A DNA stretch of 63,495 bases, counting the filler, from Chrysochromulina tobinii (Eukaryota): NCBI GenBank assembly GCA_001275005.1. It is 9 parts of 9 records of this genome, joined end to end, with 100 filler letters (N's around TTAATTAATTAA, not from the genome) between each part and the next. Parts side by side here need not be neighbours in the genome. Positions count along the whole stretch, not along the records: positions 38,752 to 47,445 come from JWZX01000845.1; 8 more parts are not named here. The stretch is one strand, 5' to 3'. Numbering within the stretch: position 1 is the stretch's first letter; every line of letters starts with the position of its first letter. Shown here piece by piece: positions 1-63,495 of the stretch. The notes under the pieces are model-generated. The model was not told the origin of the DNA, ran no database searches, and saw only the letters and a program-made list of their open reading frames with translations. A program made the translations under genes and the position numbers.

Positions 1-1
1 A

Positions 2-3000
2 GTCGACCGAGTCGAAGATGATGTAGTTGGTGCCGCTCGCGAAGAGCTGGGCGTCGTAGAAGATGCGCCAGATGCGCCCGATGATCGGCCGCCGATCGGG
101 CTGCAGGTCGACGTCGTACTGGTACTCGCGAAAGATCTCGATGACGCGCTTGCACATGCCCGGGTGGTTCGGATGCGAGTCGATGAGCTGCACCGTTCGA
201 TCGAGCTCCTGCGCCGAGGCACGCAGCCACGCGAGGCCCGCGGGCGTCACCAGCCTGCGCAGGTCCGCACGCGGCGTCGCGTAGTCAATGCTGGTCAGCT
301 TGTACTCGGTGACCTTCTGCTCTTCGGGCGCGTCCTTCTTCTTGTAAGCGAGCTCCTGGTCGATGAGAAACTTGCACTCGATGAGCGCCTGGAGCATCGC
401 CGCGGCGCGCTCGAGGCGCGGGCGCGAGTCCATCACCACCACCTTCGGGTTCAACCCCGTGTTGCCGCGCAGCGCGATCTCGATCATGAGCTCGGCCGTG
501 GGCGACGAGTTCTGGTTCTTGTCGATGACCAAGAAGACCTGGGAGAAGGTCGCGTAGTCGATGAGCACGGAGAAGACATTCTTGAGGCGTTGGAAGGCGA
601 GCTTGCTCGCTAGGGACGGGTCGAGCATCGCCGCGTTGTCCTTCTCGATGAGCGGATCGTAACGATCCCATGGCAGCATCGTCGTGAGCGTCGCCGCCCG
701 CGGCGGCGGCGGCTCGCCGTCGTTCTCGATACCGAAACCTTCCGAGCCCGACGAGCTTGGCTTCTTGGACGACGACGGTCGCGCGGACGGCGGCTTCTTC
801 AGCGCGCTCATCGGCTGCGGCGCCGGACGGTACTGGCTGAACCCAGGCTTCCACAGGGGGTACCGGCTTTTCGTCTCAATCCAGAGCTCGAGGATCTCGT
901 CCTTCGTCAGGTCCCGTGGCCAGATCCATGCCTGCGCGAGCAGCCCCGCCCCCTTGCTCGACGTGACGAGCCGGCGGATCTGCACACTCGCGTCCATCTC
1001 GGTGCTCACGTACGTGGCGGGGCGCTTTGGCTCCGGCAAAAGGGCACGTGCCGGCTGCGGCGCGCCCTTAGTGTCGGTCGAATGGTACCCGATCCAGAAC
1101 TGCGATTCTCGGCCGTCGTTGGTGACCACAAGCAGGCACCAGTTGTCGCCGGCGAGGCGCGGGTCGAAGTCGGTCGCGCAGAAGACGTTGTCGACGAGCG
1201 CGCCGAGCTGGTTGTTGCGCACGAGCGCGGGCATGTTGCGAGTCTCTCCGAAGAAGAGGAGCTGGTCCGAGAGCGACTCAATTGGCCGCCATTTGATCCA
1301 GTAAGCGAAGGTGTAGCAGAGTGTATCCTTACGTTCCCCAAACGAGAGCGCATCCGATAAGAGCTTCATCGCCTGGCCGCCCATGCCACCAGAATACATC
1401 TCCCACTCCTTCCGAGGCTCGTCCTTCCGGGCGGCGACAGGGGCGTCCGCTTTCTCGCTGCCCGCCGTCTCGCTGCCAGCCGTCTCGCTGCCCGCCTTCT
1501 CGCTGCCCGCGTCCGCATCCTCCTCCCCATCGGCCAAGTCGAAAGGCACACGTACCGGTACGGGCGGGCGAGTGTCCATGGCAATAGACAGCGCAGCGGG
1601 TTGCAGCGGCTGCAGTGGTGGTGGTGGCCGCGGCTGAATGCTCACTGTCCCGGCATCGAGATCGGGTGTCTTCGAGCGCGAGGTGGCGTTGGACGCCTTC
1701 GGCTGTAGCGCGGGGGTCCCTGGTGGGCTGTTGTGTTGAGAGCGAGCGCCGTGGCGAGCGCCTTGGTCGTCGCCAGGCACCCGAGGGCGCTCATCACGGC
1801 GCTCATCACGGCGCTCATCACGGTGCTCATCACGGCGCTCGTCTTGTAGGCCGATGTCTTGAGGACTAGCGCGGTAGGATGATGCCCTTGACGTCGTCGT
1901 CAGCGGCTCGTCGGGCGGGCTCGGCGGCGGCGTGGGCTCGTCCCGGCCGGGCGGCGGCCCCACCAATGACTTCCCCTCGGGCGGGCGGATGGCGACTCGC
2001 AACATGACGACGCCCACTGGCACCTCCACTTTGGGGATCTCCACCGCCTCCTCCTCCTCCTCACTATTGCTCCTCGAGTCTTCCTTGAAGTCTTGCTTCA
2101 AGGGCTGCTCCTCTTTGCTACTCCAAGAGCCGGAGAGGCGCCCAAGGCTCCCCAGGGTGCTCGAGCGCGTGAGCTGTGGAGGCTGTGGAGGCGCCTTGGG
2201 CGGTTTGGAAAGGTTCGGAATTTTGGGAACGGCGAGCTGCCCGAGCGCACCTTCCGGATGGACGAAGCCCATCAAGTCAAATGCCATCTCCATCTCGCAC
2301 GTGCCGTTATTCTGGGGCTTGCCGTCGCGCAACAACTCCTTGAGGCTGATCTTGGTGATGCCGATGAACCCCTTGAGTTGCGCCTTGCCCTTACCGTCCG
2401 TGATGTACCACTTACGGCCTTGCTTGTTGGCCACGATGAGCTGGATGGTCACGTCGGAGCTCGATGGGTCGACATCTTCGAGGATCTGCATGAGCTCGGC
2501 TGTCTCGGACTCGTTGCCTTCGGTGCGGTACCGGCGAACGATATGAGCGTGATCGCGCCCCTTGAACTTGCTGTACCCCTTCTTGAGCGGATATGGCTCC
2601 GAAAGATGCTCGGGAGGGTTACCGCCTGGGATCATGCTCTCCACGAGAACGAGCGCATCGCCAGCCGCGTACTCGGTGCCAATGCCGGCGAGGATCTGCA
2701 AGCCTTTCTCGTTGAGGCGCGTGCCCATGATCTCGAGGCGCACCTCGCCTCGCTCGAGCTCGCGGTCCTTCGCGAGCTGGACTTGCCGAATCTGGTGAAT
2801 CAGGATCGAGTTCGTCAATCGGAGCCAGTTGCGCAGGTTCTTTGGGCGTGTCGTCTTCACGAGATGATTCGTACGCGCCTGGAGCATCGACTGCATCGTC
2901 GGGTTGTTATCCTTGAGCGTGAGCCACTGATCCACCATGCCCTGGTACCACTCATCGTAGCTCTGCCGCATGTTGCCCACGTATTGCGTCTGCTGCGGCA

Positions 3001-3721
3001 GCACGCCCCCCGGCGTGACCGCCTGCTTCACGTTCAAATCCCAATAAAAAACACCGTCGTCGTCCTTGATGGCCACCTGCTTGCCCAGGGGCTGATGCGT
3101 GACGGCGTCCATGATCCACTCGTTGTTGACGCGGTCCATCTTACCGATGAGCTCGGCGTCGTCCTGAGCTTGGAGCGACGCGTCGATGAACAGCGTGTGC
3201 GGTGGCTTGAAGGTGAACTCAGGCATCTGGTAATGCGGGCCAACAAAGAACGCGGGGTACCGCCACGCGTTGACCGCTGCCATCCAGCCCTCGACAGGGT
3301 CGCGCTGCCCATCAAAGTAGTCGTCGTTGAAACGCGGCCGCGACTGCAGAAAGTCCTTTCGCTGCTCGCGCAAGCCCTTGTCCTGAATGAGGTGCATCGG
3401 ATGCTGCGAACCGCCGTGCACGATGAGCGACATCGACGGTATCTCCAGCTCCCACACCTTGATCGCATTGAGCATCCACAAGCTGTTCTGTCCCTTGGGG
3501 TTCGTTTCATGATTCGGGTCCGTCTCTGGCACCCAGTACATCGGGTGAGGCCCCTCCTTGATGGCCTCAGTTGGAGGATTCTCGTAGTCCAGGGCATTCG
3601 CACGGAGCTCTTTGATGAGCGTCTCCTTGAGCTTCTTGAAGCGCTTGGCGTTCTGCGACTCGTATCCCTGGTGCTCATCGGCCTCTTCGGCCGGATCCTG
3701 ACCCATACGCCTGGCGCTCAT
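2..3721 (-). CDS. Large (>=1240 aa) 3'-truncated protein; N-terminal TRPM/SLOG-like motif, possible C2-like and LamG/ConA-like segments
   Basis: One reading frame from ATG 3721 (MSARRMGQDPAEE...) to the window edge (...LFASGTNYIIFDSVD); absent from the ORF track because no stop is reached. Plus-strand shadow ORFs keep a constant register across it. Motifs VWELEIPSMSLIVHGGSQ, FIGITKISLKELL, YTFAYWIKW...WCLLVVTND...WIWPRDLTKDEILELW. Confidence 0.75.
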   Translation of the reverse strand, partial: MSARRMGQDPAEEADEHQGYESQNAKRFKKLKETLIKELRANALDYENPPTEAIKEGPHPMYWVPETDPNHETNPKGQNSLWMLNAIKVWELEIPSMSLIVHGGSQHPMHLIQDKGLREQRKDFLQSRPRFNDDYFDGQRDPVEGWMAAVNAWRYPAFFVGPHYQMPEFTFKPPHTLFIDASLQAQDDAELIGKMDRVNNEWIMDAVTHQPLGKQVAIKDDDGVFYWDLNVKQAVTPGGVLPQQTQYVGNMRQSYDEWYQGMVDQWLTLKDNNPTMQSMLQARTNHLVKTTRPKNLRNWLRLTNSILIHQIRQVQLAKDRELERGEVRLEIMGTRLNEKGLQILAGIGTEYAAGDALVLVESMIPGGNPPEHLSEPYPLKKGYSKFKGRDHAHIVRRYRTEGNESETAELMQILEDVDPSSSDVTIQLIVANKQGRKWYITDGKGKAQLKGFIGITKISLKELLRDGKPQNNGTCEMEMAFDLMGFVHPEGALGQLAVPKIPNLSKPPKAPPQPPQLTRSSTLGSLGRLSGSWSSKEEQPLKQDFKEDSRSNSEEEEEAVEIPKVEVPVGVVMLRVAIRPPEGKSLVGPPPGRDEPTPPPSPPDEPLTTTSRASSYRASPQDIGLQDERRDEHRDERRDERRDERPRVPGDDQGARHGARSQHNSPPGTPALQPKASNATSRSKTPDLDAGTVSIQPRPPPPLQPLQPAALSIAMDTRPPVPVRVPFDLADGEEDADAGSEKAGSETAGSETAGSEKADAPVAARKDEPRKEWEMYSGGMGGQAMKLLSDALSFGERKDTLCYTFAYWIKWRPIESLSDQLLFFGETRNMPALVRNNQLGALVDNVFCATDFDPRLAGDNWCLLVVTNDGRESQFWIGYHSTDTKGAPQPARALLPEPKRPATYVSTEMDASVQIRRLVTSSKGAGLLAQAWIWPRDLTKDEILELWIETKSRYPLWKPGFSQYRPAPQPMSALKKPPSARPSSSKKPSSSGSEGFGIENDGEPPPPRAATLTTMLPWDRYDPLIEKDNAAMLDPSLASKLAFQRLKNVFSVLIDYATFSQVFLVIDKNQNSSPTAELMIEIALRGNTGLNPKVVVMDSRPRLERAAAMLQALIECKFLIDQELAYKKKDAPEEQKVTEYKLTSIDYATPRADLRRLVTPAGLAWLRASAQELDRTVQLIDSHPNHPGMCKRVIEIFREYQYDVDLQPDRRPIIGRIWRIFYDAQLFASGTNYIIFDSVD

Positions 3722-3812
3722 GGAGCAGTCGACGAGAGCTCCGTTGTCACGACGGGTTGCGCTCTGCCAACGGTCTCCATGAAAAGATCTTGGTCTATTT
3801 TGGTCACGTGTC

Positions 3813-6359
3813 ATGCATGCATTGAAATTACCATCTCATCTAAAAATTATGGTGCCCGCCCAGAGACGGTCCGAGAAGCCAAGAGGCTCGCAGGGACGCA
3901 GCGACTCTCGAGACCGTTCCGAAGGCCGTATGCCCTCTCCACGCAGGCCGCAGGCCCCGCCCGGGACCATCGACTCCCCAACCTACCCGATACATGTCCC
4001 GAAGCTACAGCTGTCGCCGACGCCACCTCCGAAGCCTCCGGTTCGGGCATGTTCGACGCCACCCCCGTCACAAGGGTCCCCGCAAGGATCTCCTTCGAAG
4101 TCGCTTCGTGACACTCTGATCGCCAACTTTACGCGCGTGGCCACGCTGTTCCGCAGCTTGGACGTGGACGGCAGCGGCACGATAAATGAGCCCGAGTTCC
4201 GCAAGGCTCTGGTGCTCCTCGGCCATGGCGACGTGCCTGCTGAGGAGATCCATGATGTATTCGCGTCCTTGGACACAGACGGCAGCGGAAGTGTCGAGTA
4301 CAGAGAGCTCTACCTTGCACTCGGAAAGCCGCTGCCCCCCGCCCTCAAGGCGCGGTTGCATCCGCCAAAGACCACCCTTGACGCCACTCGCGCGCGCTGG
4401 GGTCAGGGCGCGTTCAAGCCGTCGTCGGGCAGCCTCGGCAACAACATGCGGACGCTCTTCGGCCTCCGCGCGACCGACAACGACATCTCTGCGTCGCTGC
4501 GCAAGCTCGACGATCTCTTTCCGGATGCGAGCCCGCACTCAGGTTCGCAGGAGCGCGCGATCTTCGTTGGCATGAGGGTGCTCATCGACGCCGCCGAGGC
4601 GCAGTACAGCAACGCGCTCAAGAACAAGCGGCAGCTCTACTTCACCACGTGGCGATCGGTAGGCCCAGAGTGCCCGAATCGCGGCGGCGCCGAGATCCTC
4701 AATCGGAAACTGGCCGAGGCGCTCGCGAAGCGCGCGGCCGGCAACGGCCGCGAGCAAGCGCCGCGCGCGATCGTCGAGCTAGGCCACGATAAGCTCACCG
4801 CGCTCGGGGTGCAAGATGACGAGCTGAGGCCGGGCAACTTTGTGCGTCTCGCCGCCGAGAACCTCGCACACCCAGATGGCGAGTACTACGCGCTGGTGGA
4901 GACCGACCTCACTCCGGAGGTGTACAAGGGCGGGGCCATGCAGCAAGACTCGCCGAAGATGGTGCTTGCCAAGCAGATGGAGCTCGTCGCTAAGCTGTCG
5001 AAGCAGTGCCTGTTTGGGCTACGTGCGCAAGACGCCATCCTTCATCGCCACGCGGACGAGCTCTACCGGAGATTGGACGATCTGAGGGACATGCAAGAGC
5101 TGATCGAGAATGCGATGCAAAACGATGAGCTCGCAGCGCAGGGCAAGGCACCGGTCATGCTACGCTCGTGGCCGCCGCCCGTCTACGGCCTGTCGTGGGC
5201 CGAGGTGCCCGAGCCGCCATTCCAGGCGCGGGAGCTCTTCGATCCTTCCAAACCGAACCTCGCCAGTACACTGCAGAGTCAGAGCGCCTTGACGCCTGAG
5301 CAGCTCGCTGACCTCGGCCTCACACCGTCGTCAGCTCGGACAGCCTCGTCCATTCAGCTGGTCAGCCAGGACTGCTTCGTCAAGTCCTACTCTGCCGAGG
5401 GGAGGCTTCGGTACATGATCCCGCTCGCCACCCAACGCACTGCTGCCGAAGCGGAGCCGGCGTCGCCCGAGAAATGGCCCAAGTATGCAGGTCCACCGGC
5501 GACCTGGTCGACGTGGACGAAGGAGGAGGACAGAGCTCTACTCGAGCTCGTCCAAATGTTCGGGCTCCCCCTGCGCGAGAAGGAGAGCATCAAGTGGGCT
5601 CGAATTGCGGCGGGGCTCGCGCTGCACAGCGGGCGCATGCATGCCTACCCACGCGGCAGAAGTGCGTGCCAGCAGCGCTGGGAGACCTTGCTCAGCGTGT
5701 GCCTCTCCACCGAAGAGGCTCTCGGCCTCAAGAAGACACAAGACATGCTCTTCGCGTGCCGTAAGAGTGTGCGCAATGCCGAGGAGATCATGAACGAGGC
5801 GGCGGGTGTGCTCATGCGCGCCAAATCGGAGATGCAGCTGGCAACCGCCCGCTCGATCCGTCTGAAGACCGAAGCTCGGCACACTCGCACGGAGATGGAG
5901 GAGCGTGTTGGAGATTTCACCTCGCCGGCCTGGATGACGGACGCAGCTGACCTGACGGCCAAGGGGATAAAAGGCGAGCGTGCGCGGCTCGCCCAAATGC
6001 TGCAAACCCTCGGGCCGGAGATTGTGACGAAGAGGCATGTGAACCAGGAGGATCGACTCAAGATGAAACTCGACTCGCAGACGCTCTCGGAAGAGCTCGG
6101 GCTCGAAATCTTGGTCATCGAAACGGGGAGCCTCTCTGCGCTGTCGAGCAGGAAGTCGCGGCACTTCCTGCGGGTACGCGATTCGAGTACGGGCGAGATT
6201 GCTCTTGAATGGAAAGAGCCGTCTGATACTCGCACGACGGAGGGCTATTCGGGGGGCTGGGGGGGGGAACACGACGCGTTCACCATCAACCTACATGGGC
6301 CGCAGAGTGGCCAACCACGCAGCGGAGCCTCGAGCGCAGCCAGCACGCCGCGCTTTTAA
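3813..6359 (+). CDS. EF-hand pair + Myb/SANT domain protein with coiled-coil C-terminus
   Basis: 848-aa ORF; DVDGSGTINEPEF and DTDGSGSVEYREL EF loops; WTKEEDRALLELV...KWARIA...RGRSACQQRW Myb repeat. True start may be a downstream ATG. Confidence 0.85.
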   Translation: MHALKLPSHLKIMVPAQRRSEKPRGSQGRSDSRDRSEGRMPSPRRPQAPPGTIDSPTYPIHVPKLQLSPTPPPKPPVRACSTPPPSQGSPQGSPSKSLRDTLIANFTRVATLFRSLDVDGSGTINEPEFRKALVLLGHGDVPAEEIHDVFASLDTDGSGSVEYRELYLALGKPLPPALKARLHPPKTTLDATRARWGQGAFKPSSGSLGNNMRTLFGLRATDNDISASLRKLDDLFPDASPHSGSQERAIFVGMRVLIDAAEAQYSNALKNKRQLYFTTWRSVGPECPNRGGAEILNRKLAEALAKRAAGNGREQAPRAIVELGHDKLTALGVQDDELRPGNFVRLAAENLAHPDGEYYALVETDLTPEVYKGGAMQQDSPKMVLAKQMELVAKLSKQCLFGLRAQDAILHRHADELYRRLDDLRDMQELIENAMQNDELAAQGKAPVMLRSWPPPVYGLSWAEVPEPPFQARELFDPSKPNLASTLQSQSALTPEQLADLGLTPSSARTASSIQLVSQDCFVKSYSAEGRLRYMIPLATQRTAAEAEPASPEKWPKYAGPPATWSTWTKEEDRALLELVQMFGLPLREKESIKWARIAAGLALHSGRMHAYPRGRSACQQRWETLLSVCLSTEEALGLKKTQDMLFACRKSVRNAEEIMNEAAGVLMRAKSEMQLATARSIRLKTEARHTRTEMEERVGDFTSPAWMTDAADLTAKGIKGERARLAQMLQTLGPEIVTKRHVNQEDRLKMKLDSQTLSEELGLEILVIETGSLSALSSRKSRHFLRVRDSSTGEIALEWKEPSDTRTTEGYSGGWGGEHDAFTINLHGPQSGQPRSGASSAASTPRF

Positions 6360-6966
6360 TTCTCTGCTTGCTCAAAATAGCCAACGCAAGCCCATACGGC
6401 ATCCGGGGCATGATCCGGGGAGAACGTGCCAACCCTTCACTCTACATAACTGGTTGACCGATAGTTGTAATTCTGTCCGCATGCATACACGTATAAAAAG
6501 GCGAACGTAGTTTTCGCTGAGACCTGAGTAATTAGTTTTTACTACAACTTCTGTCGACTTCAAGATAGTAGACGTCACAATCAACTAAGTTGTTATACCC
6601 GCACTGATGTGCATTGTGGTTGTGCTTGTGCCGGCCTGTATGCCCATGGCACCATCCAGGCGGCCAGCGTGGTCACAGGTCAGCGCGGCCCCACGCCACT
6701 CATCGAGCCCCTCACACATCGACGTCACGCACATGTTCACACGACGACACGCTCAACGTATCGGCAATCTCCTTCCCCGGCAATTTCCTTCCCCGGCAAT
6801 CTCCTTCCACGTCAATCTCAATGGTACCGTCTTTGGCACTAGCCCCGCCCACCAAGGGCCTTATGGTCATGGCGCACACAATGCCCACTCCTTGTGCACC
6901 TTGTATGTTCATGGTGCTCCTTGGGTTTTATATGTGCTCTTCGTTTCTCCTTGTAAGTGGTATGCC

Positions 6967-7030
6967 CCTTGTGCTCCTTGTGCTCCTTGTGCTCCTTGTG
7001 CTCCTTGTGCGCCTTGTGCGCCTTGTCAGC
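6967..7030. repeat. 9-bp tandem repeat (CCTTGTGCT)n, about 7 units
   Basis: Read directly; translates as APC repeats in the spurious ORF. Confidence 0.9.
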
Positions 7031-7130
7031 TCTTGTCAGCTCTTGTGCCCCCGCCCGTCGATCGCGCGTTCTCCCTGGTGCCCCCCGGATGCCGGATAGG
7101 ATGGATAGGATAGCGTCGGCTAGCCGTTGT

Positions 7131-7566
7131 TCAAGATCTACGGCCAGAACAACCAGAAACTGTTGAGCGCGGCGTGCTGGCTGCGCTCGAGGCTCCGCTG
7201 CGTGGTTGGCCACTCTGCGGCCCATGTATCTTGATGGTGAACGCGTCGTGTTCGTCTCCCCCTGTTCCCCCATAGGTGCGAGCTCCGGGGTCGTTCCATT
7301 CAAGAGCAATCTCGCCCGTACTCGAATCGCGTACCCGCAGGAAGTGCTTCGGGTTCTTGCTCGTCGGCGCAGAGAGGCTCCCCGTTTCGATGACCAAGAT
7401 TTCGAGCCCGAGCTCTTTCGAGAGCGTCTGCGAGTCGAGTTTCATCTTGAGTCGATCCTCCTGGTTCACGTGCCTCTCCGTCACAATCTCCGGCCCGAGG
7501 GTTTGCAGCATTTGGGCGAGCCGCGCACGCTCGCCTTTTATCCCCTTGGCCGTCAGGTCAGCTGCG
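7131..7566 (-). CDS. 3' end of an inverted paralog of the EF-hand/Myb gene (cut by contig end)
   Basis: 7166-7566 is the reverse complement of 5942-6354 with scattered substitutions and indels; frame intact (MLQTLGPEIVTERHVNQEDRLK...). Confidence 0.8.
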
Positions 7567-7666
7567 NNNNNNNNNNNNNNNNNNNNNNNNNNNNNNNNNN
7601 NNNNNNNNNNTTAATTAATTAANNNNNNNNNNNNNNNNNNNNNNNNNNNNNNNNNNNNNNNNNNNN
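7567..7666. other. Artificial contig spacer (first of eight: also 14180-14279, 25990-26089, 38652-38751, 47446-47545, 52621-52720, 56368-56467, 59682-59781)
   Basis: Identical 44N + TTAATTAATTAA (stops in all six frames) + 44N each time. Confidence 0.99.
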
Positions 7667-7668
7667 GC

Positions 7669-10287
7669 TACTTCGATGCGCAGTGCCGCGCAACGAACAC
7701 CGACCCCTTTAACGGCGTCGGCTGCGGTGCTGGTGGCTTTACCAGCTGCCGCGCCTGTTACGTCGATGCCTACAACTCGATTCTCGCAGAGTGCCCCGAG
7801 CAGCCGTCACCGCCACCCTCGCCACTATCTCCACCGTCTCCGGCGGCGCCTGGGTATATCACAACGACATCGTACCAGGTGGCGATCGGATTCGTCGCTG
7901 CGGAGCCGATTGAGACCTTTACTTCGGCCGTGCTGAACAACATCTCGACCTCGGTCGCGAACGCTGCGGGCGTGGACCCGGGTAATGTCACCGCGACAGC
8001 CCGAGCCGCGTCGACACGGATCGACATCACCATCACCACGCCGTCTGCGAGCGCGAGCGCCTACATCGAAGGAACCATGGCGGCGACAATGTTTGCGAAC
8101 GCGTCTGTGGCGAGCTCTGTACTTGGGCTCAGGGTGACGTCCGCGCCAACCATCACCTCTGAGACCGTCCTTACGATCATCTCCCCCGCTACGAGCGCCG
8201 GGCTCTTCGTGCTCGATGCTGGCAGCGGCACTATGCTTACTGTGCCGATCGTTGCCGGGACCGTTTCGCTTCTGGGCGGCATCGCAGCCATACTGCTGGT
8301 AATCCGTTGCCGGCGCAGCCGTGCCAAGTCTGTCGGCCGCGCCGGCAACACCCACCGTGCCTTCGGCAGATCGCGAGCACAGGTGGGCTTCGGCGCGAGT
8401 ACGAGCTCGAGAACTGCCGACGAGAGAGGGGCGGCCACCCACGGCATCGCGCTGGAAGAGGATGTCGACATTGTGAAGGCCGCCCGACCCGTCAGACAGG
8501 CGGATGCCGCCGCCCGACCCGTCAGGGATCTGGAAGCCGAGGCTACCATCGACTTTGTGAAGAAAGCTGTCGCGCCCGCCTTTGCCTCGGCGACCTTCGA
8601 AAACACCCAGGACCCATCAAAGAACAATCTGCTCTCGTCGATGCCATGCGACCTGACTCCTCGAGGGGTGGCGCTCAACCAGATGATCATGCAGGCGACC
8701 AATTCGAGCAAGATCAAGCCCATCCCGTGGAATGACCTCGAGATCCTCGAGAAGCTGGGTGAGGGCACCTTTGGCACCGTGCACGCGTGCTCGTTCAAGG
8801 CGACGCCTTGCGCGGTCAAGCAGCTTCGCGAGGACAGGGAGTCTTCGGCGGCGCTGCTGGCCGACATGCTGCAGGAGCACGACACCATGATGGGCCTGCG
8901 CCACCCGAACGTGGTGCTCATGCTCGGCATCGCCACAGACAACGTGCAGCGCGTGGGCATCGTGCTCGAGCTGCTCGAGATCTCGCTTTCCGAGCTCCTG
9001 CACCAAAGCAGCGGGTACGCGGAGCACCGCACGTGGCGCAACTCGCTCCTCTCGATCGCGAGCGACGTGGCCAAGGGCGTTGCGTACCTGCACTTCAACA
9101 ACCTGCTCCACCGTGACCTCAAGCCAGGCAACGTGCTGCTCGCAGACTCGTGGGTGGCCAAGGTGGCCGACTTCGGCTCGTCCGCCAAGGGCAAGCCCGG
9201 CTCTGCCGCCGAGGGCGAGGGGATCCACGGCACGCCGCCGTACATGGCACCCGAGGTGGCGCGTGGCGAGGCCCACTCGGCGGCGCTCGACGTATGGTCG
9301 TTTGGGTGCCTGATCGTGCACATGGCGACGCTGCGCCCGCCGTACTACGGGCTCAAGTGCAAGACCGCGATGGACATCGTGCGCGTGGTGCGGCGCGGCG
9401 AAGTCTCTCCGGTGCAGGTGCTCATCGACGACGCCGAGCGGCGCAAGTACAAGTGCCCAGCTAGTATCCTCGCCCTTGCCAAGCAGTGCTGCCAGCGCGA
9501 CCCTAAGCAGCGGCCTGACATGCCGGCGATCGCGGGCGCGATCGCGTCTCCCGGCATCCAAAACAGCATCCTCAAGGGCACGCGCGACATGCGCCCGCTC
9601 GTGAGACTGGTGCGCGGGGGTCCCCGTGCGGCCGTTGCCAGCGGGGGCACGATCGACGCCTCCAATATCACATACGAAGGTTCGTTCGCACCCACCCCGC
9701 GTGCCGAGACTCCGCAGGCCGATGCGAATGCCCTTCCGGAGCCGGCGCGGCTGCCTGCGCCCGCTTCGCCCCGCTCCACCCGCGCGTACAATGCGTCCAA
9801 GTCGAAGTTTCGCAACCTTTCCAAGCAGAGCTCCGCGGCGGCGAACACGAACTATTTGTCGGCGCGTGGCGGAGTAGGCCCGGCGCGTGGCGGATCGCCG
9901 GGCTCGCCGTCGGCCGCCGCCTTAAACATGGCCTATGCCGGCTCGTTTGACGCCGCTACGAACAGGACCTTCGATGCCGCACCCGGCGCGACGTACGCTC
10001 AACACGGCGCGACGTCCGCGCGCTCAGACGCGACGTTCAACAACACGTTCATGTCCGCGCGCTCAGACGCGACGTTCAACAACACATTCACAGGAACTTA
10101 TGTTCCGAGCAAGGACAAGGCGTTGACCAGCTCGATCAACACACTGTCGGTCAATCTCGCGCGTGCGTCGCGGGCCAACATTGCGGCGGCCTCCGCTCGC
10201 TCTGGCTCGACATCCGCTCAACACTGCGCGGCCTCCGCTCGCGTCGAAGAAACTCTCAAAACCGGAGGCATCGCATCATCGCCTTGA
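7669..10287 (+). CDS. Single-pass receptor-like TKL protein kinase, 5'-truncated
   Basis: Frame is open back to the contig start (YFDAQC...GVGCGAGGFTSCRAC Cys module, then Pro linker); TM IVAGTVSLLGGIAAILLVI; GEGTFG, CAVK, HRDLKPGN, DFG, GTPPYMAPE, DVWSFG. Confidence 0.93.
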   Translation, partial: YFDAQCRATNTDPFNGVGCGAGGFTSCRACYVDAYNSILAECPEQPSPPPSPLSPPSPAAPGYITTTSYQVAIGFVAAEPIETFTSAVLNNISTSVANAAGVDPGNVTATARAASTRIDITITTPSASASAYIEGTMAATMFANASVASSVLGLRVTSAPTITSETVLTIISPATSAGLFVLDAGSGTMLTVPIVAGTVSLLGGIAAILLVIRCRRSRAKSVGRAGNTHRAFGRSRAQVGFGASTSSRTADERGAATHGIALEEDVDIVKAARPVRQADAAARPVRDLEAEATIDFVKKAVAPAFASATFENTQDPSKNNLLSSMPCDLTPRGVALNQMIMQATNSSKIKPIPWNDLEILEKLGEGTFGTVHACSFKATPCAVKQLREDRESSAALLADMLQEHDTMMGLRHPNVVLMLGIATDNVQRVGIVLELLEISLSELLHQSSGYAEHRTWRNSLLSIASDVAKGVAYLHFNNLLHRDLKPGNVLLADSWVAKVADFGSSAKGKPGSAAEGEGIHGTPPYMAPEVARGEAHSAALDVWSFGCLIVHMATLRPPYYGLKCKTAMDIVRVVRRGEVSPVQVLIDDAERRKYKCPASILALAKQCCQRDPKQRPDMPAIAGAIASPGIQNSILKGTRDMRPLVRLVRGGPRAAVASGGTIDASNITYEGSFAPTPRAETPQADANALPEPARLPAPASPRSTRAYNASKSKFRNLSKQSSAAANTNYLSARGGVGPARGGSPGSPSAAALNMAYAGSFDAATNRTFDAAPGATYAQHGATSARSDATFNNTFMSARSDATFNNTFTGTYVPSKDKALTSSINTLSVNLARASRANIAAASARSGSTSAQHCAASARVEETLKTGGIASSP

Positions 10288-10519
10288 TGCTTTCACGTTT
10301 GATGCCTCGGTCAACTTTGATGCCACAGCCACTTTGATGTGTCATCCACACAATGCTCGTCCATGTTTGATGTCTCGGCGCGTTCGCTGACGGCGCGTGG
10401 CAGCAGTCTCGCACCCCCAGGCCGCCACTTTTCGTTCGGCATGACACGGTCTGACACGGACGCCTCGCGTCCAGCAGTGAATCCAGAACATTTGCGATCA
10501 CCATACGATACACATTGAT

Positions 10520-10596
10520 AGTGCCAGTGTGTGCCAGTGATGTGTGCCAGTGTGTGCCAGTGTGTGCCAGTCATGGTGCCAGTGTGTGCCAGTGTG
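10520..10596. repeat. 10-bp tandem repeat (GTGCCAGTGT)n
   Basis: Read directly, about 6 imperfect units. Confidence 0.85.
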
Positions 10597-11032
10597 ACAC
10601 TCGGGTGTGTATTCGCGTGACGAACCCTGACGTTCCTTCGAGGATCCCTTTGGAAAACAAAATAAACATGAGTCCGCCACGATTTGGACGATATCGGCAA
10701 TCTATCGTTATTGCAAATGACCATATGGCAAATGTGGAGAGCGCGTGTCTATTATATTGGCGTTTTCCTTTTATTTGCAGAGAGTCTTATTAGACGAGAT
10801 AGCATGGTTGCTTGGACGAGAGTTTGGATTTTGCTTTTGGCACTGGTGGCGCGTTCTGCCGTCTATTGTATAGACCGCATGTAGCTTCTCGTATCTCGAG
10901 ACCCCCACATGCATTGCGTGTGCCTTACGCACCTACATGTCGTGTAGTGCACAACGTACGGTACATGCAGTTTGGTGTTTGCCGCCACCACGGCCTCTCA
11001 CCGACGGCTCTTACGCCGGGGGAGTCGCCATG

Positions 11033-11112
11033 ACTACGGGCTCAAGTGCAAGACCGCGATGGACATCGTGCGCGTGGTGCGGCGCGGCGAAGTCTCTCCG
11101 GTGCAGGTGCTC
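11033..11112 (+). repeat. Exact 80-bp copy of kinase coding sequence 9344-9423
   Basis: ACTACGGGCTCAAGTGC...GTGCAGGTGCTC is identical at both sites. Confidence 0.95.
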
Positions 11113-11154
11113 GGGCCAGTCAGAAGTAAGTCAGAATTGTGCAGGAAAAGAGTA

Positions 11155-11553
11155 TTACAGCCTATGGCATTTAGAGCCGTACTTAGACCCTGATGCCTCG
11201 TTTAGTAAGGTACTCACCGGACTCCATACCCGCACCGAATGCCGCTTGCTCGCGAGCACGGGCAGTGCATCGGGCGCCTTCAGCATCTGTGCATGCACCT
11301 TAACGGTGAAGATGGCATGGCACTTCAGCGCCTGGCTGCACGCTACAGGCCAGCTGCCCTCCGCCAACCGGACCTGGAGCGCGGCAGTGCACGATGGGCA
11401 GTTGACCTGGAACCATGAGGCGGGCGCCGTCGTGCCAAAGCCGCTCGGCATGGCCGCAGGACGACAGCACGGGCTGAACGGCAAAGGACCGGTCCTTTCC
11501 CATGGAAAAAGTTTCCGAAAAACCCTGAAGCTCTCAGGGCGCCTAATAGCCAA
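11155..11553 (-). pseudogene. Small zinc-ribbon-like ORF or gene fragment
   Basis: WFQVNCPSCTAALQVRLAEGSWPVACSQALKCHAIFTV: CxxC...CxxxxxC ribbon pattern; no other recognisable domain. Confidence 0.4.
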
Positions 11554-13625
11554 TTACAGAGCCGAGTGGGATAGACAAGAAGGCGGATCAGCAGACGGCC
11601 AAGGCGGCAGCGCAGCGGAGTGGTAACCCCAAGGCCGATCTGTGGCACGCAGCGAGTGCACGCTGCGCCATCGGCTGCTCTGAGTGCGGCTTGCCACGTG
11701 TGCTCTACTCGCTCAACCGCCTGTCACCCGAGGAGAAAGAAGAGGCGGGCTCAGTCCAAGCGGCACACGAAGCAGTGCCTTATCCAGTGCATCAGTCACG
11801 CTCAGCGCCCCCGCTTGTTTGTTTGAGACGGACGTCCAAGCAGTGTCTTCTCCCGGTGAACTCCTTCTAGGCGAGGGTTAGGGTTATCGAACAGCTGTAG
11901 TTGTACAGTGCAGCACGGCAGCACATTATACCCCGATCCCTTTAACCCTTAGGAACCGAACCGAACTCCCCGCCAGATGTCATTATATTACTCGACTTTT
12001 ACCAAAGAACCCTAATAAACCCATTCTACTTCCTGTCCATTTATGATCTGGATCCCGCGTGGCTGGCAGGCAGCAAGAAGCCCAAGGTGGCCAATGTGCT
12101 CGCCGTCAATGGACAGACGCTCGACACTGCTTGGGTTCGGGTTGAGCTGGTTGCTATGCTGCTCGCCTGGCAGCCAGTCACCGTGGGCGAGGCAATCATC
12201 TTCAGTGCGTCGCCTCCGCACACCCTTGCTTCCATCGGCCCTGCCGCTCACAATTTCGCCCCCTACGCTTTCCAAGCCAGTTTCATCAGATGTGACGAGC
12301 ATCGGGCTCATCAGAGAGTGAGTCCTATAGTCGCTTCAGTCTGAGTCCGAGTCATAATACCATTGCATCTGGCGGTAGTGCTCAACGAGGCGCTCGTGCT
12401 CTCTCGGACTTGGACATGACGCGCTCGTTGCGAGAATGAGTCCGAGTCGAGTTGATATGGGTGGCAAGACTGGATGTCGGTGGCAGCAGCATGCTGCGCA
12501 GCTTTCTGCCGGGGAAAGCCTTCAGGCCGAGATGGCTGATAAATTCGTCGACCATGTCGTACTTGACCATCTCAGACACGCTCGGTTCAATATCTCGTTG
12601 TTGGCGACGTTGGCTTCCGTGAGCGCCTGTAGCAGCCCCAGCCCCGTGCATCGGGTACCCGTCGGTCGCTCGCGCCCAAAGGCGCGTGCGGCGCTCGCGG
12701 AGGTTGAAGAAGGCCACCACATGGCGAACCAACGGAGAATCTGACCATGACCATCTGACCCAAGAATCAATCGGTTTTACGTCCTGTTTTGGGGTTTTTG
12801 GGTCAAGAGCACACTATGATTCACTATATTTCGGGGGTTAGTATGGGTCAAGCGCACATATAACAATTCCACAAACCCGATTCGTTAACACGAACTCCGA
12901 TGGCATTTCGAAACCACAGATTCCTTTTGGATGACCATCACGACGCGAGCGTTCCACAGCATGACCGCCCCAGGGCGCGCGACTTCGACGTGAACCATGC
13001 AAAGGGCCTGGTCTGACGTCGCTTATGGCGCCAATGGATTCTCCAGCCTTTCGTTCACATCCCCACGAACCTTGGACTCCCCAAACGACGAGGCAGCCCC
13101 CCAAAATGAAGCATTTCGAGCCTGTTTTCAGATTTTGATTTACCTAACCGCGTGTTTTTAGATTTATCGCGTGTTTTTAGATTTACTGCTTTGCACCTGC
13201 GGTGCATATCTTCGGCTATGTATGCCAGGTCGGTTGCACTTTCTGTGCGCGTCACCCTTGTGTTCACCCGGCACTTTACGTGCTTGATCCCCTCTGCGGC
13301 ATTGATTGCGAGTCGGGTAGTACAAGGTCTCAGACGACGCGATGACCTCGACGGAGCAGTCGTGTTAATCCGCTGTGCATCATTGTCCGGCACTTTTTGT
13401 GCGTTTGTCACCCTCCTGTTTGCACTTTAGAACGTGCATTGACTGCGAGTCGGGAAGTTGCTTTTAACCAGCTCACACACCACACAACGAATTTTCTGCA
13501 TCGCGTAAACAATGATTGGGTATTCGTGCGCGCCGCGGGTCCGGGTGACGCCGCGCGACAATTTCACAGCCAATGTTTAGAATTCGACACCCACGCCGCC
13601 GCGACAATTTCACACTCCCCAAACG

Positions 13626-14179
13626 ATGGCGAGTGTGCCGAGGCCGAGGGCTCTTACTCGGTCGCCGTGCATGGCCGCTGCATGATGGAGCACTCTCTCG
13701 AGGGCGAGTGCTTCGGGCCCGCGCAGGCGCTGCACGGCTGCACGTACGTCGTCGACGCCATCGTCGAGGGTCCCAAGCTCCAAACGGGCGCAAACTACCT
13801 CGTCGACTTTTGCCCTGCGGAGCGGAGCGCGCGTGCTACCGTGAGCGGAGCGCAGCGCGCCTTGCATGACGCTCTCGGGTGCTACCATGAGCGCAACCTC
13901 GAAGAGCTCGATGAGTTCGCGGGCGAGAACACGATGTGCGAGCGCGTCGCGAGGGCCGTGTGGGAGCGCATGGCCGCGGTTCTTCCCGGCCCGCCTGCGC
14001 TCGCCGTGCTCCGTGTCGTCGTGCACGAGTCGGACGTGGCGCATGCGGCGTACGAGCGCGCGCGTGGCGCCGATGCGGCGCCCGCCCTGTGCACGGTGAG
14101 CGTCCGCGGCCGCTTCATGGCGGCGCGCGCTTCAGCGAGTCGCAGCAGCGGCTGCATGGCGGCACCTTCGTCGTCGACG
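13626..14179 (+). pseudogene. Bacterial-type 6-pyruvoyl-tetrahydropterin synthase (PTPS/QueD-like), tandem two-domain, frameshifted and truncated
   Basis: MMEHSLEGECFGPAQALHGCTYVVD...NLEELDEFAGENT...VVHESDVAHAAYER; a second domain starts TVSVRGRFMAA and continues after a frameshift as QQRLHGGTFVVD; ATG 13626 is out of frame with the domain. Confidence 0.75.
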
Positions 14180-14343
14180 NNNNNNNNNNNNNNNNNNNNN
14201 NNNNNNNNNNNNNNNNNNNNNNNTTAATTAATTAANNNNNNNNNNNNNNNNNNNNNNNNNNNNNNNNNNNNNNNNNNNNGAGGAGCCCAGTCGCATTTAG
14301 AGTGGTTGCTATCAAGTATCATGGAAAGCTCATATCTCGAAAA

Positions 14344-15393
14344 CTACATGCGCTTTTCTGACTCTACGGCTACGCGGTTCCCAAACCGCATCTGAGTCTG
14401 CAGTCTCGACGCGACGTGCTCAGCTCCTGTCACAGGTTCAGGAGATGCGTTCACGCCAGGCGGCTGCCCCACTACGAGACTCAGTCGGCCCCTCCGCGCG
14501 AGAGCTTCGTAGAAGACGAATTCGAGCTCCATCTTCTCACGGTCTCGTGAGCAGCAGACCCAGCGTGTGCGATTGCCCTGCGAGTACTTGTAGTTCATGC
14601 TCGGCCAACCTCGATGGGCTCGACAGCAAAAGGGCCAAAAGCCATATAGTCTGACCGAGTCGCACACTGCAAGCGCGAGTAGCACGGTCAGCAGCCCGCC
14701 GGAGGGCGCACTTCCCCGCAGCTCGCTGTTGCAGCGCGCTCCGTATCGGAGCAGCGCGTCGCTCAACGTGAATAGTCGATGAGACGGATATTGCTGCTGG
14801 TACTTGTCAAGCTTCGACGAAAATGCTTTCGACGCAAACACTCGGCCAGCGCCCTGTGTGCTCACGATGCATCCGTGCTCGACCTGGCTCGGCGCACATA
14901 GTAGCGCGTCGTACTCGTCGCCGTCTTTGGTCTTTCTCAGCGCACTGCGATTGGTGGCGAGCAACACCCACTTCTCAATAGGGACATGATTCACAACTCG
15001 CAAGGAGGTGCGCCGACCCACTGCAAACTCCCAACCGGCCGTAGGCGCGTTGTTCAGCCTCCAGACAAGCTTGTGGCTGTCGATCTCTTGGCCGCGGGGT
15101 GAAAGGCGCAACAAATCAGAGCTGCCAACGACTGCACAGCTGCCGCCGACCAGTTCCTTGGGCAGGTGGCCTCGAAGGAATTCCGCCCGAGGCGATTGCT
15201 GACATGGCACGTTTCCTCCGACCGCTTGCTGACCTATCCTATGCCACCCGGGTATTGGTCGGCTGTCCATTCGTCCAAGGAGCGGAGCGTCCACAGCGTG
15301 TGCTGGTCTGCGCTTCCTTTCATTCACAACACACCAACACGCAAAGACCAAACTCAAACCAAGCGTGAAGGTCGAACACCTCGCACACGTCAC
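14344..15393 (-). CDS. GT29 sialyltransferase-like type II membrane protein
   Basis: L motif CAVVGSS...EIDSHKLVWRLNNAPT...VGRRTSLR; S motif PSGGLLTVLLALAVCDSVRLYGFWPF; N-terminal TM. No in-frame ATG seen, so the start is uncertain. Confidence 0.85.
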   Translation of the reverse strand: MTCARCSTFTLGLSLVFACWCVVNERKRRPAHAVDAPLLGRMDSRPIPGWHRIGQQAVGGNVPCQQSPRAEFLRGHLPKELVGGSCAVVGSSDLLRLSPRGQEIDSHKLVWRLNNAPTAGWEFAVGRRTSLRVVNHVPIEKWVLLATNRSALRKTKDGDEYDALLCAPSQVEHGCIVSTQGAGRVFASKAFSSKLDKYQQQYPSHRLFTLSDALLRYGARCNSELRGSAPSGGLLTVLLALAVCDSVRLYGFWPFCCRAHRGWPSMNYKYSQGNRTRWVCCSRDREKMELEFVFYEALARRGRLSLVVGQPPGVNASPEPVTGAEHVASRLQTQMRFGNRVAVESEKRM

Positions 15394-15978
15394 AGCCGCT
15401 TCATTCTAATGCTCGCGACATGCAACGTGTACCGCGCTCACAGACACGGATCAGAGTCGCCATACCCCGGCGCTTCCTTTCACAGCTTCCGTTGTTTAAG
15501 TCAGGTCACAGTTTCAGTTTCAGTTTCAGTTTCTTCGCGGTCCCCCCACGCTCGCCCCTCCCCTCTCCCTACAGCTCCTCCATCACTCTCAGGTTACGGC
15601 GGGCTCCCTCTCTCGCGCGCCGCACTAAAAAGTTGCTTAAAGAGCACCAGTGGAGGTCCGACCCGTCGCAGCGGCACTCTCTCTCTCGTAGCAGAACCAG
15701 AAGTCGGAACGGTAAAGAGCAGAATCGATTGCCGATGGTACGCGCGGCCGCTCTAGCGGCTACGTCAAATCGATAGCTATTGCCCTACCGTTTCCATCCA
15801 ACCTCAAAGCAACGCCGCGCGGCATGCAACGGCCGATGGGCCGAGACCCGTGTAGGCCGTGTTGATGGCTGTCAATATCGTCCATTTGGCGATCTCGCTC
15901 CGCGACCTTGGCTCGGAGCTCGGCAATCAAGGTCAGCCGAGACACCGATCGATCACGCCTCAACATGCACGCATGCAT

Positions 15979-17598
15979 TCACGACCAGCCTTGCCCAGAC
16001 TGACTGCCCTCGGGCACACGTTTGACAGGAACCTGCTTGCCGCCGATGAGTCCTCCGAGGGTGAAGATATTCTTGATCGCGCTGCCTATGCCTCGCCGCT
16101 TCTTGGGCGGCGGCGCGTTGCCGTTCACATCTGCCACGGCGACGGCTGGAGCTGGCGCAGCGTGCATGGCCTCCGCTTTTTGCTCAGCTTGGGTGGAGGC
16201 TTTCGCGGCCTCTGCTCCGACCGTGCCGTCGTCGCCCGTGCCCTTGCTCTTGCCCGAGCGGAGGTGCCAGAGCTGCCGGAGCGGAGCTGTCATGTACGAC
16301 AGGACGGCGCCGCCCTGGGCAGTCACGAGATGGAAAGTGCTGCTCATCCGGGTGCTCGCGAGCGAGAGCGCGGCGGTGCCCCCTGCGTTCAGCTGCGAGA
16401 GATGGGCAGCACCCTCGGGGGTCTGCCCGTAGAGCTTTGCGCCCAGCGCGAGAGCCAGCGCGAGCACGAGGAGCGCCTGCTTGTAGGCCGACATGGTGAG
16501 CAGTGTCCAGGGTAGCGTGGCCAGGTTGTACGGCGCGTCGGCAACGAAGCCGACGGCAGTCCAGAAGAAGGAGGCTTCCCGACGGAGCTGGACCATATGC
16601 TCCCGATGCTTCCACAGGTCGAACTTGAAGTCCTCGGGAGCGTACCGGTAGGCGTTGCGCGCGTCGTCGACAGCCTCCGACCACATCTCGAGCTTCTCGT
16701 GGATCTGCGAGCGGCGAAAGTAGGCGGGCGCGTGGTGTGGCTTGATCTCGAGCGCCTCGTTCACCGCGGCCAGCGCGTCCTCGTAAGCGGGGTTCTTGAG
16801 GTTGGCCTTGCACATTGCGATCATCACGCAGCATGAGGTGAGCATCTCATCCACTTGCAGCCAGAAGCGCGTGAGTTGATTGTCCTCGAGCTTGTGGCCC
16901 TCGGCGAGCTCCTCGGCGCGCATCTCGCGCGCTGACTTGGCATCGTCCTTCATCGTGATCTTGCGGTCTCTCTTCTCGCAGTACTTGAAGAGGCCGTACG
17001 CATACTCATACTGGATGATCGCGTCCCGATACTTTTGGTCCTCCACCTTGGCGTCGCCACGCCCCTTGAACTCGTACGCCTGCTCAAGCCGCTGCTGCAG
17101 CGTCTTCTTGCGCAGCGGGTCGAGGCGCTCAGCGTGGAAGAGAGTGTTCTGGAGGTGCTGCGGGTACGATTGCCAAAGGAAGCGCTCCATGACCGCCTCC
17201 AGCTCCGAATAGTCTAACCCGCCGCGACCGCGGCCGCGACCGCCGCCCATACCCATGCCGCCGCGGCCGCCCATTCCCATGCCGCGGCCACCCATTCCCA
17301 TGCCACCCATGTGCGCGATGCCACCACCCGAAGCGAAGCCACTGCCATCGCCAAACGGGCCACCACCATACGGGCGACCAGAATCTCCCCAATCGCCGCC
17401 ATCGCCGTAGGGGCCACCGGCGCCATAGTTGCCCATGCCACCGCCCATCCCACCCAACCCGCCCATCCCGCCTATGCCACCGCCCATGCCAGGCATTCCA
17501 TAATCGCCGTAATCGCCGTATTCATCCGCCTCCCGCTCACGCTGCTTTTTTTTCCACATAGCGGCACCCACTCCTGCAGCGCCCAAAGCGAACTGCAT
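15979..17598 (-). CDS. TPR-repeat protein with Gly/Met-rich N-terminus and a hydrophobic segment
   Basis: FKGRGDAKVEDQKYRDAIIQYEYA, AVNEALEIKPHHAPAYFRRSQIHEKLEMWSEAVDDARNAY TPR motifs; ATG at 17598. Confidence 0.8.
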   Translation of the reverse strand: MQFALGAAGVGAAMWKKKQREREADEYGDYGDYGMPGMGGGIGGMGGLGGMGGGMGNYGAGGPYGDGGDWGDSGRPYGGGPFGDGSGFASGGGIAHMGGMGMGGRGMGMGGRGGMGMGGGRGRGRGGLDYSELEAVMERFLWQSYPQHLQNTLFHAERLDPLRKKTLQQRLEQAYEFKGRGDAKVEDQKYRDAIIQYEYAYGLFKYCEKRDRKITMKDDAKSAREMRAEELAEGHKLEDNQLTRFWLQVDEMLTSCCVMIAMCKANLKNPAYEDALAAVNEALEIKPHHAPAYFRRSQIHEKLEMWSEAVDDARNAYRYAPEDFKFDLWKHREHMVQLRREASFFWTAVGFVADAPYNLATLPWTLLTMSAYKQALLVLALALALGAKLYGQTPEGAAHLSQLNAGGTAALSLASTRMSSTFHLVTAQGGAVLSYMTAPLRQLWHLRSGKSKGTGDDGTVGAEAAKASTQAEQKAEAMHAAPAPAVAVADVNGNAPPPKKRRGIGSAIKNIFTLGGLIGGKQVPVKRVPEGSQSGQGWS

Positions 17599-17875
17599 TT
17601 CAGGTGTCGAACCTCCGTCGCGATAGGTGCTGGTCACAGGAGCGCGCGCAGGGTACGCACGAGCGGCAGAAATCCGTGGCGCCCAAGGCGACGCGCCGAA
17701 AGAGAGGAACGCTTACAGTACTCGAGACCGCCACCATTTTCCGTTTGGGAGTTGGGGGGCGTACCGAAGCGCCGCTTCCACATTCCATGTGCGTCTCACG
17801 AAACGTCGCGTTGAGCGTTTTCGGCGAATTGCGCCAGCTTGTGCTCCGTCGTCGGCGGACTGGTGGTGGCAATTG

Positions 17876-19333
17876 ATGGACTGGGACGTGTTGACAACTG
17901 CAGTTCGCCTCATTGATAGTTGGCTCCAGCAATGGCTGCACTCGGCACGCCGTGCTAGACGGCGGCTGGGCAGTGGTACGCAATTCAACTTGGACTTTTC
18001 AAGCCGCGAGGCTTCCATGGCCATTTTTGAGGAGGGCCATGGAAGCCTGCTCACCGACGGCACGCGCGCCTGCATGGAGTCATCGCACCTCGAGTACGGC
18101 GTGATGCTGGACCAGGCAACGGGCGAGCGCGGCTTGAGGATCAAGATGGATGACCATCCTACGTGCGGCAATGGCGCAGAAATTGCAGTCGGCCATCTGG
18201 CATCGTGGGCCACATTCTCCTATGGCGACTTTGAGTGGCGCGCGCGCATTCACCATACACCAGACGGCTCCGCACCGCCTGCCAACTCTTTCACGTGCCT
18301 CTCGACCTTTGTGCACGGCAGCCTCACGCACAACGAGTTGGCATGGTGCTTTCCGGCCAACGACGGGCGGGAGGTGCATATGGCATTCTGGTATGATGAC
18401 ACGATGCACCGCACGGCGAAGCGGTACCGCACCGACCTGACGCAGGGCTTGCACAATTACACCATCCGGTGGCGCGACGTTGGTATGGACTGGCTCATCG
18501 ACGCCGAGCTCGTTCACCAGATTCGAGGGGTGGCCGAGCGCACTGTGCCGTGGGAGCCGATGTCCATACGGGTCATCCTGCGTCCCAAGAACGTGCCCTC
18601 GGTCTTCCTGGGCGCTGCGCACCTGGAGCTTGCCCGTGTGAGCTACGAGTCCGCCTACTCAAGCGCGTCCGTCGAGAGCCTTCGGCAAGCGCTACCCGCG
18701 CGGGTCATGCCGCCTCCTCCGCCGACGGCGCGCTCCCCACCGCCGCCGCCGCCGCCTCACCGGTTCGCCTCACCGCCGCCCCCCTTCGTCGTCCTCTTCC
18801 AAGGTGCGCGCTTCATGTCGCCGCCGCCACTGCCGCCGCCGCCTGTGCCGCGGCGGCCGCCACCGCGGCTGACACCGCCACCAGTCATCCTGCCCCCTCC
18901 GCCGCCGCCTCCCCCGCCGCCCCCTCCCACGTTACCGCCGGGCGACGCCGCCGAAGGCGCGGCTGGGAGCAGCCTCGCCGGAGCTGTGGAGCAGTCGACA
19001 AAAGGCGCTGTAGTCGACCCCACGACTCCCATCACCGTGCCCGCATTCATGGCTGCGGAGGTGGCGGACGATGCCGTTGGGAAGCTCCTTGGGTACGGCT
19101 CGCTCGCCCTGGCGCTTCTGGTGGTGCTGGGCTGCTCCGTGCTCGTCTGCGGCTGCTGCAGCGCGCGCGCAGGCAAAAGAAAAATCGGCGTTCATGCGCG
19201 TCCGCCTGCCGGCCGAGGGCGACGTGGCTGGGGGGCACAGGCCTCTGACGGGGGCCGACGCGGCGGTGGCAGGCACACCATGCGCGCCACATGCTGTGGC
19301 CGCGTGGCCGATGAGGACGATGTGTTGTGGTAG
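17876..19333 (+). CDS. GH16-like domain + Pro-rich stalk + C-terminal TM
   Basis: FSYGDFEWRAR, HNELAWCF, GLHNYTIRW...WLID, VPWEPMSIRVILRP resemble the GH16 lichenase fold; poly-Pro; TM LALALLVVLGCSVLVC. Start uncertain. Confidence 0.7.
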   Translation: MDWDVLTTAVRLIDSWLQQWLHSARRARRRLGSGTQFNLDFSSREASMAIFEEGHGSLLTDGTRACMESSHLEYGVMLDQATGERGLRIKMDDHPTCGNGAEIAVGHLASWATFSYGDFEWRARIHHTPDGSAPPANSFTCLSTFVHGSLTHNELAWCFPANDGREVHMAFWYDDTMHRTAKRYRTDLTQGLHNYTIRWRDVGMDWLIDAELVHQIRGVAERTVPWEPMSIRVILRPKNVPSVFLGAAHLELARVSYESAYSSASVESLRQALPARVMPPPPPTARSPPPPPPPHRFASPPPPFVVLFQGARFMSPPPLPPPPVPRRPPPRLTPPPVILPPPPPPPPPPPPTLPPGDAAEGAAGSSLAGAVEQSTKGAVVDPTTPITVPAFMAAEVADDAVGKLLGYGSLALALLVVLGCSVLVCGCCSARAGKRKIGVHARPPAGRGRRGWGAQASDGGRRGGGRHTMRATCCGRVADEDDVLW

Positions 19334-19668
19334 TCAAAGCACTGTAGTGTCAACCGTACTTAACCGTACGTGCTCGTGCTATGATTTGCCGCGTCTCGCG
19401 CGTCTCGCGTCGTTGTGAACTCGCTCATACTCACGACCACCCGGCGCGTACCGCGGCGCCGTGGTGGCCGGTTTTCGACCGGCGCGGATTAGCACGTTGA
19501 AACACGCGACCCGTCACACCCCGGACACCGAGACCCACAGGCCACACACACATGTACCGCGTCACTTTGTACTCACCTCACGTCAGTTGAGAGGACGTGT
19601 GCTCCGTGATGAATCTGGGTCTGGCCGGAGCTGGGGCTGGGGCCGTGCACTCCTCCCAAGGTACGAAA

Positions 19669-22600
19669 TCAATGCACAATTATGGCGTCCCCTCGTCGCA
19701 CCGGGAGCTTGGCCGAGAAACACCCACTTATAGCAGCTCGTCTGGACTCGTTGCTGCAGCTGAGAGCGGATGGGGATGATGGGTCTGAGCACTGCAGCCA
19801 CATCTGCATCGATGTTGAACTTGGTGCCGAGAGAGCTTGCATGCACGTTTCGAGCCTCTCGAGCACGGTGCTCATGCTCGGGCGGTCCTCTGGACGCTGC
19901 GCCCAACACTCGCACGTGACCGCTGGGATCCCATCGCTCTTCGAAGGCTTCGAGAGCTGTGGCCGAAGCCCCTTCAAGGCGCCCGAGGCAGCAGCTGCGC
20001 CCGTCAACTCCTCAAAGGCGCGGCGCTCATGAATGAGCTCCCAAAGCAAGAGGCCAAACGCATAGACATCAGCGCGGTCCTCAAAGCTGACGAGCGTGCG
20101 GCCAAGGCTGAGGCTGCTGCTGCCACGGCTTTCGTCACGATCGGGGCTCTCGTGCGCGTGACGTCGCGACACTTCCGCCACCCTCTCGGGCGCCAGATAA
20201 CGCAATGTGCCCCCCACTGCCTTGTTTCGATCCCGAGCGTAGTTCAGGCTGAGGCACGCCAAACCAAAGTCGGCGAGCTTGCACACCGAGTGGTTCGCGT
20301 CGAGCAGTGCATTATCAGTCTTGATGTCGTGGTGCAGGATGCCGTGCGAGTGGAGGAAGCACAACCCACTCGCCAGCTGCACCGCGAAACAAATCTTCTT
20401 GTCGTCCGAAAGCATGTCAGCCAGGCGTGTGCGTGGCGGAGGCGGCTCCATCAGCTTGCAGCCGAGCAACCCTTGCGGTGCGACCGGTGCGGCAGCCGCA
20501 TACCTATTCGCGAAGAGGTGTGCGGCGAGAGAGCCTCCGGCCATGTACTCGAGAACGAGCGCGGGCCGCTGGTCAACCAGCATGTGGCCGAAGAGGGCGC
20601 AGATGCACGGGTGGCGCAGGCGACGCAGAATGGCCACCTCCTGGAGCATGACCAACTCCTGTTGCGCAGGTGACATGTCGACGTTCTCGAGCTTCATGTT
20701 GAGCACCTTCACGGCGAGGTCGTTTCCCTGCCACCGCGCACTCCAGACGGTCGCAAAGCCGCCTTCGCCGATCGGCCTGCCAACCGCGAGCGTCGAGAAG
20801 TCCACCACCTCGAGCTGCGTCGGCTCATCGGAACGCACCGTGACGGGGCTTCCGCCCGAACTCGAGAGAGTCTCCCGCTGCTTGGGCGCCCAAATGGGCA
20901 CCATGTGCATGGACACGGAATCGGCATTGTCCTTGAGCATCTGGGTGGATATCCGTGTGCGCCATCTTCGCCACAGACAGCAAGCAACGAAAGCAACTGC
21001 CATCGCCACGAGAAACGCCACGAGAAGCGCCTCAAGGACCTCATGACTCTGCTCATAACTCTGCGCCATCATGTCACGCGCAGCAGCACTCGGAGCAGCA
21101 GGTGGTGTTGGCGGCGAGAGCGGCGGCGCGTGCGGCGGCGCGTGTGGGCACTGCTCATCGCGCGCGAGGTCGGTCGCGCTCGAGTTACTGCCCTCGTGGC
21201 ACGGCACCGGTGCCGCGGCGCCTGGCGGGCAGAAGCTGCCCCGCTCGCAAGGCAAGCACGCGGGGCCAAAGAGGCCGTCATATGGAGCGTACGAGCCCGA
21301 GGAGCAGTCGACACAGAGTGTGCCAGCCTTACCTTGGCGCTTGCCGCGCGGGCAGGCAGTGCACTCCGCGGCCCCCACAAAGCGAACGCTGCCCGGCTTG
21401 CAGGAGGAGCATTCGCCGCGGTAGTCGAGCTCCGTGTGCTCTTCACACTCGTAGCAGATATCAAAATGGTCGTCGCGGCGTGAGAAGGGAGCGGGGCAGC
21501 GGACACATCCGTTGCCGAAAAGGCTGCGTGCAGTGCCAGGCTGAGAGCATCTGATAAAGGGCAGCAGGCGGCTGGGAGTGTCTTCGTTTCCGAGCAGCAC
21601 GTCGAGGTCGCCGTCGCCGTCCACGTCCGCCGCCGCGATCGAGTTCGTCCTCGCGCTGCCGCCGGGCAGCTCGATGCTCATCGGGAAGGTGCCGTCGCCC
21701 GCGTTGAGCAACACTCGGTTCGGACTGCCAGAGTTACCAAGCAGCACGTCGAGGTCGCCGTCGCCGTCCATGTCCGCCGCCACGATCGAGTACGTGTGCT
21801 CGATCGACTTGGTGCCCGCGCTGCCGCTGGGCAGCTCGATGCTCGTCGGGAAGGTGCCGTCGCCCGCGTTGAGCAGCACTCGGCTGGCACTGCCTTCATT
21901 CCCAAGCAGGACGTCGAGGTCGCCGTCACCGTCCACGTCGGCCGCCGCGATCGAGTTCGTGTACCTGCTGCCGCCGGGCAGCTCGATGCTCGTCGGGAAG
22001 GTGCCGTTGCCCGCGTTGAGCAGCGCTCGGCTGGGACTGTTGAAGTTCCCAAGCAGCAAGTCAAGGTCGCCGTCGCCGTCCACATCTGCCACTGCGATCG
22101 AAAGCGTGTACGCCCTGCCGCCGGGCAGCTCGATGCTCGTCGGGAAGGTGCCGTCGCCCGCGTTCAGCAGCACTCGGTCGGGACTATCGTAGTTACCTAG
22201 CAGGATGTCAAGATCGCCGTCGCCGTCCACGTCCGCCGCTGCGATCGCGCTCGTGTACGTGCTGCCACCGGGCAGCTCGATGCTCGTCGGGAAGGTGCCG
22301 TCGCCCGCGTTGAACAGCGCTCGGCTGGTAACGCCCCAGTTTCCGAGCAGGATGTCGAGATCGCCGTCGCCATCAACGTCGGCAGCCGCGATACAGTTCG
22401 TGCGGGCGTTGAGGGCGGACAGCTCGATGCTCGTCGGGAAGGTGCCGTCGCCCGCGTTGAGCAGCACTCGGCTTGGCGTGCCATAATAGTTGCCAATCAG
22501 CACGTCGAGGTCGCCGTCGCCGTCCACGTCGGCCGCCGCGATCGACTTGGTGCCCGCGCTGCCGCCAGGCAGCTCGATGCTCGTTGGGAAGGTGCCGTCG

Positions 22601-24210
22601 CCCATGTTGAGCGCGTTGAGGAGCACTTGGCTCGGACTCTCGTTGTTGCCAAGAAGCACGTCGAGGTCGCCGTCCCCGTCCAAGTCCGCCGCCGCGATTG
22701 ACATCGTGCTCGCGCTACCGCTGGGCAGCTCAATGCTCGTCGGGAAGGTGCCGTCGCCCGCGTTGAGCAGCACTCGGCTGGAAAAGCCGTACCAGTTGCC
22801 AAGCAGCACGTCGAGGTCGCCGTCGCCATCCACGTCGGCCGCCGCGATCGCGTACGTGCTTGCGCTGCCGCCGAGCAGGTCGATGCTCGTCGGGAAGGTG
22901 CCGTCGCCCGCGTTGAGCAGCACTCGGCTGGAAAAGCCATAGTTGCCAAGCAGAACGTCGAGGTCGCCGTCGCCGTCCACGTCGGCCGCCGCGATCGAGT
23001 GCGTGTTCGCGAAGCCGCCGAGCAGCTCGATGCTCGTCGGGAAGGTGCCGTCGCCCGCGTTGAACAGCACTCGGCTGGGACTGCCACTGTTGCCAACCAG
23101 CAAGTCGATGTCGCCGTCGCCGTCCACGTCCGCTGCTGCGATTGAGTACGTGTATGCGATGCCGCCGGGCAGGTCGATGCTCGTCGGCAAGGTGCCGTCG
23201 CCCGCGTTGAACAGCACTCGGCTGGCACTGCCTTCATTCCCGAGTAGCACGTCAAGGTCGCCGTCGCCATCCACGTCGGCCGCCGCGATCGAGTGCGTGT
23301 ACGTGCTGTCGCCGGGCAGTTCGATGCTCTTCGGGAAGGTGCCGTCGCCCGCGTTGAGCAGCACTCGGCTGGGACCACCATTGTTGCCGAGCAAGACATC
23401 CAGGTCGCCGTCGTCGTCCATGTCGGCCGCTGCGATCGACTTGGTGCCCGCGCTGCCGCCGGGCAGTTCGATGCTCGTCGGGAAGGTGCCGTCGCCCGCG
23501 TTGAGCAACACTCGGCTGGAACTGCCATAGTTGCCTAGCAGTACGTCGAGGTCGCCGTCGCCGTCGACATCGGCCGCTGCGATCGCGCTCGTGGACGCGC
23601 TGCCGCTGGGCAGCAGCGCTGCGCCGTCATCCCTGAATCTTAGTACAAGCCCGCCACTATCGAGCAGCTCGTTCCCCGTCCTCGCCAAAGGCTTTGGAAG
23701 GAGCAGGCACCCCGGCTCGGAGGACAACGAGCAAGCCGGTGGTAAGAGCGCAGCTCGAATGCCTGCTGCAGGCTTGGCACGGGCCGGCTTCGGCATCGCA
23801 AGGCAGCCCACCCGCCCTGGTGCCGAGCAGTTGGGTGGTGCGAACGCTGTTGGGTGGCCACCCGCCTGGAGCTCCTGCGCATAGTCCCGTGGGGGAGGGT
23901 ACCGTCTGTGGCCCTGGTGCTCGACGTGCCAGCCAGGCTGCGCTGGTCTGGGAGGCTGATCTGGCGGCAAGGGCGGCGAGAAGGGTGAGGGCGATGGCGG
24001 CGACGAAGGCGGCGACGCCTGCAGTTGCGGTTGCTGCGGTGGTGCAAGATGCTCTCGAGGCGGCGACGACGGCATGCCCGAGTGCAGACCGTCGAACAGC
24101 ACTCGGCGTGCATGCGTCGGGGCGACGTGCTGGTCGAGTGAGTTGCCGCTCTCGGCGCACGCACCCAGCAGGGCGGATGCGACCATCAATGCCCTCCACG
24201 TTCTGTTCAT
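19669..24210 (-). CDS. Receptor-like kinase: signal peptide, 14 FG-GAP/VCBS repeats, Cys-rich repeats, TM, TKL kinase
   Basis: 1513-aa intronless ORF; 14 x AAADVDGDGDLDVLLGN; CxxC Cys-rich repeats; TM ALLVAFLVAMAVAFVACCLW; GEGGFA, LAVK, HHDIKTDN, DFG, GTLRYLAPE. Confidence 0.95.
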   Translation of the reverse strand: MNRTWRALMVASALLGACAESGNSLDQHVAPTHARRVLFDGLHSGMPSSPPREHLAPPQQPQLQASPPSSPPSPSPFSPPLPPDQPPRPAQPGWHVEHQGHRRYPPPRDYAQELQAGGHPTAFAPPNCSAPGRVGCLAMPKPARAKPAAGIRAALLPPACSLSSEPGCLLLPKPLARTGNELLDSGGLVLRFRDDGAALLPSGSASTSAIAAADVDGDGDLDVLLGNYGSSSRVLLNAGDGTFPTSIELPGGSAGTKSIAAADMDDDGDLDVLLGNNGGPSRVLLNAGDGTFPKSIELPGDSTYTHSIAAADVDGDGDLDVLLGNEGSASRVLFNAGDGTLPTSIDLPGGIAYTYSIAAADVDGDGDIDLLVGNSGSPSRVLFNAGDGTFPTSIELLGGFANTHSIAAADVDGDGDLDVLLGNYGFSSRVLLNAGDGTFPTSIDLLGGSASTYAIAAADVDGDGDLDVLLGNWYGFSSRVLLNAGDGTFPTSIELPSGSASTMSIAAADLDGDGDLDVLLGNNESPSQVLLNALNMGDGTFPTSIELPGGSAGTKSIAAADVDGDGDLDVLIGNYYGTPSRVLLNAGDGTFPTSIELSALNARTNCIAAADVDGDGDLDILLGNWGVTSRALFNAGDGTFPTSIELPGGSTYTSAIAAADVDGDGDLDILLGNYDSPDRVLLNAGDGTFPTSIELPGGRAYTLSIAVADVDGDGDLDLLLGNFNSPSRALLNAGNGTFPTSIELPGGSRYTNSIAAADVDGDGDLDVLLGNEGSASRVLLNAGDGTFPTSIELPSGSAGTKSIEHTYSIVAADMDGDGDLDVLLGNSGSPNRVLLNAGDGTFPMSIELPGGSARTNSIAAADVDGDGDLDVLLGNEDTPSRLLPFIRCSQPGTARSLFGNGCVRCPAPFSRRDDHFDICYECEEHTELDYRGECSSCKPGSVRFVGAAECTACPRGKRQGKAGTLCVDCSSGSYAPYDGLFGPACLPCERGSFCPPGAAAPVPCHEGSNSSATDLARDEQCPHAPPHAPPLSPPTPPAAPSAAARDMMAQSYEQSHEVLEALLVAFLVAMAVAFVACCLWRRWRTRISTQMLKDNADSVSMHMVPIWAPKQRETLSSSGGSPVTVRSDEPTQLEVVDFSTLAVGRPIGEGGFATVWSARWQGNDLAVKVLNMKLENVDMSPAQQELVMLQEVAILRRLRHPCICALFGHMLVDQRPALVLEYMAGGSLAAHLFANRYAAAAPVAPQGLLGCKLMEPPPPRTRLADMLSDDKKICFAVQLASGLCFLHSHGILHHDIKTDNALLDANHSVCKLADFGLACLSLNYARDRNKAVGGTLRYLAPERVAEVSRRHAHESPDRDESRGSSSLSLGRTLVSFEDRADVYAFGLLLWELIHERRAFEELTGAAAASGALKGLRPQLSKPSKSDGIPAVTCECWAQRPEDRPSMSTVLERLETCMQALSAPSSTSMQMWLQCSDPSSPSALSCSNESRRAAISGCFSAKLPVRRGDAIIVH
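21570..23610 (-). repeat. Coding tandem array of 14 units of about 147 bp (FG-GAP repeats)
   Basis: Near-identical DNA units (...GCTCGTCGGGAAGGTGCCGTCGCCCGCGTTGAGCAGCACTCGG... on plus). Confidence 0.95.
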
Positions 24211-24646
24211 GTGCGTCCCAGCCCCTTGCGCGTCGCCTGCCCAGAGGTCCGGCGCCCGAGAGCAAACTTTGACTGCTGGGCTTACTTGTTAACAGTGAAA
24301 CGAGACACAGAGAAGAACTGCAACCAAATCTCTTGGAAACTCAGGAGCTTAAGCGGTGAGGGTTAGAGCAACCGGTGCTCCGCGAGCCCACCCTCAAGGA
24401 GTGGGGCGCGGCCGGCGCTCCGTCGATTCCGAGATCCGTTGATAGTCGTCCTCCGCGGCAAGTAGCATGTCGACTCAGGCTCAGGGGGCGGCGCCGGGGG
24501 GTCAAGGATCGCGCGCTGGCGGGCAGTGTGCCAAGGATCGCGCGACGGCTCCGAGTAAAAAAGATAAACCTCATCCTCGCCGTGGCTCGTGCCGGCGAAG
24601 GTCAACAAATCCCTCGTCCCTCGCCGATGGTGCCCAGTTGGCACAC

Positions 24647-24948
24647 AAAAAAAGAAAAGGGCAGGTTCGGAGTTGGGGCGGGGCTTCGAGGTCAAATCCC
24701 CGATCGGCCGCCGATCCTCAGGGGATCAGTCGGACCGATAAAGCCCCGCTCGCTTATCGTCCTACGTCCTCCCTGCCCAACCCCCCGGGCCAGGTGAAAA
24801 GGAAAAAAAGGGTAGGTTCGGAGTTGGGGCGGAGCTTCGAGGTCAGATCCTCGATCGGCCGCCGATCCTCAAGGGATCAGTCGGACCGAGTAAAGCTCCG
24901 CTCGCTTATCGTCCTACGTCCTCCCTGCCCAACCCCCCGGGCCAGGTG
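24647..24948. repeat. Two tandem ~151-bp units with nested inverted repeats, each preceded by an A-rich tract; possible structured RNA
   Basis: Units about 24647-24796 and 24797-24948; stems GCGGGGCTT/AAGCCCCGC versus GCGGAGCTT/AAGCTCCGC; internal hairpin GATCGG-CCG-CCGATC. Confidence 0.85.
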
Positions 24949-25109
24949 TCTGCGTTATCTTATGAGCCGACGGTGTGATCAGTGATGTGTGAACACAAAG
25001 TGATCACAGTATGACGCAGAAGGAAAACGCAAGCAGGAGCCCGAACGCACCCTCGAGGAGTTGGCCGGGCTCCTGCTCGCCCTTATTTGGACGGTCAAGG
25101 GTTGGGGGT

Positions 25110-25125
25110 GGTGTTAAAAAACACC
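25110..25125 (-). promoter_or_regulatory. Histone mRNA 3' stem-loop
   Basis: Minus strand CCCAAACCC-GGTGTT-TTTT-AACACC-ACCC: 6-bp stem, 4-nt loop, C/A-rich flanks, 40 nt after the H2A stop. Confidence 0.8.
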
Positions 25126-25165
25126 GGGTTTGGGGTTGCACGTTGCATGCATGTAGGACGCGCAC

Positions 25166-25558
25166 TTAGAACTCCTGCGAGGAGCCGGTCTTGGACGGCT
25201 TCGACTTCTTCGGCAGCAGGACGGAGTGAATGTTGGGGAGGACACCGCCCGAGGCGATGGTCACGCCGCCGAGGAACTTGTTGAGCTCCTCGTCGTTGCG
25301 GATGGCGAGCACCAAGTGGCGGGGGGTCACACGCTTCTTCTTGTTGTCGCGGCACGCGTTGCCGGCGAGCTCGAGCACCTCGGCAGCCATGTACTCGATG
25401 ACGGCCGTGAGGTAGACCGGAGCACCCGCGCCGTAGCGCTTGGCAAGGCGCATCTGGCGCAGCGCGCGGCCAATGCGCGCCACCGGGAAGGTGAGGCCCG
25501 CCTTGGCCGACTTGGAGGTCGCCTTCTTCTTGCTCGCGCCACGTCCGCCCTTGACCAT
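25166..25558 (-). CDS. H2AX: Histone H2A (H2A.X type)
   Basis: [13 protein letters not shown]...[26 protein letters not shown]...[24 protein letters not shown]-terminal SQEF motif. Confidence 0.97.
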
Positions 25559-26404
25559 TTTGATTAGAGTTGATGATGTCGGAGGTTACATTGCCGACAA
25601 TTTAGGACCAGACCCTGAATTTTGGACGGGAACGCGAGTGCGGCTGGCTCGGCGATACTCCTCCTCTTTTGCCCCCCCCAAATGGAGCCGCCCAATGGAG
25701 GAGACGGTGCGCGCCCTCCAACCGAAGGAGCAAGCGGCGCCTTGCCGACGACGACGCGCCAAGCCTACATACAGTACGGCCGCTCCCTCGCCGCGACCGC
25801 AGGTGGGCCTCCGCTGCACCGAACCCAGCACCTCCGTGCCCAATCTGAGGAGCGGGCATCCCCCCAAAAGAGCGCACGCGACTCGCGCGCACACCGCACA
25901 AGCCCAGCTCACAGCCACGCCCCGACCTCCGTATGACCAGGCGAGCGACACGACCGTCGACGCACGAGACGCTTCGCCCTCTCCTTCTCNNNNNNNNNNN
26001 NNNNNNNNNNNNNNNNNNNNNNNNNNNNNNNNNTTAATTAATTAANNNNNNNNNNNNNNNNNNNNNNNNNNNNNNNNNNNNNNNNNNNNTTGCAGTGAAC
26101 ATCGGCAGCGCTTCTGTCGTGTTCGAGCGGTTCAAAGCTTTGTGCTGGCATGTTATGCATCTCGGTGAAGCTGCACTTTCTGGCTGGGTTTCAAGACGCC
26201 ATTACCGATCGGAGACGGTGGAGAGGCGGTGGAAGTTCGATTCTGGTGCTGCAGTGACTTCTGTCTCCGAGCCAGCCAGGAAATCGAGCGTGATATCACG
26301 TCCAGCGGGATTTGCCTGCGCTGCAGCTCGTGTGGACGCAACAGCCTTGGCAAGCTGCCGGTCGCTGCATCTCTGCCTTGGCAAGCTGACGGCCGCCGCG
26401 ACAC

Positions 26405-26466
26405 CGTCGTTACTCGACACCGTCGTTGTCACGCAACGGCGGCGTCGAGTGACTTCTTTTGCGTTT
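26405..26466 (+). repeat. 62-bp dispersed hairpin element, copy 1
   Basis: Matches the reverse complement of 52378-52439; 20-bp stem, TCACG loop, T-rich tail. Confidence 0.9.
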
Positions 26467-26509
26467 TGAGTATTGTGCAAGGCAGCACGTATATCGTTCA
26501 CGTTCTGTC

Positions 26510-27040
26510 TTGGGCTCAGCATCCTCATCGTGCTCAGCGGGCTCAGCATGCTCATCATCGGCAACATCGCCGCATCGTGCTCAGCGTGCTCTGCAGGCTC
26601 AGCAAGCTCAGCAAGCTCAGCAAGCTCAGCATGCTCACTGTGCTCAGTATCCTCATTGAGCTCAGCAGGCTCAGCATGCTCATCGTATGCTCATCGTGCT
26701 CAGCATCCTCATCGTGCTCAGTGTGCTCAGCAAGCTCATCGACATCGCGCTCAGTGTGCTCAGCATGCTCATCGTGCATCGCCAACATCGCTGCAGCATG
26801 CTCGGGATCAGCAAGCTCATCAAGCACTGCCCGCTCATCAAGCTCAGCAAGCTCAGCGTGCTTAAGCGTGCTCAGCAGGCTGAGCATTCTCATCGTGCTC
26901 AGCATCCTCATCATGCTCAGCGGGCTCAGCCCCCGTCAGTGCGCATCCTCATTGTGCTCAGTGGGCTCATCATCGCCAACATCGCCGCAGCGTGCTCAGC
27001 GTGCTCAGCAAGCTTAGCGTGCTCAGCGTGCTCAGCTGCC
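26510..27040. repeat. Degenerate 9/18-bp tandem repeat (GCTCAGCAT/GCTCATCGT)
   Basis: Read directly; produces low-complexity ORFs in all frames. Confidence 0.9.
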
Positions 27041-27702
27041 TGATCGATCTGCACATGCATTGCGTCGACGACAGTGCACTTGAGTCCAAGGCGGCGACAA
27101 CAATGCTTGGTCAAGCAAGGAAGCTGACCTTGGGAGCCTCACGCGGATCTGTCACGCCGAGCAGCTATACATAGACGCAGGGCTTGTGCTAGACGCATCT
27201 ACGCGTGTAGAAGCGGCCGCAGGGAGCGGCGCAATGCCGATCTTTTGGGGGAACTCTCGAGGTCTATAGCATCGTTTGTTCCCGAACCTTTTTTGGTCTA
27301 GATCCTGAAATGGTCCTTAATCAATACCCCTTTTGTGCACGTATTCATGCGAGTAATGCGATCTGCTCAACCTATGCTCAACCCAGTTACACGCTTACCA
27401 CCAAAAATCCTCCGGTCACCAGCCCACAGAGCTCCAGTTTCAAGTGATGTACCGGTCTACATGTACAGCATGATCTCTCACGCTCACATGCTCTGATGCT
27501 CAACCCCTTGAGATGGGTAGTTGAGGGGGTGTTCATCGCTCAGAGACACCCCCTGAGGTTTCACACCCCCTTTAGTGAGTGATGTTTGACACTCATAACT
27601 CACACCCCCTTTCCAACGCTCCAAAAACCTTCACACCCCACACGACCCCCACACGACCCACACACGGCCGACCGCGACCTGCTCCGCACCACTAGGACAA
27701 CC

Positions 27703-29986
27703 ATGGCGCGCACACGAAGGGGCGAGGACAAGGGTGGCGACCCGTTGGTTGCCACAGAAGACCCACATCAGCACTTGCCTCAAAGGAAGCAGCGCCGCGC
27801 GCGCAAACCCTCTACCTGTGTTGAAGCAGTTGCAGTTGCAGCTGCAGCAGTAGCCGCAGATGCCGCCATTGATCAACCCGAACCTGTCTTCAACCTACAA
27901 GATCTTGCCGATCTTGTCGGAGGTAATAGCCCGACCCAGCGCCAATGCCAACAGGACCCATGACTGTACCACCGCCCACTGCAGGAGAGGGCGAGAACAC
28001 TCCTATGAGCGACATCGATGGCGAGAAGGAGGGCGAAAGCGAGGCTGTCGCCACCGCCGATCCCGGACCTGTCTTCAACCTACAAGATCTTGCCGATCTT
28101 GCCAGAGGTAATAGCCCGACCCAGCGCCAATGCCAACAGGACCCATGACTGTACCACCGCCCACTGCAGGAGAGGGCGAGAACGCTACTACGAGCTATCT
28201 CAATGGCGAGAAGGAGGACGACAGCAAGTCCGAGGACGACCATGAGCCCGAGGATGACGAGCAGAATGGCGAGCAGGACGATGCGGCTGCCCTGGCCGGC
28301 GATCAAGCTGAGACATCTGAACCTCGTGGTAATAGCCCGACCCAGCGCCAATGCCAACAGGACCCATGACTGTACCACCGCCCACTGCAGGAGAGGGCGA
28401 GAACGCTACTACGAGCTATCTCAATGGCGAGAAGGAGGACGACAGCAAGTCCGAGGACGACCATGAGCCCGAGGACGACGAGCAGAATGGCGAGCAGGAC
28501 GATGCGGCTGCCCTGGCCGGCGATCAAGCTGAGACATCTGAACCTCGTGGTGTCGATCATTTAGGAGGTAATAGCCCGACCCAGCGCCATCTGCCAACAG
28601 GACCCACATGACTGGGCATGACTGTACCACTGCCCACAGCAGGAGCCTTGATGGTGCAAGAGGGCGAGAACGCTATTACGGGCATGAATATCAATGGCGA
28701 GGAGGAGGGCGAGAGCGAGGCGGACAAGGTGGATGAGATCAGAAAGGAGGAAGACGATCAAGGGAGGGCCACTCATGTTCTGTACGACAAGGAGACTGAC
28801 GAATTCAATTACAAGTCGTTAGCTAATGCAGAGCCCACGACAATCTCGCCGCATGAACTTGGACTCCATCCACATCTCGTTTACAGATGGTTTCTCAACG
28901 CGTGCAAACGAGCGCCGGGTCAATGGCTTAAGGTGGATGAGATCATAGATCTTGACGGTGCGTGCATACACAAATGCTCTCTTTTTGCCTCGCCTTGTTT
29001 ACTTACTTTCGTGTGCTGATGGAGATGCACAGTTGCCGCACTGATGTACACGAGCAAAGGCACATGGAAGGGCCAGCCGAATTCAGATCGATCAACTGTG
29101 TGTGCTCCGCTATTCTAACCACAAATGCTGCTCTGTGCCCACCTTTGCTTTGTATGATTCACAGGGCACTCACCTCGACACTGATTTAGTCTACAAGGCT
29201 TTCAATCTGCGTCAAATCAAGAAGTGCAAACTCCACAAAGACAAATGGGTACATCTGATGGTGGGTAGTCATCAACACGTCGAGTCCGCGGGTGTCGACG
29301 CAGGTGCTATTGCAATCAAGTACAGGTCAACTCCAACGTTACATATCTGCGTGGCTGGCAGTCTCGCAAGTGCGGTTGCGCATGCTGGAGATCTTCAAGC
29401 CGCCGCTGCGATAGCAAAACGCGGAACAGAGTCGGTGGCTAGCCTTGATGCCTTCAAGGACATCAAGAACTACGTCAATACGAGCAACATTTCCGGTTGG
29501 CACGTGCAGCCCCTGGGCCGAGATTACAAGCGCAAGGAGTTCCAAATAACGTCATTGGCATCTATCCGTCACCCTTGTGTGCTTCATGTCGAGGGGGTGA
29601 ACTCCCGCGGGCAGGTTGAGCGCACTCACGCAATCACGGTTGCCAATAACATGGTGTTTGACGCTAACCATCGAGTTGCATTGCCATTGACAAAGGAGGC
29701 GGTGGACGAATGCATTCCTGGGGGAAGTGACTACACCTTCAGGAGAATAATACGCGGGTTCATGGTTGTGCCCTCGAAGAGAGCTAGGTGCAGCTCTGCA
29801 CCTAGCACCCATGCTCTTTTGCTTTCACTGACTCGATCGTGCGTCCTCTTACTATGCAGGGTGCCGCTTGCATCCGACGACAGCATCATCGGCGTTGGCG
29901 TCGGCGGCGTCGGAGGCGGCGGCGGCGGCGGCGGCTGTGAGGCGCCTGTGCTCATTGTGCCGCTCAAGAAGCGCCGCTTGTGGTGA
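27703..29986 (+). CDS. Multi-exon protein: acidic repetitive N-terminus and C-terminal papain-like (Cys-His-Asp) peptidase-like domain
   Basis: GT-AG introns 27923-27984, 28108-28169, 28329-28390 and 28568-~28639, plus probable introns near 28958, 29097 and 29789, join the ORFs; motifs ICVAGSLASA, THAITV, VFDAN. Confidence 0.6.
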
Positions 29987-30142
29987 GACGGATGAGCCGG
30001 CACGGAGCTTTTGAGGTGCTTTAGCACCTCAAGAGCAGTCCAGTGTTCGGGTCTCCAACTCGCTGCCAGCGGCGCTTCACAGTGTGGGCAGTGGCATCAG
30101 AGAGTTTGTCAGAGCGGGCGGCGTGGTCAGCGCGGCGGCAAA

Positions 30143-30252
30143 GGCGTCAGCAGCGGAGGCGGCCGTGTCGGAAGAGGCTGCGTCGGAGGAGGCTGCGGCG
30201 TCAGCAGCGGAGGCGGCCGTGTCGGAAGAGGCTGCGTCGGAGGAGGCTGCGG
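30143..30252. repeat. 54-bp tandem duplication
   Basis: GGCGTCAGCAGCGGAGGCGGCCGTGTCGGAAGAGGCTGCGTCGGAGGAGGCTGC occurs twice. Confidence 0.9.
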
Positions 30253-30292
30253 CGGCTCTGTGAGGCGACCGCTCTCATTGTGCCGCTCAAAA

Positions 30293-30574
30293 GCAAACGC
30301 ATGGAAAACGCTCGAGCGACGGTCGGCTGACGCTCGCGCCACGGATTGGGATTGCCGCGCAGCCCGCGGCAAACGCATGGAAAACGCTCGAGCGACGGTC
30401 GGCTGACGCTCGCGCCACGGATGGGGATTGCCGCGCAGCCCGCGGCAAACGCATGGAAAACGCTCGAGCGACGGTCGGCTGACGCTCGCGCCACGGATGG
30501 GGGGGGTTTAGGGATGCCGCGCGGCCCGCGGCAAACGCATGGAAGACGCTCGAGCGACGGTCGGCTGACGCTCG
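30293..30574. repeat. 76-bp minisatellite, about 3.6 units
   Basis: GCAAACGCATGGAAAACGCTCGAGCGACGGTCGGCTGACGCTCG... starting at 30293, 30369, 30445 and 30531. Confidence 0.92.
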
Positions 30575-30778
30575 GACCGGGGCGACGGCGATTGATGCCG
30601 CGCGATGCGCGCCGCCGCGCAGCGTTTGCATCAACCGTCTGAGAATCGTTGCCGAACCGTCTTCCGAACTTCGCGTTTGTGCAAGAAATTTGCAAACGGT
30701 CAGTTTGATTGTTAAGCTTACTTATTTCAGTCAAACTGTTAGGAAACACTCGTCAAACTTTTTTGCTGTGTACACACG

Positions 30779-32230
30779 ATGCAGCGGAGGCTGCTTGCGC
30801 CGCTGCTCATGACGTTATTGGTCGCCCCTTCAGACTCCACTGGCGCGGCGCGACAGCGCAACGCCGACGGTTGCGCAAGCAGCTTTGCGGAGCTCCATCC
30901 TCCTTGGTCGTGCCGCTTTGGTTCAGCACTTCGATTACCAAGCGTCCTGGTGCCGCTTGATGCTGCTGGGTGCACGACCAAGCCAGCTGACCGGTGTTCA
31001 TCGCGCAGTGGCAACTGGTCGCTGGCGAGCGTGCCGCCACCGCGACTCTACGTTGCCATCACGACCATTCCGCCTCGGGCGGGGCCACCGCTCCAACACG
31101 CGGTGGACAGCATCTTCAAGCAGCGTCGGCTCCCTGATAAGCTGATCGTGTCCGCTTCGGAACGGTACAAGCGCTTCGGTGACGCGAATGTCGATCTTGC
31201 ATCGCTGCGCGCAGATGACGGCCTTCATCCGAATCTCTTCGAGACGCGGTTGAAGCGATTGTCTTCGTGCGAGGATCTGGGTCCGGGCACGAAGCTCCTG
31301 TGTGCGCTGCCGGTGCTGCGAAGTTTGGCTGCCGCAGAGCCTGACGGCCGCCGCGCCTTTGTCGTGCTGCTCGACGACGACCTTCGCTACCGCCGCTTTG
31401 CGCTCCAATGGCTCGAGCTAGCCATCCAGAGCGACGGTCGTGGGGAGCGCAGAGCTCTCTCATATGACGTGTACACCCTGACTCCCGAGGGTCATGCCGT
31501 GTTGGGAGGGCTGTATCCCGGGCTGCTGGTCGGCGCGGGCCATGCACTCTTCGCCTTCGAGGTGCGCCTCCTCGATGGCATCGAGGCGTTCTTTCAGTGC
31601 GTGCGTGCGCTCGAGCCTCGTGCAACGTACCATGATGACGTCGTCATCTCGATGTTCCTTCAGGACGTGCGTGGGGAGCAGATCTATCGCATCGGCGGGA
31701 CTGCCTGGGAGTTCGCGGCGAAGACGTTCCCCGACGTCCACGAGACCACTGTCTCGTTCCTCTCCAAGGGTGCCCTCCTTTCCCTAGGTAACTCCGCCGC
31801 CGAGGCAGCAGCTGCCACCACAAAGGTCACAAGAAAGGATGCCGTCGTTAGCCTGGCCAATGTCTCCTTGGTGGCTACCGGTACCATCCGGGGGCGCCGT
31901 GCGAAGGCTCATAATAAGCGAAAGGACACGGCGGATGATAGCACGAGCACAGGCACAAGCACGGACACGAGCGCGGCCGATGCGGCGGCGCTCTCCATGC
32001 TTGACGGCGGGCAGGCGGCGCTTGCTCTCGCAGGCAACGGCACCTCCGTGAGCGAGGCGCGTAAGGCCTACTTTTCCCGCCGAGCCGTCAATCTGGCCAT
32101 GGGCGCCGTGCGCGCTCGTATCCTCGAGAATGGACTTTGCGGTGTGGCCAAGGGCGCGCCGGCGTGCGTGGGCGCGTGGTGCAAGTCGAAGGACTGGGGC
32201 GGCTACACGAAAAGAGCGGCCTCAAGTTGA
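30779..32230 (+). CDS. Secreted or membrane GT-A-fold (GT2-like) glycosyltransferase
   Basis: Signal peptide; VAITTIPPR, SIFKQRRLPDKLIV, EDLGPGTKLL, VLLDDD (DXD) and HDDVVIS motifs. Confidence 0.75.
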   Translation: MQRRLLAPLLMTLLVAPSDSTGAARQRNADGCASSFAELHPPWSCRFGSALRLPSVLVPLDAAGCTTKPADRCSSRSGNWSLASVPPPRLYVAITTIPPRAGPPLQHAVDSIFKQRRLPDKLIVSASERYKRFGDANVDLASLRADDGLHPNLFETRLKRLSSCEDLGPGTKLLCALPVLRSLAAAEPDGRRAFVVLLDDDLRYRRFALQWLELAIQSDGRGERRALSYDVYTLTPEGHAVLGGLYPGLLVGAGHALFAFEVRLLDGIEAFFQCVRALEPRATYHDDVVISMFLQDVRGEQIYRIGGTAWEFAAKTFPDVHETTVSFLSKGALLSLGNSAAEAAAATTKVTRKDAVVSLANVSLVATGTIRGRRAKAHNKRKDTADDSTSTGTSTDTSAADAAALSMLDGGQAALALAGNGTSVSEARKAYFSRRAVNLAMGAVRARILENGLCGVAKGAPACVGAWCKSKDWGGYTKRAASS

Positions 32231-32584
32231 CTACAACTACCACCGTGTTGAAGATGACCAATGTCGGCGATGTCGAATGTGCGGGGCGCGGGGCGGGTTG
32301 GGCGGGGGTTGGGGTAGAAAGTGAGGTGCACTGATCTCACCCGAACCGCGACAGAGGACTACGGTGTCACTCTAAGTCGAGTGTGTACGGCGTATCTCTC
32401 TAACTCTATGTAAGTCGCGTCGGAGCCACGGTGCCGACGGAGGGCTGGCGTTGTAGCAATGCGTTGTAGTGAAAATTCTCCATCGGATATGACATCTATC
32501 ATACATGTATCGATCTATCGGGCGCACTATAACTAGGCTAGTAGAAACATGCCCTGCACTACACGTACATACTTTCGGAAAACC

Positions 32585-33151
32585 TCAGAGCTCGTCTCGG
32601 TCTTTCTCGTTCTGCGCCTGCGGGCATACCTCTTCCTTTGCCCACGCGACCAGCTTCTCGACAGTGAAGTTGCTATAGCCAGTCAGCATAGTCTGAGGCT
32701 GTGGGATGAAAGACTCGAGCAAAAAGTGTGCGATGAAGGGCACGTCCATGCGCGTCTGCCGCTCGCGCAGCTTGGGCGCTCCCTTCTTGGCGTTTGCCTG
32801 GTCTTCGTGAAAATTCCTGTGGATGTACGATGCCTGATCATCTGCTTGTACATCTATGTATCGCAACCTCCCAGGCTGGAGGCACTTGAAGGAGTGTGCG
32901 CTCTTTTGCACGGCCTTCATGCTTGCCTCGTAGCTCGCCATTTTCTTGTCCATGTAGGCAACCACGCCGCCGCCGGTGAGCATCTCGAAGCCGTCTGGTT
33001 TGGCAAGCGCAGGCAGGTCGCGGTGGTAGAATTCACTCGTCAGCTCGGTGAAAAGATTCGTCGGCTTCTTCTTCTTCTTCTTGCCAGCGAGCGCCCCAGG
33101 CGGCGCTGCCAACAACAGCGTCGCGAGTACGAGTAAGCTCGGCCGACGCAT
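32585..33151 (-). CDS. ER-luminal protein (signal peptide, C-terminal RDEL), possibly thioredoxin-like fold
   Basis: MRRPSLLVLATLLLAAPPGALA...EKDRDEL-stop. Confidence 0.75.
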   Translation of the reverse strand: MRRPSLLVLATLLLAAPPGALAGKKKKKKPTNLFTELTSEFYHRDLPALAKPDGFEMLTGGGVVAYMDKKMASYEASMKAVQKSAHSFKCLQPGRLRYIDVQADDQASYIHRNFHEDQANAKKGAPKLRERQTRMDVPFIAHFLLESFIPQPQTMLTGYSNFTVEKLVAWAKEEVCPQAQNEKDRDEL

Positions 33152-33256
33152 GTGAACGTGTGAACGAGCCGCAGGTTGGTGACTGTGAACATAGTTTGAA
33201 GTGAAGAGACCTAGTGTATACCGTATACTGATGAGTGCGACTCGTCTCGCTCGAGC

Positions 33257-35513
33257 TCACTCATCAAGAGACCCATCGCCTGCCGGCCTTGCGACGAGTT
33301 GGGCGAACCGCTCCGCCACCTCGAGAAGTGAGTCGTCGATAGGCAGCGCTCGCGCCAACGGGAGCAGCTGTGAAAGGGTCGGTCGCGCTGTATCGGGCGT
33401 ACTGCCCGCCGCGGGCGGCTGCATGGCTCCCATGGTCTGGTGGCAAAGCTGCGTGACCGCCTCCCGGAGCCTCGAGGCGATGGGCGTGTCTCCTCCGGGT
33501 TTGTGTGACAGCTCTGGTGGAGCCGTCCAGCTGAGTCGCATCAGCAGTTCCGCGAGCTGCTGCTCGTCGCGCTGGGCCGAGCCTGCGCCTCCACCTACCG
33601 CCCCTGACACGTACCTCCGGGCTGACGGCGCCGCTCCCTTCCGAGGTGACGGCGCGCCGGCGCCGGTGCCGGCCCCGGGAGGAGATGGAGCACTCTGGCG
33701 CAGTACCGCGTGCACGAGCGCGATCTCACTCGTCGAGAGTGTACGGAGCGAGGGCTGTTCACAGAAGGTCCAGCGCTTGTGTGAGCTCGCAATCAAAGTA
33801 CAATCAGGAGGTGCAATCAGAGGGGGAGATGTCCACCTGCTCAGAGTAAGTCTCAATAGCACTCAATCGCATTCCGTCGCACTCCGTCGCACTCAGTCGC
33901 ACTCACCTGCTCAGAGTAAGTCCAGAGCATCGGGTCGCTCAGCCACTGCGAGTACAGAAGCGACGGGTTCTCGAGCGCGAGGAGCTTGCGCCAGCGCTGC
34001 AGCCGACTGCCACCCCCCAGGCCGCCGCCTGCGCCTATGCCGCCAGCGCCTTCCTGAGTTGGTTCCCCTAGAGGCATCTCCCCTTCGAGCTCCGCATCTC
34101 CGCACCGAGCTCGCTTCTCACCATCGAGCTCCGCAGGCTCGATGTGGACAATCGCCCCACCGCCGCTGCGAAGCATGCGCTCAGCAAGCTGCCCGCGCAC
34201 CGTGCCAAAGGCGCTCGCCTTCTTCGAGAGGCCCTTGCCTTTTAAGGAACGACCGAGCTTCTCTTTGAGCCCTCCCATCAGCCCGCGCCCAGCAGACCAG
34301 CCGATGCTCTTATCGACCGCCTCGACGACCACCATCGTGATCGCGTGGTGCAACTCCACGCGCTCGGTGGCGAATAGGGTGTCGAGGAGGCGAACGAAGA
34401 TGTGAATCCGTGCTTCGTCAAGGCGAGGCACATCCTTGCGAAAGTGCACGGGAACGAGGTAGCTGCTTTGTGTGCCGAAACCGTCGTGCTGGGCGAGCCC
34501 TCGGAGGGCGTCGGCGAGGAGGAGCACCTGATGAGGATGGCAATCAGAGAGGCCCTCAGATGAGGGAGGCAATCACACATGAAATGAGGGAGGCGATCGC
34601 GTGCCATCACCTCAAAGCCGTCGGTAGGGGCGAGGGCGAGGGCGTCGAGCAGAGGCTTGAGCGCTCCTGCCTCGGTGACAAGGCGCCGGCTGATGGCGGA
34701 GGCACTCGACTGAGTGAGCATGCCCAGTAGCCGGAGGGCGAGCACGCCACGGTACGTGAAGACCACGCGTCCCTCCACGCGCTCAGTCCAGCCGTTGAAG
34801 AGTCCCACAGCAATCTCGGCCCGGGCTGCCAGAGCTCGTGCGCACGCTTCCGAAGACTCGAGACCGCCCGCGGCCGCGAGGTTGACGAGGAGCTCGAGCG
34901 CGAGCGACGGGCAGCGCGACGAGGCATACGCCGAATACAAGGGCTGCGCGAGCACCGCACACGTCACCTCGAGGCCATTCTCGTGGATGACGGCCTTCAT
35001 CAGCGCGTTCCGAGAGGCGAGGCAGTTCTCATCGGTGAGCGCGACGAGTAGCTCGAGGGCCTCCTCCGCCGTGTCGATACTGGCGGCGCCGCGCGCCAGA
35101 GCACCTTCGACGACTTTGAGCGCAAGCGCCACGCCGCCCGCCTCACGAATGGCCAGCCTGTTCTTGCCATTCTCGTCGCGAGCCACCGTCGCCAGCGCGC
35201 AGAGCGCGCTTTCGCCGAGGTCCACCTGATTCTCATCGCTTGCATGCTGGACTGCGCTGGCCGCAAGAATGAGCGGCGGGATCGCACCTGCCTCGCGTGC
35301 CGCCTCCTTGGCTGTCAGCAGCGCCTGTTTGGACGCAAAAGCCAGAAAGTCTTGCAGGGCCTTCGCAGCGTCCGTGCGCGTCGCGACTGCGTTTGGCGGT
35401 TTGAGCTTGGCAACGAGCTCATTGCACACGGTCAGCGCTCGGTGATGCGCGTCACGGTCGGGAACACTCAAGGGAGGGACCAAGTGTCGAGCCATCTGTT
35501 GTGCTCCTGACAT
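33257..35513 (-). CDS. Armadillo-repeat protein, three predicted exons
   Basis: REAGAIPPLI, AIREAGGVALAL and TEAGALKPLL ARM motifs; phase-0 introns 34528-34610 and 33755-33906 join the three track ORFs in frame. Confidence 0.7.
33755..33906 (-). other. Repeat-filled intron with internal copy of its own 5' junction
   Basis: GT..AG; GACTTACTCTGAGCAGGTG is repeated 70 bp inside; the 3' end is a degenerate copy of the exon end (WTYSEQ versus WTFCEQ). Confidence 0.7.
34528..34610 (-). other. Repeat-type intron ending CCTCATCAG
   Basis: GT..AG, GATTGCCTCCCTCAT units, restores frame. Confidence 0.75.
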
Positions 35514-35869
35514 TTTCTCGCTACGATTGTGTTCATGTTAATACACACAACACGTACAGTAAGCAGCACAGCCGTGTTCACATCTACCGGTATTTCACAC
35601 GAGCGAACCAGATTACAAGTGTAACACTCAATAATATTAGCCATGTTGGACTCCGGCGTGGTAACACGCCTCCTGCGCGCAGCCTTGCTTGCTGAGTGCA
35701 TTTTCGCTTGGCTAAGGGTCCCTACCGGTACCAAACCAAACAAGCTACCGTACCTGCTGCTCGTTCGCAGCGTGTGCGCCATGTTGTGCGTTGTGATGTG
35801 CGAGTTGCGACGGGCTTCCAAATTTGGCTGGGGCTGCTTGCTATTGCCCACGGTCCAGCGCTACATAGT

Positions 35870-37660
35870 TTAGTTCCAGCCGCCGGTCCAGCGCCCGGTG
35901 GCGTTCGACTCCCGTAAATGTGTGTACCAGCCAGAGACGTTGGGCTGCCAGCCAATTCGACGGCTCGTCTGCAAGCCATCCAAGTTGAGTCGCAGAGTGG
36001 ATGTTAGCCTCGGCGCAGACGAAGGACTCGAAATAGGGGCGTTCACATTCTCAACAGTCGATAGACGCATGAATGCGTCGCATACTGGAGAGAAGGTGGA
36101 AGCGTCATTCACAGCGCTATGCACGGAGAAGCTGATACACTCGGGGTATGCCTCGGGAGAGGCAGGCAAGGTGGGGAAGCTATCCTGAGATCGGCGATGG
36201 CTGCATCGTGCAAAGCCAAAGACGTTACGTGGATCGCATACGATGAACCCAGCACGGTCAGAGGACGAGGATGAGCCTACTGGTATTAAGCGCGCGGTCT
36301 CCATGCTGTTCGCAATCGCAACGTTGGATGCATCTTTGCACGTAGCGCTAGGATTGATCGATTCGTTCAGCGTAGCGTCAGCACGCACGACAAGTAGCTG
36401 GTCATATCGTCGTGCGACGTGGCAAAGCTGCTCGTCCCATGCTGCGCGTACATCAAAGACATGTTGCGCCAGAGTCAGGTTGCCGAGAGCCGAGGTATTC
36501 ACAAAGCGCATGCTCACCATCGGCGTGCCGGCGAATGCATTGTAAATCGAGTGAACCACTGTTGAACGGGAGGCGGCGGCGTGGCCTTCTGAATGCTGGT
36601 GGGGATCTTGTGAATCGTCGACAAAAACCGTAGCATGTACGTCCGTGCCGTTCGAAGTGATCAGTCTTCTCAGGCCCGCCCATCCCTCCCGAACTTGCCA
36701 CCAAGAGCCAGATACAACAACCAGCAACTTGGGCTTGAAATAAACAGCAGCCTTAGATGTGGCATTCGAGTCGGCGGTATTCGCCCAATCGGATATGCGT
36801 ACGTGAGCCTGTTTGCCAGTGCCGTGCAAGTATGACGTGACATGCTTCGTATCCTGAACAAACCACCCCGTACCGCGCATCCCCCGTACTTCCTGTACGG
36901 GGGGTGCGAAGCAGTTTAGGATCTTTGGAAAGCCGTGACGTCCGCATAGCGCAGACGTTACAAAAAAGTCAATGCAGCAAATGAAGCAGCGAGGGAGGAG
37001 CAGCGTGGCTGCGATCACCAGACGGACGGCGTGAGGCGTGAAGTAAACGGAGTGTACCGCCATGAAGCGGCCAACTTCGCCGAGCCACAGTACGCCGCGA
37101 CGTGCGTCGACGGCGTGCATTCTTTCGGCCATAAAACCCCATGCCACCTGGGATGCATTAAAGGACCATGGGAAAGCGGCATCATCCTCAAAGACTGCCA
37201 TACTGACGTCGGTGCCGGCAATGTGCCGCCATGCGTCGAGGTGAGCAAGCTTGTTATTATGGTTGCTCAGATCTGATGGGCAACCGCTGATGTTGCCGAA
37301 AACGCCAGGCACCCACACAATGCTGGCAAACCCGGCACGCCGTAGCTGAGCACTGGCTGTGTCGAAGCGTTCGCGTGTCCCAGAGATGACAAGGGCGATA
37401 GAGCGCAGCGTCGGCACCGGCCACAGCGGCATCGGAGGTGGCATTGGGGGCGGGACCGCGCCGCGTTTCCATAACCAATCGTGACGCAGCTGCCTCCCAT
37501 GCATGGCAGGTGCGGAGGAAGCCGCTTCCGGGCTCGTGAGCATTCGCGCGCCCCGAGAAACCCCACAGAAATTTATGTAGCGCGTACGGGGTACATACAC
37601 ACCGCCCAAATGAGGTTCCGCTGTATGTTCCAAAAAAACCTCGTGCGTTTTCGGATCCAC
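35870..37660 (-). CDS. Putative two-domain glycosyltransferase-like protein (N-terminal GT25-like)
   Basis: 596-aa ORF; LAHLDAWRHIA...AVFEDDA (GT25-like); second module LLVVVSG...YDQLLVVRAD. Start uncertain. Confidence 0.55.
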   Translation of the reverse strand: MDPKTHEVFLEHTAEPHLGGVYVPRTRYINFCGVSRGARMLTSPEAASSAPAMHGRQLRHDWLWKRGAVPPPMPPPMPLWPVPTLRSIALVISGTRERFDTASAQLRRAGFASIVWVPGVFGNISGCPSDLSNHNNKLAHLDAWRHIAGTDVSMAVFEDDAAFPWSFNASQVAWGFMAERMHAVDARRGVLWLGEVGRFMAVHSVYFTPHAVRLVIAATLLLPRCFICCIDFFVTSALCGRHGFPKILNCFAPPVQEVRGMRGTGWFVQDTKHVTSYLHGTGKQAHVRISDWANTADSNATSKAAVYFKPKLLVVVSGSWWQVREGWAGLRRLITSNGTDVHATVFVDDSQDPHQHSEGHAAASRSTVVHSIYNAFAGTPMVSMRFVNTSALGNLTLAQHVFDVRAAWDEQLCHVARRYDQLLVVRADATLNESINPSATCKDASNVAIANSMETARLIPVGSSSSSDRAGFIVCDPRNVFGFARCSHRRSQDSFPTLPASPEAYPECISFSVHSAVNDASTFSPVCDAFMRLSTVENVNAPISSPSSAPRLTSTLRLNLDGLQTSRRIGWQPNVSGWYTHLRESNATGRWTGGWN

Positions 37661-37870
37661 TTCAGCCTTTTTGCGGACTTTGTTACGGGGTGCTGCTCAT
37701 CCTCTCGACGCGGCGACTCAGGCTGGATCAGTTGGCCATTCTGTGAGCCACACCTTCAGTTGGCCATTCTGTGAGCCACACCTTCCTACCGGATCTTGCA
37801 GCGCGGCGCTCTGCGCGCCGCGCAGCTCGCTCGTCTAGTCAATCGTAAAGAAGCAAAACCGCCAATCGCC

Positions 37871-38651
37871 ATGGACCGATCGCCGCAGCAACTCTCTATT
37901 TTCTTTCACACGAACTTCAAGGTTGCGCCTGCGCCGGAAGATTTCAGGGTCACCGTGAGCTGGTGGTGGACTCGACACTGGCTCAGAGACACTGGCTTGA
38001 CGCTAAGGCGGACCTGAGAAGGGTCGGTCTGCTCGCAGTCCCGTTTCGGCAGCAGAAACAAAAGCCCATCCCAATCCAATTTGCAACCACCCAACAATTC
38101 AGCTGGATCCTGGAGTCGGCAGGCGAAGGGCAGCGTGAACCGTTCGTCCTCCTAGACACGGATACGATGATTCAATGCACGGCGAAGGAGTTCCTCGAGC
38201 GGTGGCGTACGTTTCAGGCACACTGGTGATTGGCACTGAGCTGGAGTGGAACCCAAAGCCAGCATACCAACATGACCCTTGGCCACCTACCCCATCGATG
38301 CTGCGCTATCCAAACTCGGGCGTCGTGATGGGCACGAGAGCGTCATTCGCGCGGATACGAGACATCCAACGAGCGCAGTTCTCCAAGTTTCCGTGCTGCT
38401 CTCGTGTTATTCGTGTCGACGCAACCCCCTGGTGCGTCGTCGAGGCGCAGCTCTGCACGCAATCAGCGCTACAGAATGGTACCTTCGACCCGATCACTCA
38501 CGAGCTCATAAGCAGCGTCGACTATAAGCTTGATCACAACGCGACGCTGTTCCTGTCTTTGCACAAGATGAACATGAGCGACCTTGAGCAGCTCCCCAAC
38601 GGCAAGTTCATGTTTCGCCGTACTGGCACGGTGCCGTGCGTCTTGCACACC
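37871..38651 (+). pseudogene. PLOD-type GT-A glycosyltransferase-like gene with two frameshifts, truncated
   Basis: FVLLDTDTMIQC, LVIGTELEWNP, LRYPNSGVVMG, YKLDHNATLFLS and PCVLH are spread over three frames. Confidence 0.55.
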
Positions 38652-38751
38652 NNNNNNNNNNNNNNNNNNNNNNNNNNNNNNNNNNNNNNNNNNNNTTAAT
38701 TAATTAANNNNNNNNNNNNNNNNNNNNNNNNNNNNNNNNNNNNNNNNNNNN

Positions 38752-39110
38752 TGCGGAGGAGCGAGTGCGCTCGTGGGTCGAGACACGCATCCTGCGTGGG
38801 GTGCTCGCCGCCTCCGACCTGCCTTCTCAGGTGAGTGCCATGATTGCCTTGATTGCCTTCACAGGTGAGTGCCTTGATTGCCTTGATTGCCTTCACAGGC
38901 GAGTGCCTTGATTGCCTTGATTGCCTCTGAGGGCCTCCCTGACTGCGTCTCCGATGGCGTCCGTCATCAGGTGAGCGCCATGGTGACCGAGGTGTCCGCA
39001 CAGAAGCTCGCCCACGAGAGACTCGCAGCTCGACTCGAGCTCGCTGAGCGCCGAGGTTCGTCAGCACGTCAGCAGCTGTGCGCGCTCCGCGAGACGCTTC
39101 GGGCCGCTGA
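38752..39110 (+). repeat. Displaced duplicate of 40288-40578 (exon-intron-exon), ending in an A-run
   Basis: Near-identical (2 substitutions seen) except for 68 extra intronic bases; intron 38831-38970. Confidence 0.92.
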
Positions 39111-39123
39111 AAAAAAAAAAGCG

Positions 39124-39293
39124 GTACGCTGTGATTGCCTCTGATTGGCTCTGATTGGCTCTGATTGCCTCTGATTGCCTCTGATTGCCTCTGATTGCCT
39201 CATTGCCTCTCGCAGCGGTGCGCGAGAGCCTGCTGCTCGCTCTGATGGCCTCGGAGTGCCTCTCTCATTGCGACTGATGGCCTCCTTCATCAG
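39124..39293 (+). other. Repeat-filled intron (CTGATTGCCT)n with 24-bp copy of downstream exon start
   Basis: GTGCGCGAGAGCCTGCTGCTCGCT inside versus GTACGCGAGAGCCTGCTGCTCGCT after CATCAG; 5' boundary uncertain. Confidence 0.65.
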
Positions 39294-42200
39294 GTACGCG
39301 AGAGCCTGCTGCTCGCTGTGGAAGAGGTGCGATTGGCCATCCGGCGGCGCTCGCACAGCGCCCAGCACAGCGCCTCCTCGGCCGCCGCGACTGACGAAGC
39401 GGCGTCCATCGACGGCGCCCATCACGACGCCTCCGCCGCCGGCGACGGTGCGACATCGGAAGCTTCGTGGAACTCTCTCATGGCCACGCCGGCCTCGGGC
39501 CAAGGTTTCGTCAAAACGGCCCCGGGCTCCGAGCGCGGAGGCGCCGTGCTGAGCGGTTCGAGAGCGCCCTCGACCGTTGGCTCCGTCGCCCCCTCGGCTC
39601 CACACGGCGCTCAACGGCCCGCTCAGCACGGCGCTCCGCGGCTCGTCAGCGTGGACGAGGCGGACGGTGCGCTCGGGCTGCTGCGCACGCAGCTCGCTGT
39701 GATAGCCTCGGATTGCCTCTCATTGCCTCTCATTGCGACTGATGGCCTCCTTCATCAGGTGCACTCGGGCTGCTGCGCACGCTGCTCGTGCAGCACAACG
39801 AGCAGTACGGGCGTACCCTGCGAGAGTACGAGATCCTGCTCGCCCAGGCCGAGGCCGATCGTCGTAGGCTCGAGGCCGCCGAGCCTGCGCTCGAGCGGCA
39901 CGCAGTCGGGCGGGCGGTGGCCGAGGCGCAGCTGCGGCTGGTGCAGCGACAGCTCGTCGAGGCGCATGCCGCCCAGGACGGCGCTCTCGCGGTCCAGCTG
40001 CGTGCGGCGGATGAGCGGCTGAGTGTGCTCGGCTCACAGCTGCGTCTGTCGCGTGAGGCGCAGTCGGCGCTGCGTCATCGGCTGGCGGCGACGGCGGCGG
40101 AGGCGGCGCAGCTGCGTCAAAGCCTACAGAGCAGCCTCGAGGCAACCACTGAGAGCAACGAGGGTGGCGCCGAGGGCGGCGGCGGTGGCGGCGGTGGCGG
40201 TGGCGGCGGCGGCGGCGGCGGCGGTGGCGGTGGCGGTGGCGGTGGCGGTGGCGGTGGCGGCGGCGCCGAGGTGGAGTTGCCGTGGGATGCGGAGGAGCGA
40301 GTGCGCTCGTGGGTCGAGACACGCATCCTGCGTGGGGTGCTCGCCGCCTCCGACCTGCCTTCTCAGGTGAGTGCCTTGATTGCCTTGATTGCCTCTGAGG
40401 GCCTCCCTGACTGCGTATCCGATGGCGTCCGTCATCAGGTGAGCGCCATGGTGACCGAGGTGTCCGCACAGAAGCTCGCCCACGAGAGGCTCGCAGCTCG
40501 ACTCGAGCTCGCTGAGCGCCGAGGTTCGTCAGCACGTCAGCAGCTGTGCGCGCTCCGCGAGACGCTTCGGGCCGCTGAGCGCGAGGTGCTTCAGCGACGC
40601 GCGGCGGCGGCGGCTGGGTCAACGGCCGAGGCAGCCGGCACGGAGGCAGAGGAGACGTTACGTGCCGAGCTCGATGCGGCGCGAGCCGCGGCGCATGAGG
40701 CGCGTCGCAAGCAACATGAGGCGGAGGCGATCGCGGCCCAGGCGCGTGCCACTGATTGCCACTGATTGCCACTGAGTGCCACTGAGTGCCACTGATTGCC
40801 ACTGATTGCCACTGATTGCCACTGAGTGCCACTGAGTGCCACTGATTGCCACTGATTGCCACTGAGTGCCACCGAGTGCGATTGAGTGCGATTGAGTGCC
40901 ACTGAGTGCCACTGATTGCGCTCGCGGCGCAGGCGGTGCAAGCGAGCACGGAGCGCGACGAGTTGCGACGCGGCATGGCGGCATGGCAGCAGCAGCTGCT
41001 CAGCTCGAGCGAGCAGCAGCTGCATCGGCAGGAGGAGAAGTTGCGGTCGGCGCACCACGCGGCGCTCTCGGCCCTCCAAGAGAGGCTGCTGCAGGTGCGC
41101 TGACTACGGACTGATTGCGGACTGATTGCGGACTGATTGCGGACTGATTGCGTCCCGATGGCGGACTGATGGCGGACTGATGGCGGACTGATTGCGTCCC
41201 GATGGCGGACCGATGGCGGCCTGATTGCGTCCCGATTGCGTTTGGTGCGTGCAGGAGCGTGCGACCCACGGACTGATTGCACTGATTGCACTGATTGCAC
41301 CGATTGCACTGATTGCGTGCAGGAGCGTGCGACCCACGGGCGAGCAATGCGCCTCGCGCGCCAGCAAGCCTCTGCCGACCTGCAGATGGCGCGCGACGCG
41401 TGGGCGCATGAGAGGCGGGTCGGCGGGCTCGGGCAAGGGGGCGCCGTCTTGGGCGGCGCGGGCGCGTCGTCAGGCTCGCAGACGTCCATCCAGCAGAGCA
41501 TGCAGCAGCTCGCGGCGGAGAATGGCAGGCTGCACGCCGCCGCCGCCGCCTCGCAGCACCGTTACGAGAGCGCTCTCACGGCGTTGCATGCGCGTGACGT
41601 GGCACTCAAGGCGCTCGAGGCGACGCTCGTCGCTCTGCAGGCGAGCACGCCGCCGTTTCCCCACTCGGCGGCGACGCACCCGCCCCCCCCGACCCAGCCC
41701 GGGCCGGCGGCGGTCATGGCACGCCAGCTCGTCAACGCCAAGTTGGCCGAGGCCGACCTGCGCCGTAAGCTGCGCGTCGCCTCGCGGTCCGAGGTCGCGC
41801 TGCGTGACGAGATCGCATCTCGCGACGCTCGGATACGCGAGCTCCGATCTGGCGGCGAGCTCCGATCTGGCGGCGGCCAGGCCGGCGGCGCGGGCGGCGG
41901 CGCGGGCGGCGGCGCGGGGGGTAGCCTCGGTGCGGCAGGCTCGTCTGACTTCGCTCCGCCGCCCGCTCCGTACCTCACCCTCACCGACGCCTATGCGCCC
42001 ACGGAAGCTCATTGGGAGAGTCATTTGAACCCGCGGGGAGGGCTGCGCGCCCAGCTCGCGCGTATGAAGGAGGAGCTCGAGGCGGCGCGTCGGGAACTCG
42101 CCCTCGAGCGTGCGAGCGGCGGCGGTGCGGGCGCCGATGTCGACTGGCAGGGTGTGCAGCTCTCTGATGACCTCTGATGACCTCTGATGACCTCTGATGA

Positions 42201-45200
42201 CCTTCGATGACCACTGATGACCTCTGATGACCTCTGATGACCTCTGATGACCTCGCTCATCAGGAGTAATCACGCGCCTGGCGGCCGTTGAACGCGAGAA
42301 GCGGCATCTCGCGTCCGAGCTACGAGAGAGCCGGCGCCGTGTTGAGCACCACGAGGGCGTCGGCTCGACTGCGCTGGTGCCGGGCGGCGCGGAGGAGCGC
42401 ACGCTGCAGCTGCTCCGTCAGACGAGCGCGGCGGACGAGGCGGCGTCGACGGAGCGGAGGGCGCACCTGCGCGCGGCGGTGCGCTCTTTTGATCTCCCTT
42501 GAGCTCCCTTGAGCTCCCTTGAGCTCCCTTGATGACCCTTGATGACCCTTGATGACCCTTGATGACCCTTGATGACCCTTGATCTCGGGCGCACCTGCGC
42601 GCGGTGGTGAGCGCGGCGGTGCGAGCGAGCTCCGATCTCGCGGGGTGCCTGATGGACGTCATCATGACCTCTGATGACGCCCTTGATTGCCTCCCTCATC
42701 AGGTGCGCGAGCTCCGATCTCGCGGGGTGCTCGGCGACGACGGCGAGGAGAATATGCACGTGCTCGTCGAGGCAGTCGAGCTGCTCGCGGCGCAGCTCTC
42801 AGCCATGCCACCGCCCATGCCGCCGCCCATGCCGCCGCCGTCGCCCTGGACGGGCGTGGGGGACGGACCGCCCAACACGGCGCCCATGCCGCCGCCGACG
42901 CCGCCCAGGGAGCGGCACCCCTCGTACGCCCAACACGGCGCCGAGACGCCCACGAAGCAGCCCCGTCCAGTCTCCGCGCCGTCTCGGGCGTCACCCCGCG
43001 ACGCCCAGGGAGCGGCGCTGGTCGAGAGGCTCTCGCGCCAGCTGCTGGCCGAGCAGCAGGCGAGCGCCCAGCTGATTGCCTCTGATTGCCTCTGAGTGCC
43101 TTTGATTGCCTCTGATTGCCTCTGATTGCGAGTGCCTCTGAGTGCCTCTGATTGCGATTGCCTCTGATGGCCTCTGATTGCCTCCCTCATCAGGAGAGCG
43201 CCCAGCTGCGCGTGCGGCTGCAGCAGATGATCGCTGCGGCACGGGTGGCGCCGCTGCCTCATATGGAGCACACCGACCCAATCGGCCTGCCCAATGCATA
43301 CGTCCCAATGCCGATGAGCGCACCCTCGGCCATCGAGGCGCCGCCGCCGCCGGGCTCGGGCGCCGTCGCGGCCGCCGTCGCGGGCGCCGTCGCGGGCGCC
43401 GTCTCGTGGGCGCCCGAGACGGCGGGGGCAGATTGGGGCGAGATGCCAACCTCGGCGGAGATTGAGGCGCGGGAGGCGGCGGCGAGGCGCGCGGCGGCGG
43501 ATGCTCGGCTACAAACGCAGCTCCTCGAGGAGCAACTGGCAGCGCGACGGCTACAAGGCGAGCTGGCGAGCGCACAGCAATGCCACGCGATCGAGCAGGC
43601 CGAGCTGTCGGAGCGGGTGCGATCTCCCTTGATCTCCCTTGATGACACTTGATTACCCTTGATTACCCTTGATGACCCTTGATTGCCCATTGATTACCCT
43701 TGATTACCCTAGGAGCTGTCGGAGCGGGTGCGATCTCCCTTGATCTCCCTTGATGACACTTGATGACCCTTGATGACCCTTGATGACCCTTGATTGCCCA
43801 TTGATTGCCCTTGATTACCCTAGGAGCTGTCGGAGCGGGTGCACGACCTCCCTTGATCTCCCTTGATGACCCTTGATGACCCTTGATTACCCTAGGAGCT
43901 GTCGGAGCGGGTGCGCGTCCTCACCCTCGCGCCGCACGCCTCCCTGGCCTGCATGCAAGTGCTCACCACGGCGCGCCCTCCCTCCCCACAGGTGCGCGTC
44001 CTCACCCTCGCGCAGCACGCCTCGCGCGCGCAGCACAAGGAGCAAGCCGCCAAGATGGACGAGCTTGCCGCCAAGCTGGCGGACGCAGAGGAGCGAGCCA
44101 AGAAGAGCCTCGCTGACTACCAGGCCATCGTCACCGACCTCGCTCAACGTCGCGCGGCCGAGCGCGCCAAAACTTCCCCACACCGGCTGCCAGCGGAGCC
44201 CAACACGGCGCCCCCCGGCCGGGCGGCGATCTCGAGCGCTGTCTCGGGCACGCCCGGCCGCGCCGCTCGCGCTGGCGGCCTCGCCGGAGCCGCCGCCGGC
44301 GCGGCAGCAGCAGCCAGCGCCGGCGGTGGCGCGGAGCTCAAGATTGAGGCGGCACTCACGGGGGCGCCTCTCGCCGTCAAGCTGCAGGCGCGATCTCCCT
44401 TGATCTCCATTGATCTCCATTGATCACAACTGATCTCCCTTGATGACCCTTGATCTCGCTTCATCACCCTTGCTTGATCTCCCTTGATGGCCCTTGATGA
44501 CCCTTGATGACCTTTGATGATCCAAGGAGCTCATCGCCTCCCTAAGCTGCAGGTGCTGCGCGCTGAGCTCCGGGCGGAGAGACGGCGTGGGACTGCCACG
44601 GAGGCGGCGCTGCGCTCGACCCTCGCCGATCTCGAGGCGGAGATGCGAGATCTCGAGGCGGAGATGGCGCTCAGGGAGGAGAGGGGCACGATGCTCGTCG
44701 GAGTCGTCGGTGAACGGCTAGCCGCGATCCGGAGCCTCTGAGTGCCACTGATTGCCACTGATTGCCTCTGAGTGCCACTGAGTGCCACTAATTGCCACTG
44801 AGTGCCACTGATTGCCTCTGAGTGCCACTAATTGCGACTCATGACCACTCATTGCCTCTCATTCTCGCTAATTGCCGTGGATTGCAGGTGAACGGCTCGC
44901 CGCGATCCGGAGCCACCAGGAGGCCGACGTGGAGGCGCTGTCTCGGGCGCACGTGGAGGCGCTGTCTCGGGCGCACGCCGAGGCGCTGTCTCGGGCGCAC
45001 GCCGACCTCGCGGCGGCGGAGTCGGAGCTCGCGGAGGCCGAGATGAGCATGGCGCAGCAGCAGGCGCACACGGACGCGCAGGCGCTCGAGATGCAAGCAC
45101 TCCGCGACGCGCACGCGGCCTTGGAGCGCCGTCTCGAGCACGCGGCCTCGGAGGGCGAGGCCGAGGCCGCGCCCGCCGTGGTGGTGCAGCCCGCGCGCGG

Positions 45201-47445
45201 AGAGGCCCACCTCGGGCAGCCGCCGCCGCCGCCCACGGCGAGCGCAGCAGCGGCGGCAGTGGACTCGTCCGCTGCGGAAGCAGCCGCGAGCGCCGTCTCG
45301 GGCGCCGTGGCGACTCTCGGTACCACGGCGCTCAGCACGGCGCTGGACGAGGGGGCGGGTGCGCCCCCCACGGCGCTCAGCACGGCGCTTCGCGCGGAGC
45401 TCGAGCAGCTTCGTGTGGCGTTGCATGAGGAGCGGCAGCGCACGGAGCGCGTGCTCGAGGAACTGAGCGCGTCCAAGGCGGCGGCGGCGGCGGCGGCGGC
45501 GGCCGAGGCGGCGGCGGCGGCGGCCGGGGATGATCGCAGCAGCAGCAGCCTTCCGCAGAGGCCAGTGGCGGCGGCGGCGGCAGCTGCTCAAGACGACGCA
45601 TCCTCACCGGCGGCGGAGGGCGCGCCTCTCCTTCAACGGCCGAGCGAGCTCGAGCGCGAGATCAGCGAGCTCCGTGCCGCCGTCGAGGAGGCGCGCGGGC
45701 AGGGCGAGCAGGCGGCGCATGAGGCGCAGATGGCGCGGCAGCAAAAGGAGGAGGCGCTGCAGCAGGCGCAGCAGGCGCAGCTGGCGCTGCAGCAGGCGCA
45801 GCAGCAGGCGCAGCAGGCGCTCCAGCGTGAGAGCGAGCAGGCGGAGCGGCAGGTAACCCAGCTACGACTTCACAAGGAGCACTCACAGCAGCAGCTGCAG
45901 GCGGTGCAGGCGGTGCAGCAGCAGCAGCAGCTGGACCTCGAGCACGCCGAACGGCTCGCGCAGCAGGCGCAGCGCGAGAGCGAGCAGGCGAAGCAGCAGC
46001 TGCAGGCGCTGCGCCGCGAGAGCGACCTGGCGACGCGGCAGGTGGAGCAGCTGCAGACGGAGAAGTGTGAATGTGAACGGCAGGTGGAGCAGCTGCAGAC
46101 GGAGAAGGACCGAATCGAGCGCGACGCGGAGCAAGCCCAACGGGAGGTGGAGGAGGCGCGGCGGGACGCGGCGCACTCGAAGCGGAAGGCCGAGCAGGCG
46201 GAGCGCGCGGCGGAGCAAGCCCGCCGCCATGCCGAGGGCGCCCACGAGGACGCGCGTCGACAGAGTGACGAAACGCAACGGCAGGTGGACGAGGCCAAGG
46301 CTCAAGTTGAGCTGGGGCGTCGTCAGCGGGAGGAGGCGCGGCGGGAGGCGGAGGCGGCCAAGATGGAGGCGGAGGCGGCGCGGCGCGAGGCCGACGTGGC
46401 GGTGCGCGAGGCCGAGGCGGCGGCGCGCGAGGCCGAGGCGGCGCGCGTGCAGGCTGCCGAGTGGAGGAGCGAGTGCGATGGTGTGAAGCGCCAGTGTGAA
46501 GCGCTCACGCGAGCGTCGGACGAGATGCAATCTCGCGCCGAGGAGGGCGCGCGCCATCTCGAGCTCGTGCGCCGCCAGAGCGACGAGCGGCAGCGGGAGC
46601 ACGAGGAGGCACGCCGGCAGCGCGACGAGATGCGCCGGCTGGTGGACGACACGAGATCTCAGCTCGTCGAGGCGCGTCTCGTGAGCGAGCGGAGCCGTGG
46701 CGAGAGTGACGAAACGAGATCGCAGCTCGAGGAGGCGAGATCGCAGCTCGAGGCGGCGAGCTCGCAGCTCGAGGCGGCGAGATCGCGCAGCTCCGAGGCG
46801 CGGCGGGAGGTCGAGGCGGCGCGGATCGAGACCGAGACGGCGCGTTCGCGCCTCGTCGAGGTCGAGCGCCTCCTGCAGTCCAGCCAGGCGCAGGCGGCCG
46901 AGCTCAGCCAGCAGCTCGCCGACGCGCACGAGCTCAGCGCCCGTCACGCCGCGTTGCAAGCCGAGCTCGACGAGCAGCGGCGCGAGGCCGACGGGCTGCG
47001 GCAGCGGGCGGCTGAGGCGCAGCGCCAGCTCGAGGCGCGCCGTCGTGAGCGCGACGAGGCGGAGCAGGCGCTGCGAGAGGCCGAGAGCGACGGCAGCCGC
47101 CGCCTCGAGGCGGCCCAGGCGGAGGCGGAGCACTGGCGCTCGGAGGCGGACCAGCTCAGGCGCTCCCTCGAGGCCACGCGGATGAGCGCGCTGTGGCGGA
47201 AGGCGAGCACGCTCGCGCGCGCGGGCGCCGCGGCCGAGGCGAGCGAGGCGCAGCTCGCGCAGATGCGCCACGAGCTCGCGAGCTTGCGCGCGGCCTCGAC
47301 CCTCCGGGGCGTTTCCTCGCGCACGCTGCTCTCTCGCTCGCGGGACGGGACCAAGGCGGCCGAGGAGGCGGCCGCGGCGGCGACGGCCGATCTTGAGGGC
47401 GCGGCGGCCAGGGCGCGGAGGGCGGGGGAGGCGGCGGCCGCCGCC
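39294..47445 (+). CDS. Giant coiled-coil protein, partial at both ends (tentatively CEP290-like)
   Basis: Removing ten introns (39667-39758, 40367-40438, 40742-40932, 41095-41322, 42152-42263, 42479-42702, 43060-43193, 43617-43991, 44388-44552, 44710-44887) gives one continuous frame; each length mod 3 matches the frame shift between track ORFs. RQLVNAKLAEADLRRKLRVASRSEVALR recalls algal CEP290 (from memory, unverified). Confidence 0.8.
39667..39758 (+). other. Repeat-filled intron with 30-bp junction duplication
   Basis: First 30 nt match the next exon start at 28/30; ends CCTCCTTCATCAG. Confidence 0.8.
40175..40265 (+). repeat. (GGY)n trinucleotide tract encoding poly-Gly
   Basis: About 30 Gly codons in the coiled-coil gene exon. 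Confidence 0.95.
40742..40932 (+). other. GC-AG intron of (CTGAKTGCCA)n
   Basis: TCGCGGC(C/G)CAG|GCG at both ends; 191 bp restores frame. Confidence 0.8.
41095..41322 (+). other. Intron of (CTGATTGCGGA)n and (CTGATTGCA)n with internal copy of the 3' junction
   Basis: TGCGTGCAGGAGCGTGCGACCCACGG occurs inside and across the acceptor. Confidence 0.8.
42152..42263 (+). other. Intron of (CTGATGACCT)n ending CTCATCAG
   Basis: GT..AG, 112 bp restores frame. Confidence 0.8.
42479..42702 (+). other. Intron of (CTTGAGCTCC)/(CTTGATGACC)n containing copies of both flanking exon ends
   Basis: GGGCGCACCTGCGCGCGG and GCGAGCTCCGATCTCGCGGGGTGC are repeated inside. Confidence 0.8.
43060..43193 (+). other. 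GC-AG intron of (CTGATTGCCT)n with 18-bp junction duplication
   Basis: CAG|G(C/A)GAGCGCCCAGCTG at both ends. Confidence 0.8.
43617..43991 (+). other. Intron with three internal copies of the upstream exon end
   Basis: GAGCTGTCGGAGCGGGTGC at about 43602, 43713, 43824 and 43896, separated by (CTTGATKACC)n. Confidence 0.75.
44388..44552 (+). other. GC-AG intron of (TTGATCTCCM)n/(TTGATGACCC)n
   Basis: AAGCTGCAG|G at both ends. Confidence 0.8.
44710..44887 (+). other. Intron of (CTGAKTGCCA)n with 28-bp junction duplication
   Basis: G|GTGAACGGCT(A/C)GCCGCGATCCGGAGCC at both ends. Confidence 0.8.
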
Positions 47446-47545
47446 NNNNNNNNNNNNNNNNNNNNNNNNNNNNNNNNNNNNNNNNNNNNTTAATTAATTA
47501 ANNNNNNNNNNNNNNNNNNNNNNNNNNNNNNNNNNNNNNNNNNNN

Positions 47546-48742
47546 GCTGATGCTCGCCATAGTCGCGGGAGCACGTTGCGGCCGAGCCTCGCGCGCGATA
47601 CGCACTCGAGGGGGCCCTCCGGGCACCTTCTCGTACGTTCCGTCCTTCCACTGCTTGTGCCACTTGTCGAACATCTCAGTGACTGCAGGCGGGAGACGCT
47701 TGTTGTAGAGCGTGAGACCGTGCTTGACCCAGCAGAATTCGGACACATGGTTGTCCGAGCCGCACGCGTCGCACTCAACGACAGCGTCGCACTTGAAACC
47801 GAAGGCATGCTTAATCTTGCAGCCCCGTACGCACGGGTGCTGGACGAGTCCGCCGCCAGGCGCGGGCGAAGGCATGGGAGAGCCCTTGGCAGGCGGGACA
47901 GGGCGGAACGCTGCACTGGCATCGACCTCGCCGAGGTTTGCTTCGGCGAGCATCGCGCGGCGAACGCGGCTTTCCGCCGCACGCCGCAGCTGAGCAGCGT
48001 GCGACCGTTGTAGCTCCTCGAGCATAACTGCGACGAATCTCGTGCGATGAGCAACGGTTGCACACTCGCCATTGGTGCGCGTGTGCGTCACCTCAGCAGC
48101 TGCGAACATCGGATGTCCGGGCGGAGGTGAGCTAATGACCGGCCACCAAATGGCGCGCATGACGTCCGAGGCATCCAAGCCGAGCTTCGTCGCGACGCGA
48201 AGCTTCTCGCTAACCATCGCTTGGTACTCCATGGGATCGAGTTTGGTGGGCCACTTTGGCGCCAGCAAGCTCGTAGCCTCAGCACTTGGATCATCCGGAG
48301 TTTCAGTCGTCTCGTAGCGCGTCCGCAGCGTCTCGTACGCCTGCGCAACCCCGGCGACAAGGCCACCGGCATAGCAGCAAGCCTTGATCAAGTCGCGAGC
48401 ATCACCGCCTTCGGTGAGCGAGTTGTTAATGAGCGCCCGAAGCGCCAACTGGCGGCGCTGCTGCAGCCCAGGAGCAGCTGTTGCGACGGCCGATAGGTCG
48501 TTGCTGGCCAACGTCAAGGCAGTGGCAGGTGTCACTGCCGCGATGGCGCCACCAAAGACAAGCTCTAGGCTGAAAATTGGCTTCGTGGCAACAATATCCC
48601 TGAGCGCCCTAGCCCATCTGTGCCAGTCCTGTTCCGGATGCTTTTCGTCGAGTGGTGCGACGCTGAGCGCAGCTACGGCTTCGCATGAAGCTTGAAAAGC
48701 TGCTTCCAGCGCTGGATCAACGGCTGCAGCTACGGCTGCCAT
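47546..48742 (-). mobile_element. gag: Retrotransposon gag-like ORF (probably LTR/Copia-type), truncated by contig end
   Basis: CDACGSDNHVSEFC is a canonical Cx2Cx4Hx4C zinc knuckle after a helical capsid-sized region; pol is not in the window. Confidence 0.65.
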
Positions 48743-48756
48743 TGTAAGTATGTTTC

Positions 48757-48972
48757 TGTTGGGTGGTCGCTTACGCGGAGGTATGGTTGAAGAGAAGAGA
48801 AGAGAGAGGGATCGATTGGTTCCCTGCTACCGTGAGGAAGAGCGAGAGACAGAACGCGATCGTCGACTGAGTGTTGAGAAAGCGAGAACTTATTCGACCA
48901 CACGGAGACACAACTCTCTACACATGAGATCGACATTAACGAAACACATGATTGCATGCTTTCAGCTGTTCA
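48757..48972 (-). repeat. Possible 5' LTR
   Basis: TG...CA bounded, purine/pyrimidine-skewed segment just upstream of gag; no second copy or clear PBS visible. Confidence 0.25.
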
Positions 48973-49061
48973 CGGTATACCCATTACCAGCTGTCCGTCA
49001 CTTTCCCATGGGGAGCCCCATCCCCCCAAACGGCGGAGATACCCCATACCCAGGGATCTCC

Positions 49062-49426
49062 GTATCCCCCCGATCTGGTTCCATGATGGATGCCGCACTT
49101 GACAGCTCCGGAGTTGCCGCGAATTAAAATTGATGAGGAACTATAAGGAACGCCCAAAAACGGACAAAGATAATTGTCGTGGAGCTACACAGGCCGCGCG
49201 CGGAGAAAAGACTGAAGTATCCCCCCGATCTGGTTCCATGATGGATGCCGCACTTGACACATGACAGCTCCGGAGTTGCCGCGAATTAAAATTGATGAGG
49301 AACGCCCAAAAACGGACAAAGATAATTGTCGTGGAGCTACACAGGCCGCGCGCGGAGAAAAGACTGAAGATGCCAAGGTTCCATGATGGATGCCGCACTT
49401 GACAGCTCCGGAGTTGCCGCGAATTA
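49062..49426. repeat. ~155-bp tandem repeat, 2.3 units, upstream of the transposase (possible subterminal repeats)
   Basis: GGTTCCATGATGGATGCCGCACTTGACA...GCTCCGGAGTTGCCGCGAATTA occurs three times. Confidence 0.9.
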
Positions 49427-49784
49427 GGCACGAGTCACACATCCGTGAGGCCCCTCCGTGAGCGTGAGAATTGGGCGGTCCCGTGACCGTGATCGCACAA
49501 AAATCGCTCACGGTGGCTTTTTCCCCACACAAACGTGACCGTGATATCACGCTCCGATGCCGAACCTGCATCGTGAGCGTGCTGGGTTCCCGGAACGTGA
49601 TCGGCCATCGTGACCGCTGCACGGAGGCCACGTGGCGGCCCTGAGCGAGGTGCGGAGGCCATGTGGAGGCCACGTGGCGGCTACGTGACGGCCAAATTAG
49701 GTGCGGAGGAGCACGCCACGAGAGCCGGGTAGGCACGCCATGCCCATTTCCGACTCGTAGCCGCCACGAGAGCCAGCAGTTCCA

Positions 49785-51378
49785 ATGACTAGGCAGAAGC
49801 GTGTGCGAGAGCGCGCGGAAGCCGAGGCGAGGGCCGAGGCCGTCGAGGAGGACGACAGGCGACGCTTCCGAGCCGCGCCACAGGTCCTTGGCAGGCACCG
49901 GCGCTCACATCGCTGCGATTCCTTCTGAGTGCTCAAGCCTTCCTGATGATCATGCTCATGCTGCTCGTTGTGGCCATCATGTCCTCGGAAATGGACGCGG
50001 CCGATCGTGCGCCGGATCGTTCCCGTCAGCGCCTCGACATGCAGAAGCACATCGGCACCATGACCGAGCGTGAGTTTGCTCGGTATTACAGAGTGGACAG
50101 GCAGAACTTCGCAGACATCGTCGAGATGATCACGCCGCCGCTGCCCGAGCTGCGCAAGCGGCGCAAGCGGGGGCGCAAATCATCGGGCGGCTTCGTCGAG
50201 TTCGACCTGCGCCTGTCCATGGCGCTGCGCTACCTGGCGGGCGGCTCGTACCTCGATATCATGTACCTGCACTGAGTCTCTCGCAGCACGTGCTACAAGC
50301 ACATCTTCGGCACGCTCAAAGCGATGGACATGGCACTGCCTGAGTTCACTCTCGACGAGGACATCCACAGCCTGGAGCGCTGCCGCGCGCTCACCGCTAC
50401 GTTCGCTGCGAAGACTGACGAGCATATCCAGGGGGCCATCGCTGCGTGTGACGGCATCATCTTCAAGGTTTGAGAAGCCCACGCAGCTCAACAAGAGCAA
50501 GGTGCCCAACCCCAACAAGTTCCACTGCCGGAAGGGCTACCCCGGCATCTCCGTGCAGGCCGCTTGTGATGGGAACCGTCGCTTCCTGTATATGGGCAGA
50601 TGTATATGGCCATGGACTTTGCTGCAAGCTGCCACGATGCACGTGCTTTCCGTGGTTGCAAGACTCGACGGGGCTCCTTGCTCCACCTGGAGCTCGAGCA
50701 CAGTAAGGTCCTGGGCCGGGAGGACGCAGAGCACCTGCATCCGTTTGGCTTCTTCATTCTTGCCGATGATGCATACCCGTGCCGTGGCGCGAACCGCATC
50801 GTCTGCCCATGGACAACTACGCGCGACCGGTGGTGGTGGCGTGATGCCTTCAAGTACCACCAGAGCCGCGGGCGGATTAACATCGAGTGCGCATTCGGCA
50901 TGCTGGTTAGGAAATTTCTGGTGCTTGCACGTCCCATGGGGATGGACCTCGACAAGTGCCGCAAGACGGTGCGCGTCGCGATGAAGCTCCACAACCTGTG
51001 CATTGACCGTCAGCGCCTCGGTCCAGCTGCCCTAGAGTCGGGGGTGCTCGTGAGCGATTTCACCGGCCGCTACGAGACGCAGTGGGCTGCGGCGAGGGCA
51101 GCTCATATTGCTGCCAAGCGCCAGAATGCAGGCGTAGGCAACGACGGCGACGACGGCGCACGTGAGGTGGCGTCACTAACCCTCGACCTGACCTCCGGCA
51201 CACCAGGTGACTCCCCGGAGCCCAACTGGGAGCCGGATGATGCGTAGATGATGCGCCTGATGATCTCGAGGGTGGCCCTCACCATGGCCTAACAGAGTGG
51301 CTGAAGGGTGCTCGTGTACATCGGCACGACCCGCGCGAGGCCGCTCGGCGCATTGATAGGAATCGGTATGGAGATTGA
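49785..51378 (+). mobile_element. PIF/Harbinger (HARBI1-like, DDE_Tnp_4) transposase pseudogene
   Basis: EFARYYRV, RLSMALRYLAGGSYLDI, GAIAACDG, CRKGYPGISVQAACD, CHDARAF, ILADDAYP, HQSRGRINIECAFGMLVRKF, LHNLCID; TGA at 50273 and frameshifts near 49890, 50470, 50590 and 51245. Confidence 0.9.
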
Positions 51379-51444
51379 CATGGCGGAAATAAGGCGGCTG
51401 TGGAATCTTTGCGAGCTCTAGTGCATGCGAAGGCGTCGCTCTCG

Positions 51445-51550
51445 GCTGCCTCGTTCAACGCGCTCATCTCAGCACAGGGCAAGGCAGGGTGCATCGCCGC
51501 CGCCGAGACCACCTTCGGCATGATGCTTTCGGCGCGGGTCGAGCCCTCCC
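51445..51550 (+). pseudogene. Isolated single PPR motif fragment
   Basis: ASFNALISAQGKAGCIAAAETTFGMMLSARVEPS fits the 35-aa PPR consensus. Confidence 0.55.
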
Positions 51551-51669
51551 AGGCGCCCGCACCGGCGCTCGCACCGGCACCAGCGCAAGACATGCCAGCG
51601 AAAGACAACGAGGATGCCGAGTGGGTCGAGAGTGCGCGAGCTTAGGTGAGCGCGGCGCACCAGTACCCG

Positions 51670-51868
51670 GCGATGCGCGCGCTCGCGCTCGACAACTACG
51701 ATCCCGGCGATCTCGGCGATCTGGGCTCGGATCTCGGCGATCTCGGCCTCGGCTTGCGCAAGGGGCAGGAGCTGCTCGTGTTCGACACGGCGCCCGCGCC
51801 AGTCAGCTGGCTCATCGGCGAGAGCGGTGGGCGACGCGGGCTGGTGCCAGCGACGTATGTGGCTGCTC
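51670..51868 (+). pseudogene. Isolated SH3 domain exon or fragment
   Basis: RALALDNYD...DLGLGLRKGQELLV...SWLIGESGGRRGLVPATYV. Confidence 0.65.
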
Positions 51869-52377
51869 GGCTCACGCTCGGGTATGTTGTGTATGTGTGC
51901 GTCCGGGTCGGAGGGAGAGCGTCTTCGGAGCGGGGAACGGAAGGGGAAAACACCTATTCTCGTCGATGTTCGACGCGCACAGACTTCACATTCGACACAC
52001 ATGTACTTCATACTGACATGGTCCGTAGAGCTGCCGTGTGTGCGCAAGCCGTAGTCCATGATTCATTGTGTGCGCAACGGCCGGGGTGAATTCATGGACG
52101 TCTCAAAGTACTGGTTATGCAGCTGATTACTTAAATTGGGTGGCGGCAACGAGGGCGGAGGAGGCGAGGGCGGCGGCGGCGAGGGCGGCGGTGGCGACGG
52201 CGGGCGCGGCCTGAGTGGCAGCGAGGTCGGCGGCGAGGGTGGCGGTGGCGAGGGTGGTGATGGGAAGGTGGCGGAGGTGATGGTGACGGTGGGCAAGGCG
52301 GCGGCGAAGGCGGCGGTGGTGGCGGCCTTAAATAACGTACTGTCGGCAGACGCGCCCGTTGGCGCGCCTCCCGAAGG

Positions 52378-52439
52378 AAACGCAAAAGAAGTCACTCGAC
52401 GCCGCCGTCGCGTGACGACGACGGTGTCGAGGAACGACG
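52378..52439 (-). repeat. 62-bp dispersed hairpin element, copy 2
   Basis: Reverse complement of 26405-26466 with 3 differences. Confidence 0.9.
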
Positions 52440-52720
52440 ATATCATGGCAACCGGCATCATTACTGTCACGCGTGCAAGCCGGGGTGAAGCTCATCACTG
52501 AAAGTGAGTTGCTCCCAAGTTCTCGGTCTCGGCATCGAGCAAGCGCTTCATGGGGTACATGGGAGAGCGCGTACGGGGGTTGTTGTGCTGCCACACACAA
52601 CGCGATACGATCGTTAGCGTNNNNNNNNNNNNNNNNNNNNNNNNNNNNNNNNNNNNNNNNNNNNTTAATTAATTAANNNNNNNNNNNNNNNNNNNNNNNN
52701 NNNNNNNNNNNNNNNNNNNN

Positions 52721-55700
52721 CAACGGCTTTGAGTAATGAGAGAGCGACGCGCGCGGTCTGCGTCTCGCCGGGCATCGTGAGCATCGGCGTACCCGCCCAC
52801 AGAGCGTCTGTGCCACTCGTGTGCGCGTTGCAGAGCGCCGAGTCGAGCATCAGGTCGCAGTGCTGTGCGCGGCGTAGGTGTGCCACGTGGCGTACTGTGG
52901 GCAGGCCGATGAGCGCGGTGCGCGGCGGCGGCGAGGCATGCGCATGCGCCTCGCGTCTCAGGTGAGCCTCGCCCGCCGCGGGGAAGCGGAGCAGCCAGAG
53001 GCGCGTGCACGGCGCCCGTGCCGCCGCGCGCGAGAGCGCATTGAGCCATGCGAAGTAGAGTGAGGGGTCCAATTTAGGCAGCTGGTTGAGCGAGCAGAGC
53101 AGTACGCAGTGGGGGGGGAGACTGTCCGCCGAGGGCGGCACGCGACTCCGCAGCAGCTCCGCGTGCGACGCCGCGTAGTCGTTGAGGTAGTACGTGTGGG
53201 GAAGCAGCACTAGGCGCTCGGTGAAGCCTAATTTGGCTAGATGCACGGGCACGGCGGCGGTGTCGACATAAGTGTACTGGATCGCGCCCGGGGCTCCGCA
53301 TGGGCCCGGATAGCCCATGTATGCCGCCCGCACAGGCGCGGCTGCGAGCCCAAAGAGACCGAACCGTACCTGCGATCAGATGCAATCAGATGCAATCAGA
53401 TGCAATCAGATGCAATCAGCGGCAATCAGCGAGCCCAAAGAGACCGAACCGTACCTGCCACCAGATGCAATCAGATGCGATCAGATGCAATCAGAGGCCA
53501 TCAGCGGCCATCAGAGGCAATCAGCGCGCCGGCGTGGCTGTATACGCCCAACGCGCAACTCGTACTGTGTCGGCCGCTGCATTCTAAGGTTGCCCGTTGA
53601 GGTTGATGGCGAGGTGGAGGCAATCAGAGGCAATCAGAGGCAATCAGAGGCAGTCAGAGGCCATCACCGTCTCGGACGCGGCATTCCAATGGTGCCCGTT
53701 GAGGTTGATGGCGAGGTGGAGGCAATCAGAGGCAGTCAGAGGCCATCACCGTCTCGGACGCGGCATTCCAATGGTGCCCGTTGAGGTTGATGGCGAGGTG
53801 GAGGCCCTCGCGAGCCATAGCCTCAATGGCGGCACTGGTAGGCAAGGAGCGAATGCGTGTGAACGAGTCGACTGCGCGGCGAGTCTCGTTAAGGATGGCC
53901 GAGCCGTCGTCATCGGACTCGGCGAAGAGGACCACACGCAGGCGTGATCGGTCGTAGCGCTGGAAAAGCGAGCGCGTGAGCCGGAGCAGATTGTGATCTC
54001 GAAAGTACGACGAGACGAACCCGATCACAAGGCGTGTGAGACGGCCGGTGGCTCCGGTCGGTGCTGACGAAACTTCGGTCGGCGCTGACGAAACTTCGGT
54101 CGGCGCTGACGAAACTTCGGTCGGCGCTGTGCCCGCGGCGGCGACGGCGGCGGCGGCCGTCGAGGGTGCCCGTCGGGGGCGAGGCTGGGTGGGTGCTCGA
54201 CTCGGCGCCTCCTGCAAGCCCAGCTTGGCAGCTGTGGCCGCGCGCGACACCGCCAGCAGCTCCGCGGAGGTGAGAGGCGAAGTGAGCGCCCCGACGGGAT
54301 CAACATTGAGGGTGGGGAGCACCTCAGGGTTGCGAATCGCCGAGCGCAGGAAGGCATTGTACGCGTCCCATGCTCGCCAGTAGGCCATGCTCTTCGCAGC
54401 GCGCCCATACAGGTAGCGCGCCTGGTGCAAGCTCGGGATGCCAACGGCAGCGGATGCACGCGTGTGCTGCTCATCGTCCATCTTTGGGTCCGGGTGTCGA
54501 GCACGTAACAGACGATACGCAGTCTCGTACGCATCCATAGCCTCGGCTCGACGCTCCGCGTAGTCCTGCAAAGAGCCCGCCAGAGGGTCAGATCACATCG
54601 GACGTCATGATCGAGGCCATCAGAGGCCATCAGAGGCCATCAGAGGCCATCGGAGACAATCAAAGGCCATCAGAGGCCATCAGAGGGTAGGAGGAGCACT
54701 TACATGCACGATGCCCACGTCAAGAGCGATCTGTGCCTCACTCGGAGACAGCACTCGCGCCGATCGCAGCCAGTGCAATGCCTCCCCCAGCCTTCCTCTC
54801 TCGCGCAGCACGAGCGCTGCGCCCCGGCGAGCCTCGTGACCCAACGGCGCAAGGTGCGAGGCCGTACGGTAGGCCTCAAGGGCGCGGTCCGCGTCCCCGA
54901 GTGCCTTCCGCGCTGCACCCAAATTTTGGTATGACTCGGCGAAGCCAGGCGCGACGCCGACAGCGACTTCAAAGGCGCTGGCCGCCTCAGCAAAGCGCCG
55001 TGCGCTATAGTGCGCCACCCCGATGTTCGAGCGTGACTCGGCATGCCGGGGATTGCGTCGCGCCGCGCGCTGCCAATGCGCCTCCGCTTCCGCGCCACGG
55101 CCGAGCACGTAGAGCACGTTACCGGCCTCAAAGGCGGCACTTGCCGCGAGGTCCATGAGCGAACGCTCGTTGTCCGGGATGGTGGTGGCGAGGCTCACCG
55201 GTAGGTGTCCAGGCCTTGCGCTCGCCGTCGCCGTGCCGCCATCGCCGGAGGAGGCAGCCGCACGGCGTGTCGCTTGCAGGCGCGTGGTGCGTGCCATGAG
55301 GTTGCGCTCCGCCGCTGCAAATGCTCGCAGTGCGCTCTCGCGCCGGTCCAGACGCACCTACGATCGAAGGACATCAGGGAGCTCATCAGAGGCGATCAGA
55401 GGTCATCAGAGGTCATCAGAGGTCATCAGAGGTCATTAGAGGTCATTAGAGGTCATTAGAGGCGATCAGAGGCGATCAGAGGCGATCAGAGGCGATCAGA
55501 GGCGATCAGAGGCGATCAGAGGCGATCAGAGACCTCGCGCTGCCCGAGACGCACCTCACAGAGCCCCAACCAAAGCTGTGACTCTCCATACCGCACGTCG
55601 ATCGTGACCGCCCGTTGCAGGAGCGGATGCGCCTGCTCGAGCCGCTGCGTCGGTCTGCATGCGGGCTGCTGCGCTGCCGGGTCGCTTGGCTGGCTCGGAC

Positions 55701-55917
55701 GCTGGCGGTGACGGAACTTTCAGTGGCGCGCCCAGCAGGCACTCCGAAGCAGCCACGCGTGCGCACCGTGCTGCGCCGCTGCCAACACGAGCTTCAGTCG
55801 CCTGATTGAGCAACTGCACGCGATCCTCCCATGTGGAACCTCGGTTGCCATCTGCATCTTTGCGCGGCACATGCTGAGCAGGCCACAGACCGCCGCAGAT
55901 GAGTTTGACTGGCACAT
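52721..55917 (-). CDS. O-GlcNAc transferase-like (GT41, OGT/SPINDLY family) with N-terminal TPRs, 3'-truncated
   Basis: TPRs; LVIGFVSSYFRDHN, INLNGH...APVRAAYMGYPG, FTERLVLLPHTYYLND, NQLPKLDP, LWLLRFP, CNAHTSGTDALWAGTP; phase-0 introns 55358-55554, 54566-54703 and 53370-53749; 5' end uncertain. Confidence 0.88.
53370..53749 (-). other. 380-bp repeat-filled intron with long copies of both flanking exons
   Basis: The upstream exon end (CCTCCACCTCGCCATCAACCTCAACGGGCA...) is copied twice and the downstream start GCAG|GTACGGTTCGGTCTCTTTGGGCTCGC once. Confidence 0.8.
54566..54703 (-). other. Intron of (CTGATGGCCT)n
   Basis: GTAAGT donor, TTGCAG acceptor, phase 0. Confidence 0.85.
55358..55554 (-). 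other. Intron of (CTGATCGCCT)n/(CTRATGACCT)n with degenerate junction duplication
   Basis: AG|GTGCGTCT...GCGCGAG at both ends. Confidence 0.8.
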
Positions 55918-56467
55918 GCAATTCGAGGCACATGCAATTGCCGCTCGCAGATAGCAGTCCGCGGCCGTCTCAAACCCACCTCCACTGGAACTCGAGGGCG
56001 GCGCAGAGGCCCAGCCGCGTCTTCGGAGTCATGGGCAGCCGAGGCAGTTTAGTGGGATGTCTGCATTGAGGGATGTTCGACTGGGGTGTTTCGTGATTTG
56101 AACCGCTGAAGTCTACAAGTCTTCACACAAAGAAAAGGGTTGGTGAGTACGATGATACACGATAGCTGCCACCACTGGGGGTGTCACACTTAGGCACACA
56201 TTCACTTTCACACAAGGTTCCTCTTAGACTGCACCACGCCTTTGGTTCACCCTAACCGCACTACACTTCGCTCTGAAGCTTGCGGCCGCGCAACGACTGC
56301 ACGGCAGCGCCCACCGCCACCAGGCGACACATGACGTACGACAGCGCTTCGGCTCTGTCGGCCGCGTNNNNNNNNNNNNNNNNNNNNNNNNNNNNNNNNN
56401 NNNNNNNNNNNTTAATTAATTAANNNNNNNNNNNNNNNNNNNNNNNNNNNNNNNNNNNNNNNNNNNN

Positions 56468-56790
56468 GGGAAGTCCCTTCTCGGTGGAGGCGTTGTCGCT
56501 GCACGCTGAGGCATCGCAGTGCAAGCTGAGGGGAAACGCCCTCGTGGCGGCCGTGGCGCGGAAGCCGATGGCGTTTGAGATCGACTTTGTCGATGCGCTC
56601 GGCAACCCCGCGGCGGCCGAGGAACTCGACGTGCGGCTCGAGAGGGCGGAGCCCCTGCCGCCGGAGGCGGCGCCCGTCGGCATTGATGGTGACGAGGGGG
56701 GGCAGGATGCCGAGGCGCTGGCGGAGGAGAAGGCCGCGTTCGCACCGGGACCTCGCTTCTCCATCGCCCAGCCGTGTGCTGCTGCGGCCA
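56468..56790 (+). pseudogene. Filamin/Ig-repeat-like fragment
   Basis: AEASQCKLRGNALVAAVARKPMAFEIDFVDALGNP resembles the start of a filamin repeat. Confidence 0.4.
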
Positions 56791-56796
56791 GCCTCG

Positions 56797-57813
56797 ATGT
56801 TGGCCACATCGTCGCAGTGCGCTGTGCTGGCTGCTCCGACGGCGGTGCTTAGCCGAGCGTTGCAAATCGCGCCTGCGCTGAAATCTTACGCTCCTCGTGG
56901 CCCGCCGGACCGGCCGCCGAAGCCAACGTGGGAGGACCCAGAGACTGCATCGCGCGAGGCGTTGCTGCAGTTCATCGATCCTTACGAGAAGGACCCAGAC
57001 CGGGGCGAGCCCGGGCGCCGCTGGCGCGCCGCGGAGTTGCGGCTGAAGAGCAACGAGGACTTGCAGAAGCTCTGGATCGTGCTGCTCCGGGAGCGCAACA
57101 TGTTGCACAGCACGCACGCGCATGCTGCACAAGAAGCGCAAGACGAAGATGCCGCACCTAGGTCGTGTCCAGGCGACGCGCAAGAGCATGGCCATGATCA
57201 AGGTCGTGCTCGGCGAGCGCCAGCGCGCCAGGCAGGAGCGCGACGAGCGCCTCGCCGCCGAGCACCTTCGCGAGTGCATGCTGACGCAGATTGATCTCGC
57301 ACGCAGCGAGGTGTGGCCGCCGTTCGTCCCGGGGGCGTCGCGCGAGCTGCCGCTCGCGGCGGCGCACTCGTTCACCATCTTGCTGCGCACCACCGATGGG
57401 AGCACGCCCGAGAAGGATCCTCCGGCGCGGACGCGCTCGCCATCGAGATGCGATACAAGGGCGAGCTGTTGCCCTCGAACTTGGTCGAGGTGCGAATGCA
57501 TCGGCAGCCCCCGGCGAAGTCGCGTCCTGACCAAGTGCGTTACAACTGCCACGTGTGCGTGGGCGGTCAGGCCATCCCCGCCGCCGACTTCCTTCGCCCT
57601 GGCTCCGAGGAGGAGCTCGGCGACCCTCTGAGCCTCGAGGTGAGTGCGACGCTGTACGGGGAGCCGCTCGGGGAGGGGGCGGTGCCGGTGCGTGTGCACC
57701 CTTCCAAGCGGCGAAAGCGGCTCGCGGCGCTCGCGGCGATCAATCGGGCGATGTCCGCCAAGCTGCGTGAGCGAAAGGAGGCGGCGGCGAAGGGCTTCGA
57801 TGAGATGCCATGA
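56797..57813 (+). pseudogene. MRPL47: Mitochondrial ribosomal protein L47 (uL29m) with C-terminal extension; two frameshifts
   Basis: GRRWRAAELRLKSNEDLQKLWIVLLRERNML, then a frame change at a CACG duplication (~57112) to RVQATRKSMAMIKVVLGER; second shift at about 57427. Confidence 0.8.
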
Positions 57814-58227
57814 GCACATGGCCATGTTGAGCCATTTCGAGCTCCCAGTCCCGCGCCGGGCCCGCATCGGCTCCCACGACCGTAGAAACCGAAACGGCGC
57901 GTGAGGTCCACTACGTGCTGTTTTCTCTTTCTGGGTTAGAGAGTCGGGGCAAGTGTGTCCGTGTGTCGTCTCGTGTCCCTGGCGAGATGCGCATTATTTA
58001 ACATATGCGAGGCGATGCCCAAAATGCACACATGAGTGCAGCGGGGCCGCATGCAGAAATGCCCATCACACAGAGAACAGATGCGGTGTACCTGATGCAC
58101 TGACTTTTTCGTCGCATACTAGCTTTAGGTCGCCAATCGCTGCAGCACGCTGCCTCCTACCGACGTGGTTGCAGGGGTGTGCCAACGGCCCGCCCGACCT
58201 AGACATGAGAGCGGGCGCCGCTTCCGC

Positions 58228-59373
58228 TCATGAGGTGTAGTCGCCTTTCTCGACGAGGCGGATGTCTGCGGCGACCATCTCCTTGCAGAGAGACTGCATC
58301 GTTGTCTTAGGCACCCACCCAAGCTTCACCTTGGCCTTGGTCGGGTCGCCGATGAGCAGTTCCACCTCGGTCGGGCGGAAGTACTTGGGGTCGATCTTGA
58401 CGAACTCGCGCCCTCTCGCCGCACAATAGCCTATCTCGTCCACTCCCTTGCCTTTCCACAGGATCTTGATGTCGATGCACTCGAAGGCGAGTTCAATGAA
58501 GGAGCGCACCGTGTTCGTCTCGCCGGTGGCGACGACGTAGTCGTCCGCCTCTGCCTGCTGCATCATCATCCACATCATTTCGACGTAGTCGCGCGCGTGT
58601 CCCCAGTCGCGCTTCGCGTCGATGTTGCCCATGTACAGGCAGTCCTGCTTGCCCAGCTTGATGCGCGCCACCGCGCGCGTCACCTTGCGGGTCACAAACG
58701 TGGGCCCGCGGCGCGGTGACTCGTGGTTGAAGAGGATGCCGTTGGAGGCATGCATGCCGTACGCCTCGCGATAGTTGACCACGATCCAGTAGGCGTACTG
58801 CTTGGCGACGGCGTACGGCGAGCGCGGATAGAAGGGCGTCGTCTCCTTTTGCGGCACCTCCTGAACGAGCCCGTACAGCTCCGAGGTGGACGCCTGGTAG
58901 AAGCGCGTCTTTTGCTCAAGGCCGGCCGAGCGGATCGCATTGAGCAGCCGAAGCACGCCGAGCCCGTCCGCGTCGGCGGTGTACTCGGACAGCTCGAACG
59001 ACACCTTGACGTGCGACTGCGCGCCCAGGTTGTACAACTCGTCCGGCCTCACCTTGCTGACGATCTCAAAGCAGTTGGTCGAGTCGGTGAGGTCACCGTA
59101 GTGCAGGAACAGCCTGCGCGTGTCGACGTGTGGGTCCTCGTACAGCTCCTCGATGCGCCCGGTGTTGAAGGACGACGAGCGGCGGATGATGCCGTGCACC
59201 TCGTAGCCCTTGCTCAGCAGCAGCTCAGCGAGGTACGAGCCATCCTGGCCCGTGATGCCGGTGATCAGGGCAACCTTTGGTGGGGTGGATTTCTGCTTCT
59301 TCGACGATGGAGATTCAGATTCGGCCACCTCTCTGTGTCGGGTGGCCATGAAGGTGTTTGACTCCGCGCTCAT
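58228..59373 (-). CDS. gmd: GDP-mannose 4,6-dehydratase
   Basis: [70 protein letters not shown]; intronless. Confidence 0.97.
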
Positions 59374-60143
59374 CGCGCGCGCTCTTTCCGAATGCACTTG
59401 AGGGGATCCGCATCCTGATTCCGTCTTACACTCTGAACTCATGCATGCAGCTCGCACAGGGAGATCTCGATGCGCGGAAGATAAAAGTTAATTCGACATG
59501 TAGCTAACGCGATTAGGCTAACCGTCCCGGAGCATACTTGGCCGAAGTCCGAGATCCCACAGATCCGCTCGCTCTTTCTTGCGGCGGGCTCTATCTTGCG
59601 AAGTGCGAATCCTCGTCGTGCAGCGAGCACCATGAAGGCCGTGCAGGCAAAAAGACGCGACGGCTTGAGTGTCAAGGCTCGNNNNNNNNNNNNNNNNNNN
59701 NNNNNNNNNNNNNNNNNNNNNNNNNTTAATTAATTAANNNNNNNNNNNNNNNNNNNNNNNNNNNNNNNNNNNNNNNNNNNNGTCTGTCGAGATAAGATGT
59801 TGAGACCCAACCCTCGAACACATGTTCACATGAACGACCGCAAAGGCGCCGCAACGTGAAGGCACAAGTAAGGTGTGTGTATTCTGAGCGGGCAGTAACA
59901 GTGCCGTAGCACCGGCTGTCGCGCCTGTCGTGTTAACGTTCACACACGGACAAGTCGAAAATCGGGCTCCACCGCAAAATCCTATCGTTTCGCGCACGCA
60001 CTAATTTCACGCTGGCGGTTAATCTCTGAGGCTTCCCTCCGGTAAAAAGACACCGGGGGGAGCCGGGACACACAGGCTTCCCTTCGGAATTCAGACGAAA
60101 CCGGGGGTGGGGAAGAATGGAGCGAGAGTGGGCGCGGCGCCAA

Positions 60144-63100
60144 ATGAGACACCACGCTTGCATTGCCTTCCTGCTCATCGCCGTCGCCCTGGGCGCGCGC
60201 GCCGAGAGCATGGCCTCTACTTCCTTTGATGGGGCTGAGGTGCCTTGGGCTCGGGCGTGCCGTCAGCTCTTCCTCGGCGCCACTTTGCCTCCCCCACCGT
60301 CTCTCTGTACGGGCGCTTGCGTGTTCGTCTCGGAGGACGATTGCAACGACAACGACGGCGCTCCCGGCTCCGAGTTCCCGATGTGCGCGTACTGCACCAG
60401 CTGCGTGGACTGCTGCCCGCGCGTGCCGAGAGCGCCGCCCACTCCGCCGGCGGGGACCCCCTTTGGTACTGGCAGCCTCGGACGCCGCCGAGTACCCGAA
60501 TGGCCAGTTGGGCACCGACGGCGCCGACTACGGCCCAGGCCAATCGCTACCATCGCCGGCGGTCAACCCAGCCCCCTTGCGTGCCGGCACTGGCATCTGC
60601 ACGAAGGCGTGTTTCTTCGACGCCGATTGCGACGAAGGCGGCCCCGGCTCCGAGTTCCCGATGCCCATCATGGACATCGCCGCCGTGGGCACCCATGAAA
60701 CACGCGCCGCCGCAGGTACTAACCACGCCGTCATGGGCACCATACGTGCCGCTATGGGCACATTACGCGCCGTCGTGAGCATGACGTGCGCCGGCATGGG
60801 CACCGTACGTGCCGTCATGGGCAACATGCGTGACGTCGTGAGCACATCACGCGCTGTCGTGGGCATAATACACGCCGTCGTGGGCACTGTACGTGCCGTC
60901 ATGGGCAACTTGCGCGCCGTCATGGGCAACTTGCGCGCCGTCATGGGCAACGTGCGTGCCGTCGTGAGCATGTCGTGCGCCGTCATGGGCACATTACGCG
61001 CCGTCAAGAGCACTATACGCGACTTCGCGAGCACTACGCGCGCCGACATGGGCACCATGAGCGCCGTCGCGAGCACCAAGCCGGCCTCGGGCAAGTGCCT
61101 TGCGTCTATTGGCGTTGAGAGCACTGGCGGCATCTACGTGTACGACGTCAGCACGCCCGCCCAGCCCCGCTTCCGGGACGTCCTCAACGTGTGCAACTGG
61201 CGCTTGGGCGACCTCACGTGCGGCGAGACCTGCTTCTACGTCTCAGGTGGCGACGGCGACGACGGTGTCGCCGGCACGGAAAGCTACCTCATCGAGCTCA
61301 CCTGCCATCTCATCCAGGAACGAACCCAGACGATACCTGACGAACCCTACCTCATCGAGCTCACCTGCAATCTCAACGATGGCCCCAAGTCTCTCGTCTG
61401 CATCTGGGCCGCATCTCGTCTGCATCTTGTCTGCATCTCGTCTGCATCTCGTCTGCATCTCGTCTGCATCTGGGCCGCCGACTCGCCTCTCGGCCTCTAT
61501 GATGTGTTCCTGGCGGCCACGCCGCTGGCAGGCGGCCTCACGGCGTACATCATCGAGTGCGGTCCACTGCGCGGCAACGACGGCTCGTGCTCGAACTCGG
61601 CGCCATCCCCGTACCTGTCCACCGCGGTCGGCGGCACTCGTCTCTACCGCAACCGGGATGGCAAGTCCACCATCGAGCCGCGCGCCATCTGCCGCTATGC
61701 TGCATGCATCGAGCCGCGCGCCATCTGCCACTATGCTGCGTGCATTGGCGCCGTCCGTAACTCAACGACGGCCGACGGACTCCGCAAGGTCGCGCCCAAG
61801 GTCGTTGAGATCGCACTCGAGAAGCTCTTTATCAAGGGCACGATTGGGGACGCCGATGTCAAGTACACGTTCCTGTACGACCAGACGAACGCGAGCGAGG
61901 ACACGGCGGGCGACCCCATGGAGAAGGCGGCGGGCTTGGACGGTATGCCTTGGGAGCGGGTGGAGTGCTTTGACCTCGCACTCGTGCTGCTCAGGCTCGC
62001 GTCGTTCGTCTGGGCGGTTTGCGCGTCGTCGCGGAGACGATCGGGTCCGAAGGAGCGCTTTGCGAATCAGACGCACCGTAACCAGCGCTTCGCATTGGCC
62101 TTGCTCGTGCTCCTCGTCCCGCGGTCGAGTGCCATGGCGACAACGGCACCCCCCGATGGGACTGATGCGCATCGGGCAGCACCCTCCGATGGGACTGATG
62201 CGCATCGGGCAGAGTCGGTGCAGACGCCGCCGCTGCGGCATCGGGCAGCGTCGGCGCAGACACCGCCCCTGCGGTCGCCGCCGCTCACTCAACTCTGCGC
62301 CGATGATATGAACAGCGGCGCCTTGGACTCGAGCGGTGCACCCTTGCCGTGCTCCTACTTCTCAGCACAGGCCTCTGTTTGCGCTTCCTACTCCATCGCG
62401 CGGACCAAGTGCCCGGTCGCTTGTAGCACGTGTCCGCCACCACCGCCCGACCCCTCGGAAAAAATGGTCTTGTCAGGCGCCGAAACGAGCGACCATCCAC
62501 CGCGCCCGCTGCCGCCACTGCCGCCACCCCGGCCGCCGCTCGCGCCACCCCCATCGATGCCCCGTCCCAAGCTGCCACGGAACCTTTCGAGCCTTGGCCC
62601 GATGACGCCACCTGCAACCTCGCCGCCACCGCCACCGCCACCGTGGCACTCGCTGAGGCCACCGCCACCGCCGTGTCCGCCGCCCTCGCCTCCGTCGCTT
62701 GTGGCGCCCAACTACAACGTGATCCCGACGGCGGGATGCACCGGCGCCAACGAGCACGGCGTCTATGATCCTGATACTCTTGCGACTTGCGCCGCGCGTT
62801 GCGACGCCGTACCGACGTGCATCTCTTTTGAGTTTCAAACGAGCGATGGCAAGTGCCAGTTGTCGAGCTCGTGCAACCAGGCCTCAGCAGGCTACGTATT
62901 GGGCGGTACCTTCAACCTCTACATTAAGCGGCGCGACGGTTGGCTCTCGCCGCCGACGCCGCCCCCGCCCCCACCCATGCCGCGACCGCCGATTCCACCT
63001 CCTCCACCCGTTCGAATGCCCATCCACCGCCGTGAGCTGCAGCATGCTCAGCCACCGCCCTCGCCGCCACCACCTTCTCCTTCTCCTTCTCCTTTACCTC

Positions 63101-63495
63101 CTCCGCCGTCGCCGCCGTTGCCGCCGTCACACCCGCCGTTACCGCCGAGGGAGAAGCACGATCACATTCGCGCGATGGAGAAGCACGATCACGCTCCACA
63201 CGACGCCGCCACCGCCGCCGCCGCCGCCCTCACCGCCGCTCTCGCCTGGCTTCCTGAAGGTCACGGCGAAAAACGTACCACCGATGAGGAGCCAGCCGGA
63301 AAGTGGCAGGATGGCTTGGTGCACCACCAGCACGTACCAACGAGATCAAATCATCGGCAGATGATATTTCATGGCCACCATCCACACCATCCACACACAC
63401 CGCACACGCACTACCCACCGCCGCCCTTGCCACCGCCGCCCTCGCCTCCCCCGCCTTCACCCCCGCCGCCCTCGCCTTTTCTGCCTCCCCCGTCG
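60144..63495 (+). CDS. Mosaic secreted or surface Pro/Cys-rich protein, 3'-truncated, one frameshift near 60470
   Basis: Signal peptide MRHHACIAFLLIAVALG; from about 60481 one frame stays open to the window end (not in ORF track): Cys module, 7-aa repeats, choice-of-anchor-I-like segment (GVESTGGIYVYDVSTPAQPRF), ShK-like CPVACSTC, PAN/apple CAARCDAVPTCISFEF, poly-Pro. Confidence 0.6.
60700..61080 (+). repeat. 21-bp coding tandem repeat (GCCGTCATGGGCAACTTGCGC-like; AVMGNLR heptads)
   Basis: About 17 degenerate units read directly. Confidence 0.9.

Follow-up and report, generated by a model that had tools for sequence, protein, structure and literature searches.

Repeat-filled introns flanked by copies of exon sequence in Chrysochromulina tobinii: a likely variant route of duplication-assisted intron gain

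Gene model and splicing

The window analysed here, a stretch of 63,495 nucleotides (filler included) from the haptophyte Chrysochromulina tobinii, is made of short contigs joined by spacers and has a GC content of 54-71% over 2-kb bins. The focal contig (38752-47445) carries a gene with eleven introns, preceded by a misplaced second copy of one of its own segments:

39121..47445, plus strand: gene for a coiled-coil, low-complexity protein, partial at both ends; 2,128 codons when spliced; homologous proteins are colinear over junctions 3-7
38752..39110, plus strand: repeats the segment 40288-40578 with 2 substitutions; a poly-A run and a mis-join at 39111 come after it
39124-39293, plus strand: intron 1, GT-AG, nested; an internal 28-nt copy spans the spliced junction; the 3' 32 nt equal those of intron 2
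39667-39758, plus strand: intron 2, GT-AG; the first 30 nt copy the downstream exon (28/30) and are the source of the donor
40367-40438, plus strand: intron 3, GT-AG; 13-nt duplication over the junction (12/13)
40742-40932, plus strand: intron 4, GC-AG; the end of the upstream exon is repeated at the 3' end of the intron (16/18 in register)
41095-41322, plus strand: intron 5, GT-AG; two modules and, between them, a 22-nt copy of acceptor and exon start
42152-42263, plus strand: intron 6, GT-AG; 10-mer array, no duplication
42479-42702, plus strand: intron 7, GT-AG, nested; internal copies of the upstream end and the downstream start; the second haplotype differs inside
43060-43193, plus strand: intron 8, GC-AG; 18-nt duplication (17/18); the 3' 19 nt are common with intron 7
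43617-43991, plus strand: intron 9, GT-AG; three array modules, with 15 nt of the upstream exon end repeated after each of them
44388-44552, plus strand: intron 10, GC-AG; acceptor from a 10-nt duplication (10/10)
44710-44887, plus strand: intron 11, GT-AG; a 28-nt duplication (27/28) supplies the donor

As had been claimed in the original prediction, which was made from the sequence alone, excision of these eleven GT/GC-AG stretches from the contig restores one frame of 2,128 codons with zero stops. Retaining a single intron introduces stops in ten of the eleven cases, the exception being the 72-nt intron 3, which is open in frame. All eleven end in AG, and introns 4, 8 and 10 have a GC donor. 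Homologous proteins retrieved by a HMMER search are colinear over junctions 3-7, with one of them (P0254) spanning all five, although the source of these proteins may itself be RNA; a word-based search with the exon at 41323-42150 found nothing, whereas the HMMER search did find homologs. No Pfam family scores above the cut-off for the focal protein, and a resemblance to CEP290 finds no confirmation in Pfam.

RNA evidence comes from contigs of four of six RNA runs aligned to the window; 32 records were listed, and every RNA count given here is among these matches. Words of the window occur at 0.81-0.83 in 11 mixed-culture DNA runs and in small shares in the six RNA runs. Among the matches listed, RNA contigs bridge two of the eleven introns, skipping 191 nt at intron 4 (X13 rec 9) and 178 nt at intron 11 (X14 rec 20), and at seven more an RNA contig ends at the junction or fits the spliced form. 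At introns 3, 5, 6, 7, 8 and 9 the end of a contig falls on a predicted splice site, either donor or acceptor; two contigs begin at 40435, in intron 3, with 19-21 unplaced 5' letters. At intron 2, contig X14 rec 15 extends 30 nt into the exon copy with two mismatches, as the spliced form predicts. The proposed check of the junctions by RNA is thus positive for these introns and silent for introns 1 and 10, for which no spliced contig is among the matches listed; four RNA contigs among them run unspliced across a junction. The donor of intron 1 is only predicted, lying a few bases from the poly-A join to the misplaced second copy of 40288-40578. These are spliceosomal introns, removed from RNA at GT/GC-AG boundaries. 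In the region 42264-42702 one RNA contig is about 85 bases shorter between introns 6 and 7 than the model, and at 42597-42657 the second haplotype is strongly different.

Exon duplications at the junctions

The five duplications quoted in the original prediction are all present (28/30, 27/28, 17/18, 13/14 and 10/10 identical), and the duplicated exon does provide either the donor (5' copies at 39667, 43060 and 44710) or the acceptor (3' copies at 40742 and 44388). In the duplication at intron 8 the exon copy begins with GA and the intron copy with GC. The three modules of intron 9 are followed on their 3' side by a 32-nt copy of the downstream exon and then by a non-array module at 43945-43991.

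Duplications were evaluated over 17 introns of the window (18 with one kinesin intron of locus L007 added), namely the focal eleven and the following:

55358..55554, minus strand: OGT-like gene, intron a; 23-nt duplication (19/23); missing in relatives
54566..54703, minus strand: OGT-like gene, intron b; GTAAGT donor, array, no duplication; missing in relatives
53370..53749, minus strand: OGT-like gene, intron c; nested, with 56 nt of the upstream exon end and 26 nt of the downstream start copied; missing in relatives
34528..34610, minus strand: predicted intron; CATCAG end, degenerate units, no duplication, no TRF array
34068..34121, minus strand: predicted intron; a 19-20-bp period consisting of copies of the upstream exon end
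33837..33906, minus strand: predicted intron; a 19-nt duplication (19/19) supplies the acceptor

The OGT-like gene lies on a contig other than the focal one and encodes the Pfam families GT41 and TPR. Elsewhere in the window, 49900-51250 contains stops and apparent frameshifts and, judged by eye, may be a remnant of a PIF/Harbinger-type transposase.

Fourteen of the 17 introns (10 of the 11 focal ones) carry exon copies above the 95th percentile of 306 mismatched intron-flank pairs, a threshold with a null rate of 6.9%, and in a permutation test of the duplication means 0 of 100,000 permutations reach the observed value. The predicted count therefore stands well above the null, but only nine introns are duplicated in register at both junctions; five have internal copies and three have none. 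The duplications vary in length from 9 to 56 nt, and the downstream exon begins with G in 18/18. Across twelve copy pairs, 254 of 267 positions are identical, and exons of the two haplotypes are 98.7-100% identical. The copies are less alike than the haplotype exons, and would therefore be older than the haplotypes and much younger than the relatives. Where a copy meets an array (20 joins), the mean overlap is 1.75 shared bases against 0.90 expected, a count that is partly circular and has one join entered twice; this microhomology is only suggestive of template switching.

It is scarcely credible that the duplications are assembly artefacts at repeat edges. The assembly does consist of short contigs and has one evident mis-join, at 39111, but 13 of 267 positions are different between the two copies, the stretches skipped by RNA contigs have precisely the lengths predicted, and the introns of the OGT-like gene are kept with their copies in four other assemblies; L007-L009 comprise two haplotypes. 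In DNA run X5, which may be the window's own source, several duplications are each spanned by a single contig without difference, such as the copy in intron 5 (X5 rec 28); intron 10 is likewise spanned (X5 rec 31). This objection, raised by the original prediction against itself, is largely refuted by the agreement of other assemblies, DNA contigs and RNA contigs.

An inverted repeat flush with both intron ends is found in 0 of 18 introns, which have just 3-7-nt internal inverted copies of the 3' end. Neither terminal inverted repeats nor a fixed short target-site duplication, the two marks of a TIR-type introner, characterises these introns, in agreement with the proposed origin without such an element.

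What fills the introns

A 9-11-bp array had been noted in every intron. TRF detects one in 11/11 focal introns, with only 2.5-3 units in introns 2 and 3, and in 15/17 window-wide; 34528-34610 has none and 34068-34121 has the 19-20-bp period. Ten bases is the length of 119 of 139 repeat units, which are built on TGAT/TGAG; Read et al. reportedly found, in 2013, that 10-11-bp tandem repeats are enriched in the introns of Emiliania huxleyi. The usual branch-point pattern, YTRAY, occurs in the 3,086 intron bases 153 times in sense and 9 times in antisense orientation, compared with 3 and 12 times in exons and 94 and 92 times in the first 26 kb, and the adenine of the last YTRAY lies 17 nt from the 3' end in 8/18 introns. 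Judged by their sequence, the arrays are a sense-strand, branch-point-like motif. Arrays of the intron type were absent from the 59,788 bases outside introns, where five weak hits are of other kinds; the array patterns had 0 hits in viral contigs and one irrelevant hit in prokaryote genomes. The window also contains an 11-bp array of a different unit at 61392-61478, in a low-complexity gene region with no clear splice sites and outside the 17, and a 147-bp tandem repeat of 12 copies at 21801-23614, which is probably a coding repeat.

The 3' ends of the introns recur. They are identical over 32 bases in introns 1 and 2 and over 19 in introns 7 and 8, and 7/18 introns end in CATCAG. The end of intron 8 is found in 104 contigs of DNA run X5, where it continues in other sequence. 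The non-array last module of intron 9 (43945-43991), which is single copy in the window, occurs in 50 X5 contigs with other upstream sequence and appears to be a second repeated family. No two of the 18 introns match end to end, and the ends alone recur in 49-104 contigs. Because of the shared 3' ends, the recurrence in 104 contigs and the repeated non-array module in intron 9, the fill looks copied from existing introns rather than freshly synthesised; the de novo repeat-synthesising step of the original prediction is thus disfavoured.

Age of the introns and later remodelling

For the OGT-like gene ten loci were compared, four of which belong to this species or to a strain close to it. In L002 (4.1 kb) and L003 (7.7 kb) a single ORF without introns covers the protein, the distant relative L004/L005 is continuous at all three intron sites, and L010 is continuous at the one site that it covers; a frame break in L010 was considered as an intron and ruled out, the gap not being intron-like. 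The sister sequence L001 was excluded from the absence count, as its ORF fills the contig and it may be a transcript. Since the intron-less loci fall into two clades, both well supported in a quick tree, a single gain at each site is a simpler account than several losses. None of 14 relatives aligned has the kinesin intron of L007, the informative ones being on 17-kb contigs; for kinesin, the best hit named by NCBI is from the haptophyte Diacronema lutheri, at 50%. Comparison at orthologous sites, as had been suggested, accordingly finds all four introns tested (three OGT-like, one kinesin, all in two non-focal genes) to be lineage-specific; two of them have clear duplications, while OGT intron b and the kinesin intron have none beyond 4 bases. 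For the focal gene no genomic ortholog lacking the introns came to light, and wild DNA runs X18, X20 and X21 yield array and low-complexity matches only, which are silent on presence or absence. The protein P0249 of a close relative (81%) stops just after junction 6, in a peptide such as the start of introns 9 and 10 would encode. Site 6, the sole focal intron without a duplication, thus seems to be shared with the relative and differently filled.

The segment 38752..39110 is likely the other haplotype, mis-joined at the poly-A run. In it, intron 3 (38831-38970) is longer by two 34-bp units, each made of exon end, donor and array, and both intron 3 variants are present in X5. The unit of OGT intron c occurs once in L006, which could be an assembly collapse, and twice in other alleles; after about position 1130, L006 exits the OGT-like gene inside an intron array into unrelated sequence, owing to either chimeric assembly or rearrangement. 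A subset of introns, namely OGT c and the second version of intron 3 (at 38831), has the tandem, allele-variable boundary copies that define mirage minisatellites. Between L007-L009 and the window, the arrays of the OGT-like gene differ mostly by whole 10-mers. Since duplications differ between alleles in two cases, some of the internal ones appear to post-date the intron and not to be birth scars, and re-duplication at existing introns could mimic such scars. This is a caution for the field: repeats that flank an intron may be later than the intron itself.

A proposed birth mechanism and its rivals

The observations to be explained are that some sites are spliced, that exon sequence is duplicated, that introns have 3' ends in common, that the motif is biased to one strand and that four introns are absent in relatives. 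We lean slightly towards the view that many of these introns were born at a staggered break in an exon, where 9-32 bases were duplicated and a stretch of an existing intron was pasted between the copies. On this view the free end of the cut exon would pair with an array at another place, in many cases within an adjacent intron, and be extended by copying array, branch site and AG; rejoining upstream would duplicate the exon stretch. The insert would be retained only if the duplicate begins with GT, GC or GA, or ends with AG, in which case splicing would restore the mRNA exactly. Arrays would later change by whole units, and the same slippage would re-duplicate boundaries and give rise to nested introns. 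An RNA template fits the precise AG ends equally well as DNA plus selection. A wider scheme, which we regard as possible but doubtful, would be a transposase-free haptophyte intron factory, in which branch-point arrays and acceptor are copied from intron to intron into staggered breaks, possibly from excised intron RNA and seeded in some lineages by the telomeric repeat; the GT/GC/GA rule would let the duplicated exon give the donor, and each lineage would have units of its own.

Precise 3' ends common to more than 100 contigs could also be the work of a mobile introner family, spread by target-primed reverse transcription of an excised-intron or SINE-like RNA or descended from a decayed TIR element, with the duplications as its target-site duplications. 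Two modules recur, one with an acceptor (CATCAG, 7/18) and one with a donor (introns 9 and 10 and the P0249 read-through), 6-bp inverted ends lie flush with the last module of intron 1, and the combination of a precise 3' end with a variable 5' end and duplication fits target-primed insertion; variable duplication length is expected of non-LTR insertion. Introners have been reported from Chrysochromulina sp. (10.1101/2022.06.06.494994), and non-LTR introners make up about 5% of classified cases (PMC12130899). We nevertheless consider such a family unlikely, given that the intron bodies are heterogeneous without any end-to-end match, that the best matches are neighbouring introns and that no such array occurs outside introns in 59,788 bases.

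It is quite unlikely, in our estimate, that the introns are older and that their unstable arrays slip over the boundaries (mirages), with an apparent birth scar left behind when the first module is deleted or when repair is partly templated by mRNA. A copy of the downstream exon flush with the upstream exon would then take at least two events per intron, and both lineage-specificity and the simple 15-nt case of L005 (see below) would go unexplained. Speaking for greater age are the boundary copies that differ between alleles, the internal position of 5/14 duplications, the nested modules, and site 6, which apparently carries different arrays in two relatives; mirages themselves have been described (PMC3087553). 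A fill made at the break by a telomerase-like enzyme is very unlikely for the window species, where the arrays consist of varied 9-12-mers that do not resemble CCCTAA, introns have unique 3' tails in common and one module is not a repeat; the idea draws on a duplication-flanked L005 intron of CCCTAA-like 12-mers, on a neighbouring gene with (CCCTAA)n introns, and on mammalian telomeric insertions with target duplication at 3/66 loci (PMC7215372).

Relation to known systems

Many gained introns have no known source (PMC3443670), and where the sequence of a new intron comes from is an old question; in the present case the exon itself is the origin of the donor, while other introns would be that of the acceptor and the branch-like motif. 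Birth at a staggered break is likely a variant route of duplication-assisted intron gain, and its combined architecture may be new. A search of openly available article text found no description of that architecture, and term searches of the available text of PMC4580454, PMC12480563, PMC2784329 and PMC8379373 returned nothing on it.

In classes 4/5 and 6/8/10 of the introner-like elements known from Symbiodinium and Polarella glacialis, as here, the insert carries one splice site and the duplicated target the other, donors are GT, GC or GA, and the downstream exon begins with G (10.1101/2020.10.14.339549). Those elements are described as having a fixed 3-8-nt duplication per class and near-identical copies, in contrast to the 9-56 nt, heterogeneous arrays and common nested events found here. 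Family 5 of the Chrysochromulina sp. introners, also from a haptophyte, has no TIR, brings its own donor and takes its acceptor from the duplication, which is the geometry of intron 10 (10.1101/2022.06.06.494994); it differs in its 4-bp duplication and is set beside these introns by description alone, the available account making no mention of a tandem array. Intron gain by break repair (Daphnia) and by tandem duplication likewise leaves direct flanking repeats and draws splice sites from duplicated exon (PMC3443670), whereas here the filler apparently comes from other introns with branch-like motifs and a GT, GC or GA donor suffices instead of AGGT. The mirage minisatellites of amphioxus are allele-variable boundary copies that are harmless to splicing, comparable to introns 1, 5, 7, 9 and OGT c (PMC3087553); as described, however, they copy an existing boundary, give no donor-flush copy of the downstream exon and have no link to a genome-wide 10-mer family. 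Many introns of Emiliania huxleyi have a GC donor, and GA donors are also known there (PMC4028052); the available text of that study links introns neither to exon duplication nor to intron gain.

Repeat-filled introns in a distant relative

Present and absent alleles in a related lineage make the mechanism testable. L004/L005 has three introns at sites of its own, with units of 12, 11 and 6 bases. The first (L005 1442-1521, 80 nt) is flanked by a 15-nt duplication and built of CCCTAA-like 12-mers. Of the 34 cluster members, the 15 listed divide into 11 that end in a stop at this site and 4 that continue through it; among 11 full-length members, 94-100% identical, the intron is present in 7 and absent in 4. 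Since the read-through members also read into the next intron, they represent unspliced sequence that lacks the first. The most basal member of the cluster carries an intron at the site, and the alleles without it may have lost it by way of the direct repeat. At the stops the peptides vary, with EA, QA, QV, EAQPYS or EANLSSP preceding the stop, which suggests either that an initially perfect duplicate acquired a stronger donor afterwards or that the intron was gained in parallel.

CCCTAA is the telomere motif reported for Phaeocystis (PMC11347835), and among the loci studied fill of this type occurs in L005 alone. A kinase-like gene at L005 4863-5395 has plain CCCTAA-type introns in either orientation, together with a duplicate of an exon end and its donor, and at L004 555-676 a neighbouring gene contains a repeat-filled gap with a 19-bp unit in 6.4 copies.
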